A DNA stretch of 63,513 nt, filler included. It is 9 parts of 9 records of this genome, joined end to end, with 100 filler letters (N's around TTAATTAATTAA, not from the genome) between each part and the next. Parts side by side here need not be neighbours in the genome. Positions count along the whole stretch, not along the records: positions 1 to 7,889 come from SRR31156797_72973; 8 more parts are not named here. One strand, 5' to 3'. Under the pieces are notes generated by a model. It saw only the letters and a list, made by a program, of their open reading frames with translations, had not been told where the DNA came from and ran no database searches. This document shows positions 1-63,513 of the stretch, one piece after another. Position numbers and translations under genes: made by a program. How positions within the stretch are numbered: position 1 is the first letter of the stretch; every line of letters begins with the position of its first letter.

Positions 1-1308
1 AAAACTCTTGTTAAACGCCTTATTAAATACCTGCCCGTGTCCGTTGAAGTCATGAGGGCGGTCGCCCTGGACAGCTACCACGAAGCCGGTGTCGCTCAAC
101 CGCTCGGATTGCCTGACACTGATATAGAGCCCGATTACGAGACGGGCGACGCCAAGCCGAAACAGATGACTGAATTACAGGGCAAGCTCGCCGCTAAGGC
201 GGCTGATTTAAATACGCAGACGACCATCCATAATAACCAGCCACCTGCTGACGTTCAGTCAGCGTCTACACCCGACACTGCTGCGTCTCGCGACAGGTCA
301 ACCCCGCCCGTCGATAACGGGGCGCAGCAGTCCCCTCCCGATAAAGGAGCTAATGGAAAGGCAAGCCGTAAGGAGTCGGATCTTGCCGAGCTGCTGGCGA
401 CGGCCCCGTTTGAAATATCGGCCGCTCAAGTGACCAAGTATTTGGCGGAGACGGCAGAGGAAAAGGGGCTGGCCATCGGAGAAGTGATCGAGCTCGCCGT
501 CCTGCGCCATGACCGGTTCTGGCCGGGATATGAAGAGTGGCTCGACAACATGAGGGCGGTCGAAAAACAGCAACAGCAGGCGGCGGCTGAGGCTGCGGAA
601 GTCCAGGAAAGCCAGTCCGGCGAAAATCAGCCGGCGGAAACGACTACCGAGCAGCCTGTGGATACAAAGGCAGAGGCGGCAAGCGTAGAACAACCCCACT
701 TCAAAAGCATTCAAGAGGGATTGCCGACAGCGGAGCAGTGTACGCGCAAGACATGGGAAGCCATCAAAGTTATTTGCGAGAAGCTCGGTTTGTATCGGGC
801 CGATGTCGTTCGCGAGTTCACAATCCCTTACCTCCACGGGCCCCATGGTGTCCTGAAACACTCCTCGTACCAGAAGCATTTGACAAAGGAAGCCGGAGAA
901 CAGCTTTTGAGGCGGCTGCAAGAGCGGGAAGAAGAGCAAAAAAACATGGGCATAGACGGGCCGGTAGTTCCCGAAACCTCCCCGCCGCCGCCAACTGAGC
1001 GTGGCAGCGATTATTACGAGGCCGAAGATCCAGGCATTGCCCCCGGCGCCCAGACGACGGCCGAGGCCGCTCGGGAGCGCACAATCGAAGACGTTTCCCA
1101 ATATCCTCTAAACGAGCTGCGGATCGACGACCGGTTCTTTGATGTCGTCGTCTCGAAACGCAAGGGCGGCTTGGAGCAGGTCGAAGCCTATTTCGCAAAG
1201 AGAGGTTTCCGACACGACGAGGTAGCGCTGATTAGGGCCTGCGGCGATGCAATTCAAGATCCTGACACATTTTGGAGACTGGTCGATCATTACGTCAGTT
1301 TCGGCTAA
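1..1308 (+). CDS. recT: RecT-family phage single-strand annealing protein, 5'-truncated, with long C-terminal extension
   Basis: Frame 1 is open from base 1 and reads KTLVKRLIKYLPVSVEV, matching the C-terminal RecT core motif (KTxxxRLxKYLPxSxE). About 400 aa of acidic/Pro-rich sequence follow. Confidence 0.75.
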   Translation, partial: KTLVKRLIKYLPVSVEVMRAVALDSYHEAGVAQPLGLPDTDIEPDYETGDAKPKQMTELQGKLAAKAADLNTQTTIHNNQPPADVQSASTPDTAASRDRSTPPVDNGAQQSPPDKGANGKASRKESDLAELLATAPFEISAAQVTKYLAETAEEKGLAIGEVIELAVLRHDRFWPGYEEWLDNMRAVEKQQQQAAAEAAEVQESQSGENQPAETTTEQPVDTKAEAASVEQPHFKSIQEGLPTAEQCTRKTWEAIKVICEKLGLYRADVVREFTIPYLHGPHGVLKHSSYQKHLTKEAGEQLLRRLQEREEEQKNMGIDGPVVPETSPPPPTERGSDYYEAEDPGIAPGAQTTAEAARERTIEDVSQYPLNELRIDDRFFDVVVSKRKGGLEQVEAYFAKRGFRHDEVALIRACGDAIQDPDTFWRLVDHYVSFG

Positions 1309-1375
1309 CGAAAGGAGGCGCCTATGGAATAGAGGTTAAACCCGTCATTACCATTCGATACGCAAACTAAAGCAA

Positions 1376-1395
1376 GCCCCCCGAAAAAGGGGGGC
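1376..1395. promoter_or_regulatory. GC-rich stem-loop (GCCCCCC-GAAAAA-GGGGGGC)
   Basis: Perfect 7-bp stem between recT and the next ORF. No U-tract on the + strand. Confidence 0.5.
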
Positions 1396-1424
1396 GATTA
1401 CTGACCAACAGGAGGAGGGGAAAC

Positions 1425-1721
1425 ATGCCTTTATATTTTAAAAGATCATTACCACACGATATCTCGATCTGTGCAGCCGGAAACGGCGGTTTTATTGTCA
1501 ACGTCGGCTGTCAGACGTTTGTTTACAGGGAAGACGATAAGGCCCAAATGGTATTAGATCTCCGGGAATACATAAGTAATCCTGAGGCCGTAATTCGCGC
1601 CCACGATCAATACATACAATCCAAAAGAAACGACCCGTTAGCTGATATCAGGCGGGACGCCCCTGAACCTCGCCCGAAAATGGAGGCTGTCGAGAGCGTC
1701 CCTGATCCGGGTGCGGATTAA
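1425..1721 (+). CDS. Phage hypothetical protein
   Basis: 98-aa ORF with a strong AGGAGG SD, co-oriented in the phage module. Confidence 0.7.
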   Translation: MPLYFKRSLPHDISICAAGNGGFIVNVGCQTFVYREDDKAQMVLDLREYISNPEAVIRAHDQYIQSKRNDPLADIRRDAPEPRPKMEAVESVPDPGAD

Positions 1722-1733
1722 GGGAACCTTACT

Positions 1734-2489
1734 GTGAGAGAGCTTTCCCTGTTCAGCGGCATCGGGGGGGGGCTGCTCGGATCGAAGCTTTTAGGATGGA
1801 GGCCTGTCGGATATGTCGAGATCGATGACTACTGCCAGAGGGTTATCGCCCAAAGAATCGAGGACGGATTTTTGCCCGTCGCTCCGATTCTCGGCGATAT
1901 CCGAACATTCATCGATCAAGGGTTCGCCGGAGCATATAAAGGCATGGTTGACATCGTTACAGCCGGTTTCCCCTGCCAGCCCTGGTCCGTGTCCGGAAGC
2001 CATAAAGGGGAGATGGATCCTCGAAACATGTGGCCTTGGACCATTCGCGTTATTAGAGAAGTGCGTCCGGCATGGTGCTTATTGGAAAACGTCCCAGGCC
2101 TGCTTACCCGGCGTCACGGATATTATTTCGGACAGATACTCAAGGACCTGGCCGAGGCGGGGTTTGATGCTCAATGGGGCTGTGTATCGGCCGGTGATGT
2201 GGGCGCGGCCCATTTGCGCGAAAGAGTATGGATACTTTCATCCAACACCTTTGACAAAATCTCACAGCGGCGGCCGGCAGAGGCCTCGAAAGCGGAAAGG
2301 GCGCCGCGATCCCAAACAAAACAATTATCAGGATTGGTGCAGCCTGGTGCTTGGCCATCGATATCCGAGTGTAAGTCTTACGGAAAGGACGATGGGCTTC
2401 CCTATAGGGTGGAGCGCACTCGAACCCTTGGAGGATCACAGGTTCCGGCAGTGGTCAGAGCTGTTTGGCTGCTTATGACCGGGGAATAA
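1734..2489 (+). CDS. DNA (cytosine-5)-methyltransferase, alpha-type polypeptide lacking motif IX
   Basis: Motif I LFSGIGG, motif IV GFPCQ, motif VI ENV, motif VIII RERVWI and motif X-like TLGGSQVP. GTG start. Confidence 0.9.
   Translation: MRELSLFSGIGGGLLGSKLLGWRPVGYVEIDDYCQRVIAQRIEDGFLPVAPILGDIRTFIDQGFAGAYKGMVDIVTAGFPCQPWSVSGSHKGEMDPRNMWPWTIRVIREVRPAWCLLENVPGLLTRRHGYYFGQILKDLAEAGFDAQWGCVSAGDVGAAHLRERVWILSSNTFDKISQRRPAEASKAERAPRSQTKQLSGLVQPGAWPSISECKSYGKDDGLPYRVERTRTLGGSQVPAVVRAVWLLMTGE
1813..2478 (+). CDS. Nested +1-frame ORF, probable second (beta-type) subunit of the C5 methyltransferase
   Basis: 221 codons open from an ATG entirely inside the methyltransferase gene. It ends with SLTERTMGFPIGWS, resembling C5-MTase motif IX, which the main frame lacks. 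The true start is uncertain. Confidence 0.65.
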   Translation: MSRSMTTARGLSPKESRTDFCPSLRFSAISEHSSIKGSPEHIKAWLTSLQPVSPASPGPCPEAIKGRWILETCGLGPFALLEKCVRHGAYWKTSQACLPGVTDIISDRYSRTWPRRGLMLNGAVYRPVMWARPICAKEYGYFHPTPLTKSHSGGRQRPRKRKGRRDPKQNNYQDWCSLVLGHRYPSVSLTERTMGFPIGWSALEPLEDHRFRQWSELFGCL

Positions 2490-2501
2490 GAGGAGGTAGC
2501 A

Positions 2502-2834
2502 ATGTTACCGACTGTCACGAACAGGGACCGTTCCCGCTGGTATATCGGAATGCGGGTCGGGGTTTTGAAAGGTATTGACGGCGGAGTTGCCCGCCTGATC
2601 GGCTACGGAACCTATAACGGCGTCCGTGTTCCTTCCGGTGTTTTTATTGGTCCTACTGCGGACCTTGTCGCCGAGGGCAGGGCTACCGTGGAAATACTCT
2701 TGGACTCCGGACAGAAAGTTTACGGCTGTGAATGCTGGTGGGAGAGGGAGAATTTTATCCGGGGGATCGTCAAGCAGTGCGATGTTGTGATCCGGGTCGA
2801 TATAGACGAGGAGCGAAAGGCGGCGGTGAGCTGA
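2502..2834 (+). CDS. Phage hypothetical protein
   Basis: 110 aa, GAGGAGG SD, with a distinctive VYGCECWW motif. Confidence 0.7.
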   Translation: MLPTVTNRDRSRWYIGMRVGVLKGIDGGVARLIGYGTYNGVRVPSGVFIGPTADLVAEGRATVEILLDSGQKVYGCECWWERENFIRGIVKQCDVVIRVDIDEERKAAVS

Positions 2835-2836
2835 TA

Positions 2837-5086
2837 ATGGACGATTACCGGGAATTCCTTGACTCGAAAAAGGTTACGGTCGCCGACTCCGGTTTCGAGG
2901 CTAATGCCCTGAACGCCTTTCTGTTCGACTTCCAAAGGCCGATCGTTCGGTGGGCTCTCAGAAAGGGCAGGGCCGCGATATTCGCTGATTGCGGGCTTGG
3001 AAAAACACCGATGCAATTGGAGTGGGCGTATCGTGTTGTAAGATACACGGAAAGGCCTGTCCTTATTCTCGCGCCGCTGGCGGTATCAGGCCAAACGCGA
3101 GACGAGGGAATTAAATTCGGCATACCTGTAAAAATCGTTAAAAGTCAGCCGGATATTGTTCGAGGTATCAATATTACAAATTATGAGCGGTTGCACAAAT
3201 TCGACTGTTCAATATTTGGCGGCATAGTTCTTGATGAAAGTTCCATCCTGAAAAACTTCATGGGAAAAACAAAACAGGCGATCATAAACACTTTTAAAAA
3301 TACGGAATACAAACTCGCATGCACCGCCACGCCCGCGCCCAACGATTACATGGAGCTCGGCAATCATTCAGATTTTTTAAACGTTATGCCGGCAAACGAA
3401 ATGCTGAGCCGCTGGTTTATAAACGATACGATGAGCTTTGGAAAATACCGTCTTAAAGGCCATGCCGCAGCATCTTTCTGGGAATGGATTTCGAGTTGGG
3501 CGGTATGTATCAGTAAGCCGTCTGATATGGGGTATCCTGATGACGGTTTTAATCTTCCGAAATTAAACATAGAAGAAATCATATTACCGGTCGATCACGC
3601 ACAATTGTCTGACGACAAACTTTTCAGATTACCGGCCTTAAATGCAATAGAGCTACATAAAGAAATGCGATTAACAGCGCCTGCAAGGGCGGCGAAAGTC
3701 GCGGAATTGGTTAATTCAAACAAAGAGCCATGGATAGTCTGGTGTAACACGGATTATGAAGCGGACGAGTTAATTAAATTGATTCCTGATGCTGTCGAGG
3801 TCCGTGGAAAAATGTCAGATAATGTTAAAGAAAGCAACCTTAGAGCGTTTGGAAATGGAGAACATAGAACGATCATTACGAAACCGTCTATCGCGGGGAT
3901 GGGCTTAAACTGGCAGCACTGTCGCAACGTCGCATTCGTCGGCCTTAGCTACTCATACGAGCAATTATATCAGGCGTTAAGACGCTCGTGGCGATTCGGA
4001 CAGGAAAACGAAGTCAACGCATATATTGTGCTGGCGGAAACGGAGCAAGTTGTTTTGGATAGCGTTAAAAGAAAGCAGGCTGAACATGAAAGTATTCAAG
4101 CAAATATGTATCGACATAATTTCCAAAAAACGAAAAATGTTTCTCATCAATTAACGGTTGAAAATCCGCATCAAATTGAATCCGGTGATAACTGGACGGT
4201 GATAAATTCGGATTGTATTGAACATGTAAGAACGATTAAAAACAATCTGATCGATTTTACTGTTACGAGCATTCCTTTTTCAAATTTATATATTTATTCG
4301 GACTCAATCCGCGACATGGGTAATTGTAAAAACGATGCGGAGTTTTTCGATCACTTCCTGTATCTCGTGCCTGAAATATGTCGAATCACAAAGCCTGGCC
4401 GGTTAGCCGCTATCCATTGCAAGGATCTCGTCAATTACAAAGGCCGTGACGGTATGGCCGGCCTAAGGGATTTTCCGGGCGATATTATCAGATCGTTCCA
4501 GGCGTCCGGATGGGCATATCACAGTCGCGTGACGGTCTGGAAATGCCCGGTTACGGAAATGACCAGGACGAAAGCCCAGGGGTTGCTCTACAAGCAGCTA
4601 CGTAAAGACTCGGCCTTTTCTCGACAGGGTCTTGCAGAGTATCTGCTTATATTCCGTAAGCCCGGCGACAACGAATCTCCGATCACCCACACAACAGACA
4701 GTTTTCCTCTACCAGACTGGCAAGAATATGCTTCTCCGGTTTGGATGGATATCCGCCAAACGAACGTTTTGAATGTTCAGCAGGCCCGGGAATCGAAAGA
4801 TGAAAAACATATCTGCCCATTGCAGCTCGATTTGATAGAGCGGGCGATCCAGATATGGAGCAATCCGGGCGATATTGTCTTTGATCCGTTCAGCGGAATC
4901 GGTTCGTCCGGCGTCGTGGCGCTAAAAATGAAACGCAGATACTTCGGGATAGAGCTGAAGGAAAGCTATTGGAAGGATTCTGTTCGCCATCTAAGAGCCG
5001 CCGAACGCGCCTGGGAGGACTTACCGTTGTTTGATAACGACCGGGAGGGCGACGAATGCTCATTAACCCAAGAATCGGGAGCGTAG
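2837..5086 (+). CDS. SNF2-like helicase fused to a beta-class N4/N6 DNA methyltransferase
   Basis: Helicase motifs ADCGLGKT, LDES, TATP and QALRRSWRFG. The C-terminal MTase has TSIPF (motif IV variant) before DPFSGIGS (motif I). Start taken at ATG 2837, just after the upstream stop. Confidence 0.88.
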   Translation: MDDYREFLDSKKVTVADSGFEANALNAFLFDFQRPIVRWALRKGRAAIFADCGLGKTPMQLEWAYRVVRYTERPVLILAPLAVSGQTRDEGIKFGIPVKIVKSQPDIVRGINITNYERLHKFDCSIFGGIVLDESSILKNFMGKTKQAIINTFKNTEYKLACTATPAPNDYMELGNHSDFLNVMPANEMLSRWFINDTMSFGKYRLKGHAAASFWEWISSWAVCISKPSDMGYPDDGFNLPKLNIEEIILPVDHAQLSDDKLFRLPALNAIELHKEMRLTAPARAAKVAELVNSNKEPWIVWCNTDYEADELIKLIPDAVEVRGKMSDNVKESNLRAFGNGEHRTIITKPSIAGMGLNWQHCRNVAFVGLSYSYEQLYQALRRSWRFGQENEVNAYIVLAETEQVVLDSVKRKQAEHESIQANMYRHNFQKTKNVSHQLTVENPHQIESGDNWTVINSDCIEHVRTIKNNLIDFTVTSIPFSNLYIYSDSIRDMGNCKNDAEFFDHFLYLVPEICRITKPGRLAAIHCKDLVNYKGRDGMAGLRDFPGDIIRSFQASGWAYHSRVTVWKCPVTEMTRTKAQGLLYKQLRKDSAFSRQGLAEYLLIFRKPGDNESPITHTTDSFPLPDWQEYASPVWMDIRQTNVLNVQQARESKDEKHICPLQLDLIERAIQIWSNPGDIVFDPFSGIGSSGVVALKMKRRYFGIELKESYWKDSVRHLRAAERAWEDLPLFDNDREGDECSLTQESGA

Positions 5087-5268
5087 TTCAGATCTGGTAT
5101 CGGCCGGAAATGAGCCGGCTAATGCCCTGGCATGGCCATAGAGGCCGTGTTCTTACATCGGGCAGGGGTAAGCCCCGGAATCATGTCATAGGCGTGTCCG
5201 GGAGTTCAATAGTGGTTCCCTGCGGGAATATCAGGAAGGCGAAAGAGGATGAGGTCAAGGAATATTAA
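5056..5268 (+). CDS. Small phage hypothetical protein
   Basis: 70 aa with a GGGAGG SD, overlapping its neighbours in phage style. Confidence 0.55.
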   Translation: MLINPRIGSVVQIWYRPEMSRLMPWHGHRGRVLTSGRGKPRNHVIGVSGSSIVVPCGNIRKAKEDEVKEY

Positions 5269-6205
5269 ACCGGGTTTTTTTCGGAATGAGAATCTGGCAA
5301 AGACGCCCTGGTTTGTCCGGATGGTCTTCGCCGGGCTATGGCTGTATGTCGACCGTGACGGACGATGCGAGTATCGTCCCGAGAAAATTGTCACCGAACT
5401 TTTTATGTATGAGTATGTGAACGGCACTGTAACAGCACAGGACGTGCACAGTGCTTGTCTGGTTCTTGCATGGTGTTTTCCGCATCCTTTCGTCATATTG
5501 TATGAAATTGACTCCATATCGTATCTTGAGGTCACAAACTTCAAAAAACACCAAAATCCGCACATCAAAGAGCGATCTCGCGAATTCCCGCCTCCAACCG
5601 AAGATAACATATTGAATCCAGACAATATTTCAAAAAGTCCGGTGCTAGCACTATACCAGCATGGTTTTAGCACCTTTTCGGCCCGGCTTGATTCCTTGAT
5701 TCCTAGATTCCTAGAAGAAGTAGCTCCGAGCACGTCGAATTGCGATATTGCAGAGGTCGACGATATGAGCCAAAGCGACGATACGCCATATCGCACATTC
5801 CCCAAAAAACGAAAAAACGAAACACCTGAAGAGTTCCACCAGCGATACATGACCGAATGGGCTACGCCTCAGGCAGAGGCGTTTCTGGATGATCCTCTGA
5901 CCAAGGAGGCCTTCCCGGGCATAAACCGCAGACAGGAGGTAAACGAAGCGCTCTCGTGGCTGAGAGCGAATCCCTCCAAGAGAAAAAAAGCGATATCGGC
6001 TTTTCTTCATCGCTGGCTGTCAAAAGCACAGGAGAAGGCCGGCCGACCCAGGTCGAATTACCAACCAACACAACTCAGCCCAGGCCTTAATCCAAAAAGC
6101 CCGCCGCCCTCTCCCGAGCCCACGCCGGAGGAACGGGAAAAAGGCAGGCTGCATCTCAGGTCATGGCTGGACGACGCGGCAAAAAAGAAAAAAATGCCGG
6201 AATAG
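5249..6205 (+). CDS. Phage replication initiator (lambda O-like/replisome organiser type)
   Basis: N-terminus MRSRNIKPGFFRNE...LWLYVDRDGR...FKKHQNPH, then a central linker and a C-terminal WLRANPSKRK...FLHRWLSKAQ domain typical of phage replication proteins. Confidence 0.8.
   Translation: MRSRNIKPGFFRNENLAKTPWFVRMVFAGLWLYVDRDGRCEYRPEKIVTELFMYEYVNGTVTAQDVHSACLVLAWCFPHPFVILYEIDSISYLEVTNFKKHQNPHIKERSREFPPPTEDNILNPDNISKSPVLALYQHGFSTFSARLDSLIPRFLEEVAPSTSNCDIAEVDDMSQSDDTPYRTFPKKRKNETPEEFHQRYMTEWATPQAEAFLDDPLTKEAFPGINRRQEVNEALSWLRANPSKRKKAISAFLHRWLSKAQEKAGRPRSNYQPTQLSPGLNPKSPPPSPEPTPEEREKGRLHLRSWLDDAAKKKKMPE
5424..5715. repeat. 11-bp-phased GCAC repeats and 8-bp tandem repeats inside the initiator gene (candidate phage ori)
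   Basis: GCAC(T/A)G at 5424, 5435 and 5446. AGCA(C/T) at 5647, 5658 and 5669. T(T/A)GATTCC x3 at 5688-5711. Confidence 0.5.
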
Positions 6206-6216
6206 GAGGATGCCAT

Positions 6217-6624
6217 ATGCTTGGAGCTGGAAGTATTCACACACGCAGCGAAAGGGCGTTATGGGCTGCCGTCCTCGTCAACGCACTTTTCGACCTGCTC
6301 GACGGCTTCGAGTTTATCGACCGGGGAACAATACACAGGGAGTCGAGTAGGGATTGGCGGAACTCGGGCAGGCAGAAGCGACAGAGAGAGGCCGAGGCCG
6401 TGCGCTATTGGCTTAACCGTGAATCCAGAGACCCCGGCGGCTACGGGTTCGTGGCCGAGGCCCTGGACATCGACGCCGACCGACTCAGGCGGAGGATATT
6501 CGAGATCGCTACAGATGACGAACTCAGGGATTACGTGCTCGGCAACACGGGCGGTCACCAAAAGGCCAAACGGGCAAGGCTTTTTGTTCTGTTGGGCGTT
6601 AAGGAGGAAATCCATGCATTGTAG
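6217..6624 (+). CDS. Phage hypothetical protein
   Basis: AGGAGG SD 7 nt upstream of ATG 6217. ERALWAAVLVNALFDL helical motif. Confidence 0.7.
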   Translation: MLGAGSIHTRSERALWAAVLVNALFDLLDGFEFIDRGTIHRESSRDWRNSGRQKRQREAEAVRYWLNRESRDPGGYGFVAEALDIDADRLRRRIFEIATDDELRDYVLGNTGGHQKAKRARLFVLLGVKEEIHAL

Positions 6625-6886
6625 GATTCGAACCGATGGAATGTTGGAACTTCGCCGGGCGGGCTGCGACTTTTATGTTCAGCGTTGTCCGGAAAGGCCG
6701 ATTCAGGGCCCTGACCAGTTATGCGGCGACTGGTGCCCGAGGCTACTCGAAAACAACAATACAAACGGCGATGCGGAGACCGTAACGCTTTCATGTGTGC
6801 ACTCGGCCCCGGTTTTCATGGTCGCCGAAGACCTACGGGCGGAGGAGATTAGGAGGATCAAAGATGATCCGGGCGACGAGGCGTAG
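6614..6886 (+). CDS. Cys-containing phage hypothetical protein
   Basis: AAGGAGG SD before ATG 6614 (MHCRIRTDG...CGDWCP). Confidence 0.65.
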   Translation: MHCRIRTDGMLELRRAGCDFYVQRCPERPIQGPDQLCGDWCPRLLENNNTNGDAETVTLSCVHSAPVFMVAEDLRAEEIRRIKDDPGDEA

Positions 6887-6917
6887 TCCATGGTGCAACG
6901 GCCAGGTAAAGGGATTC

Positions 6918-7169
6918 ATGGAGACGATCACCCGAGCCCAGCTCGTTGAGATTCTCGCGATCCTCAAATCCGCGGGCCTGGCCAACCGCAGACGGGCGGC
7001 GACGAACCCGGCGAAGACGAAAAGAGATGTTTGGAATCGCCTATGGAATTCAAGTTGCCATTACCACCGCTCATGGATCAGCCCAGTGGATTTTAACGTT
7101 CTCAAACAGGAGTTCGGCGGCTATATCAACTGGCCGGATTCGGGGTTAAGGAGAGGAAAGAGACGATGA
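6918..7169 (+). CDS. Phage hypothetical protein
   Basis: ATG 6918. Its stop overlaps the next start (ATGA). The start is uncertain. Confidence 0.5.
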   Translation: METITRAQLVEILAILKSAGLANRRRAATNPAKTKRDVWNRLWNSSCHYHRSWISPVDFNVLKQEFGGYINWPDSGLRRGKRR

Positions 7170-7519
7170 ACGCTGTAAAACCCGAGAGGGTAAATATTTT
7201 GCCCGTAGGCTGGACGGAAATACCGGCGAGTTCGATATTAAGGGCCTATGCATACCCGCTTACCGAGCTAAGGGTGCTTGTCGGCTTAGAGAAACACAGC
7301 GACGGCGACTGGTGGCTCCATGTGTCGGCCTCTCATCCCGACAGGCTGCCGACATGGGATGAGCTTAAAAACATAAAAGAGCTCTTTATCGGCAAAGACA
7401 AGATGGCCGTCTCAATCCTGCCGCCGCAGGAGGAATATGTAAACGTCCACAAACATTGCCTCCACCTGTGGTGCAACCAGGACCGGCGCATATTGCCTGA
7501 CTCAATACCGGAGAGGTGA
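7166..7519 (+). CDS. Conserved phage protein (HVSASHPDRLPTWDELK...YVNVHKHCLHLW family)
   Basis: His-rich motif pattern common in uncharacterised phage proteins. ATGA coupling with the upstream gene. Confidence 0.75.
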   Translation: MNAVKPERVNILPVGWTEIPASSILRAYAYPLTELRVLVGLEKHSDGDWWLHVSASHPDRLPTWDELKNIKELFIGKDKMAVSILPPQEEYVNVHKHCLHLWCNQDRRILPDSIPER

Positions 7520-7523
7520 GAAG

Positions 7524-7856
7524 ATGCCTAAAACGGTAGTAGCGCCGCACACGCCTGTGGACGCGGCGAGCAGGGAGAGTGAGTTAAAGGCAGAGACAAA
7601 CTTACTTTGGGAGAAAAAGGCACGATTAGAAAGAGAGTTAAAAGTGGTAAAGGCGGCGAACAAAGTGCTTAAAGTTGCACTCGTAAAAGCCAACCGGAGG
7701 ACTTCTGCAATTAAGGGCCACTCTACAAGGCGGCAACGAAAACTTGATACAGCCCGGCAAATCATACGGCGGCAGATGCGGAACGCTCACGAGCAGCGCA
7801 ACGAGGCCAAAGATGCGGCACGTGCTATCTGGTCGGAATTATGGGAGGCGGGATAA
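7524..7856 (+). CDS. Basic coiled-coil phage protein
   Basis: 110 aa, GGAGAGG SD, heptad-like K/R/E/L composition. Confidence 0.6.
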   Translation: MPKTVVAPHTPVDAASRESELKAETNLLWEKKARLERELKVVKAANKVLKVALVKANRRTSAIKGHSTRRQRKLDTARQIIRRQMRNAHEQRNEAKDAARAIWSELWEAG

Positions 7857-7889
7857 ACGTAGTGATTACGGGTCCTTCCCAATGGAAAA

Positions 7890-7989
7890 NNNNNNNNNNN
7901 NNNNNNNNNNNNNNNNNNNNNNNNNNNNNNNNNTTAATTAATTAANNNNNNNNNNNNNNNNNNNNNNNNNNNNNNNNNNNNNNNNNNNN
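7890..7989. other. Artificial contig linker (also at 17841-17940, 26804-26903, 33428-33527, 38845-38944, 46547-46646, 52278-52377, 57852-57951)
   Basis: N44-TTAATTAATTAA-N44, which places stops in all six frames. Genes are truncated and composition shifts at each linker. Confidence 0.98.
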
Positions 7990-8946
7990 CTTCTGGATGC
8001 AGTTGGTGGTCATCAGGATGGCACCGGGGAATTGATCGAACTCGCCCGCCTGACGCATCCAGGCGCCGCCGTAATTGCCAACCAGATGCGCATACTTCTT
8101 CAGTTCCGGATAGCCATGCGCCGGCAGCATCTCGCCGTGGGTATAGACGTTGATGCCTTTGCCTTCGGTCTGGATCAAAAGCTTTTCCAAATCCTTCAGG
8201 TCGTGGCCCGAAACCAGGATCGCCTTGCCCGGTTTGTGACCCATCAGCACCGGTGTCGGCGCCGGCGTGCCATAAGCGCCGGTGTTGGCGGCGTCCAACA
8301 GCGCCAGCACCTGCACCGAAACCTCGCCGCATTTGAGATTCATGGCCAAAAGCTCGTCGACGGTCGGTTCGGCGACGGTCAGAAAATCGAGCGCCTCGTT
8401 GAAATAGGCGTAAATGTCCGGATTTTCCTGCCCCAGAATGGCGGCATGGGTGGCGTAGGCTGCCGCCCCCTTGAGGCCGTAGACCAGAAGCTCCTGCAAG
8501 CCGGTGATGTCCGTGCCCAGCGTATTGATGCGCTCAAGAATACCGACCGTCTTGCCTTGTGCGATCAGCCCCTCGGTGCCTTCCGCCGGCACCCAGGTGG
8601 CGGGGCCGAAAACGGTTTCCGGCGCCCTGCCGGCTTCATGGCAGGCGGCTTCGTACATGGCCTTCGCCTTGTCGCGCATCCGGGCGGCATCGGCCAGCAA
8701 TCCGGCCAGGCGCTCGGCATCGAAGTTGACGTTGGTCACCGTCGTGAATAGGGCTTCGGCGACGAACCGGTCGATATGAATGTCGCGGCCGCCGACAAGT
8801 GCGGCGCGATGGGCGTATTGGGCGATGCCCTTGGCGGCGTGAACCAAAAGATCCTGCAGCACCGCCACTTCGTCCGTCTTGCCGCAAACGCCGATATCGG
8901 TGCAGCCGGTTCCGTGGGCGGTTTGTTCGCATTGATAGCAAAACAC
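7990..8946 (-). CDS. hcp: Hydroxylamine reductase (hybrid-cluster protein), 3'-truncated
   Basis: N-terminal MFCYQCEQTA-GTGC-GVCGK cluster motif, plus ILVSGHDL, YTHGEMLPAHGYP and TTNC. GTG start with a GGAG SD. Confidence 0.96.
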
Positions 8947-9099
8947 GTCATTAACTCCTTTTTTTGCGCCGGTGATTGTCGGGACCGGTGCCGGGCTTTA
9001 TTGAACAGGGATGACGTGTTTTAAGCGGGTCTACGTCTTTTTTCCTTGACCGGCGATTGGATACGGGAGCACATTCGCGGCTACTTGGAGAAGACCGCG

Positions 9100-9122
9100 C
9101 CGCCCATCCGGGCGGTTTTTTT
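9100..9122 (+). terminator. Intrinsic terminator-like hairpin
   Basis: CCGCCC-ATCC-GGGCGG followed by T7 on the + strand. Confidence 0.6.
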
Positions 9123-9130
9123 ATGGATGG

Positions 9131-10408
9131 CTATCGGCGCAAGACCGCCACCAGTTCGACATGCCCCGACCAGGGAAACTGATCGACCGGCGTGACGGTC
9201 TCAAGCCCATATCCGCCGTCGACCAAAATCCGCGCATCGCGTGCGAATGTCGCCGGATTGCACGACACCGCCACCACCGTTTTGGGCCCGGCGTTCGCCA
9301 GGGCTTCGGCCTGCGCCCGCGCGCCGGCCCGCGGCGGATCGAAGACGACCGCGTCGAAGCGGGCCAGTTCGGCCTCCACCAGCGGCCGCTGATAAAGATC
9401 GCGCGCCTCCGCCTGCACCCGGCCGGTTGCCGCCAGGGCGGAAATCAGACCGGCGTCACCGTCGGCGGCATAGACTTGGCGGCCCGGGAACAGGCGCAGC
9501 GCAAAAGTGCCGAGGCCGCAGAACAGATCGGCGACGCGCGCGCCTTCTTCGATGGTTTTCACAACCCTGTCCGCAATCGCCGCCTCGCCCTCGGCGCTCG
9601 GCTGCAGGAAAGCGCCCGGCGGCGGCGAAACCGTAACGCCTCCGATATTCAGGATCGCGCCGCCGAAGGTGGCGACGGGTTCGATCCGCCCGTCGTGACG
9701 CCAGCCAAGGCGCATCCGCCCGGCCTCGCGGCCGAAGGCGCCCAGGGTCTCGATCGCGGTCAGGTCCGGTACGCCCGGCAGGTCGATAAAAACATCGGCG
9801 CCTTCGTCCAACCGTGTCACCCAGATATCGCCGGTGGTATCGGGCGGCGTGATTTCCGCCAGCAAAGCCCGGAAACCGTCAATCAGGGAAAACAGCGACG
9901 AATCCAGGAGCGGGCATTCGGCGAGATCGACGATGGCTTCGCTGCCGCGCGCGTTGAAACCGATGACGGCGCCGCGCTTGCGGGTTCTGTATGCGAAGGT
10001 TGCGCGCCGGCGGCTGCCCGGCGGGATGGAGACCGTTTCGGCCACCGGCTCATCGCCCAGTCCCCGCTTGGCCAAGGCTTCGACGATGCGATCCCGCTTC
10101 CAGCGTGCAGCCGACCCGGCCGCCAAATGCTGGGTGGCGCAACCGCCGCAGTTGCCGAAGTGGCGGCAGGCGGGTGTTATCCGTTCCGCTGCCGGTTCCA
10201 GGATTTCCAGCAACCGCGCGAAAGCGCCGTCCCGCGTTTGGCGCGTCACCTCGGCCCGCACCCGCTCGCCGGGCAGGACAAAGGGCACGAACAGGGGCTT
10301 GCCATGCCACAGACCGACGCCGTCGCCCTGGGCGCCGAGGCGCTCGATGATGGCTTCGATGATTTCGGTTTGTTGCGTCTTTCGGCGCCGCGGCGATCGT
10401 TTGTTCAT
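9131..10408 (-). CDS. rlmD: 23S rRNA (uracil-C5)-methyltransferase, RlmD/TrmA family
   Basis: TRAM-like N-terminus, CRHFGNCGGC Fe-S motif, DLFCGLG, DPPRAG, VSCNP and HVE. Confidence 0.88.
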   Translation of the reverse strand: MNKRSPRRRKTQQTEIIEAIIERLGAQGDGVGLWHGKPLFVPFVLPGERVRAEVTRQTRDGAFARLLEILEPAAERITPACRHFGNCGGCATQHLAAGSAARWKRDRIVEALAKRGLGDEPVAETVSIPPGSRRRATFAYRTRKRGAVIGFNARGSEAIVDLAECPLLDSSLFSLIDGFRALLAEITPPDTTGDIWVTRLDEGADVFIDLPGVPDLTAIETLGAFGREAGRMRLGWRHDGRIEPVATFGGAILNIGGVTVSPPPGAFLQPSAEGEAAIADRVVKTIEEGARVADLFCGLGTFALRLFPGRQVYAADGDAGLISALAATGRVQAEARDLYQRPLVEAELARFDAVVFDPPRAGARAQAEALANAGPKTVVAVSCNPATFARDARILVDGGYGLETVTPVDQFPWSGHVELVAVLRR

Positions 10409-10449
10409 TCTGCTACTATAGGCGCAAAGGCGATGAATGGGAGGCAGGC

Positions 10450-10965
10450 ATGACGATCGATGTGTACCGCGAGGTCGGCAAGAACCGCTACCGCGAGGAT
10501 TTCGGGTTTTATTACGAAGACTTCGTCGAAGGCACCATCATCGAGCACCGCCCGGGACGGACGCTGACCAACACCGATAATTTCTGGTTCACGCTGCTGA
10601 CCAACAACCCCTCGCAGGTTCATTTCGACGCCCATTACGCCGCCCAGACCGAATGGAAGGAGCCGCTGGTCGACAGCACCCTGACATTCGCCATCGTCAC
10701 CGGCATGTCGGTCAATACGGTCAGCAAGCATGTCGTCGCCAACCTGGGCTGGGACGAGGTGCGTCTGACCAAGCCGGTGTTCGCCGGCGACACCATCTAT
10801 GCCGAAAGCGAGATCCTCTCCAAACGGGAATCGAAAAGCCGACCCGATCAGGGCATCGTCACGGTCGAAACCCGCGGCATCAAACAGACCGCCGAGGTCT
10901 TCATGACCTTCAAGCGCACGGTCCTGGTCTATAAACGCGGCCACGGCCCCAACTACGACATCTGA
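10450..10965 (+). CDS. MaoC-family dehydratase
   Basis: YYEDF-G...GRTLT-TDN...NPSQVHFDAHYA...NLGWDEVRLTKPVFAGDT hot-dog fold motifs. Confidence 0.9.
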   Translation: MTIDVYREVGKNRYREDFGFYYEDFVEGTIIEHRPGRTLTNTDNFWFTLLTNNPSQVHFDAHYAAQTEWKEPLVDSTLTFAIVTGMSVNTVSKHVVANLGWDEVRLTKPVFAGDTIYAESEILSKRESKSRPDQGIVTVETRGIKQTAEVFMTFKRTVLVYKRGHGPNYDI

Positions 10966-10988
10966 AGCGACGTTTACAACTGCTACTG

Positions 10989-12152
10989 CTATTCCTGCCA
11001 GCCGAAACGTTCGGCCATGGCGTCGGGAATGGCCCGCCACATGGCCGCCTTCTGATCCTCGGAAAAAGCCCGGCGCCATTCCTCGGGATCGGCCTTCCTG
11101 AAATGCATGGCGCCTTTCGATCTTTCTTTCAGGCGGCTCCAGTCGGCGGCCTCGGCACAGCCGAAGAATTCCAGGATCTCGCGAACCGTGCCGGCATTAT
11201 CGCGCCGGAAATCGGCGTATTCGCCGAACCGGATGTCGATCGGCAGATCGCTCTCGTCGGCCTTGATCCATTCGTCGATCCAGGTCACGCAGTTGGGGAC
11301 GAATACCCGGGCGTTCCAATCGATGCGCTGCTCGCGGGAAAGTCCGTCGTATTCCTTGGGCCGGGCCGCCGTGCTTCGGATGCCCGCCGTTTCCTGGTCG
11401 TGGAACTGCGACAGGGCGGCCTGCCGGGGATCGCGTACATGCAGATAGATGCGCCTAACCCCATGCCTGACCAGGACATCCAGGTTCTCCGGGCTGGCGT
11501 CCAGATGCTCCTGGGTGATGCAGCCGCCGCGGGCGGCGAAGGCGACCGCCCGTTCGATGATCAGGTCGCGCGGGAACAGGCTCAGCGAGATGCGCTGGCG
11601 CGGCACACCGAGCATGCTGGCCATGTTGAAATAGAGAAAGATGCTGCCCGACTTCGGCAAGGTGTTGAGGAAGACGAACGGCAATCCCCGCGCCAGGGCG
11701 TTTTCCTTCATCCGGCGGTTGCCGGGCCCCGGAAATCGGTCGGCGGCATAGGCATCGTTGTACATGGCAACCAGTTGCCCCCCCATGCCCCGGCGCAGGA
11801 AGGCCGCCTCGAACAGATCGTGACCCGGCACCACGAATCCCTTGGCCAGACAATGCCGGTCGACGACGTCGAGCGCCGTCCGATCGTCGCCATGGGCGGC
11901 GATGTCGTCGGCAATCAGCCCGGCGATGGCAGGCGGCACGATGCCCTTGTCGAGAACCGCCAGATAACCGGCGGTTCCCCGGTCGGCATCGCCGGACAGC
12001 ATGGCGCAACGCGCAGCGACGAACCGGGCCAGGGGATTTTCCGGGTCTTCGGCCAGCGCCGTCTCGGCCCAGGCGGACTGTTCGCCGACGGCGTCGGCGA
12101 AAGCATCCGAAAAACACCGGCCGAACAGGACGTCCAATTCGCTGTCGCTCAT
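10989..12152 (-). CDS. Sulfotransferase-domain protein with helical (TPR-like) N-terminus
   Basis: 5'-PSB loop TLPKSGS, 3'-PB VRDPRQAALS and C-terminal HFRKADPEEW. Confidence 0.8.
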   Translation of the reverse strand: MSDSELDVLFGRCFSDAFADAVGEQSAWAETALAEDPENPLARFVAARCAMLSGDADRGTAGYLAVLDKGIVPPAIAGLIADDIAAHGDDRTALDVVDRHCLAKGFVVPGHDLFEAAFLRRGMGGQLVAMYNDAYAADRFPGPGNRRMKENALARGLPFVFLNTLPKSGSIFLYFNMASMLGVPRQRISLSLFPRDLIIERAVAFAARGGCITQEHLDASPENLDVLVRHGVRRIYLHVRDPRQAALSQFHDQETAGIRSTAARPKEYDGLSREQRIDWNARVFVPNCVTWIDEWIKADESDLPIDIRFGEYADFRRDNAGTVREILEFFGCAEAADWSRLKERSKGAMHFRKADPEEWRRAFSEDQKAAMWRAIPDAMAERFGWQE

Positions 12153-12460
12153 ACCGATTACCCCGTTCCCTGGCACACCCGCGATATCCGGGCAAACGGC
12201 CTGGAAATGGCTTAGAGCATTTTCCGGCTGGATGGAATCGAATCTGACAGCTCCGGGCGAGGTGGTCCGCCAGACACCCGGCGCAACCGCATTCGAAACG
12301 CTTGCCGGACCGGTTCGGACTTTTCACGGAATCGAAAGGATTTGCGGTTCAGATTGACGCTTTTCGCCTGCCGCCCGATATATGATAGAGATCGGATAGC
12401 CGAAGACGCGCGGATTTCAGGGCCTTGCACGGCAGCGGCCCTGCCGATGGGAACCTAGAC

Positions 12461-13795
12461 ATGACCTCGACCGCCGCCTTGACCGACACCGGACCTGACA
12501 CGCGGGAAGACCTGGACGGTTTTCTCGCCACCGCCGGAAATCGGGCGGCACGTCTGCGCTGGTTGATGGATCTGCTGATCGAAGAGGGCAACCGCCTCAA
12601 GTCCGAACTCGCCTTCGCCGATTCGGCGGCCGAGGACCTGCCGCGGCTGGCCGGACATTTCGCCCGGGGCATCTCGCTCGAAGGCTGGACGGACGAAGAA
12701 GTCATGGACCTGGTCCGTTTCCGGTTGAACGCGATCGTAAACGGCATCCGATCGATCGGCGATCTGTCGAAGAACCCCGGAGCTTTTCCGCTGTGGGGAG
12801 AAACCCGTCGCTCCCTTCTGTGGCAGGGACTGCATGAACGGGCCCAATTCTTCTACGACGTCGGCTTGGCGCTCTACGATTGGATGCCGCCGCCGGACCG
12901 GGTCACCATCTATCTGACCAGCCGCTGCAACCTGGCCTGCAAACACTGCAACCAGGTCGCCGACAACGACACCGGCCTGTTCGATGAAATCCGCTCTCGG
13001 CCCGAGGATTTCACCCGCGATGAAGTCTTCACCATGTTCGAGAAATCGGAGATTCTCAGACATACCCGCGTCGGCTTTTCCGGCGGCGAGGTGTTCCTTC
13101 GCAAGGATCTTGCCGAGATTCTGTCCGGCCTGGCCCGCATGGGCGTGCGCTTTTCCATGCTGACCAACGGCACCTATACGCGAAAACTGAAAGAGCTGAT
13201 TGCCGATCCGGACGTCCGCAAGGGGCTCGAATTCATCAACTTCTCCCTGGACGGTATCGGCGACGCCCACGAGGCGATCCGCGGCAAGGGGACCTACGCC
13301 CTGCTGGAACGTTCGCTGGGCATCACCCGCGACGCCGGCGTGCCGGGATCGGCTCTGGCCGTCGCCCAGGCGACCAACCTGGAAACCATTCGCGACCTCA
13401 AGGACCATGTCGCGGCCAATCCCGGCGACTTCCCGGAGTTCAGAATTCAACTGGAATTCCTCGATGCCGAATACTGGCAGGCCAACCGGCGCTTCCTCCG
13501 GCCTTTGCTGGGGCCGTTACTGCCCGAGGACTACTACCTGTCTCTCGATCCGGCCCTCAACCGCAGCGGTTTGGCCTGCCCCGCCGGATCGGCCTTTTGC
13601 CGGATCGATCCGGACACGCGCGTCAAGGCCTGCGGCTACGATTTCGTGGCCGGAGAACCGGTCGACCTTGTCATGGGATATGTACGCGACCATGGCTTCA
13701 ACTTCGACGATCTGTGGAATTCGGAACGGGCCGTCGGCGTACGCCGACGGGTCAAAACCTGCGTCGGCTGCGGGGCCACCTGCATCCGCAAGTGA
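12461..13795 (+). CDS. Radical SAM protein with SPASM/twitch-like C-terminal Cys motif
   Basis: CNLACKHC, SGGE and TNG motifs. C-terminal CPAG..C....C...CVGCGATC. About 140-aa N-terminal extension. Confidence 0.88.
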   Translation: MTSTAALTDTGPDTREDLDGFLATAGNRAARLRWLMDLLIEEGNRLKSELAFADSAAEDLPRLAGHFARGISLEGWTDEEVMDLVRFRLNAIVNGIRSIGDLSKNPGAFPLWGETRRSLLWQGLHERAQFFYDVGLALYDWMPPPDRVTIYLTSRCNLACKHCNQVADNDTGLFDEIRSRPEDFTRDEVFTMFEKSEILRHTRVGFSGGEVFLRKDLAEILSGLARMGVRFSMLTNGTYTRKLKELIADPDVRKGLEFINFSLDGIGDAHEAIRGKGTYALLERSLGITRDAGVPGSALAVAQATNLETIRDLKDHVAANPGDFPEFRIQLEFLDAEYWQANRRFLRPLLGPLLPEDYYLSLDPALNRSGLACPAGSAFCRIDPDTRVKACGYDFVAGEPVDLVMGYVRDHGFNFDDLWNSERAVGVRRRVKTCVGCGATCIRK

Positions 13796-13874
13796 AAACC
13801 CGGTTTCCGTCGACCCGAAAGGCTGGCCGAAACCGAATGCAAAAACCGACGATCCTTAACGGGGAGGAGGACCC

Positions 13875-14180
13875 ATGTTCATCATCGCCGCCACCTTTAA
13901 AATCAAAGCCGACAGCATCGGCACCTTCAAGGAACTGATCGATTGGCAGGCCGAACGGTCCGTCGCCGAAGAAGACGGCTGTTTACAGTTCGACGTCAGC
14001 CAGGATGAAGAAGACCCGGCGACCTTCCTGTTGTACGAGGTCTATGCCGACGCCGCCGCCTTCGACGACCACCACATCGTCATCCCGCGCTTTCAGGAAT
14101 TCCTCGCCAAGGCCGAGGCCATGAACGCGGCAGAACCCGTGGTCAAACGCATGACCCGGATCTTCGCCAACCAAAAATAG
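13875..14180 (+). CDS. Antibiotic biosynthesis monooxygenase (putative quinol monooxygenase) family
   Basis: EDGCLQFDV...FLLYEVYADAAAFDDH motif. GGAGGAGG SD. Confidence 0.88.
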   Translation: MFIIAATFKIKADSIGTFKELIDWQAERSVAEEDGCLQFDVSQDEEDPATFLLYEVYADAAAFDDHHIVIPRFQEFLAKAEAMNAAEPVVKRMTRIFANQK

Positions 14181-14207
14181 CCGCGACTCTCCGCAAACGC
14201 CGCAGCG

Positions 14208-15263
14208 TCATTCCGCCGCTTGCTGCCCGCCTGTGGCTGAGTTCAAAGCCGCGCGCACGGAACCGAATTTCTTGCGATAGGCTGCCGGCGTCATGCCGAC
14301 CTTGCGCTTGAACAGACGCCTGAAAAAGCTGCCGTCCTCGTAGCCGACGTCGCCGGCCACCGCCTCGACCGGCAGATCGGTCGTTTCCAGGACCTGCTTG
14401 GCCTCTTCCAGGCGCATCGTATGCACGTATTCCAAGGGTGGCATGCCGGTCGACTTGGCAAATCGCCGCTTGAAGGACCGTTCGGCCAGGCCGCTGCGCG
14501 CCGCCATGGCGGCGACCGGATTCGGTTCGGCGTAATGATCGGCGATCCAGGCCTGGCAATCGGCGATCAGGCGATCCTCGACCTGGCGGGCCGAGGCCAG
14601 CATGGAAAAGGGCTGCTGGCCCTGGTCGTGCCAGTCCATCAGATACAGGCGCGACAGCCGCATGCCCTCATCGGTACCGAAGAATCTGGCCATTAGGTAC
14701 AGCGCCAGGTCCTGCCACGAGGTGCCGCCGCCCGAGGTAACGATACGCTGGCCTTCGCCGGAGGCGACCAGGACGCGGGACGGATGAACCCGCACCTTCG
14801 GGTATCGGTCGCTCAACGCCTGGCAATAGCCCCAATGGGTGGTGGCATCGCCGCCGTCCAATAGTCCCGATTCGGCCAGCAGCAAAGCGCCGGAACAAAC
14901 CGAGGCGACGGTGGCGCCATTCGCGTAACAGGCACGAAGCCAGTCTTCCTCGGGACCGTAGCGGCCGCGGATGTCCTCATGGGGGGCAAGCAGGATTTCC
15001 GGCACGCAGACGACGTCTGGGACCGGGCAGCCGGCAAGGGCCGCGTTGGGCCTGATCCAGGCTCCGTTGGCGGCGGCGAACGGCTCCGTATTCCGGGCCA
15101 CCACCATCGCCCGGGCCAATCCTTTGCCGGGTACGCCGGTGGTCAGGAAATCCCAGTCCCGGCCGGCCGAATGGATCAGGTCGTAGATCCCGTAGATGGT
15201 CGACGCCGTCGTCTCCGGCACGGCCAGAAGGGCGACGGTAAAGCTGTCGTTTTGTCCGCGCAT
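14208..15263 (-). CDS. GlxA-family transcriptional regulator (DJ-1/PfpI + AraC HTH)
   Basis: ASVCSGALLLAESGLLDG-ATTHW, then AraC HTH VGYEDGSFFRRLFKRKVGMTPAAYR. Confidence 0.92.
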   Translation of the reverse strand: MRGQNDSFTVALLAVPETTASTIYGIYDLIHSAGRDWDFLTTGVPGKGLARAMVVARNTEPFAAANGAWIRPNAALAGCPVPDVVCVPEILLAPHEDIRGRYGPEEDWLRACYANGATVASVCSGALLLAESGLLDGGDATTHWGYCQALSDRYPKVRVHPSRVLVASGEGQRIVTSGGGTSWQDLALYLMARFFGTDEGMRLSRLYLMDWHDQGQQPFSMLASARQVEDRLIADCQAWIADHYAEPNPVAAMAARSGLAERSFKRRFAKSTGMPPLEYVHTMRLEEAKQVLETTDLPVEAVAGDVGYEDGSFFRRLFKRKVGMTPAAYRKKFGSVRAALNSATGGQQAAE

Positions 15264-15368
15264 GGCACGATCGTCCCGTTTCTGCCCGAAATGACTTTGG
15301 TTCTCGGTTGCGCCTTCACATAGGGTCGCCGCCTTCCGATTCCCACAACCCTAGGACGTTCGACGATC

Positions 15369-16469
15369 ATGACCGCACTGAATCCCGTTATCGCGGCTGC
15401 CGCCCCCGGCGCCACCGCGACACCCAGCTTCGAAGACCGCATGGTCAACGCCTTCAACGAAGCGGCGATGATGCTGATGATTTCCGTCGGCCACCGCACC
15501 GGCCTGTTCGATACCATGAAGGGCCTGGCGCCGCTTTCCAGCGATGCCATCGCCGAGAAAGCCGGCCTGACGCCGCGCTATGTCCATGAATGGTTGGGCG
15601 GCATGGTCGTCGCCGGCGTCATCGACCTCGACCCGGAAACCGCGACATACACGCTGCCCGATGCCCACGCCGCCTTTCTGACCCGCGACGCCGAGGCCAA
15701 CCTGGCCGTCTTCGCCCAGTATTTCCCGGTGCTCGGATCGGTCGAGGACGACATCGTCGACTGCTTCAAGCACGGCGGCGGCGTGCCCTACGAACGCTAC
15801 GGCCGCTTTCACGAGGTCATGGCCGAAGACAGCGGCCAGACCGTTCTGCCGGCCCTGATCGACCATATCCTGCCGCTGGCGCCGGGCCTGATCGAGCGGC
15901 TCGAAGCCGGCATCCGCGTGCTCGATCTCGGCTGCGGCCGCGGCCGCGCCCTGATGCTGATGGCCAGGCGGTTCCCCAACAGCTCCTTCGTCGGCTACGA
16001 CCTGTCGCAAGCGGCCGTCGACTGGGCCGATAAGGAACGCCGCAAAGCCGATCTGGAAAACGTCCGCTTCGAAGCCCGCGATTTGAGCGATTTCGACGCA
16101 ACCGCCGAAGACGATGCCTTCGATCTGGTCACCACGTTCGACGCCGTTCACGATCAGGCCAAGCCGAAGAATCTGCTGAGGGGCATCGTCCGCACCCTGG
16201 CGCCGGGCGGGGTCTATCTGGCCCAGGACATCAAGGGATCGAGCCACCATCACCACGACCGCGACCATCCCTTGGGGCCGCTGCTTTACACCGTTTCCTG
16301 CATGCATTGCATGACGGTGTCCCTGGCCCAGGGCGGCGAAGGTCTCGGCGCCATGTGGGGCCGCGAGATCGCCGAACGTTATTTTGCCGAAGCCGGGTTC
16401 ACCTCGGTCGCCGTCAACGAACTCGAACACGACCCGCAGAACTACTACTACGTCTGCCAGGCCCTTTAG
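15369..16469 (+). CDS. Class I SAM-dependent methyltransferase with N-terminal winged helix (Rv2258c-like)
   Basis: GHRTGLF..RYVHEWL N-domain, VLDLGCGRG, TFDAVHD and CMTVSLAQGGEGLGAMWG. Divergent from the GlxA regulator. Confidence 0.9.
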   Translation: MTALNPVIAAAAPGATATPSFEDRMVNAFNEAAMMLMISVGHRTGLFDTMKGLAPLSSDAIAEKAGLTPRYVHEWLGGMVVAGVIDLDPETATYTLPDAHAAFLTRDAEANLAVFAQYFPVLGSVEDDIVDCFKHGGGVPYERYGRFHEVMAEDSGQTVLPALIDHILPLAPGLIERLEAGIRVLDLGCGRGRALMLMARRFPNSSFVGYDLSQAAVDWADKERRKADLENVRFEARDLSDFDATAEDDAFDLVTTFDAVHDQAKPKNLLRGIVRTLAPGGVYLAQDIKGSSHHHHDRDHPLGPLLYTVSCMHCMTVSLAQGGEGLGAMWGREIAERYFAEAGFTSVAVNELEHDPQNYYYVCQAL

Positions 16470-16524
16470 GCGAGGGGAACGAGCGGGACGGCGGCGCGCA
16501 CGACGCCCGCCTCCCGTTCGTGCC

Positions 16525-16965
16525 TCACTTTTCGAAGGCGACCGGCCCGCGATGTTCGAGCTCGACCATGCGTGTGCAATCGAAGGATTCGCCCGGCGGC
16601 GGTGAACAAGAGACCATCTCGTTCAACAGCACCCGGCCCAGCGTCGAGCAGTCCAGCGAATCGATCGGGAACGATACCACCTGCGTTTTTTCGGCCCGCA
16701 TGGGGCCGAGATTCAAGGTCGCACGGGTGGCGATGACGCCGTCGGTATCGAAAAAGACCAGATCGGCCAGCAGTTCGTCATAGCGGCTTGCCGACCGATT
16801 CGTCACAACGAAACTGATCCGGCAGGTGTCGCCGGCGGGCTCGATTTTATTGAGTTCGATTGCGAGGTTTTTCGTCCCCGGTTGGGCCGCCAAATCCGAA
16901 ACCGGAATTGCCATCAACAGGCTGACGGCCATACCGAAAGACAACGCGCCGAGCCAGCTACGCAT
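16525..16965 (-). CDS. Exported hypothetical protein
   Basis: Signal peptide followed by IELNK...C..SFVVTN...DLVFFD, a beta-rich domain with 4 Cys. Confidence 0.7.
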   Translation of the reverse strand: MRSWLGALSFGMAVSLLMAIPVSDLAAQPGTKNLAIELNKIEPAGDTCRISFVVTNRSASRYDELLADLVFFDTDGVIATRATLNLGPMRAEKTQVVSFPIDSLDCSTLGRVLLNEMVSCSPPPGESFDCTRMVELEHRGPVAFEK

Positions 16966-17055
16966 CGCGCCCTCCTATCATGTCTCCCAAAAAAGCACCC
17001 GGAGGAAGCGTATCATTTAAGCGATGAAGGTTGTGTGACGATGGCCCCTCGTCCG

Positions 17056-17840
17056 CTAAGCGTCGCCTGCCAGTGGCCGGGTCGCCCTCTTGTCGACGCT
17101 GTCGGGAACGACGCCGTGTTCGGCATCGGTGACATGGTCCATGATGTTGCAGGCGGCGACCTGCATCTGGCGTTCCTCCATGCGCCGCTGACGCTCGGCG
17201 ATCAGGCTGCGGCGTTCGTTGACGGGCAAACGGTCCAGCACGGCGATCCGGCCGTTCAGGAAGGCGTCGCGGTCAAGGGCATCGAGCCGGTTTTCGCTTA
17301 GCCGGACCCACAGAATATCGCCGTTGCAAAGGGCGCCGATGTCGCCGCCTTCGAAGGCCTCTGGCGTGACATGGCCGATACAGGCGCCCTTGGTAACGCC
17401 GGAATAACGGCCGTCGGTCATCAGGATCGAGGTCCGTTCCAAAACGCCGTGGTGGCGCAGGTTCTGGCTGGGCGCGAACATTTCGGGCATGCCGAAGGCC
17501 TTCGGCCCCTGGCCGCCGATGACAAAAGCGAAAGCAAGTGTCCCCTCGGCGATCATGGCGTCGAAATCGCCGGGACCGTCCCCGCCGTTGGCCTTGCGCA
17601 CGGCCCGCAACAGCGGTTCGTCAAGGCCATCCATTTTCGACAGCACCGCCGACAAATCGCCGGCCTGCATTTCGGCGCTGCAAACATGTTCGTTCTCGTA
17701 GTAGCGAACGACGAAGACGCGGCCTTCGAAGTGGCTCAGTTGCGCATCCGACATCGACGCCACCTTGATGACGCCGCTGGAAAGGAAATTTCCCTGCAGG
17801 ACGGAGGTGCCCGAGATATCCCGGATCGGCGTGTCGTGAA
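17056..17840 (-). CDS. Dihydroxy-acid dehydratase (IlvD/Edd family), C-terminal part
   Basis: Open from the contig edge (VLQGNFLSSGVIKV). GQGPKAFGMPEM and TDGRYSG..GACIGHVTPEA motifs. Confidence 0.88.
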
Positions 17841-17942
17841 NNNNNNNNNNNNNNNNNNNNNNNNNNNNNNNNNNNNNNNNNNNNTTAATTAATTAANNNN
17901 NNNNNNNNNNNNNNNNNNNNNNNNNNNNNNNNNNNNNNNNGT

Positions 17943-19364
17943 CCCCTGCTCGACATTCTCAATGACGACCCTCGTGGATGGAGTGAGTACCTGGATAACA
18001 TCGTGGCGCCCAATGCCAGTATTATCCAATCCTGGCAGGTGGGTCCGGATGGAGAGACGGGGGCTTCCATCGAAGAGCCACTGGAAACCGCCATGGAAGC
18101 CGTTCGTCGCGAAATCGGTCGATTGATTACCTCACCGGATCTGACGGTTCCGGCCAACGCGACAGTCGAACCTCCCGAGACAGCACCGATTACGGACCGG
18201 CTAGCCCTGACCATCGATCCGGCCGTGGATTACAACTGGATTCCCGGGCAGATTCAGCCCTGGAAGGATAAACATTTCAACCGGCTCAGCGTGTTCCTGG
18301 AATTGCCTGACCGGAATCTGTTCAACCGGATGGCATACCTGGAAACGTTCGCCAAGCGAATCATTTCAGCCTATGCCTGCGAAGTGAATCGCGTATACCT
18401 GCCAGTGCTCTGGGATCGGCGTGAAACAGAGGATGGCCTCGTTACTGAACCGACGGAAGAATACCTGATCTACCGGACGATCATTTCGTTCCTCGGCAAT
18501 GCCCGGTCAACACAAACGACGAACCTGATTCCGGATGCAACGGTCATGTCCTTCTCGAACGCCGAGGAATGCATCCTGGCTGTCTGGGATGATTCAGCTC
18601 CACCGCAGGGGCGAGTCGTTTCGCTGCAACTTGGTTCTGCGGATGAAGCGACAGACATCTGGGGAAATTCCGTTCCTATTGAAAAAGGTCCTGATGGTCA
18701 GCATCGGATCCGGATCACCAATCTTCCAATTTTCATCGATGACATCGAGCCCTGGATCCTGGAATTCATTTCCAACATCCAGTTCACGCCCGACGAAATC
18801 GAGTTCGACATCGGCAAGCATGAACACCAACTGCGGCTGAAAGCCCCGCCGGGTGAATCACTTTCAGGATCGCTGTACCTGGAGATTCCGGAGGGATGGA
18901 GTGCAGCCCCTCAGCATTTCACATTCTCGCTCGGGTCGGGCCAGGTTTTCGACCGGACGGTCGAGATGCGATACAATTACAGTGAGCCTGCAGGAGTCAA
19001 GCAGGTAATGGCGATCGTTAATCTTGAGACCACCCCCCCTCTGCATTTCAAGGTTCCCTTGACGTTTGAAATCACGCTCAAAGGAATCGATGTCTGGGCA
19101 TACTCGGGATTCCGGGAAAACCAGTTGATTGTACGCCATGGTGTGCTCAACCAGACAGACCGGACACTGAGTTTCCGTGGGAGCGTAGCGGTTCCCGGGA
19201 GGGATGGGCAGTATCGAGTGTTCTCGGCATTACCCCCCGGGCAGCAGCACACGACGGAATACTATTTTGATAATGCGCGGGATCTCAGTGGGAGAACCAT
19301 CCGGGTTATCCTTACCGAGGTCAACGGGGATCGGAGCTATAATATCGAGCTGGTCGTTCCGTAA
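17943..19364 (+). CDS. Hypothetical protein with C-terminal Ig-like beta domains, 5'-truncated
   Basis: Frame open from the contig edge. Beta-rich C-terminus (LEIPEGWSAAP; LPPGQQHTTEY). Confidence 0.7.
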   Translation, partial: PLLDILNDDPRGWSEYLDNIVAPNASIIQSWQVGPDGETGASIEEPLETAMEAVRREIGRLITSPDLTVPANATVEPPETAPITDRLALTIDPAVDYNWIPGQIQPWKDKHFNRLSVFLELPDRNLFNRMAYLETFAKRIISAYACEVNRVYLPVLWDRRETEDGLVTEPTEEYLIYRTIISFLGNARSTQTTNLIPDATVMSFSNAEECILAVWDDSAPPQGRVVSLQLGSADEATDIWGNSVPIEKGPDGQHRIRITNLPIFIDDIEPWILEFISNIQFTPDEIEFDIGKHEHQLRLKAPPGESLSGSLYLEIPEGWSAAPQHFTFSLGSGQVFDRTVEMRYNYSEPAGVKQVMAIVNLETTPPLHFKVPLTFEITLKGIDVWAYSGFRENQLIVRHGVLNQTDRTLSFRGSVAVPGRDGQYRVFSALPPGQQHTTEYYFDNARDLSGRTIRVILTEVNGDRSYNIELVVP

Positions 19365-19564
19365 GCAGCGGAAAGAATCGATTCAGCCCCTTGTAACCTA
19401 TTGTCAAATAGCAAGTAATGAGTTATATGGACAGTATCCTGGTCGCAGGTAGAACCGGATCCAGCCTCGCTACGACACCACGTCAGGGTGTTCCTCACGG
19501 GAAGATCGGTTATCCTTCGAACCAGAATGGAACAACCCAAAGAACCTGATCGGGAGAAACAGAC

Positions 19565-21898
19565 ATGATCCTGAAAAAACATATTGGCGTCGCATTGTTC
19601 TTCCTTACTGCAACGTGCAGCATTGTCTCTGCCGAACCGCCTGCCGACTATCCGGAAGGGCGCTGGCTCGTGGACCGAGCCCGGACGTACGCCTTGAACA
19701 CCGCGAACCCATCAGAAGCAGATGGAGACTATCTGCTGATCTGGCTCGAGGCAGCCTCGACCCTATCTCCCTCCTTTCCTGACTCCTATCTCTGGCAATA
19801 TGATATTCACCGCAGGATGAACCATTCCGATAAGGCGCTGAAGGCTCTCGAAGCGTACTGCAAACTTGCTCCGGAAAACTATGTCGCACGGCTCGATCAG
19901 ATTGCACTTGGTTTTGAAGAGAAGCAGACAGCCGAGACCCGAATGGCATACTGCCAGGAGCATCTGGAACAGAGTGATCTTCCGCCGGTGATTGCTTCGG
20001 ATCTTCTTCTTCGAATGGCGGATCTGCATCTTCGCCTGGGGGATGACACAAAAGCTCTAGAAGCCGCTACCCGTGCTGCCGAGACGTTCCCTTATAACCT
20101 TGCCGCGTCCATGATGGCGCTGGAGCTGGGCAGTGAGGCGAACAATCCTGTTGAGCGCATCAAGCTTCTGTTATCCCGTGTATCCGCCAATCCGGCCAGA
20201 GGCGACTCGATCTATATGCTGGCGCAATACCTGGACCAGCTCGGTCTTCACGGGGACGCCATACCTCTCTACGTCGAGGCGATCGATGATTTCAAGCGTC
20301 GCAACCCGGAGATTCAGCCTCCGGATACCGTACTGCTGGCACTGGCCAGGAGTTATTGCGATTCCGGACAGCATGAGAAAGCAAAGAAGGTCTGCGAAAC
20401 ACTGTTGACGAACACTCCGCAGAATCTTCCCGCCCGGATTCTGCAGATCCGTGTCTTGCGATCACTTGGGGAAAAAGAAGCAGAACAGGAAGCAATTGAA
20501 GCGACCTCCCAAGTGATCAGTGACAATCAGAAACAAGCCATGAAGAATCGATTGCCGCTGGCACTGGGTGCGATGGCATGGTTCTACACCGAATACAAAC
20601 CCGAGCCAGACAAGGCGATCGAACTCGCCCGCGAGGCACATCGCATTGCCCCGGACGATCCTGAAGTCAACTGTATTCTCGGGCTTGCCCTGATTGCCAA
20701 CAAGAATGCCGAGGAAGCAGCAAACCTTCTCGACCCCCTGGCACAGGACAACGCTGCTGCGGCCGTTGGACTCGCCAAAGCCAAGCTCGAACTCGGATAC
20801 AAGGACGCGGCGATCGATCTTCTTCGGAAGTCGGAGAAGATACGCAGCACGGGCCTGGTCCATGAATTTGCCGTCAAGATGCTGACCGAACTTGGACAGG
20901 AGCCGGCCAGTGCTCCAGAACGTTCTGAAGTCAAAAAACTGCTCAACGAGTTTAACCGGAATGTTCTCGACTTTGATGACCGCCCAGAAAAGGCTCTGAA
21001 ATTCCAGGCCGGTTTCTTTAAGAAGCAATTCGCATACGGGGATCCGATGGAGTGCGGAATCCGGATCGTCAATATTGCCGACTATCCGATCACCCTGGGT
21101 CCTGACGCCATGGTCAACCCCGAGGTCCTCGTATCGGTCAACGTAGCACAGGGTGATGCACCACCACTGGTTGGTTTTACATCCGTCTCGCTTTATCGTC
21201 GTCATGTTCTGAAGCCAAGCGAATCCATAACGGTACGCCAGTCGCTCTGCATTGGTCCGTTCTACGATTTCATGCAATCGTGTCCCCAGCGGGATACATC
21301 CCTGACATTCAGCCTGACCCTGGACCCGATGAAATCCAAGACAGGATTGTGGCAGTCGCGCCTGACCAACTATAAACCTGTCCGCGTTTCGACACGTCGT
21401 TCAGCGGTCAATGCCAGCCAGAACGGGTTGAATCAATTGTTCCAGATGCTCGAAAACGGCAGCGTATCCAAGCGGATCCAGGTTGTTCACGCACTTGCAG
21501 GACTCATCGCAGAAAAGAAAGCATCTGCAGAGCAGGCGCTCGATCATTCTGCCTTCCGGATCGACGATTCATTGCTTCAGAATAAAATTCTGCTGGCTTT
21601 AGCCGATCCGGATCCGCGAGTCCGTGCTCATGTGTTGGATTCACTTCGAATGCTGGAACTCAACAATACGATCATCGCAAGCGCTTCAGCGGGTCTTTCG
21701 GATGCGAACTGGGTCGTTCGTCTCCTGGCGTTTGACCTGTTCGGCGTCAACCAGGGCATAATATTCAAGCCCGTCGCCGAGCGTATGGGTCAATCCGATC
21801 CGAATGAACTGGTACGAAAACTCGCGAATCTATTCCTCAAGCTTATTGACGTACCGCAAGTCGAACAAGTCGATCCCAATGACATATTGACGTGGTAG
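19565..21898 (+). CDS. Exported TPR-repeat protein with C-terminal HEAT repeats
   Basis: Signal peptide, several TPR-like helical pairs, and LADPDPRVRAHVL / LSDANWVVRL HEAT motifs. Confidence 0.8.
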   Translation: MILKKHIGVALFFLTATCSIVSAEPPADYPEGRWLVDRARTYALNTANPSEADGDYLLIWLEAASTLSPSFPDSYLWQYDIHRRMNHSDKALKALEAYCKLAPENYVARLDQIALGFEEKQTAETRMAYCQEHLEQSDLPPVIASDLLLRMADLHLRLGDDTKALEAATRAAETFPYNLAASMMALELGSEANNPVERIKLLLSRVSANPARGDSIYMLAQYLDQLGLHGDAIPLYVEAIDDFKRRNPEIQPPDTVLLALARSYCDSGQHEKAKKVCETLLTNTPQNLPARILQIRVLRSLGEKEAEQEAIEATSQVISDNQKQAMKNRLPLALGAMAWFYTEYKPEPDKAIELAREAHRIAPDDPEVNCILGLALIANKNAEEAANLLDPLAQDNAAAAVGLAKAKLELGYKDAAIDLLRKSEKIRSTGLVHEFAVKMLTELGQEPASAPERSEVKKLLNEFNRNVLDFDDRPEKALKFQAGFFKKQFAYGDPMECGIRIVNIADYPITLGPDAMVNPEVLVSVNVAQGDAPPLVGFTSVSLYRRHVLKPSESITVRQSLCIGPFYDFMQSCPQRDTSLTFSLTLDPMKSKTGLWQSRLTNYKPVRVSTRRSAVNASQNGLNQLFQMLENGSVSKRIQVVHALAGLIAEKKASAEQALDHSAFRIDDSLLQNKILLALADPDPRVRAHVLDSLRMLELNNTIIASASAGLSDANWVVRLLAFDLFGVNQGIIFKPVAERMGQSDPNELVRKLANLFLKLIDVPQVEQVDPNDILTW

Positions 21899-22145
21899 AC
21901 GCATGCCCAGCATGCAAAACATAGACAGATCGCCCGATAACAGGGTAGATCAAAACAGTTTCATCGAATCTTAATACACCAGGGCTGGTATTTCATGTGA
22001 GCAACGCGGACCATTGCATCTGTGGGTACGAAACGGTCGACTGTCCTGTTCCAAGGAGACCTGAGACGTGGATTCACAGACAATGTCCAGCAAACGTGAA
22101 GATGATGGGAAAGCCAGGCGAAAGGAAATTCGTGGATTAAACATC

Positions 22146-22841
22146 ATGGCTTCCGAAAAAATCATTCTTATCGTGGAAGACGAGCATGACCTGGCAGAAC
22201 TGGTATCCTTCAATCTAAAAAAAGAGGGATACACCTGCCACGCGGTCGACAACGGTCTGGACGCACTGGATCAAATCCGGGAATTGAAACCACACCTGGT
22301 GATCCTGGACCGGATGCTTCCAGAACTTTCCGGCGATGATGTCATTCGCAAGTTGCGCAGCGAAAGCGACACCCTGAATCTGCCGGTCATCATGCTGACC
22401 GCCCGCGCGGAAGAAACGGATGAGCTTATCGGTTTTTCACTTGGTGCTGATGATTACATCACCAAACCATTTTCCATGAAACTCCTGATCGCTCGTGTCG
22501 ATGCCATCCTTCGCCGAATCAGTGAAGAAACACCTCAATCGGAAGAGATCCTGACGACCGGCCCGATCAGTGTCGACCTGAATCGATATGCTGCCAGCGT
22601 CAAGGGCAAGCCATTGACGCTGACCATTACCGAGTTCCGTCTTCTTTCAACCCTGATGGAAGCCCGAGGACGCGTTCTCACCCGAGAACAATTAATCGAT
22701 TCTGTCCTGGGAACCGGCGTTGCCGTAACCGATCGAACAATGGACGTTCACGTTGCGGCACTGCGTCGCAAGCTCGGAGCAGAGGCTGGCTGGATTCAGA
22801 CCGTCCGAGGTGTTGGATACACCTATCGGGAACCATCCTGA
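22146..22841 (+). CDS. OmpR/PhoB-family response regulator
   Basis: Receiver IVEDE, LDRMLP, GADDYITKPF and winged helix DRTMDVHVAALRRKL...IQTVRGVGY. Confidence 0.93.
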   Translation: MASEKIILIVEDEHDLAELVSFNLKKEGYTCHAVDNGLDALDQIRELKPHLVILDRMLPELSGDDVIRKLRSESDTLNLPVIMLTARAEETDELIGFSLGADDYITKPFSMKLLIARVDAILRRISEETPQSEEILTTGPISVDLNRYAASVKGKPLTLTITEFRLLSTLMEARGRVLTREQLIDSVLGTGVAVTDRTMDVHVAALRRKLGAEAGWIQTVRGVGYTYREPS

Positions 22842-22975
22842 TACACTATTCGCGTCTGGCAAACGGATGCCATTTACTGAAAGATGTAACATCCAGTCGG
22901 CAGATACTGTTCGATTTCGTGGCATCGTTTCCTGTCTGTGCTTTTCATTCTCAGGTTTTGGGTTAGCGTACTTCC

Positions 22976-24940
22976 ATGGTTACACCCGGACGTTACTTCT
23001 GGAAACTGTTTATCGGCAACGCTCTCCTGCTGGTTGTCGTCCTGGTTGTCAGTGTCTGGCTGATCATCGGGGAGTTCAACATTTTTTATACGGCAGAGCT
23101 CGGTTCTCACCTGGAGTCCCTGGCCCATACGATCAAACCGGTTGTGGGAGATCGGTTCGACCTCAAATACATGAATGAACTGACTACCCTTGCCCGCGAA
23201 ATAGCGAACCAGGAGAAAACATCTCCCGAAGAACGCCATGCTGTTTCAATTACATCCCAGTCCGGAGATAACCAGGAGAGCGAAACGCAAGCCCCTATGC
23301 AGGCTGACATCAGCGATTTTCGGCTGACCCTGATCCTTCCGGATGGTATCGTTCTTGCGGACTCCGCAAAAGATCCTCAGGGGATGGAAAACCATGCGAA
23401 TCGACCCGAGATCATCGATGCGTTCAAAAACGGTTACGGCGAGTCAGTCCGGCATTCCTCAACAGTGAATCTGCCTCTGAAGTATGTGGCGATTCGGGTG
23501 GGTCCTGAACCCTATCCTCATGGCGTGATTCGCGTCAGCATGCCCATCAAGACCATTGTCGCACGCCAGCAATCTGCATACCGGTTGTTCTGGCGTGTAC
23601 TCATTGTAGCCGTGGCATCAGCCGTAATGCTCGTGCTGGGGCTTGCCTGGATCTGGAGCGGTCGTATCCGTCGAATCACGCATGCGGCGAAAGACCTCTC
23701 CCGGGGAGATTTATCCGCAAGAGTTAACTGCACAGGCCGGGATGAAGTAGCTGTGCTGGCACGATCCCTGAACCAGATGCGCGACCACCTTGCAGGCCAA
23801 CTTCTCACGATCGACCGGCAGCGACTTCTGCTCGAATCTCTGCTGGCACAACTTCACCAGGGAGTGATCGTTGTCGGCGAAGACGGCCATATCGTCATGA
23901 TCAACAACCGCGCAAGAGATATGCTGAAACTGATCGCGAACGAATCCACTCTCCAGGAAGCGGTAGACGGAACTCCCATTCGCGAGTGCATCGAAAACGA
24001 AAGCCTCCTGGAATTACTGAACAGCCAGGAAACCATTTCTGAAGAATCGACCCGGACGCGGATGCATGGCATCTCGGAACTGCAACTGGATGTCGATTCT
24101 GTAACCGGAGCAATCACCCTCCTGGTTCGAGCATCGAACGTCGAGATTCCCGCATTCGGGGAAGGCGAATATGTCTCAGGCGAACAACTGGAGCGAACAA
24201 CAGGCCGGATGCTGGTCTTCACGGATATTACCGAGTTAACGGAGACCATCCGGATGAAGACCAACTTCGTCACGAATGCGTCTCATCAATTGCGTACTCC
24301 ACTGTCTGTCATTCGGGCGTCTGTCGAAACCCTGCTGGATATGGATTTCGCACAAGATACTGATGCTGCTGTCCGGTTTGTTGACCTTGTGGATCGCCAC
24401 AGTGCAAAACTCGAGGCGATGGTTGCAGACCTGCTTGAACTCTCACGTGTTGAATCAGCCAGTACCCGCTATGAGCGAGACACGCTCAACATGCTGGATG
24501 TACTCCGCGGCATTCAGACCCGCTGGGAAGAAATTGTTCGAGGCAAGGGGCTCGACTGGGTCTGTGAAGCTGACAAGACCATCACCGTCACGGCAAATCA
24601 GAAACTTCTCCAGTTGGTTCTTGATAATCTTGTAGACAATGCCGTGAAATATACCTCTGAAGGCTCGATCTGCCTGGTTTGCCATCAGAGCGGCGAGAAT
24701 GTGCAGATCATCGTTTCCGATACCGGTTGCGGAATCGCACCGGAAGATCATCAGCGGGTGTTCGAACGGTTCTACCAGGAAGATCGTGCCCAGAACCTGG
24801 CGGGTGATGAAGCCCGTAAGCGAGGTACTGGACTCGGACTGGCAATCGTCAAACACTCCGTGGCAGCCATGGACGGGCAGATCGAACTCGACAGTATTCC
24901 GAATGAAGGCACTCGCATCTGCCTTACATTACATCCGTAA
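22976..24940 (+). CDS. PhoR-like sensor histidine kinase (2TM, HAMP, PAS, HisKA, HATPase)
   Basis: MENHANRPEI periplasmic motif, NASHQLRTPL, NLVDNAVKY, DTGCGI and GTGLGLAIV. Confidence 0.92.
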   Translation: MVTPGRYFWKLFIGNALLLVVVLVVSVWLIIGEFNIFYTAELGSHLESLAHTIKPVVGDRFDLKYMNELTTLAREIANQEKTSPEERHAVSITSQSGDNQESETQAPMQADISDFRLTLILPDGIVLADSAKDPQGMENHANRPEIIDAFKNGYGESVRHSSTVNLPLKYVAIRVGPEPYPHGVIRVSMPIKTIVARQQSAYRLFWRVLIVAVASAVMLVLGLAWIWSGRIRRITHAAKDLSRGDLSARVNCTGRDEVAVLARSLNQMRDHLAGQLLTIDRQRLLLESLLAQLHQGVIVVGEDGHIVMINNRARDMLKLIANESTLQEAVDGTPIRECIENESLLELLNSQETISEESTRTRMHGISELQLDVDSVTGAITLLVRASNVEIPAFGEGEYVSGEQLERTTGRMLVFTDITELTETIRMKTNFVTNASHQLRTPLSVIRASVETLLDMDFAQDTDAAVRFVDLVDRHSAKLEAMVADLLELSRVESASTRYERDTLNMLDVLRGIQTRWEEIVRGKGLDWVCEADKTITVTANQKLLQLVLDNLVDNAVKYTSEGSICLVCHQSGENVQIIVSDTGCGIAPEDHQRVFERFYQEDRAQNLAGDEARKRGTGLGLAIVKHSVAAMDGQIELDSIPNEGTRICLTLHP

Positions 24941-24945
24941 GTTTC

Positions 24946-25941
24946 CTACCATTCATCCAGATCGCCTACGATTTCTTCCATGAGGTCCTTGAGGGAAACA
25001 ATTCCAAGGAATTGGCCTGATCGGTTTCTAACGATTCCCATGGTAGCATTTTCGCGTTGGAGCCTGACGATGGTTGCCGCGACCGTTTCCTGGGGGCGAA
25101 GCAGTGGACACGGTTCGACAATTTCTCTGACCTCGGTCCAGTCAGGATTTCCCAGTGCGCGGGACACCTGAACGATCCCCACGATATGACGCCCTCCATG
25201 CTCGAACACGGGAAGCCGGGAGAACCTGTTTTTCCTGGCCAGAGCAACCAAGGCAGAACGTTTCATGTCCCCGGGGATTGTTGTTACACGGTTTCTCGGA
25301 ACCATCACCCGGTGCAGCGGAATGCTCGAGAGAGACATCACCCTTTCCAGCATGTCGTGTTGTTCAGCAGAAATGCCTGCGTGAACAAGCCCTTCACGCA
25401 AGCTTGCCACAATGAATTCACGACGAGCGGTCATTGCATCAGTCGGTTCTGCGGTTCGTCCTGCAAAACGAGATACGAAATCCGCAATCCAGTTCATTAC
25501 GACAACAATGGGATGAAACAGTTTTCGAGACAGGAGGAGCCCCCTGGCTGACGGAATCATCAGGTGGTCAGCAGCAACCCGGAACAGGTTCTTAGGAACA
25601 ACCTCACCGAAAGCAAACACAACAGGAGTGACGATTACAGTCGTATAGATTTCACTGCTTTCGATCGAAAGCTTGATGACGTTGACGAGAAACATCGCAA
25701 CTACGGCGGTCATCAGGTAATTGGAGATGTTTGTTCCGATCAGCAGCGTTGCCAGGGCCGATTGTTCATCGGAAAGGAATTTCACCAGGCGACCGGCACG
25801 AGCATTGTTGTCCCGTTCGGCATGAAGCTGGAGTCGAACGCGATTGACGCAATACATGCCGGTTTCAGCACCGCTGAAAAAGCCAGACAGAAACAATGCA
25901 ATCAACCCGACCAACATGATCAGCAGTGCCGGAACGATCAT
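24946..25941 (-). CDS. CNNM/CorC (DUF21 + CBS) membrane protein
   Basis: SGFFSGAETG, LLIGTN, FGEVVPK, VMVPR, FSRLPV and DLMEEIVGD. Confidence 0.9.
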   Translation of the reverse strand: MIVPALLIMLVGLIALFLSGFFSGAETGMYCVNRVRLQLHAERDNNARAGRLVKFLSDEQSALATLLIGTNISNYLMTAVVAMFLVNVIKLSIESSEIYTTVIVTPVVFAFGEVVPKNLFRVAADHLMIPSARGLLLSRKLFHPIVVVMNWIADFVSRFAGRTAEPTDAMTARREFIVASLREGLVHAGISAEQHDMLERVMSLSSIPLHRVMVPRNRVTTIPGDMKRSALVALARKNRFSRLPVFEHGGRHIVGIVQVSRALGNPDWTEVREIVEPCPLLRPQETVAATIVRLQRENATMGIVRNRSGQFLGIVSLKDLMEEIVGDLDEW

Positions 25942-26803
25942 GAGTCACCCTCCTTCCGGTCAGTCTGCGTTTCGTGTCTCTGCACCATCAGGCTCTGCAC
26001 CCGATGATGCAGAACTTCCTCAACTTCCAGTACAAGATTCCCCGTGGCAATACGATCCCCAACACGAGGGACCCTGCCAAGCTGTGCCGTGACCAGGCCG
26101 CCCAACGTAACCACCGAACCATCACCTGCAGGCAATCCGAACAATTGCCTCCATTCCGACATGCTCAATGAACCCGAGAGCCGATACGTGTTATCGTCGA
26201 TTTTCATTGCGGGGATCGTGCCGTCATCGTAGGGATCCCCCGGAAGGTCGCCAACGATCACTTCCATGACGTCCGCCATTGTGACCTGCCCTTCCATGCC
26301 TCCGTATTCATCGACAACAATAGCCATCGCAATGCCGGTTTCTCGAAAATGCTGAATCACCTGCATCAGGTTGGACAATTCCGGAACAAACCCAACCGGG
26401 CGGAGTATTTCATCGATGGAAGAATCCGGCTGGACGTAATAGTCCCGTGCATACAATAAGCCGCGGATATCATCGAGGTCCTTTCCAAAGACCAGCAACC
26501 GATCGGTTTCCAGCTCGCTGAATTTGCCGATGATTTCGTCGCTGGGATCATCAATCATCATGGCATGCACATCGACTCGCGGAGTCATCACATGTTTCAC
26601 GGATACATCCGAAAGTCCCACAACCGCCTGAAGCATATCGCTTTCCGTCGTGGAGATGACGTCCTGTCCAGTTGAGCCATCTACCAGATCACGCAGATCA
26701 TCTGTCGACATTTCGATGGCCTGTGCCCGCGAAGGGGTCAGCAGACGTGTGGCGGGAATCACCAGAAAGATCGAAAAGAACCACCGAACCGGCCTGAGGA
26801 CAA
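25938..26803 (-). CDS. Hemolysin/CorC family CBS + CorC_HlyC protein, 5'-truncated
   Basis: VMTPRVDV, VVDEYGG.EG.VT..D..E.IVGD and TLGGLV. Open to the contig edge. Confidence 0.9.
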
Positions 26804-26903
26804 NNNNNNNNNNNNNNNNNNNNNNNNNNNNNNNNNNNNNNNNNNNNTTAATTAATTAANNNNNNNNNNNNNNNNNNNNNNNNNNNNNNNNNNNNNNNNN
26901 NNN

Positions 26904-27716
26904 AATTCAGAATACAAAAAATCGGAAGAGCTAAGGACCCTCTACGGTTCCCATCATAAAGCGTTCGCGTTTGCTGCTGAAATCCATGATAAATCTAATT
27001 TCCTGGAAGCCGAATCGGAAAAAAGAAAAGATCTGCTTGTTCATTTTGCTCTTGGCCTTTTTAGTAGGCGAAAACCATACAAAAAGATGCCAAAGGAGCT
27101 TCAAAGAGATATAAAACATTTTTTTAATAAATATACCGATGTAATTCAGGAATCCAAAGATCTTCTTTTCTCTGTTGGCAATACTGAAACGATAAAAGCA
27201 GAATGCCAAAAAGCCCAGAAAAAATTGAAAACCGGCAGAATAGATGGGGATCACTCCTGGACATTGCACATTGATTTCATCAACCAACTATCACCGATCC
27301 TTCGGACATATATCGGCTGTGCCACACAACTCTATGGGGACTTGTGCGAAGTGGATTTAATCAAAATCCATATGCAGTCAAATAAAGTCTCCCTGATGAA
27401 ATATGATGATTTTGAGGGTAAACCTCTGCCCCTTCTCATGGAGAGGATTAAAATCAACCTAAGAGAACAGAGAATTGACTTTTATACCTATGGAGACCAA
27501 TTCAAGCCGCAACCCTTGTACCTAAAATCACACTATATCGAAGACGATTTTCCCAATTATCAGTCCCAGATCGCTTTCGATGAAAAACTATCGACCTTTG
27601 AATGGCTTGACCTCAGAGGTTTTGGACTGACCATAGATGAATTTGAGGCGCATCTTTCAGATCTGAACATAATCATTGATGGCTTTACGATTCATACTTT
27701 AAGGTCATCCTCTTAA
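26904..27716 (+). CDS. DNA phosphorothioation-associated putative methyltransferase (TIGR04096-like), C-terminal part
   Basis: Frame open from the contig edge: DLLVHFALGLFSRRKPY...YIGCATQLYGDL..VDLIKIH..SNKVSLMKYDDFEGKPLP...RIKINLREQ. The family was recognised from memory, and the MTase domain itself lies outside the window. Confidence 0.7.
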   Translation, partial: NSEYKKSEELRTLYGSHHKAFAFAAEIHDKSNFLEAESEKRKDLLVHFALGLFSRRKPYKKMPKELQRDIKHFFNKYTDVIQESKDLLFSVGNTETIKAECQKAQKKLKTGRIDGDHSWTLHIDFINQLSPILRTYIGCATQLYGDLCEVDLIKIHMQSNKVSLMKYDDFEGKPLPLLMERIKINLREQRIDFYTYGDQFKPQPLYLKSHYIEDDFPNYQSQIAFDEKLSTFEWLDLRGFGLTIDEFEAHLSDLNIIIDGFTIHTLRSSS

Positions 27717-27837
27717 TACATTGCCTGGGTTTGGCCTTTGGATGTGCTTGTTTGCGTACAAAATATGACTTTTTTCTATAAAAACCAGGGAAATCCCGAT
27801 TGACTTCATCGGCTGAGTATAATATTTTCCTCCTCTT

Positions 27838-27869
27838 TGCAGAAAAAACTTTACATAGTTTTTTCTGCA
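27838..27869. promoter_or_regulatory. Perfect 13-bp inverted repeat, candidate WYL-regulator operator
   Basis: TGCAGAAAAAACT-ttacat-AGTTTTTTCTGCA, about 70 bp upstream of the WYL gene in an AT-rich promoter region. Confidence 0.7.
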
Positions 27870-27940
27870 TGATTTTATGCATATAGTTTTTATACGGGTA
27901 TATTTTTTTTTGCTACTGATTGGAGCGGGCGTATAATTAG

Positions 27941-28777
27941 ATGAAGTGGGGCTTGAAACAGCGCTTGAACTTTATAGAGTTTCGACTCTTTTGGGAAGAA
28001 TCGATTAATAGAAAAGATTTGATTGATACCTTTGGCGTATCTGTTCCTCAAGCTTCTGCTGATATAAAAGCATATAGAAAGCAGGCCCCGAACAACGTCT
28101 ATTATGACAAAAGCAAAAAACAGTATTCAATTACTTCGAAATTTGAACCGGTTTTTGGCCCCATTGATGCCCATAGCTATTTGTCTAAACTCTCTATGTA
28201 TTCCGATGGGATTTTGTCAGAAGACGATTTGAAAATGGGGTATATCCCGGAATTTTCAATTGTCCCATCTTTGGACCGTGCCATTGATGCTGTCGTGTTA
28301 AGAAAGGTTATTCGGGCATTAAAAAAGAAAAAAGCCATTTACATTCAGTATCAATCCATGAGTCGGCCGGAACCTATCTTGCGGTGGGTGTCCCCCCATG
28401 CCTTTGCATTTGACGGATTTAGATGGCATGTCCGGGGATATTGCGAGTTGGCGCAAGACTTCAGGGATTTTATTCTGGGCAGGATCCTTGATGCCCGTAA
28501 TGTGAAAAATGCGACTAATAAGGCGGCTAATGATTTGAAGTGGAACCGCATTGTGACCATTAAAATTGCTGCGCACCCGGATTTAACGCCGGGACAGCGT
28601 AAGGTCATTGAAAAGGAATACAATATGAAAAACGGCATGTCCCAGGTTACGGTCAGAGCCGCTTTTGTATACTATTTTTTATTGTGGTTTCGATTAGATA
28701 TTCCTAAAAGCTCAGGTTCGTTTCAAAATACACAGGCTGTAGTTCTGAACTATGATGAGATTGAGGCATACATATAA
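27941..28777 (+). CDS. WYL-domain transcriptional regulator, CapW/BrxR-like
   Basis: wHTH QRLNFIEFRLFWE..INRKDL..FGVSVPQASAD, WYL core YQSMS...SPHAFAFDGFRWHVRGYC...FRDFILGRI and a C-terminal VRAAFVYY segment. Confidence 0.9.
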   Translation: MKWGLKQRLNFIEFRLFWEESINRKDLIDTFGVSVPQASADIKAYRKQAPNNVYYDKSKKQYSITSKFEPVFGPIDAHSYLSKLSMYSDGILSEDDLKMGYIPEFSIVPSLDRAIDAVVLRKVIRALKKKKAIYIQYQSMSRPEPILRWVSPHAFAFDGFRWHVRGYCELAQDFRDFILGRILDARNVKNATNKAANDLKWNRIVTIKIAAHPDLTPGQRKVIEKEYNMKNGMSQVTVRAAFVYYFLLWFRLDIPKSSGSFQNTQAVVLNYDEIEAYI

Positions 28778-28780
28778 TAA

Positions 28781-29713
28781 ATGGAAACACGTTTAGAAAA
28801 ATATTCAAAAGGGTCTGCCGGGAGGCATGAAACCTTCGTCCTTAGATACGGATGGCTGACAAAAGGGTACGTAAATTGTATAGAAGATCCTGGTGTGTTT
28901 AAGGGCGATAAGGGTGTTGTTGCACTTGGTGTCGGCAAAAATATGGTACGCTCCATCCGGTTCTGGTGCATATTTTTGGGGCTTCTCAGGGTTGCTGAAA
29001 AAGGGAATTTGATACCTACAGAACTTGGGGAAAAGCTGATAGGCAAAAAACTGCCTGGAACCAATAAAATGGACTGGAAATCGGGGTGGGACCCTTATCT
29101 TGAAGACGAGGCCAGTCTCTGGCTGCTGCACTGGCAGATTTTTATCCATCCGGAAATAGCTGTCTCCTGGCCCCTGGTTTTTAATTTTTCAGCACTTCAA
29201 ACCTTCTCGCAAAAGGAACTGGGTGCAGGAATTATAAAAGTGGCATCCGATGATGAGCGGTTGAATAAGCTTTCGCCAAATTCATATATGAAGGATGCTG
29301 CCTGCATTCTTCATATGTACCGGCCCCCGGCCGACAAAGATGGTGAGATCCATTGTCCCTTTAATTCCCTTGGGATAATGGAAAGGACCCAGGAAAAGGG
29401 TCAGTTTCGGTTTTCCGTTAAAGAACGCCTTAACCTGCCGGCGTTGATTTTTCTTGCGGCTTGTTTTTCATTTATTGAGTCCTCGGACATATCCGGTAAA
29501 ACGGTCAAATTGAGCACCATTGCCTATGACAATGATTCGCCGGGAGTGGCGTTTAAGCTTTCGGAAACTGAATGCGGCAAGCTTCTCAATCAGGCGGTAG
29601 CTTATTTTGAAGATCTGCATTTTATAGAATCCACCGGCACCTGGCAATTGCATTTTAAAGAGGCCCCCGGGGATTGGTATTGGAAATGCCTGGCAGCATA
29701 TTATGGAGAGTAG
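28781..29713 (+). CDS. DUF4007 family protein (SspB-like)
   Basis: HETFVLRYGWLTKG...LGVGKNMVRSIRFW...WDPYLED.ASLWLLHW, the DUF4007 signature. Confidence 0.88.
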   Translation: METRLEKYSKGSAGRHETFVLRYGWLTKGYVNCIEDPGVFKGDKGVVALGVGKNMVRSIRFWCIFLGLLRVAEKGNLIPTELGEKLIGKKLPGTNKMDWKSGWDPYLEDEASLWLLHWQIFIHPEIAVSWPLVFNFSALQTFSQKELGAGIIKVASDDERLNKLSPNSYMKDAACILHMYRPPADKDGEIHCPFNSLGIMERTQEKGQFRFSVKERLNLPALIFLAACFSFIESSDISGKTVKLSTIAYDNDSPGVAFKLSETECGKLLNQAVAYFEDLHFIESTGTWQLHFKEAPGDWYWKCLAAYYGE

Positions 29714-29716
29714 GCT

Positions 29717-32700
29717 GTGTACTTAAGCAAGTTTATACATATAGATAATAAAATAGCCCGTTCTGTTAACCTGGAGCGGGATGCGTCAAATATCGGCCAG
29801 ATCCGGCAATTCCAGATCACCCGTATGGCCCGGCAGGTTATAGAGGGGTTTGTGGACGCCTTAGAAGGAGATCCGGAATCCGCATGGTCGTTGACCGGGC
29901 CCTATGGCACCGGGAAATCCTCTTTTTGTAATTTTCTATTTGCATTATGTAGCGGGCCCAATGCTGCAATGAAAAAGGCGGCCTTTGAGAAGCTTGAAAA
30001 GCGGGATGCAAATCTGTTTCAAAGGTTTACCGCTGCCAGGAAAAAGGTTGGCGGAAAAAAAGGCTTTCTCCAACTTCGGGCAGTATCCAGGTATGAATCG
30101 CTAAACAACACCCTTATAAGGGGGCTTGAAGAGGCGTTGGCAGGTTATCACGGCGATGGGGCCGCCGCCTTGCTGGCCACTATCAGAGAGATCAAAAAAG
30201 CGCCTGTTGTTTTAACTTCGGATATCCATGACCTATTGATTCGGGCTGCCGAGGTGACCGGAAAGAAATTGTTGATTGTCATTGATGAGTTCGGCAAAAA
30301 CCTGGAATTTATGTCCCACAATCCATCGTCGGGGGATATCTTTATTTTACAGGCATTGGCGGAGAGCAGCTTTGCGTATCTGTGGGTCTGTCTCCACCAG
30401 GCGTTCAGTGATTATGCATCAGGGTTGTCCATGGTGCAGCGCAATGAGTGGCAAAAGGTCCAGGGCCGGTTTAAAGACATCTCGTACCTTGAGCCACCCT
30501 CCCATGTCATTGGGTTGATTTTAAGGGCCGTCAGGCATAATTTTAAGGCAGCGGGTGATATTCAGCCGGCCCTGGCACAATGGGCCAAAGTCCAGACGGA
30601 TTTGATGGCTGATGTAAATATAAAGGGGGTGCCCGGCATGGTCCTGGAAAAGATAACGCGGTTGTACCCGTTTTCCCCCCTTTCAGCAGTGGTGCTCGGG
30701 GAATTGAGCCACCGGTTCGCCCAGAACGACAGAACCATATTTTCCTTTTTGTCCGGCAATGCCCAAAAATCATTTTCGGGCTTTCTTTCAGGGCACAATG
30801 TAAAAAAAGAACAGCCCTTACCTTGCCTGAGCCTGGACTGGCTTTACGATTATTTTTGCGAAATAACCACCCAGGTATATGGAGACCGGTCGGCCACCCA
30901 ACGGTGGATTGAGATCCAATCCCTGATTACCGACCATGAAAGCGGCCCGGAGGATGAGCTAAAACTGTTGAAGACCATTGGCGTTCTGAATCTTTTAAGT
31001 AAGGTGCCGGGTATTAAAGCCTCCCTGCCAATGATCGAATCCGCCATGGGGGCCGGTTACAATGGGGAAAGAAAAAAGATTCGTAAAGCCCTGAACCGCC
31101 TGGTGGATAAAAAAGTGGTCCTTTACCGTGATTATGCCGATGAGTACCGGCTCTGGGAGGGAACAGATTTTGACATTGAAAATGCGGTAAGGGAAGAACG
31201 GGCCAGGTTATCCCTGGGCACCCTGGAACATATGCTGCAAATCGCTGCGCCCCTGCCCAGGGTGATTGCTGCCCGGCATTCTTTTCAGACCGGTGCCGTC
31301 CGGGAATTCAAACAAACCTGGACCTCCCTGGATCTAATGGCGGAGCGCGGGGATAAAGAACTGGTTCCCTGCAAGAGTGCCGACGGTCAGATATGGCTGG
31401 TTATCGGAAAGGAAGATTTTCCCGAGGACCTGGCTGCAACAACCAAAGATAAGCCTGTGATTATCGGCTATGCCCCCTGTGAGTCCCAGGTGGTGGAATT
31501 GGCATTGGATGCGGCCGCAGCAAAAAAGGTGTTTCAGTCCCATACCCAGCTTTCCAGGGATGGGGTCGCACGCAGGGAAGCCCGCTTCCGTGCCGATGCC
31601 GCCGAAGCTGCCCTGAACCGCTATTTGACAGACCTGGTTGCACCGGCAAGCGGGAAGATGAAATGGTTTGCCTGCGGCAATCCCGTTGATATGGTGAAGC
31701 GCCGCGGGGGGATATCATCCCTGGTGTCCAAGGTTTGCGATGGAATATATAGTAAATGCCCCAGGGTTCATATGGAGATGATCAACCATAACCGGCTGAC
31801 ATCGGCCGGTGCCCGAGCCCAGCGGATGTTAATGGAAGCTATGGTTACCAGCGAATCCCAAGAGGATTTGGGTCTTGAAGGGTTTGGACCGGAAAAAGCC
31901 ATTTACCTGGCCATGTTTTCATCCACCGGCCTCCATGGATTTGATGAAGAAAAAAATATCTGGCAGCTCAAGTCCCCTGATCCCAAAAATGAGGCCCATG
32001 CCCGATTGGCCATGGTGTGGGAGACATTGGACCGGGTACTGAAGGAGGCCGAAGAGCAGGACAAAGGGGTTTCCCTTGCCGATTTGATTCACATTCTTCA
32101 GGCACCGCCCTATGGGTTGAGAAAAGGGCCGATCTCTATTTTCCTCTGCCATTATATCCTGGTCAATAATGACAGGGTGGCCCTTTACCAGGAAGGGGCA
32201 TTCCAACCCTTTTTCGGTGGGGCTGAAGCCGCTTTGATGGTGAAACGGCCGGAGCTTTTCCAGTTGCGGCGGTATTCCTTGGAAGGGGGGCACAGGGATG
32301 TGGTCCAGGCATATATGCGGGTGTTTGATACAGGAGTACTTGAATTTGATGAAACTGCTCGTAATCAGTCCCTGCTGAAAATTATCGGTCCCCTGGTGGA
32401 ATTTATGGAGGCCCTGCCGGAGTATTCCCTGTACACGAGGGAAATCTCCCAAGGTGCCCAGAGGCTGCGCAGCATGGTACTCCACTCCAGGGAGCCCTTG
32501 ACCCTATTATTTAACGATATACCCAAAGCCCTAGGGCTGCCGGTGTTGACCCCCGGGGAAAAGGATTCCAGTTGTAAAATAGACCTGCATTCAAAATTGC
32601 ACGGTGCCCTGATGGAACTGGCCGATGCCTTTAAGGCGCTGAATGATGCAGTAAAATGCTCCATACAGGAATCGTTTGGTTTGGATGATGGGCTAACCTT

Positions 32701-33157
32701 CAACCAATTCAGACAGGAATTTCAGCAGCGCATCGCCCCCCTTGAAAAGCCTTGCGGAGATAAGGCGTTGAAAACAGTGTTAAAGACCATGCTCAACAGC
32801 CGCCACGATGATGACCGCTGGGCTGCGGGCATTGCAGGGGTGATCATGAAAAAACCCCTGGATGCTTGGCGGGATAATGATGTAGCCCCCTGGTACGTGG
32901 GAATTCAGGATATTGCAGATCGAATTCTTGCATTTGAAACCCTGGTGAAAGATCGTGGGAACACCAAAGATAAAAACCGGACCAGTTTCAGTTTAACCCG
33001 GGTAAACGGCAGGACGGAGTCGCTTATCGTTAACATATCCGAGGAACAAAAAAAGAAGCTACGTGAACAATATCCCGATCTTGAAACGCTGAATGACGAG
33101 GACAAGAAATCCCTTTGTGCGCTTTTGTTGGAAGAATTGGGTAAAGATGATGAATAG
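29717..33157 (+). CDS. Large P-loop ATPase (SspC-like)
   Basis: RSVNLERD, Walker A GPYGTGKS, Walker B VIDEFGK, EWQKVQGRF, AQNDRTIFSFL and PPYGLRKG. 1146 aa, located between DUF4007 and the PAPS reductase. Confidence 0.85.
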   Translation: MYLSKFIHIDNKIARSVNLERDASNIGQIRQFQITRMARQVIEGFVDALEGDPESAWSLTGPYGTGKSSFCNFLFALCSGPNAAMKKAAFEKLEKRDANLFQRFTAARKKVGGKKGFLQLRAVSRYESLNNTLIRGLEEALAGYHGDGAAALLATIREIKKAPVVLTSDIHDLLIRAAEVTGKKLLIVIDEFGKNLEFMSHNPSSGDIFILQALAESSFAYLWVCLHQAFSDYASGLSMVQRNEWQKVQGRFKDISYLEPPSHVIGLILRAVRHNFKAAGDIQPALAQWAKVQTDLMADVNIKGVPGMVLEKITRLYPFSPLSAVVLGELSHRFAQNDRTIFSFLSGNAQKSFSGFLSGHNVKKEQPLPCLSLDWLYDYFCEITTQVYGDRSATQRWIEIQSLITDHESGPEDELKLLKTIGVLNLLSKVPGIKASLPMIESAMGAGYNGERKKIRKALNRLVDKKVVLYRDYADEYRLWEGTDFDIENAVREERARLSLGTLEHMLQIAAPLPRVIAARHSFQTGAVREFKQTWTSLDLMAERGDKELVPCKSADGQIWLVIGKEDFPEDLAATTKDKPVIIGYAPCESQVVELALDAAAAKKVFQSHTQLSRDGVARREARFRADAAEAALNRYLTDLVAPASGKMKWFACGNPVDMVKRRGGISSLVSKVCDGIYSKCPRVHMEMINHNRLTSAGARAQRMLMEAMVTSESQEDLGLEGFGPEKAIYLAMFSSTGLHGFDEEKNIWQLKSPDPKNEAHARLAMVWETLDRVLKEAEEQDKGVSLADLIHILQAPPYGLRKGPISIFLCHYILVNNDRVALYQEGAFQPFFGGAEAALMVKRPELFQLRRYSLEGGHRDVVQAYMRVFDTGVLEFDETARNQSLLKIIGPLVEFMEALPEYSLYTREISQGAQRLRSMVLHSREPLTLLFNDIPKALGLPVLTPGEKDSSCKIDLHSKLHGALMELADAFKALNDAVKCSIQESFGLDDGLTFNQFRQEFQQRIAPLEKPCGDKALKTVLKTMLNSRHDDDRWAAGIAGVIMKKPLDAWRDNDVAPWYVGIQDIADRILAFETLVKDRGNTKDKNRTSFSLTRVNGRTESLIVNISEEQKKKLREQYPDLETLNDEDKKSLCALLLEELGKDDE

Positions 33158-33427
33158 TAAAAAAGAGAGGCATATTTTAGCGTTGTCGGGAGGGAAAGAT
33201 AGCGCCGCCCTCGCGGTTTATATGCGGGAGAAATATTCTGATCTGCCTTTGGAATATGTATTTACTGACAGTGGACATGAACTCCCTGAAACATATGAAT
33301 ATCTTGAAACGCTTCGGGCTAAGTTAAATATAGATATTATTACTGTTAAGCCAAAAAAGAATTTTGAATATTGGCTTAAGTATTTTAACGGGGTTTTGCC
33401 GTCTGCTAACAATCGTTGGTGTACAAG
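33147..33427 (+). CDS. PAPS-reductase-family protein (SspD/DndC-like), 3'-truncated
   Basis: PP-loop LSGGKDS, FTDSGHELPETYEYL and LPSANNRWCT. Overlaps the ATPase stop. Confidence 0.88.
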
Positions 33428-33527
33428 NNNNNNNNNNNNNNNNNNNNNNNNNNNNNNNNNNNNNNNNNNNNTTAATTAATTAANNNNNNNNNNNNNNNNN
33501 NNNNNNNNNNNNNNNNNNNNNNNNNNN

Positions 33528-34200
33528 AGGGATCGGCATGACGGAAAACACCTCCTTTACCAATATCAACCGGAATGACAACTACCGGTTCGGCTGGGTG
33601 GGCCAGCCCGGACCCGGCATTGAACAGAAAATCGCCGAGGACGGGGAGGTGATGTTCAAGGGGCCCAATGTGATGAAGGAATACTATAAAATGCCGGAAA
33701 AAACCGCCGAAACCATCACCCAAGACGGCTGGCTCTATACCGGGGACATGGGGGAAATTGACCGGGAGAACTTTTTAAAAATAACCGGGAGAAAAAAGGA
33801 TCTCATCATCACCGCCGGCGGAAAGAACATCGCCCCCTCTGCCATTGAAGGGGTGATGGCCACCTCCAAATACATCAACCAGATCTGCATTGTCGGGGAC
33901 AGGAAAAAATTCCTCTCGGCCATTGTCACCATTGACCCGGATACGGTTCCCGCATATGCCCGGGAAAAGGGAATCGGCTTTGACACCATTGAGGACCTGG
34001 CAAAGAATCCCCGGATCCGGGACCTCATAGAGGCTGAGATCAATGAAAAAAATAAAAACTTTGCCTCCTTTGAAACCGTCAAAAAAATCGTCATAGTTCC
34101 TGAGTTCACCATTGCCAACGGCCTGATCACCCCTACCCTCAAACTGAAAAAAAGCATTATCATGGATAAGTATGAAAAGGAAATCACTGCCTTGTATTGA
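33528..34200 (+). CDS. Long-chain fatty acid-CoA ligase, C-terminal part
   Basis: GMTE, GPNVMKEYY, GWLYTGDMG, ITGRKKDLIITAGGKNIAP and TPTLKLK. Confidence 0.9.
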
Positions 34201-34255
34201 CCGCCGGGGTACAAAATTCATATTGACATTTCCCCCATATCCTGGATGATATGCC

Positions 34256-36142
34256 ATGGAAATAGAACTCTTTGAAATCCGGAACCATATAGCCGCCCAC
34301 CCCCCTTTCCGATCCCTGCCCGGGCAGGAGGTGGACCGCCTGGTCTCCCATGTCCGGGTGGCCTATTTTAAATCCGGCACCATGATCCTTGAAAAGGGGC
34401 AGACCGCCGAATACCTCCACCTGATCCGGAAGGGGGCTGTGGAAATTTTCAGGAGCTCGGGGGAACTGCTCATGCGAATGGGGGAAGGGGAATGCTTCGG
34501 CCAGTTCGCCCTGATGCGGAAAAAAAAGGTGAGGTACCCGGCAAAGGCCATTGAAGACACCCTGGTCTACCTCATCCCGGATGCCCTGTTCCAGGATCTT
34601 CTCGACCGGTTTGACCGGTTTGCCGACTTTATGGAGGAAGACAACAGCGCCAGGCTGCAGAATGCCCTGGTACGGCAGACAGACCAGGGGAGCCGGGACA
34701 CCCCCCTGATGTTTTCAAAACTGGGCTCCCTGCTCCACAGCGAAATCATTACCGCCCCCCCGGATGTCAGCGTCCGGGAGGCCGCTCAGATCATGACCCG
34801 GAACCGGGTATCCTCCCTGGTGCTTTTATCGGAAAAAGACGGGGTGCCCTCCATTGACGGACTGCTCACAGACCGGGACCTGAGAAGGCGGGTCATCGTC
34901 AAAGGCCTTGATCTGACCATCCCGGTCTCGGACATCATGTCCCGGGACATCATCACCCACCAGGCCGGGGACTTTGCCTTTGAGGCCATGCTGACCATGA
35001 TGCGCCACAACCTCCACCATCTGCCCATTTTGGACAATGCCCTACCCGTGGGCATGATCACGGTGTCAGACCTCATTCAATACGCCTCCCACGGCTCTGT
35101 CTTCATTGTGGGGGATATTTTCCGGAAACAAACCGTGGATGAACTGGCCGACCTGGCCCCGGACATCCAGCGGCTTTTTGTTCAGCTGGTGAACGAAGGA
35201 GCCAATTCCCACACCATCGGCGCAGCCCTGGCCCGCATCGGCATCAGCCTTTCCCAGCGCCTGCTCCGGCTGGGGGAGAAAGAATTCGGTCCGCCCCCGG
35301 TGCCATACTGCCTCCTGGCCCTGGGATCCATGGCCAGGGATGAACTCACCCTGCTCACGGACCAGGACAACGCCTTTGTCCTGGACGACGCCTTTGATCC
35401 GGATACCCACGATCCCTATTTCAAAAACCTGGCCGCCTTTCTCAGCAAGGGTCTGGACCGCTGCGGCCTGGCCTATTGCACGGGCAATATCATGGCCACC
35501 AACCCCCAGTGGCGCCAGCCCCTGGACGCCTGGAAAGCCCAGTTTTCAGACTGGATCGACCACCCCGATCCCCAGGCCCTGCTCAATGCCTCCATTTTTT
35601 TCGATCTTGAGGGGATATACGGGGAAACACCCCTTGCCCATGAGCTGAGGCAGCTCATCCGGGACAAAGCCATGGCCAGCCCCAGGTTCCTGACCTGCCT
35701 GGCCAGAAATGCCCTGCTCAGAAAACCGCCCCTGGGGTTTTTCAGGCAGTTCGTCCTGGAGCCGGACGGGGAGTATAAACATAGTTTCAACCTGAAACGG
35801 CGGGGTACAGCCCCCATCTCCGACCTGGTCAGGGTCCATGCCCTGGCCTGCGGCACCACCAAGACCAATACGGAGAACCGGCTGGAAGAAATCAAAAAAA
35901 CAGACCTGCTCACCAAAGGGGTAGGAGATGACCTGCTGGACGCCATGGAATTCATTGCCATGGTCCGCATCCGCCACCAGGCCCGGCAGGCGGAATCCGA
36001 CCAAAAACCGGACAACAACGTAAAACCCGCCACCCTGTCAACCTTTGAACGCCGCCACCTCAAGGATGCCTTCCAGATTGTGGCCCAGGCCCAGGACTTT
36101 CTCAAATTCAGGTATAATGCCGGCAGGGGCGGCGCCCGATGA
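34256..36142 (+). CDS. cNMP-binding + CBS + DUF294 nucleotidyltransferase-like protein
   Basis: cNMP domain (GECFGQFAL), tandem CBS domains, NTase LGSMARDE..LTDQDN and DUF294_C (PPLGFFRQF..NLKRRG). Confidence 0.92.
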   Translation: MEIELFEIRNHIAAHPPFRSLPGQEVDRLVSHVRVAYFKSGTMILEKGQTAEYLHLIRKGAVEIFRSSGELLMRMGEGECFGQFALMRKKKVRYPAKAIEDTLVYLIPDALFQDLLDRFDRFADFMEEDNSARLQNALVRQTDQGSRDTPLMFSKLGSLLHSEIITAPPDVSVREAAQIMTRNRVSSLVLLSEKDGVPSIDGLLTDRDLRRRVIVKGLDLTIPVSDIMSRDIITHQAGDFAFEAMLTMMRHNLHHLPILDNALPVGMITVSDLIQYASHGSVFIVGDIFRKQTVDELADLAPDIQRLFVQLVNEGANSHTIGAALARIGISLSQRLLRLGEKEFGPPPVPYCLLALGSMARDELTLLTDQDNAFVLDDAFDPDTHDPYFKNLAAFLSKGLDRCGLAYCTGNIMATNPQWRQPLDAWKAQFSDWIDHPDPQALLNASIFFDLEGIYGETPLAHELRQLIRDKAMASPRFLTCLARNALLRKPPLGFFRQFVLEPDGEYKHSFNLKRRGTAPISDLVRVHALACGTTKTNTENRLEEIKKTDLLTKGVGDDLLDAMEFIAMVRIRHQARQAESDQKPDNNVKPATLSTFERRHLKDAFQIVAQAQDFLKFRYNAGRGGAR

Positions 36143-36852
36143 GACCTCAATCCCGGCCCCTTGACTGGCAGTCACGGTTTGCCGACCTTGCCCGGGAGGC
36201 TGATGATCCCCGTTTAAAAAAATTTTACCGGGCATCCTGTGTCCATGCGCGAACACCGCTAAAACAGGTCCGCTTCCTGGCTCTGGACCTGGAGACCACA
36301 GGCCTGGATTTTGAAACCGACGCCATTGTCAGCCTGGGATTCATCCCCTTGACCTTCAACCAAATTTTCTGCGGCCCGGCCCGACACTGGATCGTCAGGT
36401 CGGAAAAGGATCCCGCCAATCCCCTTGCAGAAATCCACGGCATCACCCACAGCCGACTGGAAAAGGCGCCCGGGTTCAACGACATCCTCGACGATCTTCT
36501 GGCGGCCATGGCCGGCCATGTGATCCTGGCCCATTACAGCCGTATCGAAAGGGGATTCCTGGACAGGGCCTGCAGGTCCCTCCTTGGCCAGCCCCTGGAA
36601 TTTCCCGCCATCGATACCATGGACCTGGAAGCCCGGCGCCACCCGCCTTTTACCCCCAATATCTTCCAGCGGTGGCTCGGGACCGCCCCCAGCCCCTCCC
36701 TTCGCCTTTCCCATGCCCGGGAACGGTACGGCCTGCCCCGGTACACCCCCCACCACGCCCTCACCGACGCCCTGGCCACGGCAGAATTGTTCATGGCCCA
36801 GGTGGCGGACCAATATTCCCCGGACACACCGGTGGGAGATCTCTGGATCTGA
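36139..36852 (+). CDS. DEDDh 3'-5' exonuclease (DnaQ-like)
   Basis: ALDLETTGL, IHGIT and HHALTDA. ATGA-coupled to the DUF294 gene. Confidence 0.9.
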   Translation: MRPQSRPLDWQSRFADLAREADDPRLKKFYRASCVHARTPLKQVRFLALDLETTGLDFETDAIVSLGFIPLTFNQIFCGPARHWIVRSEKDPANPLAEIHGITHSRLEKAPGFNDILDDLLAAMAGHVILAHYSRIERGFLDRACRSLLGQPLEFPAIDTMDLEARRHPPFTPNIFQRWLGTAPSPSLRLSHARERYGLPRYTPHHALTDALATAELFMAQVADQYSPDTPVGDLWI

Positions 36853-36855
36853 ACG

Positions 36856-36888
36856 AAAAATGCCCTGTCCGGAATTCGGACAGGGCAT
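36856..36888 (-). terminator. Intrinsic terminator between convergent genes
   Basis: Perfect 12-bp stem ATGCCCTGTCCG/CGGACAGGGCAT with a U-tract on the - strand, downstream of the BCCT gene. Confidence 0.8.
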
Positions 36889-36912
36889 GGAAACTAACCG
36901 GGCAGAACCGGA

Positions 36913-38481
36913 TCAGGCAGAGGCCCTCTCCTGCATCTCATGGCGCAGCCCCATGAACAGGCTGACCAGCATGACGATCATCACCGCGGTAAAGGGCAGG
37001 CCCACGGATACGGCAATGGCCTGGATGGCACCCAGGGCGTCGGCCCCGCCTCCCACCAGCAGACAGACGGCGATCAACCCTTCCAAGGTTGCCCAGAAGA
37101 CCCTCTGGATCACGGGCGCGTCCTGTTTTCCGCCGGCAGTGATGGAATCCACCACCAGGGAACCGGAATCGCAGGAGGTGACAAAGAACACCAGAACCAG
37201 GACAATACCGATAAAGGAGGTGATACTGGTCAGGGGCAGGTTGGCCAGCATCTGGAACAGGGCCAAAGAGACTTCGCCCAGGCCTTTTTCAGCCAGGACA
37301 CCCACATTGTTCTGTATCTGATGCAGGGCGTTTCCGCCAAAGGCCTGCATCCAGCACAGGGTGAGAATGGTGGGAACCACCAATACCGCCAGCATGAATT
37401 CGCGGATGGTGCGGCCCTTGGAGATACGGGCGATGAACATGCCCACAAAGGGGGCCCAGGAAATCCACCAGGCCCAATAGAATACGGTCCAGCCCTTGTA
37501 AAATTTATCGTCTGTCCGTCCCACCCAATTACTGAGGGGGAGGATATATTCGGCATAGGCCGAACTGGTGGAAAAAAGGCCGGAGAAAAAATGAAGAATG
37601 GAACCCGCCGCAATGGTGAACAGCAGAAGGCTCAGGGCCAGGGTCATATTAATATTGGAGAGCACCTTGATGCCCCCCTCAAGTCCTCTGACCACGGAAA
37701 CGATAGCGGCCGCCGTTACCAGGGCGATGATGATGAGCTGAAGGCCCAGGGTGTTTTCAATACCGAAAATAAAATGAAGGCCCGATGCGGCCTGCTGGGC
37801 ACCGAACCCCATGGAGGTGGCCAGGCCGAAAATGGTTGCGATAACGGCCACGGTATCAATGATGTGTCCGGCCCAGCCCCATGTTTTCTCCCCGAGGAGA
37901 GGAAAAAAGCAGGACCGGATGGTCAGGGGAAGGTTTTTGTTGAATGCAAAAAAACCCAGGGAAACGGCAACCACCGCATACATGGCCCAGGGATGAAGCC
38001 CCCAGTGGAACATGGTGGCGCCCATGGCGGCCCTGGCAGCTTCCGGGGTCTTTCCGGCAACATTCAAAGGCGTGCCCCACCAGTCGGTATAATAGGCCAC
38101 GGGTTCGGCAACGCTCCAGAACATGAGCCCGATTCCCATCCCTGCGGCAAAGAGCATGGCAAACCAGGAAGCCCGGGTAAACTCCGGTGCGCAATCGTCA
38201 CCGCCCAGCCTGATCTTCCCGGCCGGCAGCACAATGAGTAAAAGGCAGGTAAGCACAAAAATATTGCCCGAAATCATGAAAAACCAGTCAAAGTTCTGTA
38301 TGGTCCAGGATTTGGAGCTGTCAAACACCTTTTTGGCCTCCACCGGATTCATCAGGGTCAAAATAATAAAGCCGATTACCACCGCCGCAGAGATGAAAAA
38401 CACCGGCCCGTGGATATCCAGGCCCCATCTCCTTGTATTGTCCTGTCCGACTTTGTAATCGGTTTCAAACCTGTCTCTCAT
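36913..38481 (-). CDS. BCCT family (betaine/choline/carnitine) transporter
   Basis: SWFAMLFAAGMGIGLMFW, FHWGLHPW and WTVFYWAWWISWAPFVGMFIARISKGRT. Confidence 0.95.
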   Translation of the reverse strand: MRDRFETDYKVGQDNTRRWGLDIHGPVFFISAAVVIGFIILTLMNPVEAKKVFDSSKSWTIQNFDWFFMISGNIFVLTCLLLIVLPAGKIRLGGDDCAPEFTRASWFAMLFAAGMGIGLMFWSVAEPVAYYTDWWGTPLNVAGKTPEAARAAMGATMFHWGLHPWAMYAVVAVSLGFFAFNKNLPLTIRSCFFPLLGEKTWGWAGHIIDTVAVIATIFGLATSMGFGAQQAASGLHFIFGIENTLGLQLIIIALVTAAAIVSVVRGLEGGIKVLSNINMTLALSLLLFTIAAGSILHFFSGLFSTSSAYAEYILPLSNWVGRTDDKFYKGWTVFYWAWWISWAPFVGMFIARISKGRTIREFMLAVLVVPTILTLCWMQAFGGNALHQIQNNVGVLAEKGLGEVSLALFQMLANLPLTSITSFIGIVLVLVFFVTSCDSGSLVVDSITAGGKQDAPVIQRVFWATLEGLIAVCLLVGGGADALGAIQAIAVSVGLPFTAVMIVMLVSLFMGLRHEMQERASA

Positions 38482-38570
38482 TGATCACACTCCCCTTCCA
38501 TATTAAAATTACCATTTTGTTCCTTAACCTAAGTCGCCGGTTTTCGGGAACCCCTTCTACCTGAGTTGCT

Positions 38571-38844
38571 TTATAATTTTTCAGTTAATGCCGGTACCAC
38601 CTCAAAAATATCCCCCACAATACCGTAATCACATTTGGTAAAGATAGGGGAATCCTTATCTTCGTTAATGGCCACGATGACCTTGGAGGTCTTCATGCCC
38701 GCAAAATGCTGAACCGCACCGGAGATCCCGCAGGCAATGTAAAGCTTGGGAGACACGGTTTTACCCGTCTGGCCCACCTGGATGGAATGGGGGGCAAACC
38801 CCGCATCAACAGCGGCCCTGGAAGCACCGACAGCCCCGCCCATT
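38571..38844 (-). CDS. etfA: Electron transfer flavoprotein alpha subunit, C-terminal part
   Basis: [34 protein letters not shown]. Confidence 0.93.
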
Positions 38845-38944
38845 NNNNNNNNNNNNNNNNNNNNNNNNNNNNNNNNNNNNNNNNNNNNTTAATTAATTAA
38901 NNNNNNNNNNNNNNNNNNNNNNNNNNNNNNNNNNNNNNNNNNNN

Positions 38945-39123
38945 AATAATCTTTTCCCGTGCAGGGATTTGTCATTATCCACAATAAACTCAATGGGGGT
39001 GTTTAATTTAGCCTTTCCGGTATAATGAATAAACTCTTCACTTCCCTTGCCGGCACCAAAGAGAATGATATTTTTCCCCTTTGCCGGCCAGGCCTCTTCG
39101 ATATTGATCCACTGGTAGGGCAT
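38945..39123 (-). CDS. Protein with N-terminal Rossmann-like domain, 3'-truncated
   Basis: IILFGAGKGS...FIVDND..LHGK, typical of glycan-cluster proteins. Confidence 0.6.
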
Positions 39124-39154
39124 TTAATTCCTTATGCGCAACACATGGTTCTGT

Positions 39155-40234
39155 TTATGAAAAATCCAGGTCTTTATTGGTCAGGTATTCATCCCACTCC
39201 CCAATGTCTCTCCAGGATTTTTCACTGATGGGGAATACCCCTATCCTGCCGTTTTGCTGACGGACCTGTTCAATCAAATCCGTTATATGGTAAAAAGTGT
39301 TCTCGGGGATCTTATCCAAAAGCGCCGGCTCCAAAATATACATCCCTGAATTGATTTTGAACATCACTTCCGGCTTTTCCTCAAGTTCGGTCAGGATACC
39401 GTTTTCACGGGTCTTTATGATACCATAGGGTATCCGGTAATGTTTGAGCGCCGCAACAATGGTAATAAGATTCTTGTTTCTTTTGTGGTAATCCAAAATA
39501 TTCCCGTAATCCTCATCAATGATGATATCGCAATTCACCATAAAAAAAGTTTCACGGACTTTACCCTTGAGCAGATAAAGACTTCCAGCCGTCCCCAAAG
39601 GTTTTTCCTCCTGAAAATAATCAATGTTGAACCCCTTATTCTCCACTGTATGAAAATAATGTTTGATCATTTCCGCCTTATAGTTCAGGGAAATATGAAA
39701 CCGGCTGCACCCCGAGGCAAGGAACCGGTCCATTATATGTTCAATGATGGTTTTTTTCCCTATGGGAATCAATGGTTTGGGAAGGATATTGGTCAGAGGT
39801 TCAAGCCGACTACCTTTTCCGCCGGCCATAACAACAACCGGCAGGTTCAATGGGTTATAACAATGCCGCTTTTCCCGGAATAATTCATCCCAGAACAGCA
39901 CATCAACCAGATTCCGGTCATGGTCAAGAACCGGCATGCATTCAGTCTTATTCACCAGCATATCTTCTTTAATCCGTTCAAAATCCTCCCCGATAAAGGC
40001 CACACTGATTTCTTGTCTTAAAATTTGAAAAATCGGTTCGTCCAGGCTGACATTTTTAATAATGGACCTTTGTATGTCTCCGATACTCAACACCCCTTTA
40101 AATGCCTTGCCTTTCATCACCAGCAGCAGCCGGACGGCAAGCGCATCCATTTTCTTCAGGCTTTCCATAACGGAGATATTGGGATCAATGGAAATTCTTT
40201 GAATTCTATCTGATTTTTTTATACGTTCCTCCAT
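39155..40234 (-). CDS. CBS + sugar-phosphate nucleotidyltransferase (PtmE/LegX-like)
   Basis: N-terminal CBS pair, VVMAGGKGSRL.PLT..LPKPL, EEKPLGTAG and WRDIG. Confidence 0.9.
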   Translation of the reverse strand: MEERIKKSDRIQRISIDPNISVMESLKKMDALAVRLLLVMKGKAFKGVLSIGDIQRSIIKNVSLDEPIFQILRQEISVAFIGEDFERIKEDMLVNKTECMPVLDHDRNLVDVLFWDELFREKRHCYNPLNLPVVVMAGGKGSRLEPLTNILPKPLIPIGKKTIIEHIMDRFLASGCSRFHISLNYKAEMIKHYFHTVENKGFNIDYFQEEKPLGTAGSLYLLKGKVRETFFMVNCDIIIDEDYGNILDYHKRNKNLITIVAALKHYRIPYGIIKTRENGILTELEEKPEVMFKINSGMYILEPALLDKIPENTFYHITDLIEQVRQQNGRIGVFPISEKSWRDIGEWDEYLTNKDLDFS

Positions 40235-40281
40235 GGCATTTTTCTATACTGGAATTTTCCCAGCTCCCCAATATTCTGAGT

Positions 40282-41289
40282 TCACACATTATATATATCC
40301 ATCTTATATTTTGACAGATTTTCAGGCACCGTAAACCAGTCGATGGTCCGCCTTAACCCCTCTTCCATTGAATATTCCGGTTGAAATCCGGTGAGGCGAT
40401 TCATTTTTGAATTGTCACAGCAGAGGCGGAACACCTCAGATGTATCAGGACGAAATCGTTTATCATCCGGGACAATTTCCAGATCCGCATTCATGAGGTT
40501 TTTTATCTGATTGACCATATCGTTTACGGATATTTCCCTGCCGGACCCGATATTCAAAATTTCCCCGATTGCCTCATCTGATTCGGCAATACGGATGAAT
40601 CCGGTGCAGGTATCCTGGACATAATTAAAATCACGGGTAGGCCTCAGATCACCCAGCATAAGGTTGGTTTTGCCTGCGGCAATCTGCCCTATTATGGTCG
40701 GGATAACAGCCCTTGCGCTCTGGCGGGGACCGTAAGTATTAAACGGCCGTGCAATGGAAAGGGGCAGGTTAAATGTATGAAAAAAACTCATGGCCATTTG
40801 GTCCGCCCCTATCTTGGATGCGGAATAAGGAGACTGGGGCTGAAGGGGGTGGGCTTCGTCAATAGGGACATATTGGGCAGTCCCATACACCTCTGAGGTG
40901 GAGGTATGAACCACCCGTTGGCATCCGTTTTCCCGTGCTGCCTGGCAGATGTTCAGGGTGCCTTTTATATTGGTATCCACATAACTATCCGGGGCGGTAT
41001 AAGAATAAGGGATGGCGATCAGGGCAGCCAGGTGAAAAATAAGGTCCTTATCCTTTGTAAGCTTTTTGCAAAAATGGGAATCCCTCACATCCCCGGAAAC
41101 GACCTTAACATCGGCCAGACAATCTATGCTGTCAAGCCACCCCCAGGAATTAAAAGAATTATAATAGCTCAATGCCGTGACATTCACATTTTTTTTCACC
41201 AGCATTTCAACAAGATGGGAACCGATAAATCCGTCCCCTCCGGTTACCAGAACCTGTTTATTCTCAAGTTTCAATTCGAGCCTCCCCAT
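40282..41289 (-). CDS. NAD-dependent 4,6-dehydratase, LegB-like
   Basis: VTGGDGFIGSHL, YNSFNSWGWLD, LAALIAIPYSY, TSTSEVYG, YSASK and RPFNTYGPRQSARA. Confidence 0.9.
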   Translation of the reverse strand: MGRLELKLENKQVLVTGGDGFIGSHLVEMLVKKNVNVTALSYYNSFNSWGWLDSIDCLADVKVVSGDVRDSHFCKKLTKDKDLIFHLAALIAIPYSYTAPDSYVDTNIKGTLNICQAARENGCQRVVHTSTSEVYGTAQYVPIDEAHPLQPQSPYSASKIGADQMAMSFFHTFNLPLSIARPFNTYGPRQSARAVIPTIIGQIAAGKTNLMLGDLRPTRDFNYVQDTCTGFIRIAESDEAIGEILNIGSGREISVNDMVNQIKNLMNADLEIVPDDKRFRPDTSEVFRLCCDNSKMNRLTGFQPEYSMEEGLRRTIDWFTVPENLSKYKMDIYNV

Positions 41290-42100
41290 GCCCTCTTGTC
41301 TTTTCAATAAAATCACGGGCCCTTTGGGCACATTTTCCCGACTCCCGGATGAGGATGTCATATCGGGCCGATGTATGCTGGCCCGTTTTTCTCTCAGGCC
41401 CGTGCCACCTGATGGAATACAGGATTTGGGACAGATGGTAAAACCGGGTGCCGGCCATGGCAAATCTCAGATAGTGGTCATAGTCATTTGCGGCAGTATA
41501 TGCCTCATCCATGAGCCCCACCGTCCTGTGAAGCTCGGTACGGTATAATTTGCTCACCCCGAGGTGAAACCAGTTAGCCAGGCTGGTGTTAAAATCAAAC
41601 TCCGGTACCCGCATCTGCCGGACAATAAGTCCCGAATCATCCACCAGGTTCATATCCGAATAAACGAAATCCCCTTTACCGGCTTCAAGGGCTTCAACCA
41701 TAAACTCTATCATATGGGGATGGGGCAGGTCATCTCCCACAATATAGGTGCAGTATTTTCCTGAAGCCAGGGCCAGCCCCTCATTATATGTCCGGGTGGC
41801 ACCGATATCCCGGTCAAAGGACAGAATTGTTAATTTCCTGTTCTGGGGGTAAACCCTGATTTTTTTACGGACAATGTCGTAAGTTTCAGACATCCGGGCA
41901 ACCGGATCCATTGTTTTATTCTTGATTTCCCCCTCAAGGGTTGAAAGGTAGGTTTTTGTAGAATCCATGGACCCGCCGTCAACAATGATGATTTCCAGAT
42001 TTTCATATGTCTGGAACAGGCAGTGGGAGACACAGGCCGGCAGGTATTGCCCCTGATTAAAGGTGGGAATGACAATTGTAACTAAAGGCTTTTCATTCAT
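41264..42100 (-). CDS. GT2 family glycosyltransferase
   Basis: VTIVIPTFNQ, IIIVDGGSMD, VGDD and DYDHYLR. Confidence 0.88.
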   Translation of the reverse strand: MNEKPLVTIVIPTFNQGQYLPACVSHCLFQTYENLEIIIVDGGSMDSTKTYLSTLEGEIKNKTMDPVARMSETYDIVRKKIRVYPQNRKLTILSFDRDIGATRTYNEGLALASGKYCTYIVGDDLPHPHMIEFMVEALEAGKGDFVYSDMNLVDDSGLIVRQMRVPEFDFNTSLANWFHLGVSKLYRTELHRTVGLMDEAYTAANDYDHYLRFAMAGTRFYHLSQILYSIRWHGPERKTGQHTSARYDILIRESGKCAQRARDFIEKTRGHGEARIET

Positions 42101-42101
42101 T

Positions 42102-43841
42102 TTAATGGTCCATATTTTCTTTGACATATTCCTGAGTAGGATAGACTATGGCCTCATCGGTTAAAGGTGCCAAAATCCTTCTGAAGGTATCAATAAACAA
42201 GGGGCCGTCCATTTCCTCAAGGCCGAAGCTGGTATAATTTTGTTTAAGAAAGGCCCGGACTTCAAGGGCCTCATGGGGAGCGGAGGCAACAGGCAAAAAC
42301 GGAAGTCCGTGGGCCCAGGCCTCATACATGGTTCGGCCCCCTGAGCATATCACAAGCTCATGTACCCCCATGAGGCCTAAAAGGTCCTCAGGGGCAATCA
42401 CCACCCGGGCTCCCTCGAGGGATGAGGCCAAATATTTCGCATCTCCCGGATCCCCAAAACCCGGCCCCAGGACCAGGGTAAATGCCACCCCTTCCCATGA
42501 AAATTTAGAGAGTGTTTTGAGCACCCTAAGTGTAAGCCCTGTAGGATCAGATCCCCCAAAGGTTATCAGAACACGGGTTTTTCCGGATACAGATCCTGCT
42601 GGTTTGGGTCTTGGCGCCTCAAGAATAAAATATTCAGGTCCCAAAAAATTTGGCCCGGCCGTTTTAAAGGCCTCTGGAACCTGGTCCAGAGCACGGACCG
42701 AGCTGTTTAGTACGGATGTCACCGAAGGAAACAAAAACCGGGCATCATCCACCAAAATGATGCCCATGCCAGAGTCATCGGCCTGTTCAAGCCTCTGAAC
42801 ATCCAAGTCCCCGTATGGCAGGTCCACCACCATCCACCGGATTCCCCTTTTTTTAACAAGGGCCATTGTTTCTTCAAACCGGTCCAGTTCCCGGACCATA
42901 ACCACTTCAAAACCTTTTTCCTGGACATATCCGACACCATCCTCATACCCGTGCATGATAAAAATAATCTCAGCGCCTCTTTCTGCCAGGACACGGGCCA
43001 CGATAAGGCAACGTGCGGCATGGCCGAAGGATAATCCCGGCAGCCGGGAGGCATCCACCCGAATGGCAACCTTGTCCGGTATACTGCCGCTGAAAACGTC
43101 TTCCACCCAGCCGGAAAACGGCTGCCATTTCTTTGGTCCGTTAAGCCGGTCGGCCCGGGCGATCACCTCCCCCAGAGGAATATCCCACTCCGGTTTTTCC
43201 AGGGAGGCGACCAGGGAAGCCACAAAGGAAAAGTCCCGGGCCGTATCCACGGTCAGCCGCAACTTTGGCCGGCAAAGAGGTGGGGGGGGATGAAGGGTAA
43301 AAGCAGAAAACAAATCCGGGCGGCGCAGGATATGAAGATTGATATGCTCACGTTCATCCGGATCCAGGGTTTTGCTGTTCAATTTTCTTAATACCCGGGC
43401 CCGGAATCCATCCACAGCCGTACCCAGGGGCATATCCACCACGGCCAGATAATCCGGCTCACTGCCACAAAGGGTGTCAATACAAAGATTGAGCATATCA
43501 GGACAAGTCAGGGGGTTATCTCCTGTGACCCGGATCACGAATTTGGCCGGATGGCGGTCAAGGCATTTAAGATACCGGGCCAGGACATCATTGGTGTGGC
43601 CCCGGACCACCGACATCCCCAGCCGTTTACCTGCCTGGGCCACGGAATCATCATCTGTCCGCTCCGTGGTCGCCAGCACAAGGCTCACCCCACCCCGATT
43701 GCCGCAACGAGAAATGCGCCGAAGCAAAAATTCTATCATGGGCATACCGGCCAGCTCCCGGAGTGCTTTTCCCGGCAGCCGGCTGGAATTAAACCGGCAT
43801 TGCACAACAATCAGAACATCATCACCAGGCCCTTCAGTCAT
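42102..43841 (-). CDS. SpsF-like cytidylyltransferase fused to PseG/SpsG-like hydrolase
   Basis: N-half QCRFNSSRLPGK, RVTGDNP, EREH and RLTVDT. C-half RVDAS...GHAARC, LITFGGSDP and GGRTMYE. Confidence 0.85.
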   Translation of the reverse strand: MTEGPGDDVLIVVQCRFNSSRLPGKALRELAGMPMIEFLLRRISRCGNRGGVSLVLATTERTDDDSVAQAGKRLGMSVVRGHTNDVLARYLKCLDRHPAKFVIRVTGDNPLTCPDMLNLCIDTLCGSEPDYLAVVDMPLGTAVDGFRARVLRKLNSKTLDPDEREHINLHILRRPDLFSAFTLHPPPPLCRPKLRLTVDTARDFSFVASLVASLEKPEWDIPLGEVIARADRLNGPKKWQPFSGWVEDVFSGSIPDKVAIRVDASRLPGLSFGHAARCLIVARVLAERGAEIIFIMHGYEDGVGYVQEKGFEVVMVRELDRFEETMALVKKRGIRWMVVDLPYGDLDVQRLEQADDSGMGIILVDDARFLFPSVTSVLNSSVRALDQVPEAFKTAGPNFLGPEYFILEAPRPKPAGSVSGKTRVLITFGGSDPTGLTLRVLKTLSKFSWEGVAFTLVLGPGFGDPGDAKYLASSLEGARVVIAPEDLLGLMGVHELVICSGGRTMYEAWAHGLPFLPVASAPHEALEVRAFLKQNYTSFGLEEMDGPLFIDTFRRILAPLTDEAIVYPTQEYVKENMDH

Positions 43842-44814
43842 CCGTGTTCTCCACCAACCCAAGGGTCAAAGGCTCATATGGGTCCATATCCCGGTTCAGC
43901 CGCCGGCCTTCCAGCCGGGCCAGGTCAGATGGAGACAGGGCCGATGCCGGACGACAAAAAAGCATATCCTCGGCCCTTACAGGGTCACCTTTTTTCAAAG
44001 CCCTGGCCGTGTAGAGTCCCCGCCTGAATGCCGGGGTATTCTTTCTGTCCGGGCGGTTGGCCAGAGCGGACTCATCACCCATCATTTGAACGGCAGATTC
44101 CACGTCTGAAACGAGCTGCTTAAGCTGGTATGGCCCAAGGGAGTGGCCATGATCCCCATCTTCCCTGTCAGGATAAATGGTAAAATGAGTCTCGAGAACC
44201 TGGGCCCCGAGAATGGCCGCCGCCAGGCAGGCCAGGGGGCTGTGGTGGTGATCGGAATACCCCACAGGCCTATTAAATTTCCTGGCCATAAGACCGATTG
44301 CCGCCAGGTTTAACTCTTGGGCTGCTGCAGGGTAATTTGAGATGCAATGCAAAAGGACCACTTCCCCGCTGCCCTGGCCGTCTAAAAAATCCAGGGTTGA
44401 TTTTATCTCTGTCATATCGGCCATACCCGTGGACAAAAAAATCCTCTTTCCTGTTTTTGCAACGGCAGCCAGGAGATGATGATTGGTGCAGTCCATGGAG
44501 GCAATTTTGACCGCCGGAACATCAATGTCCACCAGCCACTCCAGGGCCTTTACGGAAAAAGGGGTAGATAAAAAATCAATCCCGGCCTCCACAGCCCACC
44601 TGTTGAGTGTGCAAAGGTCACGATAACTCATCTCGGCCGGTTTTATGAGATCGAAATGGGGGGAGGAGGGCAGGGCAAGGTCAGTGCCCTGAAATGTCTG
44701 AAATTTCACCGCATCGGCACCAGCCTCGACAGCAGCGCTTATCATCTGGCGGGCGACCTCCATATCCCCTTCATGGTTGAAGCCGACTTCAGCAATTATA
44801 TAGGGTTTTTTCAT
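43834..44814 (-). CDS. NeuB/SpsE-family nonulosonic acid synthase
   Basis: IIAEVGFNHEGD, DAVKFQ, STPF, KIAS, LSTGM, LLHCISNYP, GYSDH and a C-terminal SAF domain. Confidence 0.92.
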   Translation of the reverse strand: MKKPYIIAEVGFNHEGDMEVARQMISAAVEAGADAVKFQTFQGTDLALPSSPHFDLIKPAEMSYRDLCTLNRWAVEAGIDFLSTPFSVKALEWLVDIDVPAVKIASMDCTNHHLLAAVAKTGKRIFLSTGMADMTEIKSTLDFLDGQGSGEVVLLHCISNYPAAAQELNLAAIGLMARKFNRPVGYSDHHHSPLACLAAAILGAQVLETHFTIYPDREDGDHGHSLGPYQLKQLVSDVESAVQMMGDESALANRPDRKNTPAFRRGLYTARALKKGDPVRAEDMLFCRPASALSPSDLARLEGRRLNRDMDPYEPLTLGLVENTDD

Positions 44815-44847
44815 TATTCCATCCTTAATTTACCCCGATCTTCGGGG

Positions 44848-45927
44848 TTAGTTTTTCATGAATGCGGCCATGACATACTTGGTTTTAAGATCTGAAAGGC
44901 GGACATCTTTTCTAAAGCAGTGTATGTCCTCAAGGACTTCGGAGAATACCGCTTCATCCTCTTGGGCCAGCCGCTTTGGTGTATAGGGGGTCGAACTGTC
45001 GCTATCGGTAAATGGACAAAGCTTTTTTGACCCCAGAAGGGTCAGTCCCGAATCGTCTGCAATCTCAATGAGGTCATCCAAAACCGGACGGATCCGTCCC
45101 TGATGAAAATAATTATAAAGCGTTTTGATATCATTTTCCCGGCCCGGCATATTTTCAGCAAAATACTCAAGGAGATCTTCCTGATTCAACCGCTGGCAGG
45201 CATAGGGGAACTCCCCCACGATCAGGGTGGCATTGACCGGGTACCACCAATACCGGTAAATAAAATAAAAGACTCCACCTGGCTCCAAGATTTCGGCCAC
45301 CTTGGCAAACAGGAGTCTGGGATCAAAATAATCAAGGCATAAGAATGCCGTCACCAGGTCATAATGGCCTTTGTGTCCGTATATATCCGCCAGAATATAA
45401 TCGTTAAACACAGGCTGGTCCAGCAATTCATAGTTCCAAAACAATGAACTGTCAGAGGGGGTATATCCAAAATTTTCCACATGGGTTTTAAGCATCTGTT
45501 CATCAAGGGCCGGCATATTTCTGCGAAGGGAACCAACCCCTTTAAGCTGAATAAAAAATTTGAGAAAAAGTTCCTCGGGCAGCATACGACTGAAGTCAAG
45601 GATTTCGGCACAAGCAGTCCACCGAGCCCGTTTCTCAGCCCGAAGCAGTTTGGAGGCAGTGGCTTCCCGTCCCCCGATATCCAAAGCCCTTTCAAAGGGC
45701 CCGCCGACACCGATCTCCTCAAGGAATTCCATGGACATGGTATAGGTAAAATAATCATATAAAAAAGAGTGAAACCCCACGCGATGATCCGGTGAAGGCC
45801 CCTGCTTATTGAATTCAAGATAGCCTTGAGGATTTGGATTGGCCCGTCTGTGACACCCCAGGAAGCCAGGCCATTTGATAATTTCTCGGCCATATTGGGT
45901 GATAAACTGCAAAGGTGTGATGCTCAT
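44848..45927 (-). CDS. Putative class I SAM-dependent methyltransferase
   Basis: RALDIGG, YDLVTAF and ILEPGGVF motifs. Confidence 0.65.
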   Translation of the reverse strand: MSITPLQFITQYGREIIKWPGFLGCHRRANPNPQGYLEFNKQGPSPDHRVGFHSFLYDYFTYTMSMEFLEEIGVGGPFERALDIGGREATASKLLRAEKRARWTACAEILDFSRMLPEELFLKFFIQLKGVGSLRRNMPALDEQMLKTHVENFGYTPSDSSLFWNYELLDQPVFNDYILADIYGHKGHYDLVTAFLCLDYFDPRLLFAKVAEILEPGGVFYFIYRYWWYPVNATLIVGEFPYACQRLNQEDLLEYFAENMPGRENDIKTLYNYFHQGRIRPVLDDLIEIADDSGLTLLGSKKLCPFTDSDSSTPYTPKRLAQEDEAVFSEVLEDIHCFRKDVRLSDLKTKYVMAAFMKN

Positions 45928-46440
45928 TTAACGCTCCTTGACATCCAGTTCATCCAGGGGGGAAAAAATCCGATTTTGGCGTGAGCAGATATCCTCAACC
46001 AGGACCTTGTCTGTGCATTTTCTGTAGAAGCCAGGATCCAGGTTGAGGAAGATGAAAAGGGAGACCAGTTTCAAGGAAAGCATCCAGCGGACCGCAGGGT
46101 GACCGGCAAAGGCAAATCCGGTATAGGCCCCAACAACATGGGGGAAAAACGCATCCGGATGCTGGTCATTGGTATCAAGTAAATCCTTGACAAACACCCC
46201 GCCTATAAACAGCTGCCGGCCGTCAAGGACGGCAATGGCATCAAGCGCCCCTTCCAGAAGGTTAAGCCCTTCGACTGCCATATAGGGAATAAGAGAAAAA
46301 ATCCGTTCCTTGATTTCCACAGGGGAAATCCCTTGGGCCATCCTTAGAATTCTTTTTCCCTGATCCCGGGAAACGGCCAGGTTCAGCCGAGTTCCCAGGA
46401 CAGGATGGTGAAAGCATATGGTAGGCTTGGTTACATCCAT
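45928..46440 (-). CDS. Hypothetical protein
   Basis: 170-aa ORF abutting the downstream gene in the operon. Confidence 0.6.
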   Translation of the reverse strand: MDVTKPTICFHHPVLGTRLNLAVSRDQGKRILRMAQGISPVEIKERIFSLIPYMAVEGLNLLEGALDAIAVLDGRQLFIGGVFVKDLLDTNDQHPDAFFPHVVGAYTGFAFAGHPAVRWMLSLKLVSLFIFLNLDPGFYRKCTDKVLVEDICSRQNRIFSPLDELDVKER

Positions 46441-46648
46441 AGATAAACTCCAATACCGGAATATACCGTTTTAAGACAGTTTTTTCTCCGGCCAGAAATA
46501 ATTCAACTCCCCTTTAAAAGCATCATTTATATATTCAAAAACAGGGNNNNNNNNNNNNNNNNNNNNNNNNNNNNNNNNNNNNNNNNNNNNTTAATTAATT
46601 AANNNNNNNNNNNNNNNNNNNNNNNNNNNNNNNNNNNNNNNNNNNNGC

Positions 46649-47749
46649 ACCACCTGGCCGCTTCCGCCCCGGTTACTGGCCAAACATCTGAAAGCATCTG
46701 AAAAAATTTTCATCATAGAAGAAGGAATGCCCTTCCTGGAAGACAACGTAAAGGCCCTCTGGACTGAACTGGGACCCGAAGCAGGGACAAAACGGTTCTT
46801 CGGACGTAAGAACGGACCCCTCCCCCCCACCAATGAACTCAACCCGGACCTGGTGGTTCAGGGTCTGGCGGCAATCCTGGGACTGCCGGGCCCTTCGCCG
46901 GATCAGGCCTACGGGGAACGGGCGAACGAACTTGCCAAAACCCATGCCCCGTTTCGGGCAATGACCTTCTGTCCCGGTTGTCCCCACCGGGCCTCCTACT
47001 GGCTTATCAACAGCGCGTTGAAACAGGATAACCGTAACGGTTTTGTCTGCGGCGACATCGGTTGTTATACAATGGGAGCCATATCCTGCGGTTTCAATAC
47101 CCTGAAAACCTCCCATGCCATGGGTTCGGGAACCGGGGTGGCTTCGGGCTTCGGCAAACTGAACCGCTTCGGTTTTGACCAGCCGGTCATGGCCGTCAGC
47201 GGGGACTCCACCTTTTTCCACGCGGTAATGCCGGCGTTGGTCAATGCAGTGCATAACCAGGCGGATATGATCCTGGTGGTGCTGGACAATTCGGGCACCG
47301 CCATGACCGGTTTCCAACCCCACCCGGGGACCCTTACCGATGCCGGAGGTGGCGCGCTGCCCGCCCTTGATATCGCGCGGATCTGTCAGGCCATGGACAT
47401 TGACGTGACCATCGCCGATCCATTTGAAACGGAATCCACCGAAAAGATCCTACTGGAGCTTCTGGATAATGGAGGGGGTGTCCGGGTTTTAATCCTGCGC
47501 CAGGCCTGTGCCTTAAGTCCCGGTAAAAAGGGAAAGCGCCTGTTTGACATGGCGGTTGACGAATCCGCCTGCCTGGCCGAGGATTGCGGCTGTAACCGCC
47601 TCTGTACCAGGATCTTCGGATGTCCCGGGCTCATCTGGGACCCGGAAGCAAAAAAAACCCGTATCGATGAGGTGATCTGTGTGGGCTGTGGGGTTTGCGC
47701 CTCCATCTGCCCCACTGGCGCCATTACAAAACAGGAGGTGCCCCGATGA
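46649..47749 (+). CDS. iorA: Indolepyruvate:ferredoxin oxidoreductase alpha subunit, 5'-truncated
   Basis: FCPGCPHR, GDIGCY, TPP motif GDSTFFH...LDN.GTAMTG.QPHPG and a C-terminal ferredoxin CVGCGVCASICP. Confidence 0.92.
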   Translation, partial: TTWPLPPRLLAKHLKASEKIFIIEEGMPFLEDNVKALWTELGPEAGTKRFFGRKNGPLPPTNELNPDLVVQGLAAILGLPGPSPDQAYGERANELAKTHAPFRAMTFCPGCPHRASYWLINSALKQDNRNGFVCGDIGCYTMGAISCGFNTLKTSHAMGSGTGVASGFGKLNRFGFDQPVMAVSGDSTFFHAVMPALVNAVHNQADMILVVLDNSGTAMTGFQPHPGTLTDAGGGALPALDIARICQAMDIDVTIADPFETESTEKILLELLDNGGGVRVLILRQACALSPGKKGKRLFDMAVDESACLAEDCGCNRLCTRIFGCPGLIWDPEAKKTRIDEVICVGCGVCASICPTGAITKQEVPR

Positions 47750-48363
47750 CGACTCCCACGCTTTCGGTTGATCCCTACAATCTCATTATCACCGGGGTAG
47801 GGGGCCAGGGGAATGTTCTGGCCTCGCGCCTGCTGGGACGTATGCTGGTGGCACAAGGTTATCATGTCACCATCGGCGAGACCTTCGGCGCCAGCCAGCG
47901 CGGCGGCTCGGTAATGAGCCACGTGCGGATCTCCACCCGTTCCGCCTGGTCTCCACAGATCCCGAGCGAAAATGCCCACATGGTTTTAGCCCTTGAGCCT
48001 TCGGAAGCTTTCCGGGTCCTGGCCGTATACGGCAATGCCGAGGTCCGGGTGATCTGGAACACCCGGCCCATGTACCCGGTCAGCGTCATCACCGGCCAGG
48101 CGGTCTATCCCGGACGGGAGGAAATATCCCGTGGACTGGACGAACTCTCGGCCAGGCATTGGCCCCTGGAAGCCACGGACCGTGCCCAGGCCATGGGCAA
48201 CCCCATTTTCGGCAACATCATGATGGTGGGAGCGCTCTCCGCCGTCTCCGATCTCCCCCTGGGTCCGGACATTTTTGAAAAAGCCATATGCGAAATGATG
48301 CCGCCGGCCAAAGTGCCCATTAACCTGGAGGCGTTTTCCTGGGGCAGGTCCGCTTTAACCTAG
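47746..48363 (+). CDS. iorB: Indolepyruvate oxidoreductase beta subunit
   Basis: ITGVGGQGN, GASQRGGSVMSHVR and NLEAF. ATGA-coupled to iorA. Confidence 0.92.
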   Translation: MTTPTLSVDPYNLIITGVGGQGNVLASRLLGRMLVAQGYHVTIGETFGASQRGGSVMSHVRISTRSAWSPQIPSENAHMVLALEPSEAFRVLAVYGNAEVRVIWNTRPMYPVSVITGQAVYPGREEISRGLDELSARHWPLEATDRAQAMGNPIFGNIMMVGALSAVSDLPLGPDIFEKAICEMMPPAKVPINLEAFSWGRSALT

Positions 48364-48492
48364 AGACCGGGCGAATATACCCGCCCCATATGATATAGGG
48401 GTGCGCCAAGTGGCTTGGCATATGTGGAAAAAGGCTTCAACTTCTTTAAGTAAATATATTTAATTATTTAACTTTCACTTACAGGAGGGCCC

Positions 48493-50010
48493 ATGAACAT
48501 ATCCGATATCATCAAGCGGCATGTGCGAGACACCCCTGACAAAACAGCGATCATTTTTGGAGAGCGCCGCATCACCTATGTCCAACTGGATGCACTCATC
48601 ACCCGGACGGCCCATGGCCTGTTGAGGAAAGGGCTCAAACGGGGCGATGTGCTCTCCCTGTTTCTGCCCAGCCTTCCGGAATTGATCATCGGTTATCTGG
48701 GGACGGCCCGGGCAGGAATTACCGTGAACGTGGTCAATGCCATGCTCCGGGAGCAGGAAGTGGCTTACATCCTGAAGGACTGCCAGAGCCGGGCCGTCAT
48801 TGTGGACAAGGCACGTCTCCCCATCATTGAAGCGGTGAGACCCGGATTGGAATCCCTTGAAATGGTGGTGGTGCATGGCGACATTGAAAGCAGCGGGTAT
48901 GCCGGCCTTGAATCGGTGTTGGATGGGGGGAGCCAAGAATTCAAACCGGTCGGGACAAAGGGAAGCGACATATGCCATCTCATGTACACCTCCGGGACAA
49001 CCGGGTGGCCGAAAGGGGTGATGGCCACCCACCTCAATATTTTCCACAATGCCACGGAATTCGGCAAGGTGCATTTCAATCCGGATGATATCACCATGGT
49101 GGCCACGCCCATTTTTCACTGCTGGGGGTTGATCAACGGGACTTTCGGAACCCTCTCAAGGGGCGGGACCGTCATTACGGTGGAACGTTTCTATCCTGAA
49201 CAAGCGTTGGACGAAATCGAAAGGCTGAAGCCAACCGTATTTCAGGGCGTACCCCCCATGTATAACCTCTTTTTGAAGCAGCCGGACATTGCCGAGCGGG
49301 ACATCTCCTCGGTGGTCTTCTGCCTCTCCGCCGCCACCAAGATGCCCGAGAATCTGATCCGTCAGATAGAAGATACGCTCAAATGGCGTTACGCGGAAGC
49401 CTGGGGGCTTACGGAGTCCTCCTGTGTGGGCACCACCGTACCGTATACGGAGACCCGGATCGGATCATGCGGCAAGGGGATGGACGATGCGGAAATCAAG
49501 GTGGTGGATGAGGCGGGAAATCCCCTCCCTCCCGGCGAACAGGGGGAGTTGTGCGTCAAGGGAATCTGCGTGACCAACGGGTATCTCAACAAACCGGATG
49601 CAACGGCGGATGTTTTCGATTCCGAGGGGTGGTTTCATGCGGGTGACATCGCCCATATGGACGAGGACGGATATGCCTATATCGTGGATCGGAAAAAAGA
49701 TATGATTAATGTGGGGGGCGAAAAGGTGTTCCCCTCTGAAGTGGAGGACATGATGATGGTGCATCCCAAAATCAGGGATCTTATCATCGTGGGGATTCCC
49801 GACGAGCTGAAAGGGGAAGCACCCAAGGCCTTCATACAGCTCAATGAAGGGGAAACGGCGACCTTGGAGGAGATAAGGGGATTCTGCAAGCCGAGGATGG
49901 CCCCCTATAAAGTCCCTGTGGTGGTGGAATTCATAGATGAAATTCCCCGTTCCGCGGCAGGCAAGCCGTTAAGGCGGCTGTTGCGGGATAAGGAATGGGA
50001 TCAGGCGTGA
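48493..50010 (+). CDS. AMP-binding acyl-CoA synthetase
   Basis: YTSGTTGWPKG, WGLTE, GWFHAGD, DRKKDMI.VGGEKV and PRSAAGK. Confidence 0.93.
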   Translation: MNISDIIKRHVRDTPDKTAIIFGERRITYVQLDALITRTAHGLLRKGLKRGDVLSLFLPSLPELIIGYLGTARAGITVNVVNAMLREQEVAYILKDCQSRAVIVDKARLPIIEAVRPGLESLEMVVVHGDIESSGYAGLESVLDGGSQEFKPVGTKGSDICHLMYTSGTTGWPKGVMATHLNIFHNATEFGKVHFNPDDITMVATPIFHCWGLINGTFGTLSRGGTVITVERFYPEQALDEIERLKPTVFQGVPPMYNLFLKQPDIAERDISSVVFCLSAATKMPENLIRQIEDTLKWRYAEAWGLTESSCVGTTVPYTETRIGSCGKGMDDAEIKVVDEAGNPLPPGEQGELCVKGICVTNGYLNKPDATADVFDSEGWFHAGDIAHMDEDGYAYIVDRKKDMINVGGEKVFPSEVEDMMMVHPKIRDLIIVGIPDELKGEAPKAFIQLNEGETATLEEIRGFCKPRMAPYKVPVVVEFIDEIPRSAAGKPLRRLLRDKEWDQA

Positions 50011-50043
50011 AAAACGAAAAAAACAGCAAACAAGGAGAGATCC

Positions 50044-50832
50044 ATGGCTTACAAATATATGACCTATGAAGAAAAGGATGAAATCGGAATTTTAACCCTT
50101 AATCGGCCGGATAAGCGGAACGCTCTGGGGATTGCCTTTGAAGAAGAGATTATTGCATGTCTTAAGGACGCCGGTGAGCGGTGTGATGTAAAAGTCATCC
50201 TTTTGAAAGCCGCCGGGGATATTTTCTGTGCCGGTCATGACCGCCTGGAGATTGTCAATCAACCCCTTGCGGAAATCAGGCGGCTTTTTCAAACCTCCTT
50301 CAATCTCATGACCGCCATCCGCAGTGCGCCCCAGTGTATTATCGCCCAGGTCCACGGGATCGCCATGGCGGGCGGATGCCACCTGGTGGCGGGGTGTGAT
50401 CTCATCACGGCGGGCGAGGAAAAGGCCAAATTCGGCATGACCGGCCTCATCTATTCCTACAACTGCACCACCCCCACCGTTGCCGTGAGCCGTGCCGTGC
50501 CGCCCAAAAAATGCCTTGAGATGTTGATGACGGCCGATCTTTACAGCGCCAGGGAGGCGGAAGCGTTCCACCTGGTCAACCGTGTTTTCCCGGACGACAA
50601 ACTGGATGAAATGACCTTGGAATTTGCAAAAAAGATTGCCAAAACCAGCAAGTACGCCATCCATATGTCCAAACAGGCATTTTATGCGCAGATGGAAATG
50701 TCCGAATGGCAGGCATACCACTACGCCAAGGAGATGATGGCCGTGGCGGGCGTCAGCAAGAACGCAACGGAAGGATTCACCGCGTTTCTCGATAAGCGTG
50801 AGCCCGTATGGGATGAGTCCACACCTTTCTGA
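50044..50832 (+). CDS. Enoyl-CoA hydratase/isomerase (crotonase) family
   Basis: LNRPDKRNAL, FCAGHD, IAQVHGIAMAGGC and EGFTAFLDKREP. Confidence 0.9.
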   Translation: MAYKYMTYEEKDEIGILTLNRPDKRNALGIAFEEEIIACLKDAGERCDVKVILLKAAGDIFCAGHDRLEIVNQPLAEIRRLFQTSFNLMTAIRSAPQCIIAQVHGIAMAGGCHLVAGCDLITAGEEKAKFGMTGLIYSYNCTTPTVAVSRAVPPKKCLEMLMTADLYSAREAEAFHLVNRVFPDDKLDEMTLEFAKKIAKTSKYAIHMSKQAFYAQMEMSEWQAYHYAKEMMAVAGVSKNATEGFTAFLDKREPVWDESTPF

Positions 50833-51752
50833 TGTCTCTCCCGGGAAAAAAATCGTCGGACTCCAAACCGGCTGCAACCCTGATTCTTGTAAAGCCTCAC
50901 GGAAATGCATTTAAGGTATATCTCCTCAAAAGGGGTCCAAAAAGCCGCTTTATGCCGGGGGTTCATGTTTTTCCGGGCGGCATGGTGGATCCGGAGGATC
51001 ATGGTCTTGATATCTGGGCGGACCATCTGGATATGGCCCTTGAGGACATACAGCGAAACCTGGGTGCGGATACCCTTACCGCTGAGGACACCCTATCCTT
51101 CATCATCGCCGCCATTCGGGAAACCTTTGAAGAGGCGGGCGTCCTGCTGGTTAACATGAAAGAAATCATAGGTCCTGACCTTGAATCTCTGCTGAAACGG
51201 AGGGACGGGGGTCCCCTGGAACCTGGATGGTTCAAATCATTTATGACGGCGGCAGACGGGATGCTGGCGGTTTCAAGGCTGCACCCATGGGCCCACTGGA
51301 TTACGCCCCGTTTGATGAAGCTCCGGTTTGACACGCGATTTTTCCTGGCACTGATGCCGGAAAATCAGATCTGCCATCCTGACCGGAAAGAGACCACCGA
51401 AGGCCTTTGGGTCACCCCGAAGGAAGGACTAATCGGCAACCTTTCAGGGGAAATACCCCTGAGCCCTCCCGCCGTGGTCACCCTGCACGACCTTCTGGCG
51501 TACCCGTACATGGATGATTTAATGAAGGCGGTCTCAAAACGATCCTGGGGAGATATCATCGAACCTCAACTGGTTCCCATGGAGCGGGGCGCCATGATTA
51601 TTGAGCCCTGGGACCCCATGTATGGCAGAGAGCATATCCGGATGGAAACAACAACCCTTGAAGATTATGTCCTCGATCCTGAGGCGCCCTTTTCCAGGCT
51701 CTGGAATGACGGCCGACTATGGAGACCCATCAGGTTTCAAAATCAATATTGA
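50832..51752 (+). CDS. NUDIX hydrolase (Nudt19-like acyl-CoA diphosphatase family)
   Basis: VFPGG.VD..D, a split Nudix box AIRETFEEAG and HWITP....RFDTRFF. Confidence 0.85.
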   Translation: MSLPGKKSSDSKPAATLILVKPHGNAFKVYLLKRGPKSRFMPGVHVFPGGMVDPEDHGLDIWADHLDMALEDIQRNLGADTLTAEDTLSFIIAAIRETFEEAGVLLVNMKEIIGPDLESLLKRRDGGPLEPGWFKSFMTAADGMLAVSRLHPWAHWITPRLMKLRFDTRFFLALMPENQICHPDRKETTEGLWVTPKEGLIGNLSGEIPLSPPAVVTLHDLLAYPYMDDLMKAVSKRSWGDIIEPQLVPMERGAMIIEPWDPMYGREHIRMETTTLEDYVLDPEAPFSRLWNDGRLWRPIRFQNQY

Positions 51753-51850
51753 TGGTCTCGTAAAAAATCGAAAATGACGAAATCGCCATTAATAATATCA
51801 GTTGGCTACATCCCCAAAAGGCAAAAATCGGACCTTTTACGGATACATCA
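51750..51850. repeat. About 100-bp element with imperfect terminal inverted repeats (MITE/REP-like)
   Basis: Left end TGATGgtctCGTAAAAaaTC versus reverse complement of the right end TGATGtatcCGTAAAAggTC (14/20 identical). Confidence 0.6.
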
Positions 51851-51910
51851 CTCTTGATCCTTATTAACTTTTTTTGAATATATTCATAATTTCAGCCCAG
51901 TTTATTTTTC

Positions 51911-51941
51911 TTGACAAAAGGCATTTTTTTGTCATTATACT
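51911..51941 (+). promoter_or_regulatory. Sigma70-like promoter overlapped by an 8-bp inverted repeat
   Basis: TTGACA at 51911, palindrome TGACAAAA-N7-TTTTGTCA at 51912-51934 and TATACT at 51936 (the spacer is long, 19 nt). Confidence 0.5.
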
Positions 51942-52123
51942 TTAGTAAAATTCAACTAACCATCCAAGATCTATCCTAGAGATTTATTTATGAAAATGCA
52001 TACCAAACTCTGCATGCCCTGCTCCCAACAGGCATAGTTTGCTCGTTGGGAGCTTAAGTCTTTTTCCATGTATCGATAGATACCATATCATTTGGAAATG
52101 AAGAAAGGAGGATAAAATCTATT

Positions 52124-52277
52124 ATGGGGACTTTTCTGAAAAGGCTGCTTACTTACACCTTTGCAACATTCTTAGGTCTTATGTTGGTTACGACCCTCTT
52201 TTCGAATACGTGTTCGGCTTACGTATACTGGACAGATCAACAAACGGACACCATAGGTCGGGCAAACCTGGATGGTT
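52124..52277 (+). CDS. Exported YWTD (LDL-receptor class B-like) repeat protein, 3'-truncated
   Basis: AAGGAGG SD, a signal peptide ending CSA, then YVYWTDQQTDTIGRANLDG. Confidence 0.75.
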
Positions 52278-52377
52278 NNNNNNNNNNNNNNNNNNNNNNN
52301 NNNNNNNNNNNNNNNNNNNNNTTAATTAATTAANNNNNNNNNNNNNNNNNNNNNNNNNNNNNNNNNNNNNNNNNNNN

Positions 52378-52445
52378 CATCTGCTGCACCCGATACAAAC
52401 ATCATCCATCGCTTTTTTACAACCAACAATTAATACTTTTTCCAT
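52378..52445 (-). CDS. Probable CGGC-domain protein, N-terminus only
   Basis: Not in the ORF track. AAGGAG SD followed by MEKVLIVGCKKAMDDVCIGCSR running to the contig edge. Confidence 0.5.
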
Positions 52446-52478
52446 TCCCTTTTCTCCTTTAATGTTGGGGGTTAAATT

Positions 52479-52494
52479 TTTGATCAACCTCACA
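52479..52494. promoter_or_regulatory. CRP/HcpR-type binding-site candidate
   Basis: TTTGA-N6-TCACA, 9/10 match to TGTGA-N6-TCACA, 34 bp upstream of the 52445 start. Confidence 0.4.
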
Positions 52495-52702
52495 GGACAA
52501 GACCTAACGCAATGGCCGTGCCATATAGAAAAAAAATAAAGAAACAGATAGAATTGATTTATATTTTCAATATATTATATATGCATCACAATAAATACTA
52601 TTGTCCTGGAACAAAAATTTTATCATCAACCAGGCCCACTTAAGTCGCACAGGTGCAACCCCTGTTTGAATTCAGAAAACGACTGATGCGATTTTCATCT
52701 CA

Positions 52703-53503
52703 TCAAGCACCGACCCTGTCTATGAATACGCAGGGTCGGCCGGATTTGGGATGTTTTCCCAGCCGGACAGGGGTGTGATATACGGCCTGGATGTTTTCCC
52801 GGGTCAGGACCTGTTCCGGGGTACCTATGGCATGAATCCGCCCATTATCTTTATTCAAAAGCACCAGATCATCAGAATATTCAGCCGCCATGTTCAAATC
52901 ATGGATCACCATGAGCACGGTAAGGCCTAAGCTGTCCCGCAGCCCTGAAATAAGATCCAGTATCCTGGCCTGGTGGGTGATATCCAGATGCGCGGTGGGT
53001 TCATCCAGCACAAGAAACTCAGGTTCCTGGGTCAGCGCCCTGGCAAGGGCAGCCAACTGGCGCTCTCCGCCTGACACCTGGTCCATGGCTGAATCGGCAA
53101 GGTCCCGGATGCCGGTGACTGTCATAAAGTGCAGGGCAAGATCCCTATCTTTTCTGGTTTCAAAAAACTGAAACGATTTGAAAAACGGCAGTCGGCCCAG
53201 CAGCACATAGGCTTTAACCTGCATGGGCAACGGGTCCTGATTTTGACGCACCACGGCCATCTGCCGGGCAAGGTCAGCCCGGGTCTGGGCAGCGACGTCC
53301 TTACCCTTGAGTATAATTTTTCCCTTGAACGGTTCCAGATTTCCGCAAATCGTACGCAGCAGGCTGGTTTTTCCGGCACCGTTAGGACCAATAATGGAAA
53401 CAATCTTGCCTGCCGGTACATCAAAACTGATATTCGACAAAACCTGACGCCGGGCAAAGCCCAGGGTGACATCTTGAATTTCCACCAGAGGTATCCGTGT
53501 CAT
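52703..53503 (-). CDS. ABC transporter ATP-binding protein (BtuD/FecE-like)
   Basis: GPNGAGKT, VSGGERQ, LDEPTAHLD and IHDLN. Confidence 0.93.
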   Translation of the reverse strand: MTRIPLVEIQDVTLGFARRQVLSNISFDVPAGKIVSIIGPNGAGKTSLLRTICGNLEPFKGKIILKGKDVAAQTRADLARQMAVVRQNQDPLPMQVKAYVLLGRLPFFKSFQFFETRKDRDLALHFMTVTGIRDLADSAMDQVSGGERQLAALARALTQEPEFLVLDEPTAHLDITHQARILDLISGLRDSLGLTVLMVIHDLNMAAEYSDDLVLLNKDNGRIHAIGTPEQVLTRENIQAVYHTPVRLGKHPKSGRPCVFIDRVGA

Positions 53504-54507
53504 AGGTCCCCCGTTTTCCTGGAAATGGCCCAGATGAACACCACGCCGCCAATGATACCGGTGATCACACCCACAGGCAGTTCCAAGGGCGCGATTACGG
53601 TTCGAGCCACCACATCGCACATCAACAGGAACACGGCACCGGCCAGATAGGAGGCCAGCAAAAGGATTCTGTGATCCGGCCCGGTAATCAGGCGCATGAA
53701 ATGGGGTACAATAAGGCCCACAAACATGATGACGCCCGCCATGGAGACGGACAGACCGGTTAGAAACGATGCAATGAAGAAGAGACCTTTCCTGGCCCGG
53801 GCCGTGTTCACCCCAAGGCCTGCGGCCTCTTCTTCGCCCAGAAGAAGTGCGTTGAGATCAAAACAAAAAAAATAGGAGAGAAAAAGTCCGGCCAGGGATC
53901 CCACCAGGGCCATACGGATCAGGGTCATATCCGGTTCGTCCAAAGATCCCATAATCCAAAGCACAATGGCCTGAAGATCGTCGGACCGGGCCAGGGCCAT
54001 GAGCAGCATGACCAGGGATGATGCCACATAGGAGATCATCACGCCGGTGAGCAGCATCCGGTTGGAACGGATATGCCGGGTGCTGCGGTTCAATCCGTAT
54101 ACCAGACAAATAACCAGGCTTGCACCAACAAACCCGGATAAGGGATAGGCAATGATGCCGATGAACATATAAAGTTTAAACAGGATATTTACGCAGATAC
54201 CCAGGGATGCCCCGCCTGAAATCCCAAGGGTATAGGGTTCCACCAAAGGATTTTTAAACATGCCCTGGAGCAGGGTACCGGCAAGGCTCAATGCCCCGCC
54301 CATGGCAATGCCAAGCAGGGTTCTCGGCAGCCGGATACCCATGAGGATGCCGTATTCCGGGCTACCCGGCCCTGCGGCAATGATGCCCGGAATGTCAAAA
54401 AAACGGATATCGGCACTGCCCACGGACAGGGACAGGCCTGCGGAGAACATTAGAAGAATAAGCAGGCCCAATGAAAATAGCCCCCATGACCTGGCATTGG
54501 CTTTCAA
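53500..54507 (-). CDS. FecCD/BtuC-family ABC permease
   Basis: IRLPR, NPLVEPYTLGISGGA, FVGLIVPH and ELPVGVIT. Confidence 0.93.
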   Translation of the reverse strand: MKANARSWGLFSLGLLILLMFSAGLSLSVGSADIRFFDIPGIIAAGPGSPEYGILMGIRLPRTLLGIAMGGALSLAGTLLQGMFKNPLVEPYTLGISGGASLGICVNILFKLYMFIGIIAYPLSGFVGASLVICLVYGLNRSTRHIRSNRMLLTGVMISYVASSLVMLLMALARSDDLQAIVLWIMGSLDEPDMTLIRMALVGSLAGLFLSYFFCFDLNALLLGEEEAAGLGVNTARARKGLFFIASFLTGLSVSMAGVIMFVGLIVPHFMRLITGPDHRILLLASYLAGAVFLLMCDVVARTVIAPLELPVGVITGIIGGVVFIWAISRKTGDL

Positions 54508-55382
54508 TTGGACCCTTCTGCCGTGCTGATTTCCGGGTGAATCAGAACTGCCACCTGCCTGAGGCCGGATGCAAAACTGACAGGGGTGGGGTGGCAGATC
54601 ACTTCCGGGTCAAGCACATGAATTTCGTGATTTTTGACAGATGTCAGGAAAGCAAAGGCCATCCATCTTTTCTTCTCAAACGCCGCAGCTTTTTTACTTG
54701 ACCCCATGGTGGCCACGAGAATGACATCCGGGTCCTGCTTGATCACCGCTTCTCTGGAATAGATGCCCGAGGGTTGATTTTCTGCAATATTAACGGCATT
54801 GGCCTGGATAATATATTCGTTGATAAACAGATCCTTGTTCACCGTATGAAGGGGTTTGAGACCAATCTGGATAAATACCCGTCTCGGGCTTAAGCCTGCA
54901 ACCTGTTCGCGGACCCTGTCCACATCCTTTGAGGCCTGGTGCACAAGGCCCTGGGCCTGGGCTGTTTTGCCAAGGGCGTCCGCAATTTTCAGGGTAATGG
55001 CGCACATTTGATCAAAGGTTTTGGGGTTGCGGATATCCATGACCCGAAGCCCCTGGGATCGAAGAATCTTAAGCGGCTTTTCCCTGCTCAAAGGAGAGGA
55101 TATCACAAGATCCGGTTCCAGGCTGATGATCTTTTCCACATTCATCTGGGTGACGGACCCGATCTTCTCTTTTTGGGCCGCCTCGGGGGGCACCGTACAA
55201 TAAGAGGTGTTGGCAATCAGCTGGTCCTGGGCTCCTAAAAGATAAATGGTTTCCGTGATAAAAGGAGACAACGAGACCACCCGGACAGCCGGTGCAGGCG
55301 GTTGGGCTGCAGCCCAACCCGGCATACAGACCAGGACCGAAATCCACACCCAAAGCATTTTAAAAGGCTTGAGCCTGTCCAT
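54504..55382 (-). CDS. Periplasmic helical-backbone binding protein (BtuF-like)
   Basis: Signal peptide, RVVSLSPFITE and NVEKIISLEPDLV. Confidence 0.9.
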   Translation of the reverse strand: MDRLKPFKMLWVWISVLVCMPGWAAAQPPAPAVRVVSLSPFITETIYLLGAQDQLIANTSYCTVPPEAAQKEKIGSVTQMNVEKIISLEPDLVISSPLSREKPLKILRSQGLRVMDIRNPKTFDQMCAITLKIADALGKTAQAQGLVHQASKDVDRVREQVAGLSPRRVFIQIGLKPLHTVNKDLFINEYIIQANAVNIAENQPSGIYSREAVIKQDPDVILVATMGSSKKAAAFEKKRWMAFAFLTSVKNHEIHVLDPEVICHPTPVSFASGLRQVAVLIHPEISTAEGSN

Positions 55383-57439
55383 TATTCGACCTGTTCTCCA
55401 ATCCGGACTTTAGCACCGGCCATAACGGCATTCAACGCTTTTTTGATCACAATGGGAACGCGGTCATCCCGAATCATATCCATTATATCGATGTGCCGGC
55501 CCGCGATCTTTTCCGCCATCTGTTTGCACCACAGATCAAAAGCGTCAAGTGTTGAAATCTGCCCGCGTTCATATGCATCGCTTAAGGCCAAGGCGGATGC
55601 CATAAACCCCGCAACTTCTTTGTTCAGCAGCAGATGCTCGACCATGGCGTTGAATTCACTTTTCTTTTGTTGACAATTACACTGGGCACCGGCAGTGACC
55701 GCGTAAATGCTGATATTTCGCTCCTTCAGGCGTTGGACAATATGGCGGCCGTTTAAAATCCCGTTCTGTTTTTCCACTGCATGTTTAACCCCTGCGTAAA
55801 CCGCCCTTGCAATGAGCTCTCCCATTTTTGAATGGCCCCCTGCATTGTCAATAGCGCCCCCCTGCCCTTCCACCACCAGGATGTTATCCGTGCCCGTACC
55901 CGTAGCCGGATTTTTTGCCCCGGAGTAGCTTGACCGGATGTCCAGATCTTCAAGCAGGGCGGTCTTAGCTTCCGTGGCCGAAATAATTGCCCGGGACATG
56001 GCCCTGGGGGTCAGATGCATGTTGGTTAATATTAATATATTAATGGTGCCCGGTTCATAAAACATGCCCTCGTCTGTGCCCATACGCACGGCATTGGACA
56101 TAACGCCTGCCGTAACCAGCGCCATAACTTCCATGCCTTTAAATTTTTCGGTCTGGATGGACAGATTGCCCATATCCGCCCCGGTCATGAGCAGGGCGGT
56201 GGTTTCAGCTTTTTTGCCGATGGCACCAAGGATACGGGTGCGAACAGAATCTATGCCCGGCAGATGGCCCGGCATCCAGGTGGGCGACGGAGTATAATGG
56301 TTGCCCACGGTTGTAATATTTTCCCGCCAACCTTCCAGGGTGGACAAAACAGTCATGGGCACTTTTAAATCCACCGCCAGAGTTTTGTTGGGATAGTCAA
56401 ACACGTACGCATTGACAATGGATGCGTTTTCCACATAGGGAATATTTTTTGAAATATCCCGTTCAAGGGCTGTTTCATTGATAATCCCGGGAGGATGAAC
56501 ATCATTTTTCGCATCGGCAAAGTCCTGGGTGTAAATCAATGAGGAAAGATAGGCCACAAAGTCGGAAGTGTGAACCGAGGCCCTGCAGGTCAAATCACAT
56601 GGCAGGTAATAGATTTGATGATTTTTCACCGCATCCACATCCCTCCACCCCGGTGTTGAAAAAAATTTTTCCGCCACCAGTTTGTCATTCCCGCAACCGT
56701 AGATCACTTGTGGATTAAAGCGGGTAAACGCTTCCAGGGTTACGGGCACAATCTTGCCTGTTTTACCGAACTCAGGGGCCTGGCCACCTGCGGCCCGGAT
56801 CATCTCAGCCTGGAACGTATCACCCGCCGGCGTCATGATGCTGTCCCGGCCCATGAGCCGCATCACCCGTTTGTGTATTACCTTTGCCTTATCCAGCTTT
56901 GCTCTGACATGGGCCAGTTTGTCCATGTTCTTCTTCACAAGGCCCAGGGCACGAGCCTCATGGCCTGTAATTCGGCCAAGGGTTTTCATCTGGGCCCAAG
57001 CCTGTTCCAGGGATTTTGTGCCATAAACAAAAACCTTCAGCCCGGAGACTTTTGCATCCTCAATGATCCGATTGTGAAAAGAGGAGGCAATGAGCAAATC
57101 CGGGTGCATTTTTTTGACATGGGCATAGGACGGATTGAAAAACCCGCCCACAACCTCGCGTTTATCTGATCCTGAAAGCGTCACATCATGGTAGGTGGCC
57201 CCCTTAAGCCGCTCTCCGGCCCCGATGGTGACAAGGATCTCCGATGCCGTAGGCACAAGGCTGACAATTCGTTGGGGCGGCTGCTCAAAAATAAGGGTTG
57301 CCCCGGTAGTGTCCTGGACCTGAATATGGGCGGCCAATACCGTAACACGGCCTTGGTAAAACCCCGTGAAAAGGAAAGCAACAATATAAAAAATCAGAGT
57401 ATAGCGGTTTAGGCGCAAAGATCGTAAATACAAGTGCAT
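55382..57439 (-). CDS. BtuF-like binding domain fused to adenosylcobinamide amidohydrolase (CbiZ) domain
   Basis: Hydrophobic N-terminus and PQRIVSLVPTASE (binding protein), then LMTGADM, VTAGV.SNA, GTINILI, TEAKTA and ATGTGTD (CbiZ). Confidence 0.85.
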   Translation of the reverse strand: MHLYLRSLRLNRYTLIFYIVAFLFTGFYQGRVTVLAAHIQVQDTTGATLIFEQPPQRIVSLVPTASEILVTIGAGERLKGATYHDVTLSGSDKREVVGGFFNPSYAHVKKMHPDLLIASSFHNRIIEDAKVSGLKVFVYGTKSLEQAWAQMKTLGRITGHEARALGLVKKNMDKLAHVRAKLDKAKVIHKRVMRLMGRDSIMTPAGDTFQAEMIRAAGGQAPEFGKTGKIVPVTLEAFTRFNPQVIYGCGNDKLVAEKFFSTPGWRDVDAVKNHQIYYLPCDLTCRASVHTSDFVAYLSSLIYTQDFADAKNDVHPPGIINETALERDISKNIPYVENASIVNAYVFDYPNKTLAVDLKVPMTVLSTLEGWRENITTVGNHYTPSPTWMPGHLPGIDSVRTRILGAIGKKAETTALLMTGADMGNLSIQTEKFKGMEVMALVTAGVMSNAVRMGTDEGMFYEPGTINILILTNMHLTPRAMSRAIISATEAKTALLEDLDIRSSYSGAKNPATGTGTDNILVVEGQGGAIDNAGGHSKMGELIARAVYAGVKHAVEKQNGILNGRHIVQRLKERNISIYAVTAGAQCNCQQKKSEFNAMVEHLLLNKEVAGFMASALALSDAYERGQISTLDAFDLWCKQMAEKIAGRHIDIMDMIRDDRVPIVIKKALNAVMAGAKVRIGEQVE

Positions 57440-58036
57440 CCTCTTTTTTCTTTAGGGCAGTCGCCTGTATTTTGACTGTAGTTAATGTTAACTTCCAATG
57501 GCCCATACGGATTTATAAGAAAATCTCCAGCAAGCAACTGGATTCTTACTATCTTTGTTCTGGGCCCAAGCTTGTATGATGTTAGGCCAGGTCGGCCCGT
57601 GGCCGTTATAAAGGACCTATGTATGATCCTTCCTCAACCAAAAATAAAGGGGACCGACAAGATCGTTGATTCCAGAAACACCAAATTATTTCAATGTGGA
57701 GATAGGAATGGATATGATGGGCAGTGCTAACTTGTCGGTTCGTATAATGGAGTGAATGCGGTCACCCCTGGATACTTTTCCGGCATCCGGCTGTGTGATG
57801 TAATAGTAAAGCTCAGATACGCCATGGTACATATCCAAGGCAATCAAATCTNNNNNNNNNNNNNNNNNNNNNNNNNNNNNNNNNNNNNNNNNNNNTTAAT
57901 TAATTAANNNNNNNNNNNNNNNNNNNNNNNNNNNNNNNNNNNNNNNNNNNNGGTCCTTGCATTCCGGAGGGTGAACCCCGCGCGGAAATGAAGCTTTGCC
58001 TTGGGAATCAGTAGCCATAATGACGTATTCCGGATG

Positions 58037-58342
58037 CTAGTGCTTTCTATGGAGTCGCTTGAACGCAACGCTCACCGCCAGCATGACGCCCACGGTGACC
58101 GACAGGGCCAGGATGAATGCGACCGGTGTCTCGTACCGCTCGGTGAGCTGTTCGCGCAGTACATGACCAAAGGTGGCCAGGGCTGCGACAAACAAGACAA
58201 TAGGTAGCGCAAAGGCCATGACGACCTTCATCGTTACTGAAGGGCCCCCAGCGTGACCGAGTTGCTCGTATATCTTCTTACAGTCGTGGGCTTCGCTGCA
58301 TCCGTTGCAGGACTTTGCTTCTACCATGGTTTCCACTACCAA
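58037..58342 (-). CDS. Small membrane protein, RseC/MucC-like
   Basis: N-terminal CNGC-x5-C followed by two TM helices. The start may be at 58327. Confidence 0.55.
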   Translation of the reverse strand: MVVETMVEAKSCNGCSEAHDCKKIYEQLGHAGGPSVTMKVVMAFALPIVLFVAALATFGHVLREQLTERYETPVAFILALSVTVGVMLAVSVAFKRLHRKH

Positions 58343-58414
58343 ACGATAAAATGGAGATTATAATCCTTTAGACTCGTTTTTCAAACAGAACTTTGGGAAT
58401 TCAAAGGAATCAGC

Positions 58415-59257
58415 ATGGCAAAACGATTCACCGGGCTTGTGGCTGGGTTGGTGTTGGGCCTCCTGTCGGGCTGCGCCGTCAATCCGCTCACCGGCCAGGA
58501 GGAATTGATGTTCTTCTCCGAGGACAAGGATGTTCAACTCGGGGACAAGTATGCGCCGCAGATCGAAACGGCTCTGGGGGGGCGTTTACCGGACGAGAAT
58601 CTTCAGGACTATATCAACACCGTCGGTCAGCGCATTGCCCGGTTCTGTCATCGGCCGGATATCGCATATTATTTCACGGCCGTCGACGAGAAACAGGTCA
58701 ATGCCTTTGCCGTTCCCGGTGGGCATGTCTTTATCACGCGCGGGCTCCTCGAGAAATTGGACTCAGAGGCACAGCTGGCGGCCATCTTGGGGCATGAAAT
58801 CGGGCACATTGTCGCGCGGGATAGCATGGCGGCGCTGAGTCGGCAGATTGGCATGACGGCGCTGCTGGGCGCCGCGGCCAGTGTCGGGGGCTCCGGCAGT
58901 GGCGACCTCATGGCGGGAACCGCCTTCATCAGCGGAGTCCTTTCTTTGCAGTATGGCCGTGATGACGAGACGGCCGCCGATATGGTTGGCATGGCTTATA
59001 TCGTTCAGGCCGGCTACGATCCTCGGGGCGCGGTGGAGACGATGCGCGTCTTGCAGGAGCTACAGACCGTACGGCCCGTCGAGTTTTTCTCCACCCATCC
59101 GAATCCCCAAAATCGCGTCACGTATCTCGAAGAGCACATTGAACGGCGCTATGGGATGATGGGGGAGTTGAAGATGGGCCGAGAGGATTACGCTGAGCAT
59201 GTGCTCGCGGTGCTAGAAGAGCGTTCCGGACGAGATCAGCCGACCGAAACGCCCTAG
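58415..59257 (+). CDS. M48 family metallopeptidase lipoprotein
   Basis: Lipobox LSGC, VNAFAVPGG, HEIGH, E..AD and STHP. Confidence 0.92.
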   Translation: MAKRFTGLVAGLVLGLLSGCAVNPLTGQEELMFFSEDKDVQLGDKYAPQIETALGGRLPDENLQDYINTVGQRIARFCHRPDIAYYFTAVDEKQVNAFAVPGGHVFITRGLLEKLDSEAQLAAILGHEIGHIVARDSMAALSRQIGMTALLGAAASVGGSGSGDLMAGTAFISGVLSLQYGRDDETAADMVGMAYIVQAGYDPRGAVETMRVLQELQTVRPVEFFSTHPNPQNRVTYLEEHIERRYGMMGELKMGREDYAEHVLAVLEERSGRDQPTETP

Positions 59258-59357
59258 CCGGCGCCGAAAAAGAGCCAGTCCCTCTATCGGAGACTGGCTC
59301 GTGCTTGGTCGGAGACAGGCGGTCTGGTCTGGCTTCGGCCGGCCGCGCGATCTGTTG

Positions 59358-59750
59358 CTACTGTGCCAGACGCTCCTTGCGGATGGTCTCAGTCTTGCTG
59401 AACTTGCACTTGGGACAGCGATCGGGGAAGTCGTTTCGCACGGCGCCTTTGCGGAACACCTCACCACATTCCTCGCACTTGATGGCCTCGGTCGCCGCCT
59501 CCTTGCCGCATTTCTCGCAAGGAAGATACGGTGCCGAGAGGCCGCCGGAGGCGGCGCTCTTGGCCGTAATGTCTTCGTAGTATTGTTTCTTGCCCATCTG
59601 ATAGGACGCCTTGCATTCCATGCAGATGACCCAGATCTGTTCGTCCTCGGAAATATCGTCCAAGCCTTTGCTTCCGCCTCCGGAAAAGATCAGGATTCCG
59701 GCCACGGCCAGACACAGAATGATGACGCCCGCATAGATCAGGTTCTTCAT
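59358..59750 (-). CDS. Membrane-anchored protein with four CxxC motifs
   Basis: N-terminal TM helix, then CMEC, CEKC, CEEC and CPKC. GGAG SD. Confidence 0.7.
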   Translation of the reverse strand: MKNLIYAGVIILCLAVAGILIFSGGGSKGLDDISEDEQIWVICMECKASYQMGKKQYYEDITAKSAASGGLSAPYLPCEKCGKEAATEAIKCEECGEVFRKGAVRNDFPDRCPKCKFSKTETIRKERLAQ

Positions 59751-59871
59751 AGCTCCAATCTCCCGAATCGAAACAGCATTCGCCTTCGTGCAGAACAGGC
59801 ACAGTTCTCGGCGCCGGACTTCCCGGTCACCTGTTGTCATGCCTGGAACATACCGCGTGCAGGGGAGGCTG

Positions 59872-60930
59872 TCAAATACTTGTTACCGCGCCCGATGGAT
59901 TCTGCGTCAGACGCAGGATGCGCGCCGGCTCCTCGGGGAACCCCGTGCGGGCGGACAGGTAGGCGGATTCGAATACGGCCATGTTCCCCAGATTCTCGGC
60001 GCCGCTGCTGAGCAACGGGTGGTCGTCGGGCGCGCGAACGCTCTGGGCGAAACTGGACAAGAGACGTACCATCGCGTCGTGGTGGCTCTCTTCGAATTCC
60101 CAGGTCTGGTCTTCGCCATCGGCGGTTGAGCGGATCGTCACCTGGGTGTCATCGACGGTCAGAATGGCTTGGCGGCCATAGATTTTCAGTGACGTCTCAC
60201 TCGGTCCGGTGTCGCGGCGTCGCGTCGCGACCACATTGCCCATCACGGCATCGGTGAACTTCATCGAGACCACGGCCGTGTCCTCGGTCAGGTACAGGCG
60301 CTGCTGTTTGTCCGGCGCCTGATTGGTAGCCAGCGCATAGACCTGTTGCGGGAGGGGAAAGTTCCAGAGAATCTGGTCAATGATCTGGTGACAGTCGTGC
60401 AGCAGGACACCGCCCCCGGCCAGCTTGGGGTCCGTGTACCAGGCGGGACGCTCACCGTTACTGATGCTGCAGCTGGCGGTGATCAGAAACACCTGCTGGA
60501 TCTGTTCGGTGGCGAGCAGGGCGTGGGCTTTCTGATAACTGGAAAGGAAGCGCGCCGGATTGGCGATGGCGAAGTGGACGTTTCCCGCTTCGGCCAGCCG
60601 CACGTACTCCAAGGTCTCTTCGAAGTCGCGCGCCGGCGGCGCCAGTTTCAATACGTTGAAGCGCTTCTTCAGGGCCGTCTTCAAGTGCTCGTCACACAGA
60701 TGAATATCGGCCGCCACGAACAGGCAATCGAGTTGGTTCTGCACGATCAACTGACGGTAGTCGGTATAGGGTTCACACTGGAGGTCGCGGGCGACCCGCT
60801 CGGCACGCTGCAGGTCCTGATCCGCCACCGCTTTAATCCGGACGTCGCGCGCGGCCTGGACGGCCTCGAGGAGGCACTGTCCCTCTCGGTCCAGCCCGAG
60901 AATGCCCGCTGTCAGGGTCTCTTCTGCCAT
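59872..60930 (-). CDS. Gfo/Idh/MocA family oxidoreductase-like protein
   Basis: Rossmann AGILGL, AGGGVLLHD and TEDTAVV. Confidence 0.85.
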   Translation of the reverse strand: MAEETLTAGILGLDREGQCLLEAVQAARDVRIKAVADQDLQRAERVARDLQCEPYTDYRQLIVQNQLDCLFVAADIHLCDEHLKTALKKRFNVLKLAPPARDFEETLEYVRLAEAGNVHFAIANPARFLSSYQKAHALLATEQIQQVFLITASCSISNGERPAWYTDPKLAGGGVLLHDCHQIIDQILWNFPLPQQVYALATNQAPDKQQRLYLTEDTAVVSMKFTDAVMGNVVATRRRDTGPSETSLKIYGRQAILTVDDTQVTIRSTADGEDQTWEFEESHHDAMVRLLSSFAQSVRAPDDHPLLSSGAENLGNMAVFESAYLSARTGFPEEPARILRLTQNPSGAVTSI

Positions 60931-61030
60931 AGGCTATGCTACGCGATGTTGACGTTGCAGGTTCATGCCAGTGTGACCGAGCCCGCCGCGGCCCCCGCGG
61001 GACCGGTTGATGCGGGGCAAAGTCGTGCGC

Positions 61031-61528
61031 CTAAAGCGACACGCCCTTGTTATCGTCCTCCGTCTTGTTGGCCATCGAGTAATCCGTGTCCTGACGGGTA
61101 TGATTGATCTCCAGCTTCTGTTCGTACAGCCGCACGACATCGTCGGCATCCAGCCCGACGCATTGCGCCAGGGACATCCAGAAGAACAGCATGTCGATCA
61201 CCTCGACGCGGGCATTCTGGAGGTTGTGGAGATAGAAGCGCTTGCCGTCTTTGGCCTCCTTACACCAGTGCTTCCAGAAGGTGCAGTCGCGCAACTCCTC
61301 GAGCTCGCTGCTCATCGCGGCCAGATAGTTGTTCAGCCACTCGCCGGCGACCTGGGGATCGAAGTTCTCGCGCAGGGCATGGGGATCGAACCCGGTGCGC
61401 TGGTTGAGCTCAGCCTGCCGATTGAACAATTCCTGCAACGGATTCGTCTGGCCCGGTGCGGAACCTTGCGGATGTAGAGACTCAACCTTGCGGCCGGTCT
61501 GTTTGGTATCAAGCGATTGCTCAGGCAT
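61031..61528 (-). CDS. Dimeric all-alpha dUTPase family (dUTPase_2)
   Basis: Q.ELN, ELEEL....WKHW, EVIDMLFF and YEQK...NHTRQ..Y. Confidence 0.8.
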   Translation of the reverse strand: MPEQSLDTKQTGRKVESLHPQGSAPGQTNPLQELFNRQAELNQRTGFDPHALRENFDPQVAGEWLNNYLAAMSSELEELRDCTFWKHWCKEAKDGKRFYLHNLQNARVEVIDMLFFWMSLAQCVGLDADDVVRLYEQKLEINHTRQDTDYSMANKTEDDNKGVSL

Positions 61529-62792
61529 TACCGTTGCTCCTGGGGATAATAAAGTGCTCCGGGACCGGGAACCGAGAGCACAGCAGCAGGACTTCCTTGC
61601 CGATCTGTGCGATCCGTGCTTCGTTATCGATGTTCTCGGTCACTTCGTGAATGAAAGTCGCGATCTGCTCGGCCTCCGGTTCTTTCATCCCTCGGGTGGT
61701 CACGGCCGGGGTTCCGAGACGCAGGCCACTGGGATTGAACGGGGGCGCCGGGTCGCCCGGCACGCTGTTGTAGTTCGTGACGATCCGGGCGCGGTCGAGG
61801 GCTCGAGCCAGCTTCTTGCCCGGGATGTCCTTCTTTCGCAGGTCGATCAGGATCAGGTGGTTATCGGTCCCGCCGGTCACCAGTTCGAAGCCATATTCGA
61901 GCAGCTTGTTGGCCAGTGCCTTGGCGTTCTTGACGATCTGCTCGGCGTAGGCGACGAACTCGGGCGTATCCGCCTCGGCCATGGCTACGGCGATGGCCGT
62001 CAGCGTGTGCATGTGGGGGCCGCCCTGAAGGCCCGGGAAGACCGCCTTGTCCACTTTCTTGGCGTGCTCTTCCTTACAGAGCAGCATGCCGCCGCGCGGG
62101 CCGCGGAGGGTCTTGTGCGTGGTGGTCGAGACCACGTCGGCATAGGGCACCGGGCTCTTGTGGATGCCGGCGACGACCAGGCCCGCAATGTGGGCAATGT
62201 CGCTGACGAGATAGGCGCCCACCTCCTTGGCGATCTCACCGAAGATCTCGAAGTCGATCATGCGGGGGTACGCCGTGGCGCCGCAGACGATGATCTGGGG
62301 CCGATGCTTCTTCGCCAGGTCACGAATCAGATCGAAGTCCAGTTGGCCGGTCTCCGTGTTGATCTGGTAGGGGACCGAATTGAAGAATTTGCTCGTCATG
62401 GAGACCTTCCAGCCGTGGGTCAGGTGACCGCCGTGATCGAGCGACATGCCCATGATCGTTTCGCCCGGCTTGATCAAGGCCGCATAGGCGGCCAGGTTGG
62501 CCACTGAGCCGGAGTACGGCTGAACGTTCGCGTGGTCGGCCCCGAAGAGCTTCTTGGCGCGATCCCGCGCGAGGTTTTCAATCAGATCGGTGACCTGCTG
62601 TCCCTCGTAGTAGCGCTTGCCCGGATAGCCTTCCGCATACTTGTTCGTCAGACAACTGGAGGTGGCCGTCATCACGGCCCGCGAGACGTAGTTCTCTGAC
62701 GGGATCAGTCGGATGGACCCGCTCTGACGGGCTTCTTCCTGCCGTATCAGCTCATAGATCTGGGGATCATACTGCTCAAGAGCTGTTTGCAT
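61521..62792 (-). CDS. glyA: Serine hydroxymethyltransferase
   Basis: LIPSENY, NKYAEGYPGKRYY, GGHLTHG, TTTHKTLRGPRGG and GLRLGTPAVTTRG. Start at ATG 62792 with a GGAG SD. Confidence 0.97.
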   Translation of the reverse strand: MQTALEQYDPQIYELIRQEEARQSGSIRLIPSENYVSRAVMTATSSCLTNKYAEGYPGKRYYEGQQVTDLIENLARDRAKKLFGADHANVQPYSGSVANLAAYAALIKPGETIMGMSLDHGGHLTHGWKVSMTSKFFNSVPYQINTETGQLDFDLIRDLAKKHRPQIIVCGATAYPRMIDFEIFGEIAKEVGAYLVSDIAHIAGLVVAGIHKSPVPYADVVSTTTHKTLRGPRGGMLLCKEEHAKKVDKAVFPGLQGGPHMHTLTAIAVAMAEADTPEFVAYAEQIVKNAKALANKLLEYGFELVTGGTDNHLILIDLRKKDIPGKKLARALDRARIVTNYNSVPGDPAPPFNPSGLRLGTPAVTTRGMKEPEAEQIATFIHEVTENIDNEARIAQIGKEVLLLCSRFPVPEHFIIPRSNGNA

Positions 62793-62908
62793 ACCGATTT
62801 CTCCATCAATTGGCATTTCCTGAGGATGATTTGGTGACTGGCTAAAGTCAGGTAACGATTCGGCCGTCCTTATAACACAACGTCCTTTTTGGTACAAGGA
62901 TTTATTCA

Positions 62909-62936
62909 TTGACAAAATCGAGCCGAATATTAAGAT
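62909..62936 (+). promoter_or_regulatory. Sigma70-like promoter
   Basis: TTGACA-N16-TAAGAT upstream of ATG 62980. Confidence 0.5.
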
Positions 62937-62979
62937 AGATTGTTTGGTCATCATTTAAGGTGATAATCCGCGTAGCCTT

Positions 62980-63513
62980 ATGTCCGAACCGGATGCGAGA
63001 GCACAGACGCAAGCCCAAGCCTGTTTCGAGCGCGCGCGCCAAGCCTCTGAGGCGGGTGATCTCGATCGCGCCATTGATGCATACCTTGATGGCCTCCGGC
63101 ACAGTCCCGATGCCGTGGAGAGCGGGCATATCGAGTTGCGCGTGCTGGCGCTGCGCCGGCAAGAACGAGGTGGGATCAAACCGACAGCCCAGGAGGCCAA
63201 CGAGTATCTGGCGAAAGGCGAGACGCCGCTCGAGAAGATGTTGAACGCCGAGTATCTCCTCGCGCGGGACCCGGAGCATCTGGCCTACGGAGAGGCACTG
63301 CTTCAGGCGGCAGCGGACGGCCAGTACCGCGAGACCGCCAAGTGGATCGCCGATCTGATGTTCCTGGCCAATAACAACGCCAAACGCCCCTCGGTGGCCG
63401 TCTATGTGCTGCTGAAGGATTGTTATGAAGGCGTCGGGCTGATCGAACGGGCGGCGGCGGCCTGCCAGCGGGCCGCACGGCTCAAGCCCGACGATTCGAC
63501 GCTGGTGGCGGAC
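62980..63513 (+). CDS. TPR-like helical protein, 3'-truncated
   Basis: Not in the ORF track because it has no stop. MSEPDARAQTQAQACFERARQASEAGDLDRAIDAYLDGL...RAARLKPDD is open to the window end. Confidence 0.75.
   Translation, partial: MSEPDARAQTQAQACFERARQASEAGDLDRAIDAYLDGLRHSPDAVESGHIELRVLALRRQERGGIKPTAQEANEYLAKGETPLEKMLNAEYLLARDPEHLAYGEALLQAAADGQYRETAKWIADLMFLANNNAKRPSVAVYVLLKDCYEGVGLIERAAAACQRAARLKPDDSTLVAD

Follow-up and report, generated by a model that had tools for sequence, protein, structure and literature searches.

A C5 DNA methyltransferase probably encoded as two polypeptides in overlapping reading frames of a phage-type locus

Positions 1734-2489 of the window (the whole stretch of DNA analysed, 63,513 nucleotides including filler) probably encode a C5 DNA methyltransferase as two polypeptides, alpha and beta, read from overlapping frames, which would form a heterodimer like that of M.EcoHK31I with beta as the recognition subunit; we put the probability of this reading at roughly four in five. 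The analysis thereby supports the two-frame methyltransferase interpretation that a sequence-only reading had given the locus. The overlap exceeds chance, and alpha is the catalytic large domain only of such an enzyme, whereas the translation of beta, its binding to alpha, its part as the specificity determinant and the biological role of the complex are inferred.

In the proposed mechanism, one mRNA would be translated in two overlapping frames to give both polypeptides. Firstly, alpha, initiated at the GTG at 1734, would contribute motifs I, IV (with Cys81), VI and VIII, followed by a spacer of some 50 unstructured residues and the motif X helix. Secondly, beta, initiated at the ATG at 1813 behind its own GGAGG, would form the small domain, in which a conserved N-terminal block is followed by the (W/H)PTP signature, then by a basic region that varies, and lastly by a motif IX-like helix. 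Thirdly, the two chains would associate as in M.EcoHK31I, with beta holding the DNA major groove and setting the sequence specificity, and alpha flipping and methylating the cytosine. The enzyme would most likely shield the DNA of a phage or mobile element from host restriction.

Two nested frames and the motifs they carry

The alpha gene runs from a GTG start to a TAA stop at 1734..2489 (+ strand, 251 aa), and the ORF listing confirms the nested 221-codon frame of the sequence-only reading, the beta gene, at 1813..2478 on the same strand, with an ATG start and a TGA stop, in the +1 frame and wholly inside alpha. The two ORFs have 666 nt in common, the beta stop falls 11 nt before the end of alpha, and the proteins are nearly equal in length, with expected sizes of about 28 kDa (alpha) and about 25 kDa (beta). 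Reading of the sequence places a Shine-Dalgarno-like AAGGG at 1720..1724 (+), 9 nt 5' of the alpha GTG, and a GGAGG Shine-Dalgarno at 1798..1802 (+), within the alpha coding sequence and 10 nt 5' of the beta ATG. Up to where the alpha core ends, the +1 frame has 151 open codons; 300 synonymous shuffles of the gene averaged 26.8, and none attained the observed run. The +2 frame has just 16 open codons around a point 300 nt into the gene.

C5 methyltransferases are described by named motifs, including motif I (FxGxG), motif IV (PCQ, with the Cys), motif VI (ENV) and motif VIII (RxR), all four of which are present in the window's alpha, in columns kept in 78-80 of 80 relatives. Motif I is FSGIGGG, the AdoMet loop, at 1752..1772 (+), with F7, G9, G11 and G12 kept in 78-79 of 80 and its last nine nucleotides forming a G9 homopolymer (1764-1772, +). 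Motif IV is GFPCQ at 1965..1979 (+), in which P80 and the catalytic Cys81 are invariant (80/80). Motif VI is ENV at 2085..2093 (+; E118 in 79/80, N119 in 80/80), the same bases being read as W-K-T in beta, and motif VIII is HLRERVW at 2211..2231 (+; R162 in 79/80, R164 in 80/80). Motif X is LGGSQVP at 2427..2447 (+), followed by a helix at aa 238-249 (mean pLDDT of the block aa 241-250, 94). The five motifs previously attributed to the 251-aa frame were thus all located in it.

Scored comparisons assign alpha to the same class. It matches Pfam PF00145 at 2.2e-38 (132.9 bits, gathering cut-off 22), phrog_363 at 4.1e-53 over aa 1-245, and monomeric C5 methyltransferases in the PDB at 1.8e-15 by phmmer, and the alpha family HMM scores the window at 294 bits. 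The AF2 model (pLDDT 83.3, pTM 0.81) is confident at aa 1-178 and 238-249 and poor at about 180-230, and Foldseek aligns it with M.HaeIII and M.HhaI at E of about 1e-13, over about 176-180 columns with an rmsd of 2.2-2.4 and a TM of 0.47 on target length.

The earlier remark that alpha lacks motif IX and almost all of a TRD is borne out as well. The PF00145 match covers aa 1-182 only, corresponding to profile positions 1-169 of 324, and neither AF2, nor conservation, nor the Foldseek alignment, which ends at about 180 columns, shows a TRD or a motif IX in the alpha chain after motif VIII and before motif X. What lies there is a spacer at aa about 180-230 (2271..2423, +), predicted to be unstructured, with pLDDT block means of 39-63 across aa 181-230 and values below 50 at aa 204-225. 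Few of its columns are conserved in the relatives' alignment, and none reaches at least 85% between alpha aa 164 and 217. The DNA of this spacer coincides with the most conserved, C-terminal half of beta.

The beta family HMM matches the window with 288 bits in the frame alpha+1, and the window's beta also matches phrog_1008, labelled 'DNA methyltransferase', at 5.4e-5 and phrog_35493 at 5.1e-7. A word-based search with this protein returned three matches only, and it was a full HMMER scan that revealed the family; relatives of the protein include P0001, which is 45% identical, and P0002, which is 36% identical across 99% of the query length. Beta begins its conserved portion with an N-terminal block, CG...YWKTSQ...RTWPRRGLMLNG, at 2029..2178 (+), on the same DNA as alpha motif VI and the helix and strand that precede motif VIII. 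In this block G74, T93, P114, G117 and G122 are kept in 76-80 of 84 proteins, and AF2 predicts a hairpin at aa 118-125, with a mean pLDDT of 79 in its 10-residue blocks. Eight nucleotides after alpha motif VIII begins H-P-T-P (2239..2250, +), the window's form of the family signature W-P-T-P, in which T145 is kept in 82/84 and P146 in 76/84. The region between PTP and motif IX is of variable length and has extra W-P-T-P modules in relatives, and in the window it contains the basic stretch RQRPRKRKGRR that had been picked out beforehand, at 2275..2307 (+), which likely contacts the DNA backbone.

The last conserved element of beta is SLTERTMGFPIGWS at 2374..2415 (+), lying, as the sequence-only reading had placed it, just ahead of alpha motif X and ending 12 nt before it. 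Its E191, M194, G195 and P197 are invariant (84/84), and AF2 models a helix at aa 187-194, the block aa 191-200 having a mean pLDDT of 87. We call this element motif IX-like because its assignment is based on the short pattern E..MGFP.GW and its order before motif X rather than on a scored match to PF00145 or the PDB: seven beta proteins matched no Pfam family, and no PDB sequence was matched by single sequence or profile, even at E<=10. Modelled by itself, beta gives a poor AF2 prediction (pLDDT 61.3, pTM 0.28).

The window's copy departs from its relatives at several of these sites, and it could be that this copy has decayed, or been weakened, to the point of little or no methylation, even though the family as a whole has the layout. 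We regard this as unlikely. The near-invariant Asn of motif X, found in 75 of 80 relatives and in the GNGQ(V/I)P of all seven inspected relatives with motif X in alpha, is Gly in the window (G234), such that LGGSQVP does not fit the consensus GN(x)(V/I)P; beta is off consensus at S186, V187, R192, T193 and S201, flanking the invariant motif IX residues; and the G9 tract lies inside motif I. However, both frames are intact at full length, Cys81, E118/N119 and R162/R164 are retained along with beta E191, M194, G195 and P197, and the independent P0001 has the same beta motif IX variant, which suggests a subfamily rather than decay. The motif X Gly and the atypical beta motif IX could still weaken the activity of this copy.

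Conservation of the layout among relatives

In all 89 of a first set of sources, namely the window, three named phages and 85 IMG/VR loci, the beta HMM matched over the alpha core in frame alpha+1, and it did so again in 79 of 79 further loci located by alpha patterns alone. This gives 168/168 sources in total, 156 of them distinct. The frequent +1 stops in homologues that would have spoken against the sequence-only reading were therefore not seen, the beta-like ORF being kept in every source. The pair occurs in phages of Proteobacteria, Actinobacteria, Bacteroidota and Cyanobacteria, and the GC content of the genes examined ranges from 0.36 to 0.68. Among its carriers are cultured phages such as Salmonella phage vB_SalP_ABTNLsp11242, Stenotrophomonas phage SOVA965 and Pseudomonas phage VB_PaD_phPA-G. 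The order of the motifs along the DNA had first prompted the idea of a sequencing error, or of a pseudogene with two compensating frameshifts; this was ruled out because all 168 related sources have the same two-frame layout.

Stop-codon avoidance, which the sequence-only reading had proposed as a check, favours dual coding. Across 87 loci, the alpha core contained 97 stops in the +1 frame, compared with 333 expected from synonymous shuffles, a depletion of about 3.4-fold, counts that are not independent as the loci are phylogenetically related (the first 84 form 16 clusters at 60% alpha identity). Open runs in the +1 frame averaged 151 codons in the 87 loci, compared with 42 in the shuffles. 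Stops in the +2 frame were not depleted, with 720 observed and 648 expected.

The depressed synonymous variation also proposed as a check was addressed by scoring real and shuffled +1 translations against a leave-one-out beta profile in 16 non-redundant loci (<60% alpha identity). In 14 of the 16 the real translation outscored all 100 shuffles, and in the window it scored 109 bits against 73 +/- 11, a value attained by 0/100 shuffles. The +2-frame control was also raised, however, with 0/100 shuffles attaining the real score in 8 of the 16 loci; the +2 frame is not an independent control, as alpha third codon positions are common to both frames. Hence this test shows constraint on synonymous sites, and not which frame causes it.

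These data bear on the possibility that the composition or codon use of alpha yields the +1 ORF as a by-product that codes for nothing. The conserved residues of alpha do by themselves impose some +1 similarity, since shuffles still score 47-106 bits against the beta profile, and much of the N-terminal beta similarity is of this kind. Yet when the shuffles keep both the alpha protein and its codon usage, +1 stops become 3.4 times as numerous and open runs shrink about 3.6-fold, the effect persists in genes at 36-40% GC, the +2 stops are not depleted, and in some relatives the beta frame goes on past alpha. The by-product reading is therefore disfavoured, to the point of being scarcely credible.

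These last relatives, which we term type B (L004, L006-L008 and L093), divide the motifs differently. Their alpha ends right after motif VIII, and the recognition region is found, together with motif IX and the GNGxVP of motif X, in their beta frame, which runs past the alpha end. With the motifs split in this way, no enzyme could be made without translation of the +1 frame.

They also bear on whether beta, if translated, might be something other than a methyltransferase subunit, such as an independent DNA-binding, regulatory or anti-restriction protein. The lack of any scored match between beta and PF00145 or a solved structure would suit such a protein, as would the mostly low confidence of the beta fold modelled by itself. 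Nevertheless, in every relative alpha is without a recognition domain and without motif IX, and hence would be incomplete absent a partner, and the type-B beta frame carries a core methyltransferase motif, the GNGxVP of motif X. In L004 the beta protein matches phrog_1008 at 1.8e-26 and its C-terminal end matches phrog_32758, 'DNA methyltransferase'. Furthermore, two parts of the single-chain family phrog_116 are matched separately, profile positions 409-458 by the motif IX region of P0003 and positions 211-375 by the window's alpha. We therefore consider a role for beta outside the methyltransferase improbable. No alpha-beta fusion was found among the longer proteins matching the beta alignment, which is weak evidence; only P0004 was returned, a beta-type chain of 648 aa that contains a LAGLIDADG-like insert.

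In many relatives the two genes overlap from end to end. In 39 of 87 loci, which form 21 clusters below 80% identity, the starts lie 4 nt apart in the arrangement NTG-A-ATG, where the alpha start is ATG (20), TTG (10) or GTG (9) and the beta start is always ATG, directly following a +1-frame stop. Alpha codon 2 is AAT in 39/39 of these loci, compared with 148 AAT to 179 AAC elsewhere in the same genes.

Such starts are relevant to a single-chain alternative, in which recoding would join the frames: a +1 shift near the C-TTT-C at about 2236-2240, just past motif VIII, and a shift back before motif X would produce the canonical order of motifs I-VIII, TRD, IX and X. The order on the DNA, with motif VIII in frame 0, PTP and motif IX in +1, and motif X in frame 0, is indeed the canonical one, and a single +1 shift would be sufficient in the type-B relatives. 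But recoding would leave unexplained the openness of the +1 frame for 100-180 codons upstream of motif VIII, the conserved beta ATG after a +1 stop with AAT fixed in 39/39 loci, and the GGAGG of the window's own beta. It would also need two shifts of opposite direction in the window, and M.EcoHK31I has been shown to consist of two separate chains, according to the account in PMC2836561. Recoding is consequently very improbable, even more so than a beta that is no subunit, and translation of two separate chains is the preferred reading.

Relation to known methyltransferases

The precedent on which the sequence-only reading drew agrees with the literature, as far as the passages on it in PMC2836561 and PMC3404938 extend. 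According to these descriptions, which refer to Lee, Kam and Shaw (1995), M.EcoHK31I of E. coli HK31 (YGGCCR) is an alpha/beta C5 methyltransferase whose beta chain carries motif IX and is wholly encoded in another frame of alpha. Methylation needs both chains, the heterodimer being the active enzyme, and both internal initiation in the beta frame and the existence of two separate chains were demonstrated (PMC2836561, PMC3404938). A plasmid search for M.EcoHK31I-like genes gave many 'DNA cytosine methyltransferase' matches, none identifiable as M.EcoHK31I, so the comparison with the window is by description.

As described in these passages, M.EcoHK31I resembles the window's locus in that beta is nested in alpha in another frame, and in that alpha carries motifs I-VIII and X; motif IX has its counterpart in the E..MGFP.GW of the window's beta, which is motif IX-like by pattern and without a scored match. 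Unlike M.EcoHK31I, whose TRD is assigned to alpha in the same sources, the window's alpha has an unstructured, poorly conserved spacer between motifs VIII and X, and unlike the M.EcoHK31I beta, described as small and carrying motif IX only, the window's beta holds every conserved block of the recognition region. The family described here also stands apart in being phage-borne and very large, with many members overlapping end to end. A two-frame design proven for one E. coli enzyme is most likely kept here in every related virus sequence examined.

The type-B relatives resemble a second two-subunit C5 methyltransferase, M.AquI (CYCGRG), described in PMC3404938 as naturally split in the variable region, in that alpha has motifs I-VIII and beta has the distal variable region with motifs IX and X. 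Unlike M.AquI, the window has motif X in alpha and its genes overlap fully; the PMC3404938 passage on M.AquI mentions no overlap.

Among single-chain enzymes, the fold of alpha and its motifs I, IV, VI, VIII and X correspond to the large domain of M.HaeIII and M.HhaI (PDB 1dct, 2uz4 and others). Unlike these, which hold the TRD and motif IX in one chain between motifs VIII and X, alpha spans only about half of the enzyme.

Consequences for specificity, evolution and annotation

A broader proposal, for which we judge the odds about even, is that short phage 'Dcm-like' methyltransferase genes are generally two-gene loci, that the full-length +1-frame beta, with no Pfam-A or PDB sequence match, is their true recognition subunit, and that much of the family co-initiates both proteins from one ribosome-binding site at starts 4 nt apart. 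If so, this co-initiation would set the alpha:beta ratio, and the loci would be among the longest and most widely conserved same-strand overlaps in DNA viruses. The assignment of the M.EcoHK31I TRD to alpha should then be revisited, and specificity would evolve through the W-P-T-P modules of beta, encoded by the same bases that in alpha specify only a disordered spacer.

If both frames are translated, two proteins are encoded by the 666 nt shared in the window, and likewise by overlaps of 700-900 nt in many relatives. To our knowledge, same-strand dual coding at this scale is unusual in DNA viruses. The layout would offer a model, open to testing, of the way in which orphan methylases of phages gain and change specificity, and a natural system in which to study how DNA evolves when two coding frames constrain it at once. 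It would also supply C5 methyltransferases that are split by nature, a class of enzyme already in use for targeted-methylation tools according to PMC2836561.

Standard gene callers report one of the two genes, meaning tens of thousands of database entries would be either a recognition-less 'DNA methyltransferase' or an unexplained 'hypothetical protein'. The sequence-only reading had anticipated that the second subunit would be dropped, and one chain is indeed lost, though not always the same one: phage records in the databases show just one CDS where the alpha/beta pair lies, and in metagenome collections beta is often the called ORF, unnamed or labelled 'hypothetical protein'. No phage record near-identical to the window was found, and a full-text literature search, with most subscription journals outside its coverage, returned no paper on a phage two-frame methyltransferase family. 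PHROGs labels both phrog_363 and phrog_1008, matched by the window's alpha and beta respectively, as 'DNA methyltransferase', but keeps them as two unrelated families whose names give no hint of shared DNA. A search of the ESM Atlas returned viral clusters alone, labelled 'hypothetical protein' and lacking Pfam families. In public proteomes, the beta profile matched 46,575 cluster representatives at E<=1e-3 and 11,216 at E<=1e-30, which are unnamed or 'hypothetical protein' and belong to no Pfam family, and among the best 150 matches the majority begin at their own residue 1.

Two nested reading frames in the window

The open reading frame (ORF) of the C5 DNA methyltransferase chain, alpha, lies on the plus strand at 1734-2489 (251 aa, GTG start), and entirely encloses a second plus-strand ORF, beta, at 1813-2478 (221 aa, ATG start), in frame +1 relative to alpha, such that 666 nt are shared. 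In the established nomenclature of C5 methyltransferase motifs I-X, alpha encodes, on the plus strand, motif I (FSGIGGG, 1752-1772), motif IV (GFPCQ, 1965-1979), motif VI (ENV, 2085-2093), motif VIII (HLRERVW, 2211-2231) and motif X (LGGSQVP, 2427-2447). On the same strand, beta encodes an HPTP sequence (2239-2250), a basic run, RQRPRKRKGRR (2275-2307), and a motif IX-like block, SLTERTMGFPIGWS (2374-2415), the end of which is 12 nt from the start of alpha's motif X. The sequence-only reading, which had proposed a methyltransferase split over two overlapping frames with its second subunit in the +1 frame, was accurate in every element it described: both ORFs, their nesting, the alpha motifs, the beta motif block and the basic stretch. 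Beta has a Shine-Dalgarno sequence, GGAGG (1798-1802, plus strand), 10 nt before its ATG, and AAGGG is found 9 nt before the GTG of alpha.

In the window, no stop interrupts the +1 frame over the 151 codons leading up to the end of the alpha core, a length reached by none of 300 synonymous shuffles preserving the alpha protein and its codon usage (mean run, 26.8 codons), whereas the open stretch of the +2 frame around this position spans 16 codons only. Separately, the three glycine codons of alpha motif I (GGG GGG GGG) form a G9 homopolymer at 1764-1772, the longest G run of the 63.5-kb window, where the sole other run of at least eight is one G8. Among 86 related loci, just one other, L073, has a run of at least nine at motif I (G14, at a contig end). 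As the tract is upstream of the beta start, a slip within it would turn off alpha but not beta. It could be a phase-variation tract, or a mere chance of codon choice.

Conservation of the layout among relatives

With alpha as query, tblastn matched 1347 records in the phage collection. In three divergent relatives, Stenotrophomonas phage SOVA965, an uncultured Manatee Spring phage (alpha identity of 33-45% for these two) and Klebsiella phage BUCT711, the +1 frame was open across nearly the entire gene, and its translations had in common the blocks S.SWKT, TWP.WG.M..G, LPTPTA and EWLMGFP.GWT.L.PLE..KFQ.W. Three sets of loci were then drawn from IMG/VR: five with the window alpha protein as query, the best 80 of 213 confirmed loci with a beta alignment, and the best 80 of 563 confirmed loci, 79 of them new, with an alpha alignment, the search patterns of this last set lying only in alpha motifs I and IV and therefore exerting no selection for beta. 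Alpha and beta profiles were compared by hmmsearch with all stop-to-stop ORFs, and the beta match lay in frame alpha+1, overlapping the alpha core, in every one of the first 89 sources, and likewise in all 79 sources of the alpha-only search. These 168 sources comprise 156 distinct ones, as judged by a 300-nt core stretch, 11 contigs having turned up in two or three of the searches. Given the relatedness of the loci, such counts are not independent: the first 84 loci form 16 clusters at 60% alpha-core identity, with a median pairwise identity of 41%.

The stop-codon avoidance that the sequence-only reading had suggested looking for in homologues was evident. Across 87 loci, synonymous shuffles predict 333 stops in the +1 frame of the alpha core, but 97 are present, most of these in the first two codons, whereas +2 stops were not depleted (720 observed, 648 expected); the mean +1 open run was 151 codons, against 42 in the shuffles. 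Two loci with a split alpha core were left out of this test: L049, where the core spans two frames (1659-1910 and 1940-2155) and represents a dead copy with a frameshift or else an error of assembly, and L068, where it is interrupted into two stretches of one frame. The effect was present both in genes of 36-40% GC (L006-L008) and in GC-rich ones. In loci from the 16 clusters, the observed run was reached by five or fewer of 300 shuffles in ten cases, and by 9, 15, 15, 21, 62 and 88 in the others. The shuffles and the +2 frame together exclude the +1 ORF being a non-coding by-product of alpha.

Constraint on synonymous sites was assessed by scoring the +1 translation from each cluster, and 100 synonymous shuffles of it, against a leave-one-out profile of the +1 translations from the other 15. 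The real translation exceeded every shuffle in 14 of the 16 loci, and was reached by two and nine shuffles in the remainder; that of the window scored 109 bits, against 73 ± 11 for its shuffles. Shuffles still scored 47-106 bits, and therefore much of the +1 similarity is imposed by the conserved residues of alpha. The +2 frame was also raised in the same test, with no shuffle of 100 reaching the real score in eight of 16 loci, because the third positions of alpha codons belong to both other frames. Thus the shuffle scores demonstrate constraint at the synonymous sites of alpha, without indicating the frame from which it arises. The evidence as to which frame is responsible is instead the stop pattern, the layout of the starts and the type-B architecture.

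Regarding the starts, 39 of the 87 loci, falling into 21 clusters below 80% identity, have an NTG-A-ATG double start (for example, at 1438-1446 in L002 and 797-805 in L090). Alpha begins with ATG in 20 of these, TTG in ten and GTG in nine, while beta always begins with ATG, 4 nt downstream and right after a +1-frame TGA. The second alpha codon is AAT in 39 of 39, whereas other asparagines in the same genes are encoded by 148 AAT and 179 AAC codons. This layout points to independent initiation of beta, and suggests that, in much of the family, one ribosome-binding site may serve both frames. With L001, L084, L037, L004 and L005, the window is part of a subgroup in which beta starts 70-130 nt into alpha, the offset in the window being 79 nt, with a GGAGG of its own. 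A single chain produced by recoding, with frameshifting between the alpha and beta frames, fits the order of the motifs along the DNA, but leaves unaccounted for both the length over which the +1 frame stays open before motif VIII and the conserved ATG and own Shine-Dalgarno sequence of beta; in the window, it would also require two opposite shifts.

In type-B loci (L004, L006-L008 and L093; L012 is the L004 contig again), alpha, of 172-175 aa in L004 and L006-L008, ends a few to about twenty codons from motif VIII, and the +1 frame continues through a recognition region and an E..MG(W/F)P.GW block to GNGxVP, corresponding to motif X. With IX preceding X, the blocks of beta follow the canonical order. 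In the window type, alpha itself extends to motif X, with beta nested within it. The two ORFs of L004, at 1501-2016 and 1631-2629, exemplify type B. As the type-B alpha is short, and the rest lies in the +1 frame, a complete enzyme is impossible unless the +1 frame is translated. That beta is an unrelated protein overprinted on alpha is disfavoured, as alpha needs a small domain to be complete, and motif X belongs to beta in type-B loci.

The two chains and their proposed assembly

The methyltransferase family PF00145 matched alpha at 2.2e-38, limited to aa 1-182 and profile positions 1-169 of 324, and phmmer aligned alpha with the PDB sequences of M.HaeIII (aa 3-169) and M.HhaI (aa 2-169). 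The AF2 model of alpha, from an alignment with 80 relatives (pLDDT 83.3, pTM 0.81), is confident at aa 1-178 and in a helix at 238-249, and poor at about 180-230 (block means of 39-63). With this model, Foldseek found M.HaeIII (E 6.3e-14, rmsd 2.4, 176 columns) and M.HhaI (rmsd about 2.2, 177-180 columns); the TM score, normalised to target length, was 0.47. Alpha thus consists of the large catalytic domain, a spacer and the motif X helix.

Between aa 164 and 217, no alpha column reaches 85% conservation, and it is over this same DNA that the best-conserved columns of beta sit. Among 84 beta chains, E191, M194, G195 and P197 are invariant, and the conserved residue is present in 81-82 for G199 and W200, in 82 for T145 and in 76 for P146. 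Searches found no Pfam family for seven beta proteins and no match among PDB sequences, with a single sequence or a profile, whereas phrog_1008, 'DNA methyltransferase', matched beta of the window (5.4e-5) and of L004 (1.8e-26), and two small unnamed PHROGs covering the motif IX block also matched beta. Modelled alone by AF2, beta was poor (pLDDT 61.3, pTM 0.28), with local confidence at a helix (39-48), a hairpin (118-125) and two further helices, 187-194, which covers the motif IX-like block, and 208-218; this proves nothing, but would be compatible with folding of the chain on its partner and on DNA. The region between PTP and motif IX is very variable in length among relatives, with one to several extra W-P-T-P modules; that of the window is among the shortest, and holds the basic run.

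The window copy may be weakened, as its motif X has Gly234 where 75 of 80 relatives have Asn, and its beta is off consensus at five positions beside the motif IX invariants; however, this beta variant is shared by P0001, a relative of 45% identity, and the copy may instead be a member of a subfamily. A metagenome protein, P0004 (648 aa), is a type-B beta chain with a C-terminal GNGQVP, and has an insert of about 150 residues with a LAGLIDADG-like motif just after its S.SK(M/T)S block, a possible homing endonuclease or intein-like element within the beta frame.

The ORFs, the fold of alpha and the comparative signals are observed here; that beta is translated and pairs with alpha is what we infer. 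A single mRNA would be read from two starts, GTG 1734 for alpha and ATG 1813 for beta. Alpha would supply the large domain, for AdoMet binding and catalysis, and, beyond a disordered spacer, the motif X helix; beta would supply the small domain, formed of a recognition region and the motif IX-like helix. In the assembled enzyme, beta would read the major groove, and alpha would methylate the flipped cytosine, the likely role being self-protection of a phage or mobile element.

One enzyme provides a known precedent for a C5 methyltransferase beta chain nested within alpha in a different frame. In M.EcoHK31I, the whole of beta is encoded in a different frame of alpha (PMC2836561; PMC3404938); removing its start codons by changes silent in alpha abolished in vivo methylation, which was restored by supplying alpha and beta from separate plasmids (PMC2836561). 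Compared by description rather than by sequence, the two-start mechanism proposed here agrees with that system as described in these papers. In M.EcoHK31I the TRD is assigned to alpha, whereas beta here approaches alpha in length and has the conserved recognition blocks; also unlike M.EcoHK31I, a large part of this family has frames that overlap from one end to the other, their starts separated by 4 nt, and the family is phage-borne and very large. Type-B loci resemble M.AquI, but with about 130-160 codons of overlap. No account of this phage methyltransferase family was found in full-text literature covering few subscription journals.

Family size, annotation and neighbouring genes

A profile of 84 beta chains matched 46,575 of 1.84 billion cluster representatives at E<=1e-3, 30,347 at E<=1e-10 and 11,216 at E<=1e-30. 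The 150 highest-ranking matches are of 228-548 aa, most aligned from residue 1; among the clusters of ten of these, a source name was recorded in three, always 'hypothetical protein', and none in seven. Similarly, the clusters resembling window beta in the ESM Atlas are viral, carry the name 'hypothetical protein' and have no Pfam family. A typical beta matched 83 deposited phage records, with hosts including Mycobacterium, Stenotrophomonas, Porphyromonas, Pseudomonas, Vibrio, Ralstonia, Salmonella, Microcystis and Synechococcus. Among the 40 records listed, two were unannotated, and in all 38 others the beta match was covered by one CDS, or by two adjacent ones, with the name 'methyltransferase/methylase' or 'hypothetical protein'. 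In Salmonella phage vB_SalP_ABTNLsp11242 (L090), for instance, alpha alone is annotated (797-1531), with the beta match at 801-1508. In Mycobacterium phage Llama (L089), the beta match is in two pieces over the slightly overlapping genes 74 and 75 (1005-1376 and 1360-1764), both named 'DNA methyltransferase', another sign of this locus confusing standard annotation.

Directly downstream of alpha and beta in the window are a 110-aa ORF (2502-2834) and, overlapping it by 103 nt as listed, a 784-aa fusion of a helicase with a second DNA methyltransferase (2732-5086; phrog_16, phrog_62 and phrog_67), followed by a replication initiator (5249-6205). Therefore this element has at least two methylases beside its replication initiator. 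Elsewhere in the window, pairs of long ORFs (330-520 aa) occupy opposite strands at nearly the same coordinates (9131-10453, 10989-12215, 15351-16469 and 36913-38481), which may be compositional shadow ORFs. Of the plus-strand members of three of these pairs, those at 9161-10453 and 11103-12215 had no PHROG match, and that at 15369-16469 matches a methyltransferase PHROG.

Follow-up and report, generated by a model that had tools for sequence, protein, structure and literature searches.

Gene organization of the locus

The stretch of DNA analysed here (the window; 63,513 nucleotides, filler included) consists of nine contigs with N/TTAATTAATTAA spacers between them, and the locus that we describe is one entire contig of 6.5 kb, at positions 26904-33427. 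All of its genes lie on the plus strand, in the order TIGR04096 C-terminus, WYL regulator, sspB, sspC and the start of sspD (Table 1), and none contains an internal stop. From the coordinates, the TIGR04096 and WYL genes are 224 nt apart, WYL and sspB are separated by 3 nt, as are sspB and sspC, and sspC overlaps sspD by 11 nt. This agrees with an earlier note on this DNA, which had read the same five co-oriented genes and junctions from the letters. The assignment of these co-oriented and tightly packed genes is confirmed by profile E-values far beyond chance. Because the locus spans the full contig, the note's wording 'beyond the contig edge' for further genes is true to the letter, on either side. 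Among 51 long ORFs of the remaining eight contigs, PADLOC recognised no Ssp, Dnd or BREX parts.

Table 1. Features of the contig at positions 26904-33427 of the window.
Feature	Position	Strand	Basis
TIGR04096 ('DNA phosphorothioation-associated putative methyltransferase'), last 270 codons, 5' end cut by contig start	26904-27716	+	NCBIfam E 5.5e-67
AT-rich 224-nt intergenic control region	27717-27940	+	between TIGR04096 stop and WYL start
Promoter-like site	27800-27828	+	sequence scan
Perfect 13-nt inverted repeat, 6-nt spacer; candidate operator or terminator-like hairpin	27838-27869	+	repeat scan
Block conserved with orthologous loci	27870-27894	+	18/25 columns invariant across window, G238 and G278
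Second promoter-like site	27910-27937	+	sequence scan
CapW/BrxR-family WYL regulator, 278 aa, first cistron	27941-28777	+	Pfam WYL E 1.4e-12
sspB (DUF4007, 310 aa)	28781-29713	+	Pfam DUF4007 E 3.3e-71, full length; PADLOC SspB E 9.4e-80
sspC (P-loop ATPase, 1146 aa, GTG start)	29717-33157	+	PADLOC SspC E 1e-296
sspD (PAPS-reductase / PP-loop enzyme), first 93 codons, cut by contig end	33147-33427	+	Pfam PAPS_reduct E 1.1e-10; PADLOC SspD E 1.3e-37

A CapW/BrxR-type regulator gene at the head of the operon

WYL is the only Pfam domain found in the 278-residue product of the first cistron, and its wHTH-WYL-WCX architecture is indicated by full-length homology to solved CapW/BrxR members. Residues 2-275 align with residues 10-284 of CapW (7tb6; phmmer E 1.1e-58), and the BrxR structures are matched as well (7t8k, E 3e-38; 7qfz, E 6.4e-32), which bears out the earlier proposal that the gene encodes a regulator of this type. 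The protein is 64% identical to the products of the leading genes of two other defence loci, an Ssp operon in a complete Desulfobacteria chromosome (G238) and a BREX type 4 locus (G278); in both, as in the window, where it lies 3 nt ahead of sspB, the gene occupies the head of a defence operon. The three proteins are 64-74% identical to one another and at most 46% identical to all others seen, and 401 genomes sampled from the phylum gave four matches, none above 46% identity. Relatives at 40-46% identity adjoin CBASS-like, UvrD/nuclease, Zac and AbiE loci, and BrxR-family neighbourhoods of such defence kinds have already been published (PMC9122601).

The region between the TIGR04096 and WYL genes contains a 13+6+13-nt inverted repeat, directly 3' of a promoter-like site and 72-103 nt before the WYL ATG. 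Perfect repeats of this length or longer (13 nt or more, gap 3-10 nt) arose in 1 of 5000 dinucleotide shuffles, and folded as RNA the repeat forms a hairpin of -16.9 kcal/mol (z -6.5). Promoter-like sites are not enriched as a class (11 observed against 10.3 expected in shuffles). On the pEFER plasmid, BrxR binds an 11+5+11-bp repeat that lies between the promoter -10 box and brxR, with its end 74 nt upstream of the start codon (PMC9122601). The geometry of the window repeat fits that published operator, and on this analogy we regard it as a candidate operator that also has the look of a terminator. The half-site TGCAGAAAAAACT has no other copy in the contig at up to one mismatch, and the inverted repeat is not kept upstream of the G238 or G278 orthologues.

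The repeat could instead serve solely as the intrinsic terminator of the TIGR04096 gene, with the WYL protein acting elsewhere, or as an activator or sensor, and exerting no repression through it. A scan for terminator-like hairpins does pick it up, as 13 pairs with TGATTTTATG behind them; its folding energy is in keeping with that role, and it is unconserved in the two orthologous loci while the adjoining block is conserved. However, just 4 of the 13 pairs are G-C, the T-tract is weak, and the repeat lies 122 nt beyond the stop codon, whereas its arm length, spacer and distance from the start codon match the published BrxR operators (PMC9122601). A single DNA hairpin could, moreover, fill both roles. 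We therefore think it unlikely that the repeat is a terminator and nothing else.

The modification genes are of the Ssp type

SspC matches the PADLOC model over positions 2-1099 of 1104, with a Walker A motif GPYGTGKS at residues 61-68 and a Walker-B-like motif LLIVIDEF, and the SspD fragment has the PP-loop SGGKDS at residues 14-19. A cysteine desulfurase gene is absent from the contig. The earlier note had placed the WYL gene where sspA usually sits, which does not hold up, since sspA has no fixed position: it is often absent from the clusters, IscS being able to replace SspA in trans (PMC8092258), and on one plasmid it is divergent from sspBCD.

SspB, SspC and SspD and the DUF4007, BrxC and BrxP proteins of BREX type 4 are homologous sets (PMC12839542), and the contig might accordingly be read as the front of a BREX type 4-like locus, with PglZ and BrxL as cargo behind the WYL head and an 'SspC' that is really BrxC. 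The ATPase does match one BrxC model (E 3.3e-117), and the WYL relative in G278 heads a DUF4007 fragment, BrxP, BrxC, PglZ and BrxL. The SspC models nevertheless score far higher, at 985 bits against 391 bits for the best BrxC model, and the sspD product reaches E 1.3e-37 with the SspD model but 1.8e-9 with BrxP. Its PP-loop lies where it does in SspD orthologues, which are 264-276 aa long rather than the about 780-810 aa of the BrxP-type PAPS reductase, and its match to BrxP starts only at position 131 of a 779-position model. Neither PglZ nor BrxL is found in the G238 operon. On these comparisons a BREX-type cargo is very improbable, and the assignment to an Ssp-type module, as the earlier note had it, stands.

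Related loci and the genes beyond sspD

The locus whose SspB and SspC are closest to those of the window (L012; 87% and 78% identity) has a 264-aa SspD that is 89% identical over the available piece, and it has no WYL gene. G238 has WYL (64% identity), sspB (78%), sspC (71%) and sspD in the window order, so that the WYL-sspBCD order described in the earlier note does recur. After sspD, the G238 operon continues with genes for a NERD/kinase-SspF fusion, SspG and SspH and then for a DUF4007-like protein, an SspC-like ATPase of 1432 aa and a metallophosphoesterase, all co-directional and tightly spaced. In G278, the DUF4007 fragment behind the WYL gene is a leftover 5' fragment of sspB, and the same regulator, this fragment and then BREX type 4 make the locus a concrete sign that cargo has been swapped between the two phosphorothioation-based defence families.

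This WYL-led layout is unusual among Ssp loci. Of the scanned ssp loci, 20 extend 850 nt or more upstream of sspB, and in none of them does a CapW/BrxR-type gene precede it; among 401 Desulfobacteria genomes only 2 of 22 SspB-matching places with enough upstream sequence have such a head. Its absence from L012 and from all 20 scanned loci marks the WYL head as a dispensable add-on. The conserved adjacency of WYL and methyltransferase genes, on which the earlier note had made its reading depend, is by these counts largely missing.

The contig ends inside sspD and carries no restriction genes, and we considered what is likely to follow. Fifteen scanned loci extend at least 2 kb beyond sspD, and 11 of them have a homologue of the kinase-SspF fusion directly 3' of it. 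These relatives' SspF proteins, of about 1520-1540 aa, combine an N-terminal NERD nuclease domain with two protein-kinase domains. The effector genes that had been placed past the contig end are thus present there in relatives, as the NERD/kinase-SspF fusion, SspG and SspH. Alternatively, the contig could belong to an orphan WYL-sspBCD cassette that has no restriction partner and provides a regulated epigenetic mark rather than a defence. Such clusters are common, as Wang et al. (2021, PMC8092258) saw no sspE or sspFGH in the vicinity of 2,211 out of 2,678 sspBCD clusters; the contig stops within sspD in any case, and 4 of the 15 extended loci lack an SspF homologue at that place. Those four are, however, the most distant, with SspC only 29-32% identical to that of the window, whereas all eight loci (six distinct) with SspC at least 40% identical are among the 11 and, like G238, have kinase-SspF, SspG and SspH directly after sspD. 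An orphan cassette therefore seems improbable to us.

The TIGR04096 gene

The reading frame of the upstream gene is open from the first base of the contig, 26904, and the fragment scores 226.6 bits against a family cut-off of 150 from its C-terminal part alone (model positions 219-476 of 478). It comprises a helical region and a C-terminal alpha/beta domain, the SAM-methyltransferase core lying in the missing part. The predicted fold (pLDDT 90.9) has no PDB match at E<=0.001 in Foldseek, and its best VIA-align hit, a TetR-type three-helix HTH over residues 33-92 (60 residues), has a Z of 7.2, below the level at which that tool is meaningful for helical parts; we thus make no claim about the fold of the fragment. 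The model of the 669-aa G238 orthologue (72% identical; pLDDT 87.8) matches generic class I SAM methyltransferases only, of small-molecule and RNA kinds. Its residues 212-220 read DYGCGKCDD, in which D212, G214, G216 and D220 are invariant across 52 sequences.

The family is large (at least 6,581 relatives at E<=1e-10), and a position directly upstream of, and co-oriented with, the operon was found only in the window contig. In G238 the gene lies at the far end of the island, about 23 kb from WYL and beyond the last gene of the operon, in convergent orientation. In view of this convergence we reject a circular or tandem arrangement as the source of the methyltransferase-WYL adjacency. In G238, and likewise in G207, a small SAM methyltransferase gene comes before TIGR04096. 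Four of 25 scanned loci (L004, L027, L028 and L029) have a TIGR04096 homologue adjoining their ssp genes, and most scanned ssp loci have none; among the 401 Desulfobacteria genomes, six have TIGR04096, one of which also has an SspB match. The earlier note had offered the methyltransferase-like partner as a possible coupling to phosphorothioation (PT), which is not new, in that proximity to PT genes is a known property of the family and gave it its name.

We asked whether TIGR04096 might be a working Ssp component, for instance one that acts on PT-marked DNA or in the sulfur relay. The four loci just mentioned speak for this, as do its positions directly after sspH (3' of it) on an Azospirillum plasmid and, on a Rhodobacteraceae plasmid, immediately behind a gene for cysteine desulfurase and in divergent orientation to sspBCD, and its presence in the G238 island at 72% identity though position and orientation differ. 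Against it, the family also occurs with dndBCDE or in surroundings that are free of PT genes over about 10 kb, it is missing from most ssp loci, only one of the six TIGR04096-bearing genomes has an SspB match, and 224 nt including the hairpin intervene between the gene and WYL. Such a role is possible, but we doubt it. The window adds one more PT-linked context for the family and says nothing of mechanism.

A model for a repressor-led Ssp operon

Taken together, the contig is the front half of an Ssp operon led by a CapW/BrxR-type repressor gene, a modest variant of a known system. We consider it likely that the source was a Desulfobacteria-like organism and that the contig represents the 5' half of a PT defence operon of the Ssp type which regulates itself and continues into an SspFGH-type module. 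In this model, the first cistron would encode a dimeric wHTH-WYL repressor which, by analogy with BrxR and CapW, would bind the 13-nt inverted repeat that lies 3' of the operon promoter, holding the whole transcript low until the WYL domain receives a ligand or stress signal. Its products would then be SspB (DNA-binding/nicking), SspC (ATPase) and SspD (a PP-loop sulfur-inserting enzyme), which together with a cysteine desulfurase supplied in trans would place single-strand PT marks on host DNA. Most probably the operon goes on into the NERD/two-kinase-SspF fusion, SspG and a HerA/FtsK-type SspH, a module that would damage unmarked DNA, and one repressor would in this way dose marking and self-toxic restriction genes together. 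The upstream TIGR04096 gene would form a separate transcription unit; it is a recurrent companion of PT islands.

SspFGH is toxic when PT is missing (PMC8092258), and a single-transcript repressor is therefore a testable answer to how such an operon could be kept safe. The accessible part of the literature gives no account of how Ssp systems are regulated, and that on WYL or BrxR with SspB or phosphorothioation holds no description of a WYL regulator for Ssp. Picton et al., 2022, mention neither Ssp nor Dnd in their main text, and 'SspC' occurs once in one supplementary file of that paper, as a query protein.

A wider reading, which we put forward tentatively and think rather unlikely as a whole, is that the WYL subclade of the window, G238 and G278 is specialised for DUF4007-containing PT systems and forms a portable 'promoter-operator-regulator-DUF4007' head behind which cargo is exchanged, with TIGR04096 as a real fourth modification-side component retained in the island through rearrangement. 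The exchanged cargo may be SspCD-FGH in one genome and, in another, BREX type 4 behind the leftover sspB 5' fragment. If the subclade is so specialised, PT marking and restriction in these bacteria would be switched on by a signal rather than being constitutive.

Comparison with known systems

Among the closest known systems is the SspBCD-SspFGH set that Wang et al. (2021, PMC8092258) described from Vibrio anguillarum FF-93, which shares the tight sspB-sspC-sspD order, has no sspA in the cluster, and has after sspD a three-gene SspF/G/H-like module that the relatives of the window also have. The window operon differs in the CapW/BrxR-type repressor gene at its front; in its relatives SspF carries an N-terminal NERD and two protein-kinase domains, and in G238 SspH is succeeded by a further DUF4007/ATPase pair and a metallophosphoesterase.

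BREX type 4 (BrxP-BrxC-PglZ-BrxL, DUF4007, optional brxR; PMC12914056, PMC12839542) has three proteins homologous to those of the window (DUF4007, BrxC/SspC and the PAPS reductase), and a brxR-type regulator has been noted there, in line with the locus headed by the G278 relative. In contrast to it, the PP-loop enzyme of the window is of the short SspD type, its ATPase fits SspC models best, and the syntenic G238 operon has SspF/G/H-like genes in place of PglZ or BrxL.

For TIGR04096, the window fragment agrees with the NCBIfam family (dnd_rel_methyl) in its score above the cut-off and in its PT-gene neighbours. In the window the gene immediately precedes that of the regulator in the same orientation, whereas elsewhere it is found after sspH, after sspA, before dndB, after dndD/E, or alone. 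A literature search on TIGR04096 returned no papers.

The CapW gene is typically divergent from CBASS. The window regulator, 3 nt before sspB, is by contrast probably co-transcribed with its cargo, which is an Ssp PT system. In other respects it resembles BrxR (E. fergusonii pEFER, PDB 7QFZ; Acinetobacter, 7T8K) and CapW (S. maltophilia, 7TB6), with homology over the full length (E 1e-58 to 6e-32), a gene at the head of a defence operon, and an upstream inverted repeat of similar arm, spacer and distance.

An SspBCD module with a WYL gene at its head

The 63.5-kb window consists of nine contigs separated by N spacers with TTAATTAATTAA between, and the five-gene locus at 26904-33427 corresponds to exactly one of them (Table). 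The earlier note had described these genes as co-oriented, the last four closely spaced, and profile matches and coordinates bear out every detail of that description: successive genes are spaced by 224 nt, 3 nt and 3 nt, followed by an 11-nt overlap. The Walker A, Walker-B-like and PP-loop motifs are all intact in the encoded proteins. The TIGR04096 frame is already open at the contig's first base, and this ORF matched nothing in Pfam or PADLOC. We considered whether the module might instead belong to BREX type 4, which has a related DUF4007/BrxC/BrxP set; the ATPase and the truncated last gene both match Ssp models better than their BREX counterparts. At the level of sequence the module qualifies as SspBCD, and its last gene does not qualify as the BrxP of BREX type 4.

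Table. Coordinates and matches of the window's locus and of the loci compared with it
Feature	Record	Position	Strand	Length	Match or content
TIGR04096 gene part	window	26904-27716	+		NCBIfam TIGR04096 E 5.5e-67, 226.6 bits (cut-off 150), model positions 219-476 of 478
Promoter-like site	window	27800-27828
Inverted repeat	window	27838-27869			perfect 13-nt arms, 6-nt spacer
Shared block	window	27870-27894			18 of 25 columns invariant in three loci
WYL gene	window	27941-28777	+		Pfam WYL domain
SspB (DUF4007)	window	28781-29713	+		Pfam and PADLOC
SspC	window	29717-33157	+		PADLOC E 1e-296 (985 bits), whole model; best BrxC model 391 bits
SspD start	window	33147-33427	+		PADLOC SspD E 1.3e-37; BrxP E 1.8e-9
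Gene 1	G238			278 aa	WYL
Gene 2	G238			310 aa	sspB
Gene 3	G238			1145 aa	sspC
Gene 4	G238			276 aa	sspD
Gene 5	G238			1518 aa	NERD, two protein-kinase domains, SspF-like C-terminal half
Gene 6	G238			553 aa	SspG-like
Gene 7	G238			about 1760 aa	SspH/DndH-like HerA/FtsK protein
Gene 8	G238			282 aa	second, diverged DUF4007 protein, Pfam E 2.7e-7
Gene 9	G238			1433 aa	distant SspC-like ATPase, weak SspC matches
Gene 10	G238			271 aa	metallophosphoesterase (calcineurin-like)
Genes 8-10, after SspH	L056 (G238:C1)	9215-15246	-
Methyltransferase-TIGR04096 pair	L056 (G238:C1)	6234-8868
Methyltransferase-TIGR04096 pair	L102 (G207:C1)	about 9255-11975
WYL-led locus of G278	L049 (G278:C1)	6001-18860			WYL, DUF4007 N-terminal fragment, 474-aa gene, BrxP, BrxC, PglZ, BrxL

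The G+C content of the contig is 40-52%, against 55-64% in several neighboring contigs, and values across all nine contigs span about 40% to 65%, which may reflect a mixed bin or horizontal acquisition of the Ssp contig. This contig is most closely related to Desulfobacteria genomes and MAGs. When 51 long ORFs of the other contigs were scanned with PADLOC, no additional Ssp, Dnd or BREX components came to light. On another contig, positions 1722-5083, which encode a 255-aa ORF resembling a C5-cytosine methylase fragment and a 784-aa protein with a C-terminal type II methyltransferase part, are probably a restriction-modification locus. At 34256-36852, residues ~29-146 of a 628-aa ORF weakly match PADLOC PycTIR and TIR 'Effector' (E 8e-7 to 7e-6), and a DEDDh exonuclease gene (PADLOC DEDDh, E 1.7e-32) comes next with a 4-nt overlap.

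The WYL regulator and its control region

The WYL protein aligns with solved repressors along nearly its whole length: CapW of S. maltophilia (7tb6; E 1.1e-58, residues 2-275 against 10-284), CapW 9c5g (E 2e-55, 3-255 against 10-260), the WYL domain-containing protein 7tb5 (E 8.3e-54, 2-275 against 21-294), BrxR 7t8k (E 3e-38, 7-259 against 13-264) and BrxR 7qfz (E 6.4e-32, 5-260 against 14-265). By sequence it belongs to the CapW/BrxR family. In 401 genomes sampled from the class of L001, a Desulfobacterium MAG, a WYL homologue at E<=1e-20 is present in 18. The two best, from G238 (a complete Desulfobacteria chromosome) and G278, each share 64% identity with the window's protein and 74% with each other; the next four (40-44% identity) accompany an E1-E2-like gene with candidate systems, ZacA/ZacB, a CBASS cyclase/E2/SAVED-HNH set, and AbiEi/AbiEii. 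Among 401 genomes sampled from the phylum, matches are only 38-46% identical. In a plasmid collection 694 records carry a homologue, and the three contexts inspected (42-46% identity) hold a UvrD/PD-(D/E)XK pair, a CBASS-like nucleotidyltransferase/ThiF/MPN set, and a RecB-like/SbcCD-like set. This association with defense genes agrees with the BrxR family as published, where 164 of 347 homologues have a known defense system downstream (PMC9122601).

The spacer ahead of the WYL gene contains a perfect inverted repeat that begins 10 nt past a promoter-like site and stops 71 nt before the ATG; among 5000 shuffles of the 224-nt spacer that preserved dinucleotides, one produced a perfect repeat of such length. 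In the same paper (PMC9122601), the pEFER BrxR operator is an imperfect 11-bp repeat, with 5 bp as its spacer, that lies between the -10 box and brxR and whose end is 74 nt upstream of the start codon, and the Acinetobacter BrxR repeat has 10-bp arms and a 5-bp spacer. Arm length, spacer and distances are near these values, and the geometry therefore fits an operator. However, a terminator-like scan picks up the repeat too, as RNA it folds at -16.9 kcal/mol, it is not conserved upstream of the two WYL orthologues, where the adjacent block is conserved instead, and promoter-like sites are no commoner than in shuffles. We therefore regard the repeat as a candidate operator only.

Recurrence of the WYL head

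SspC-based scans gave 6 genome loci and 19 metagenome loci, some duplicates among them. Twenty of the loci extend at least 850 nt upstream of sspB, and none of them has a CapW/BrxR-type homologue there (tblastn, E<=1e-3). These include the closest relative of the window's module, L012 (SspB 87%, SspC 78% and SspD 89% identical), in which a 221-aa ORF directly upstream of sspB stands in place of the WYL gene. L012 also encodes a different, 354-aa WCX-domain protein (2748-3812), 3.1 kb upstream of sspB, and the island may thus have a regulator of another WYL lineage. In the class sample, SspB matches occur at 26 places in 22 genomes; 22 of these places have 850 nt or more of upstream sequence, and two of them carry the WYL gene. 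The earlier note asked whether an MTase-WYL-sspBCD order recurs; the WYL-sspBCD part of it does in G238, where the 64%-identical gene heads an Ssp operon, but not in those 20 scanned loci or at most SspB places; the WYL-led Ssp arrangement is real and recurrent, yet rare.

The WYL-led locus of G278 is, by its gene content, BREX type 4. The 140-aa ORF after its WYL gene matches only the first ~90 positions of SspB and is 57% identical to residues 10-62 of the window's SspB. Its BrxC is split between ORFs of 987 and 442 aa, which cover successive stretches of a single BrxC model, and is possibly frameshifted. The locus looks like an Ssp head with its cargo exchanged for BREX type 4. So far, the close WYL clade occurs only with DUF4007-containing phosphorothioate (PT) systems, two cases beside the window being too few to generalize.

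The probable operon beyond the contig end

The G238 genes are co-directional, and no gap or overlap between them exceeds 42 nt; synteny indicates that the window's operon very probably continues in the same way. Fifteen scanned loci have at least 2 kb of sequence after sspD, and in 11 of them the next gene is homologous to the kinase-SspF fusion; the four that lack it are the most distant (SspC 29-32% identical). N-terminal wHTH/NERD/kinase fusions have been reported for DndF by Rakesh et al. 2024 (PMC10853773), and the architecture is therefore not new in kind.

In the scanned locus L028, SspH and then homologues of the second DUF4007 protein and ATPase of G238 lie upstream of sspB. In one ssp lineage (L003, at 13520-16180, with L017 and L018), sspC and sspD are separated by two genes, one for a type IIG-like N6-adenine methylase of 886 aa (N6_Mtase, Eco57I, TaqI_C) and one with a metallo-beta-lactamase fold.

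The TIGR04096 protein

TIGR04096 is a large family (at least 6,581 proteins at E<=1e-10 among 7,998 candidates scored) and highly conserved (mean column identity 59%, 52 sequences). The 669-aa G238 orthologue, 72% identical to the window fragment, has a four-part predicted fold (pLDDT 87.8), in which a class I SAM-methyltransferase core followed by a helical region lies between an N-terminal and a C-terminal alpha/beta domain. Because the N-terminal ~170 residues match family-model C-terminal positions about 310-477 (E 1e-27 to 4e-34 in G207, G238, G118, G343 and G038), and the secondary-structure order of the predicted model agrees, the protein carries two diverged copies of one alpha/beta domain around a methyltransferase core. 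Foldseek matched this core only to small-molecule and RNA methyltransferases, and found nothing convincing for the part present in the window.

The gene lies before dndBCDE on a Pseudoalteromonas megaplasmid, directly after sspD-F-G-H on an Azospirillum plasmid, directly after a cysteine desulfurase gene and divergent from sspBCD on a Rhodobacteraceae plasmid, and alone among mobile-element genes on two plasmids. It adjoins ssp in 4 of the 25 scanned loci, follows dndBCD in G203, and is next to a second-type ATPase in G038; nothing was found beside it on the short contigs of G118 and G343. In G238 it sits at the island's 3' end, facing the operon convergently, and is directly preceded, with an 11-nt overlap, by a 211-aa class I SAM methyltransferase gene. 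The same pair (80% and 73% identity) is kept in G207, where TIGR04096 has only the small methyltransferase as its partner and no ssp or dnd genes lie within about 10 kb. L003 also has a small methyltransferase upstream of sspB (8349-8942), and L024 has one downstream of sspD. Only one of the six TIGR04096-bearing genomes of the class sample has an SspB match. The proposed link to PT islands is real, as recurrence beside ssp and dnd shows, but it is already captured in the family's name, the gene's position is fluid across islands, and its adjacency to WYL differs in G238.

Relation to known systems

No paper describing a WYL regulator for Ssp was found in the literature searched. Picton et al. 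2022 name neither Ssp nor Dnd in their main text, and one possibly incomplete file of the supplement has 'SspC' once, in a query list; a BREX type 4 paper mentions brxR as non-essential (PMC12914056). The WYL-Ssp combination is plausible and of modest novelty, and would not surprise a specialist, because BrxR-type regulators are known to attach to many defense systems.
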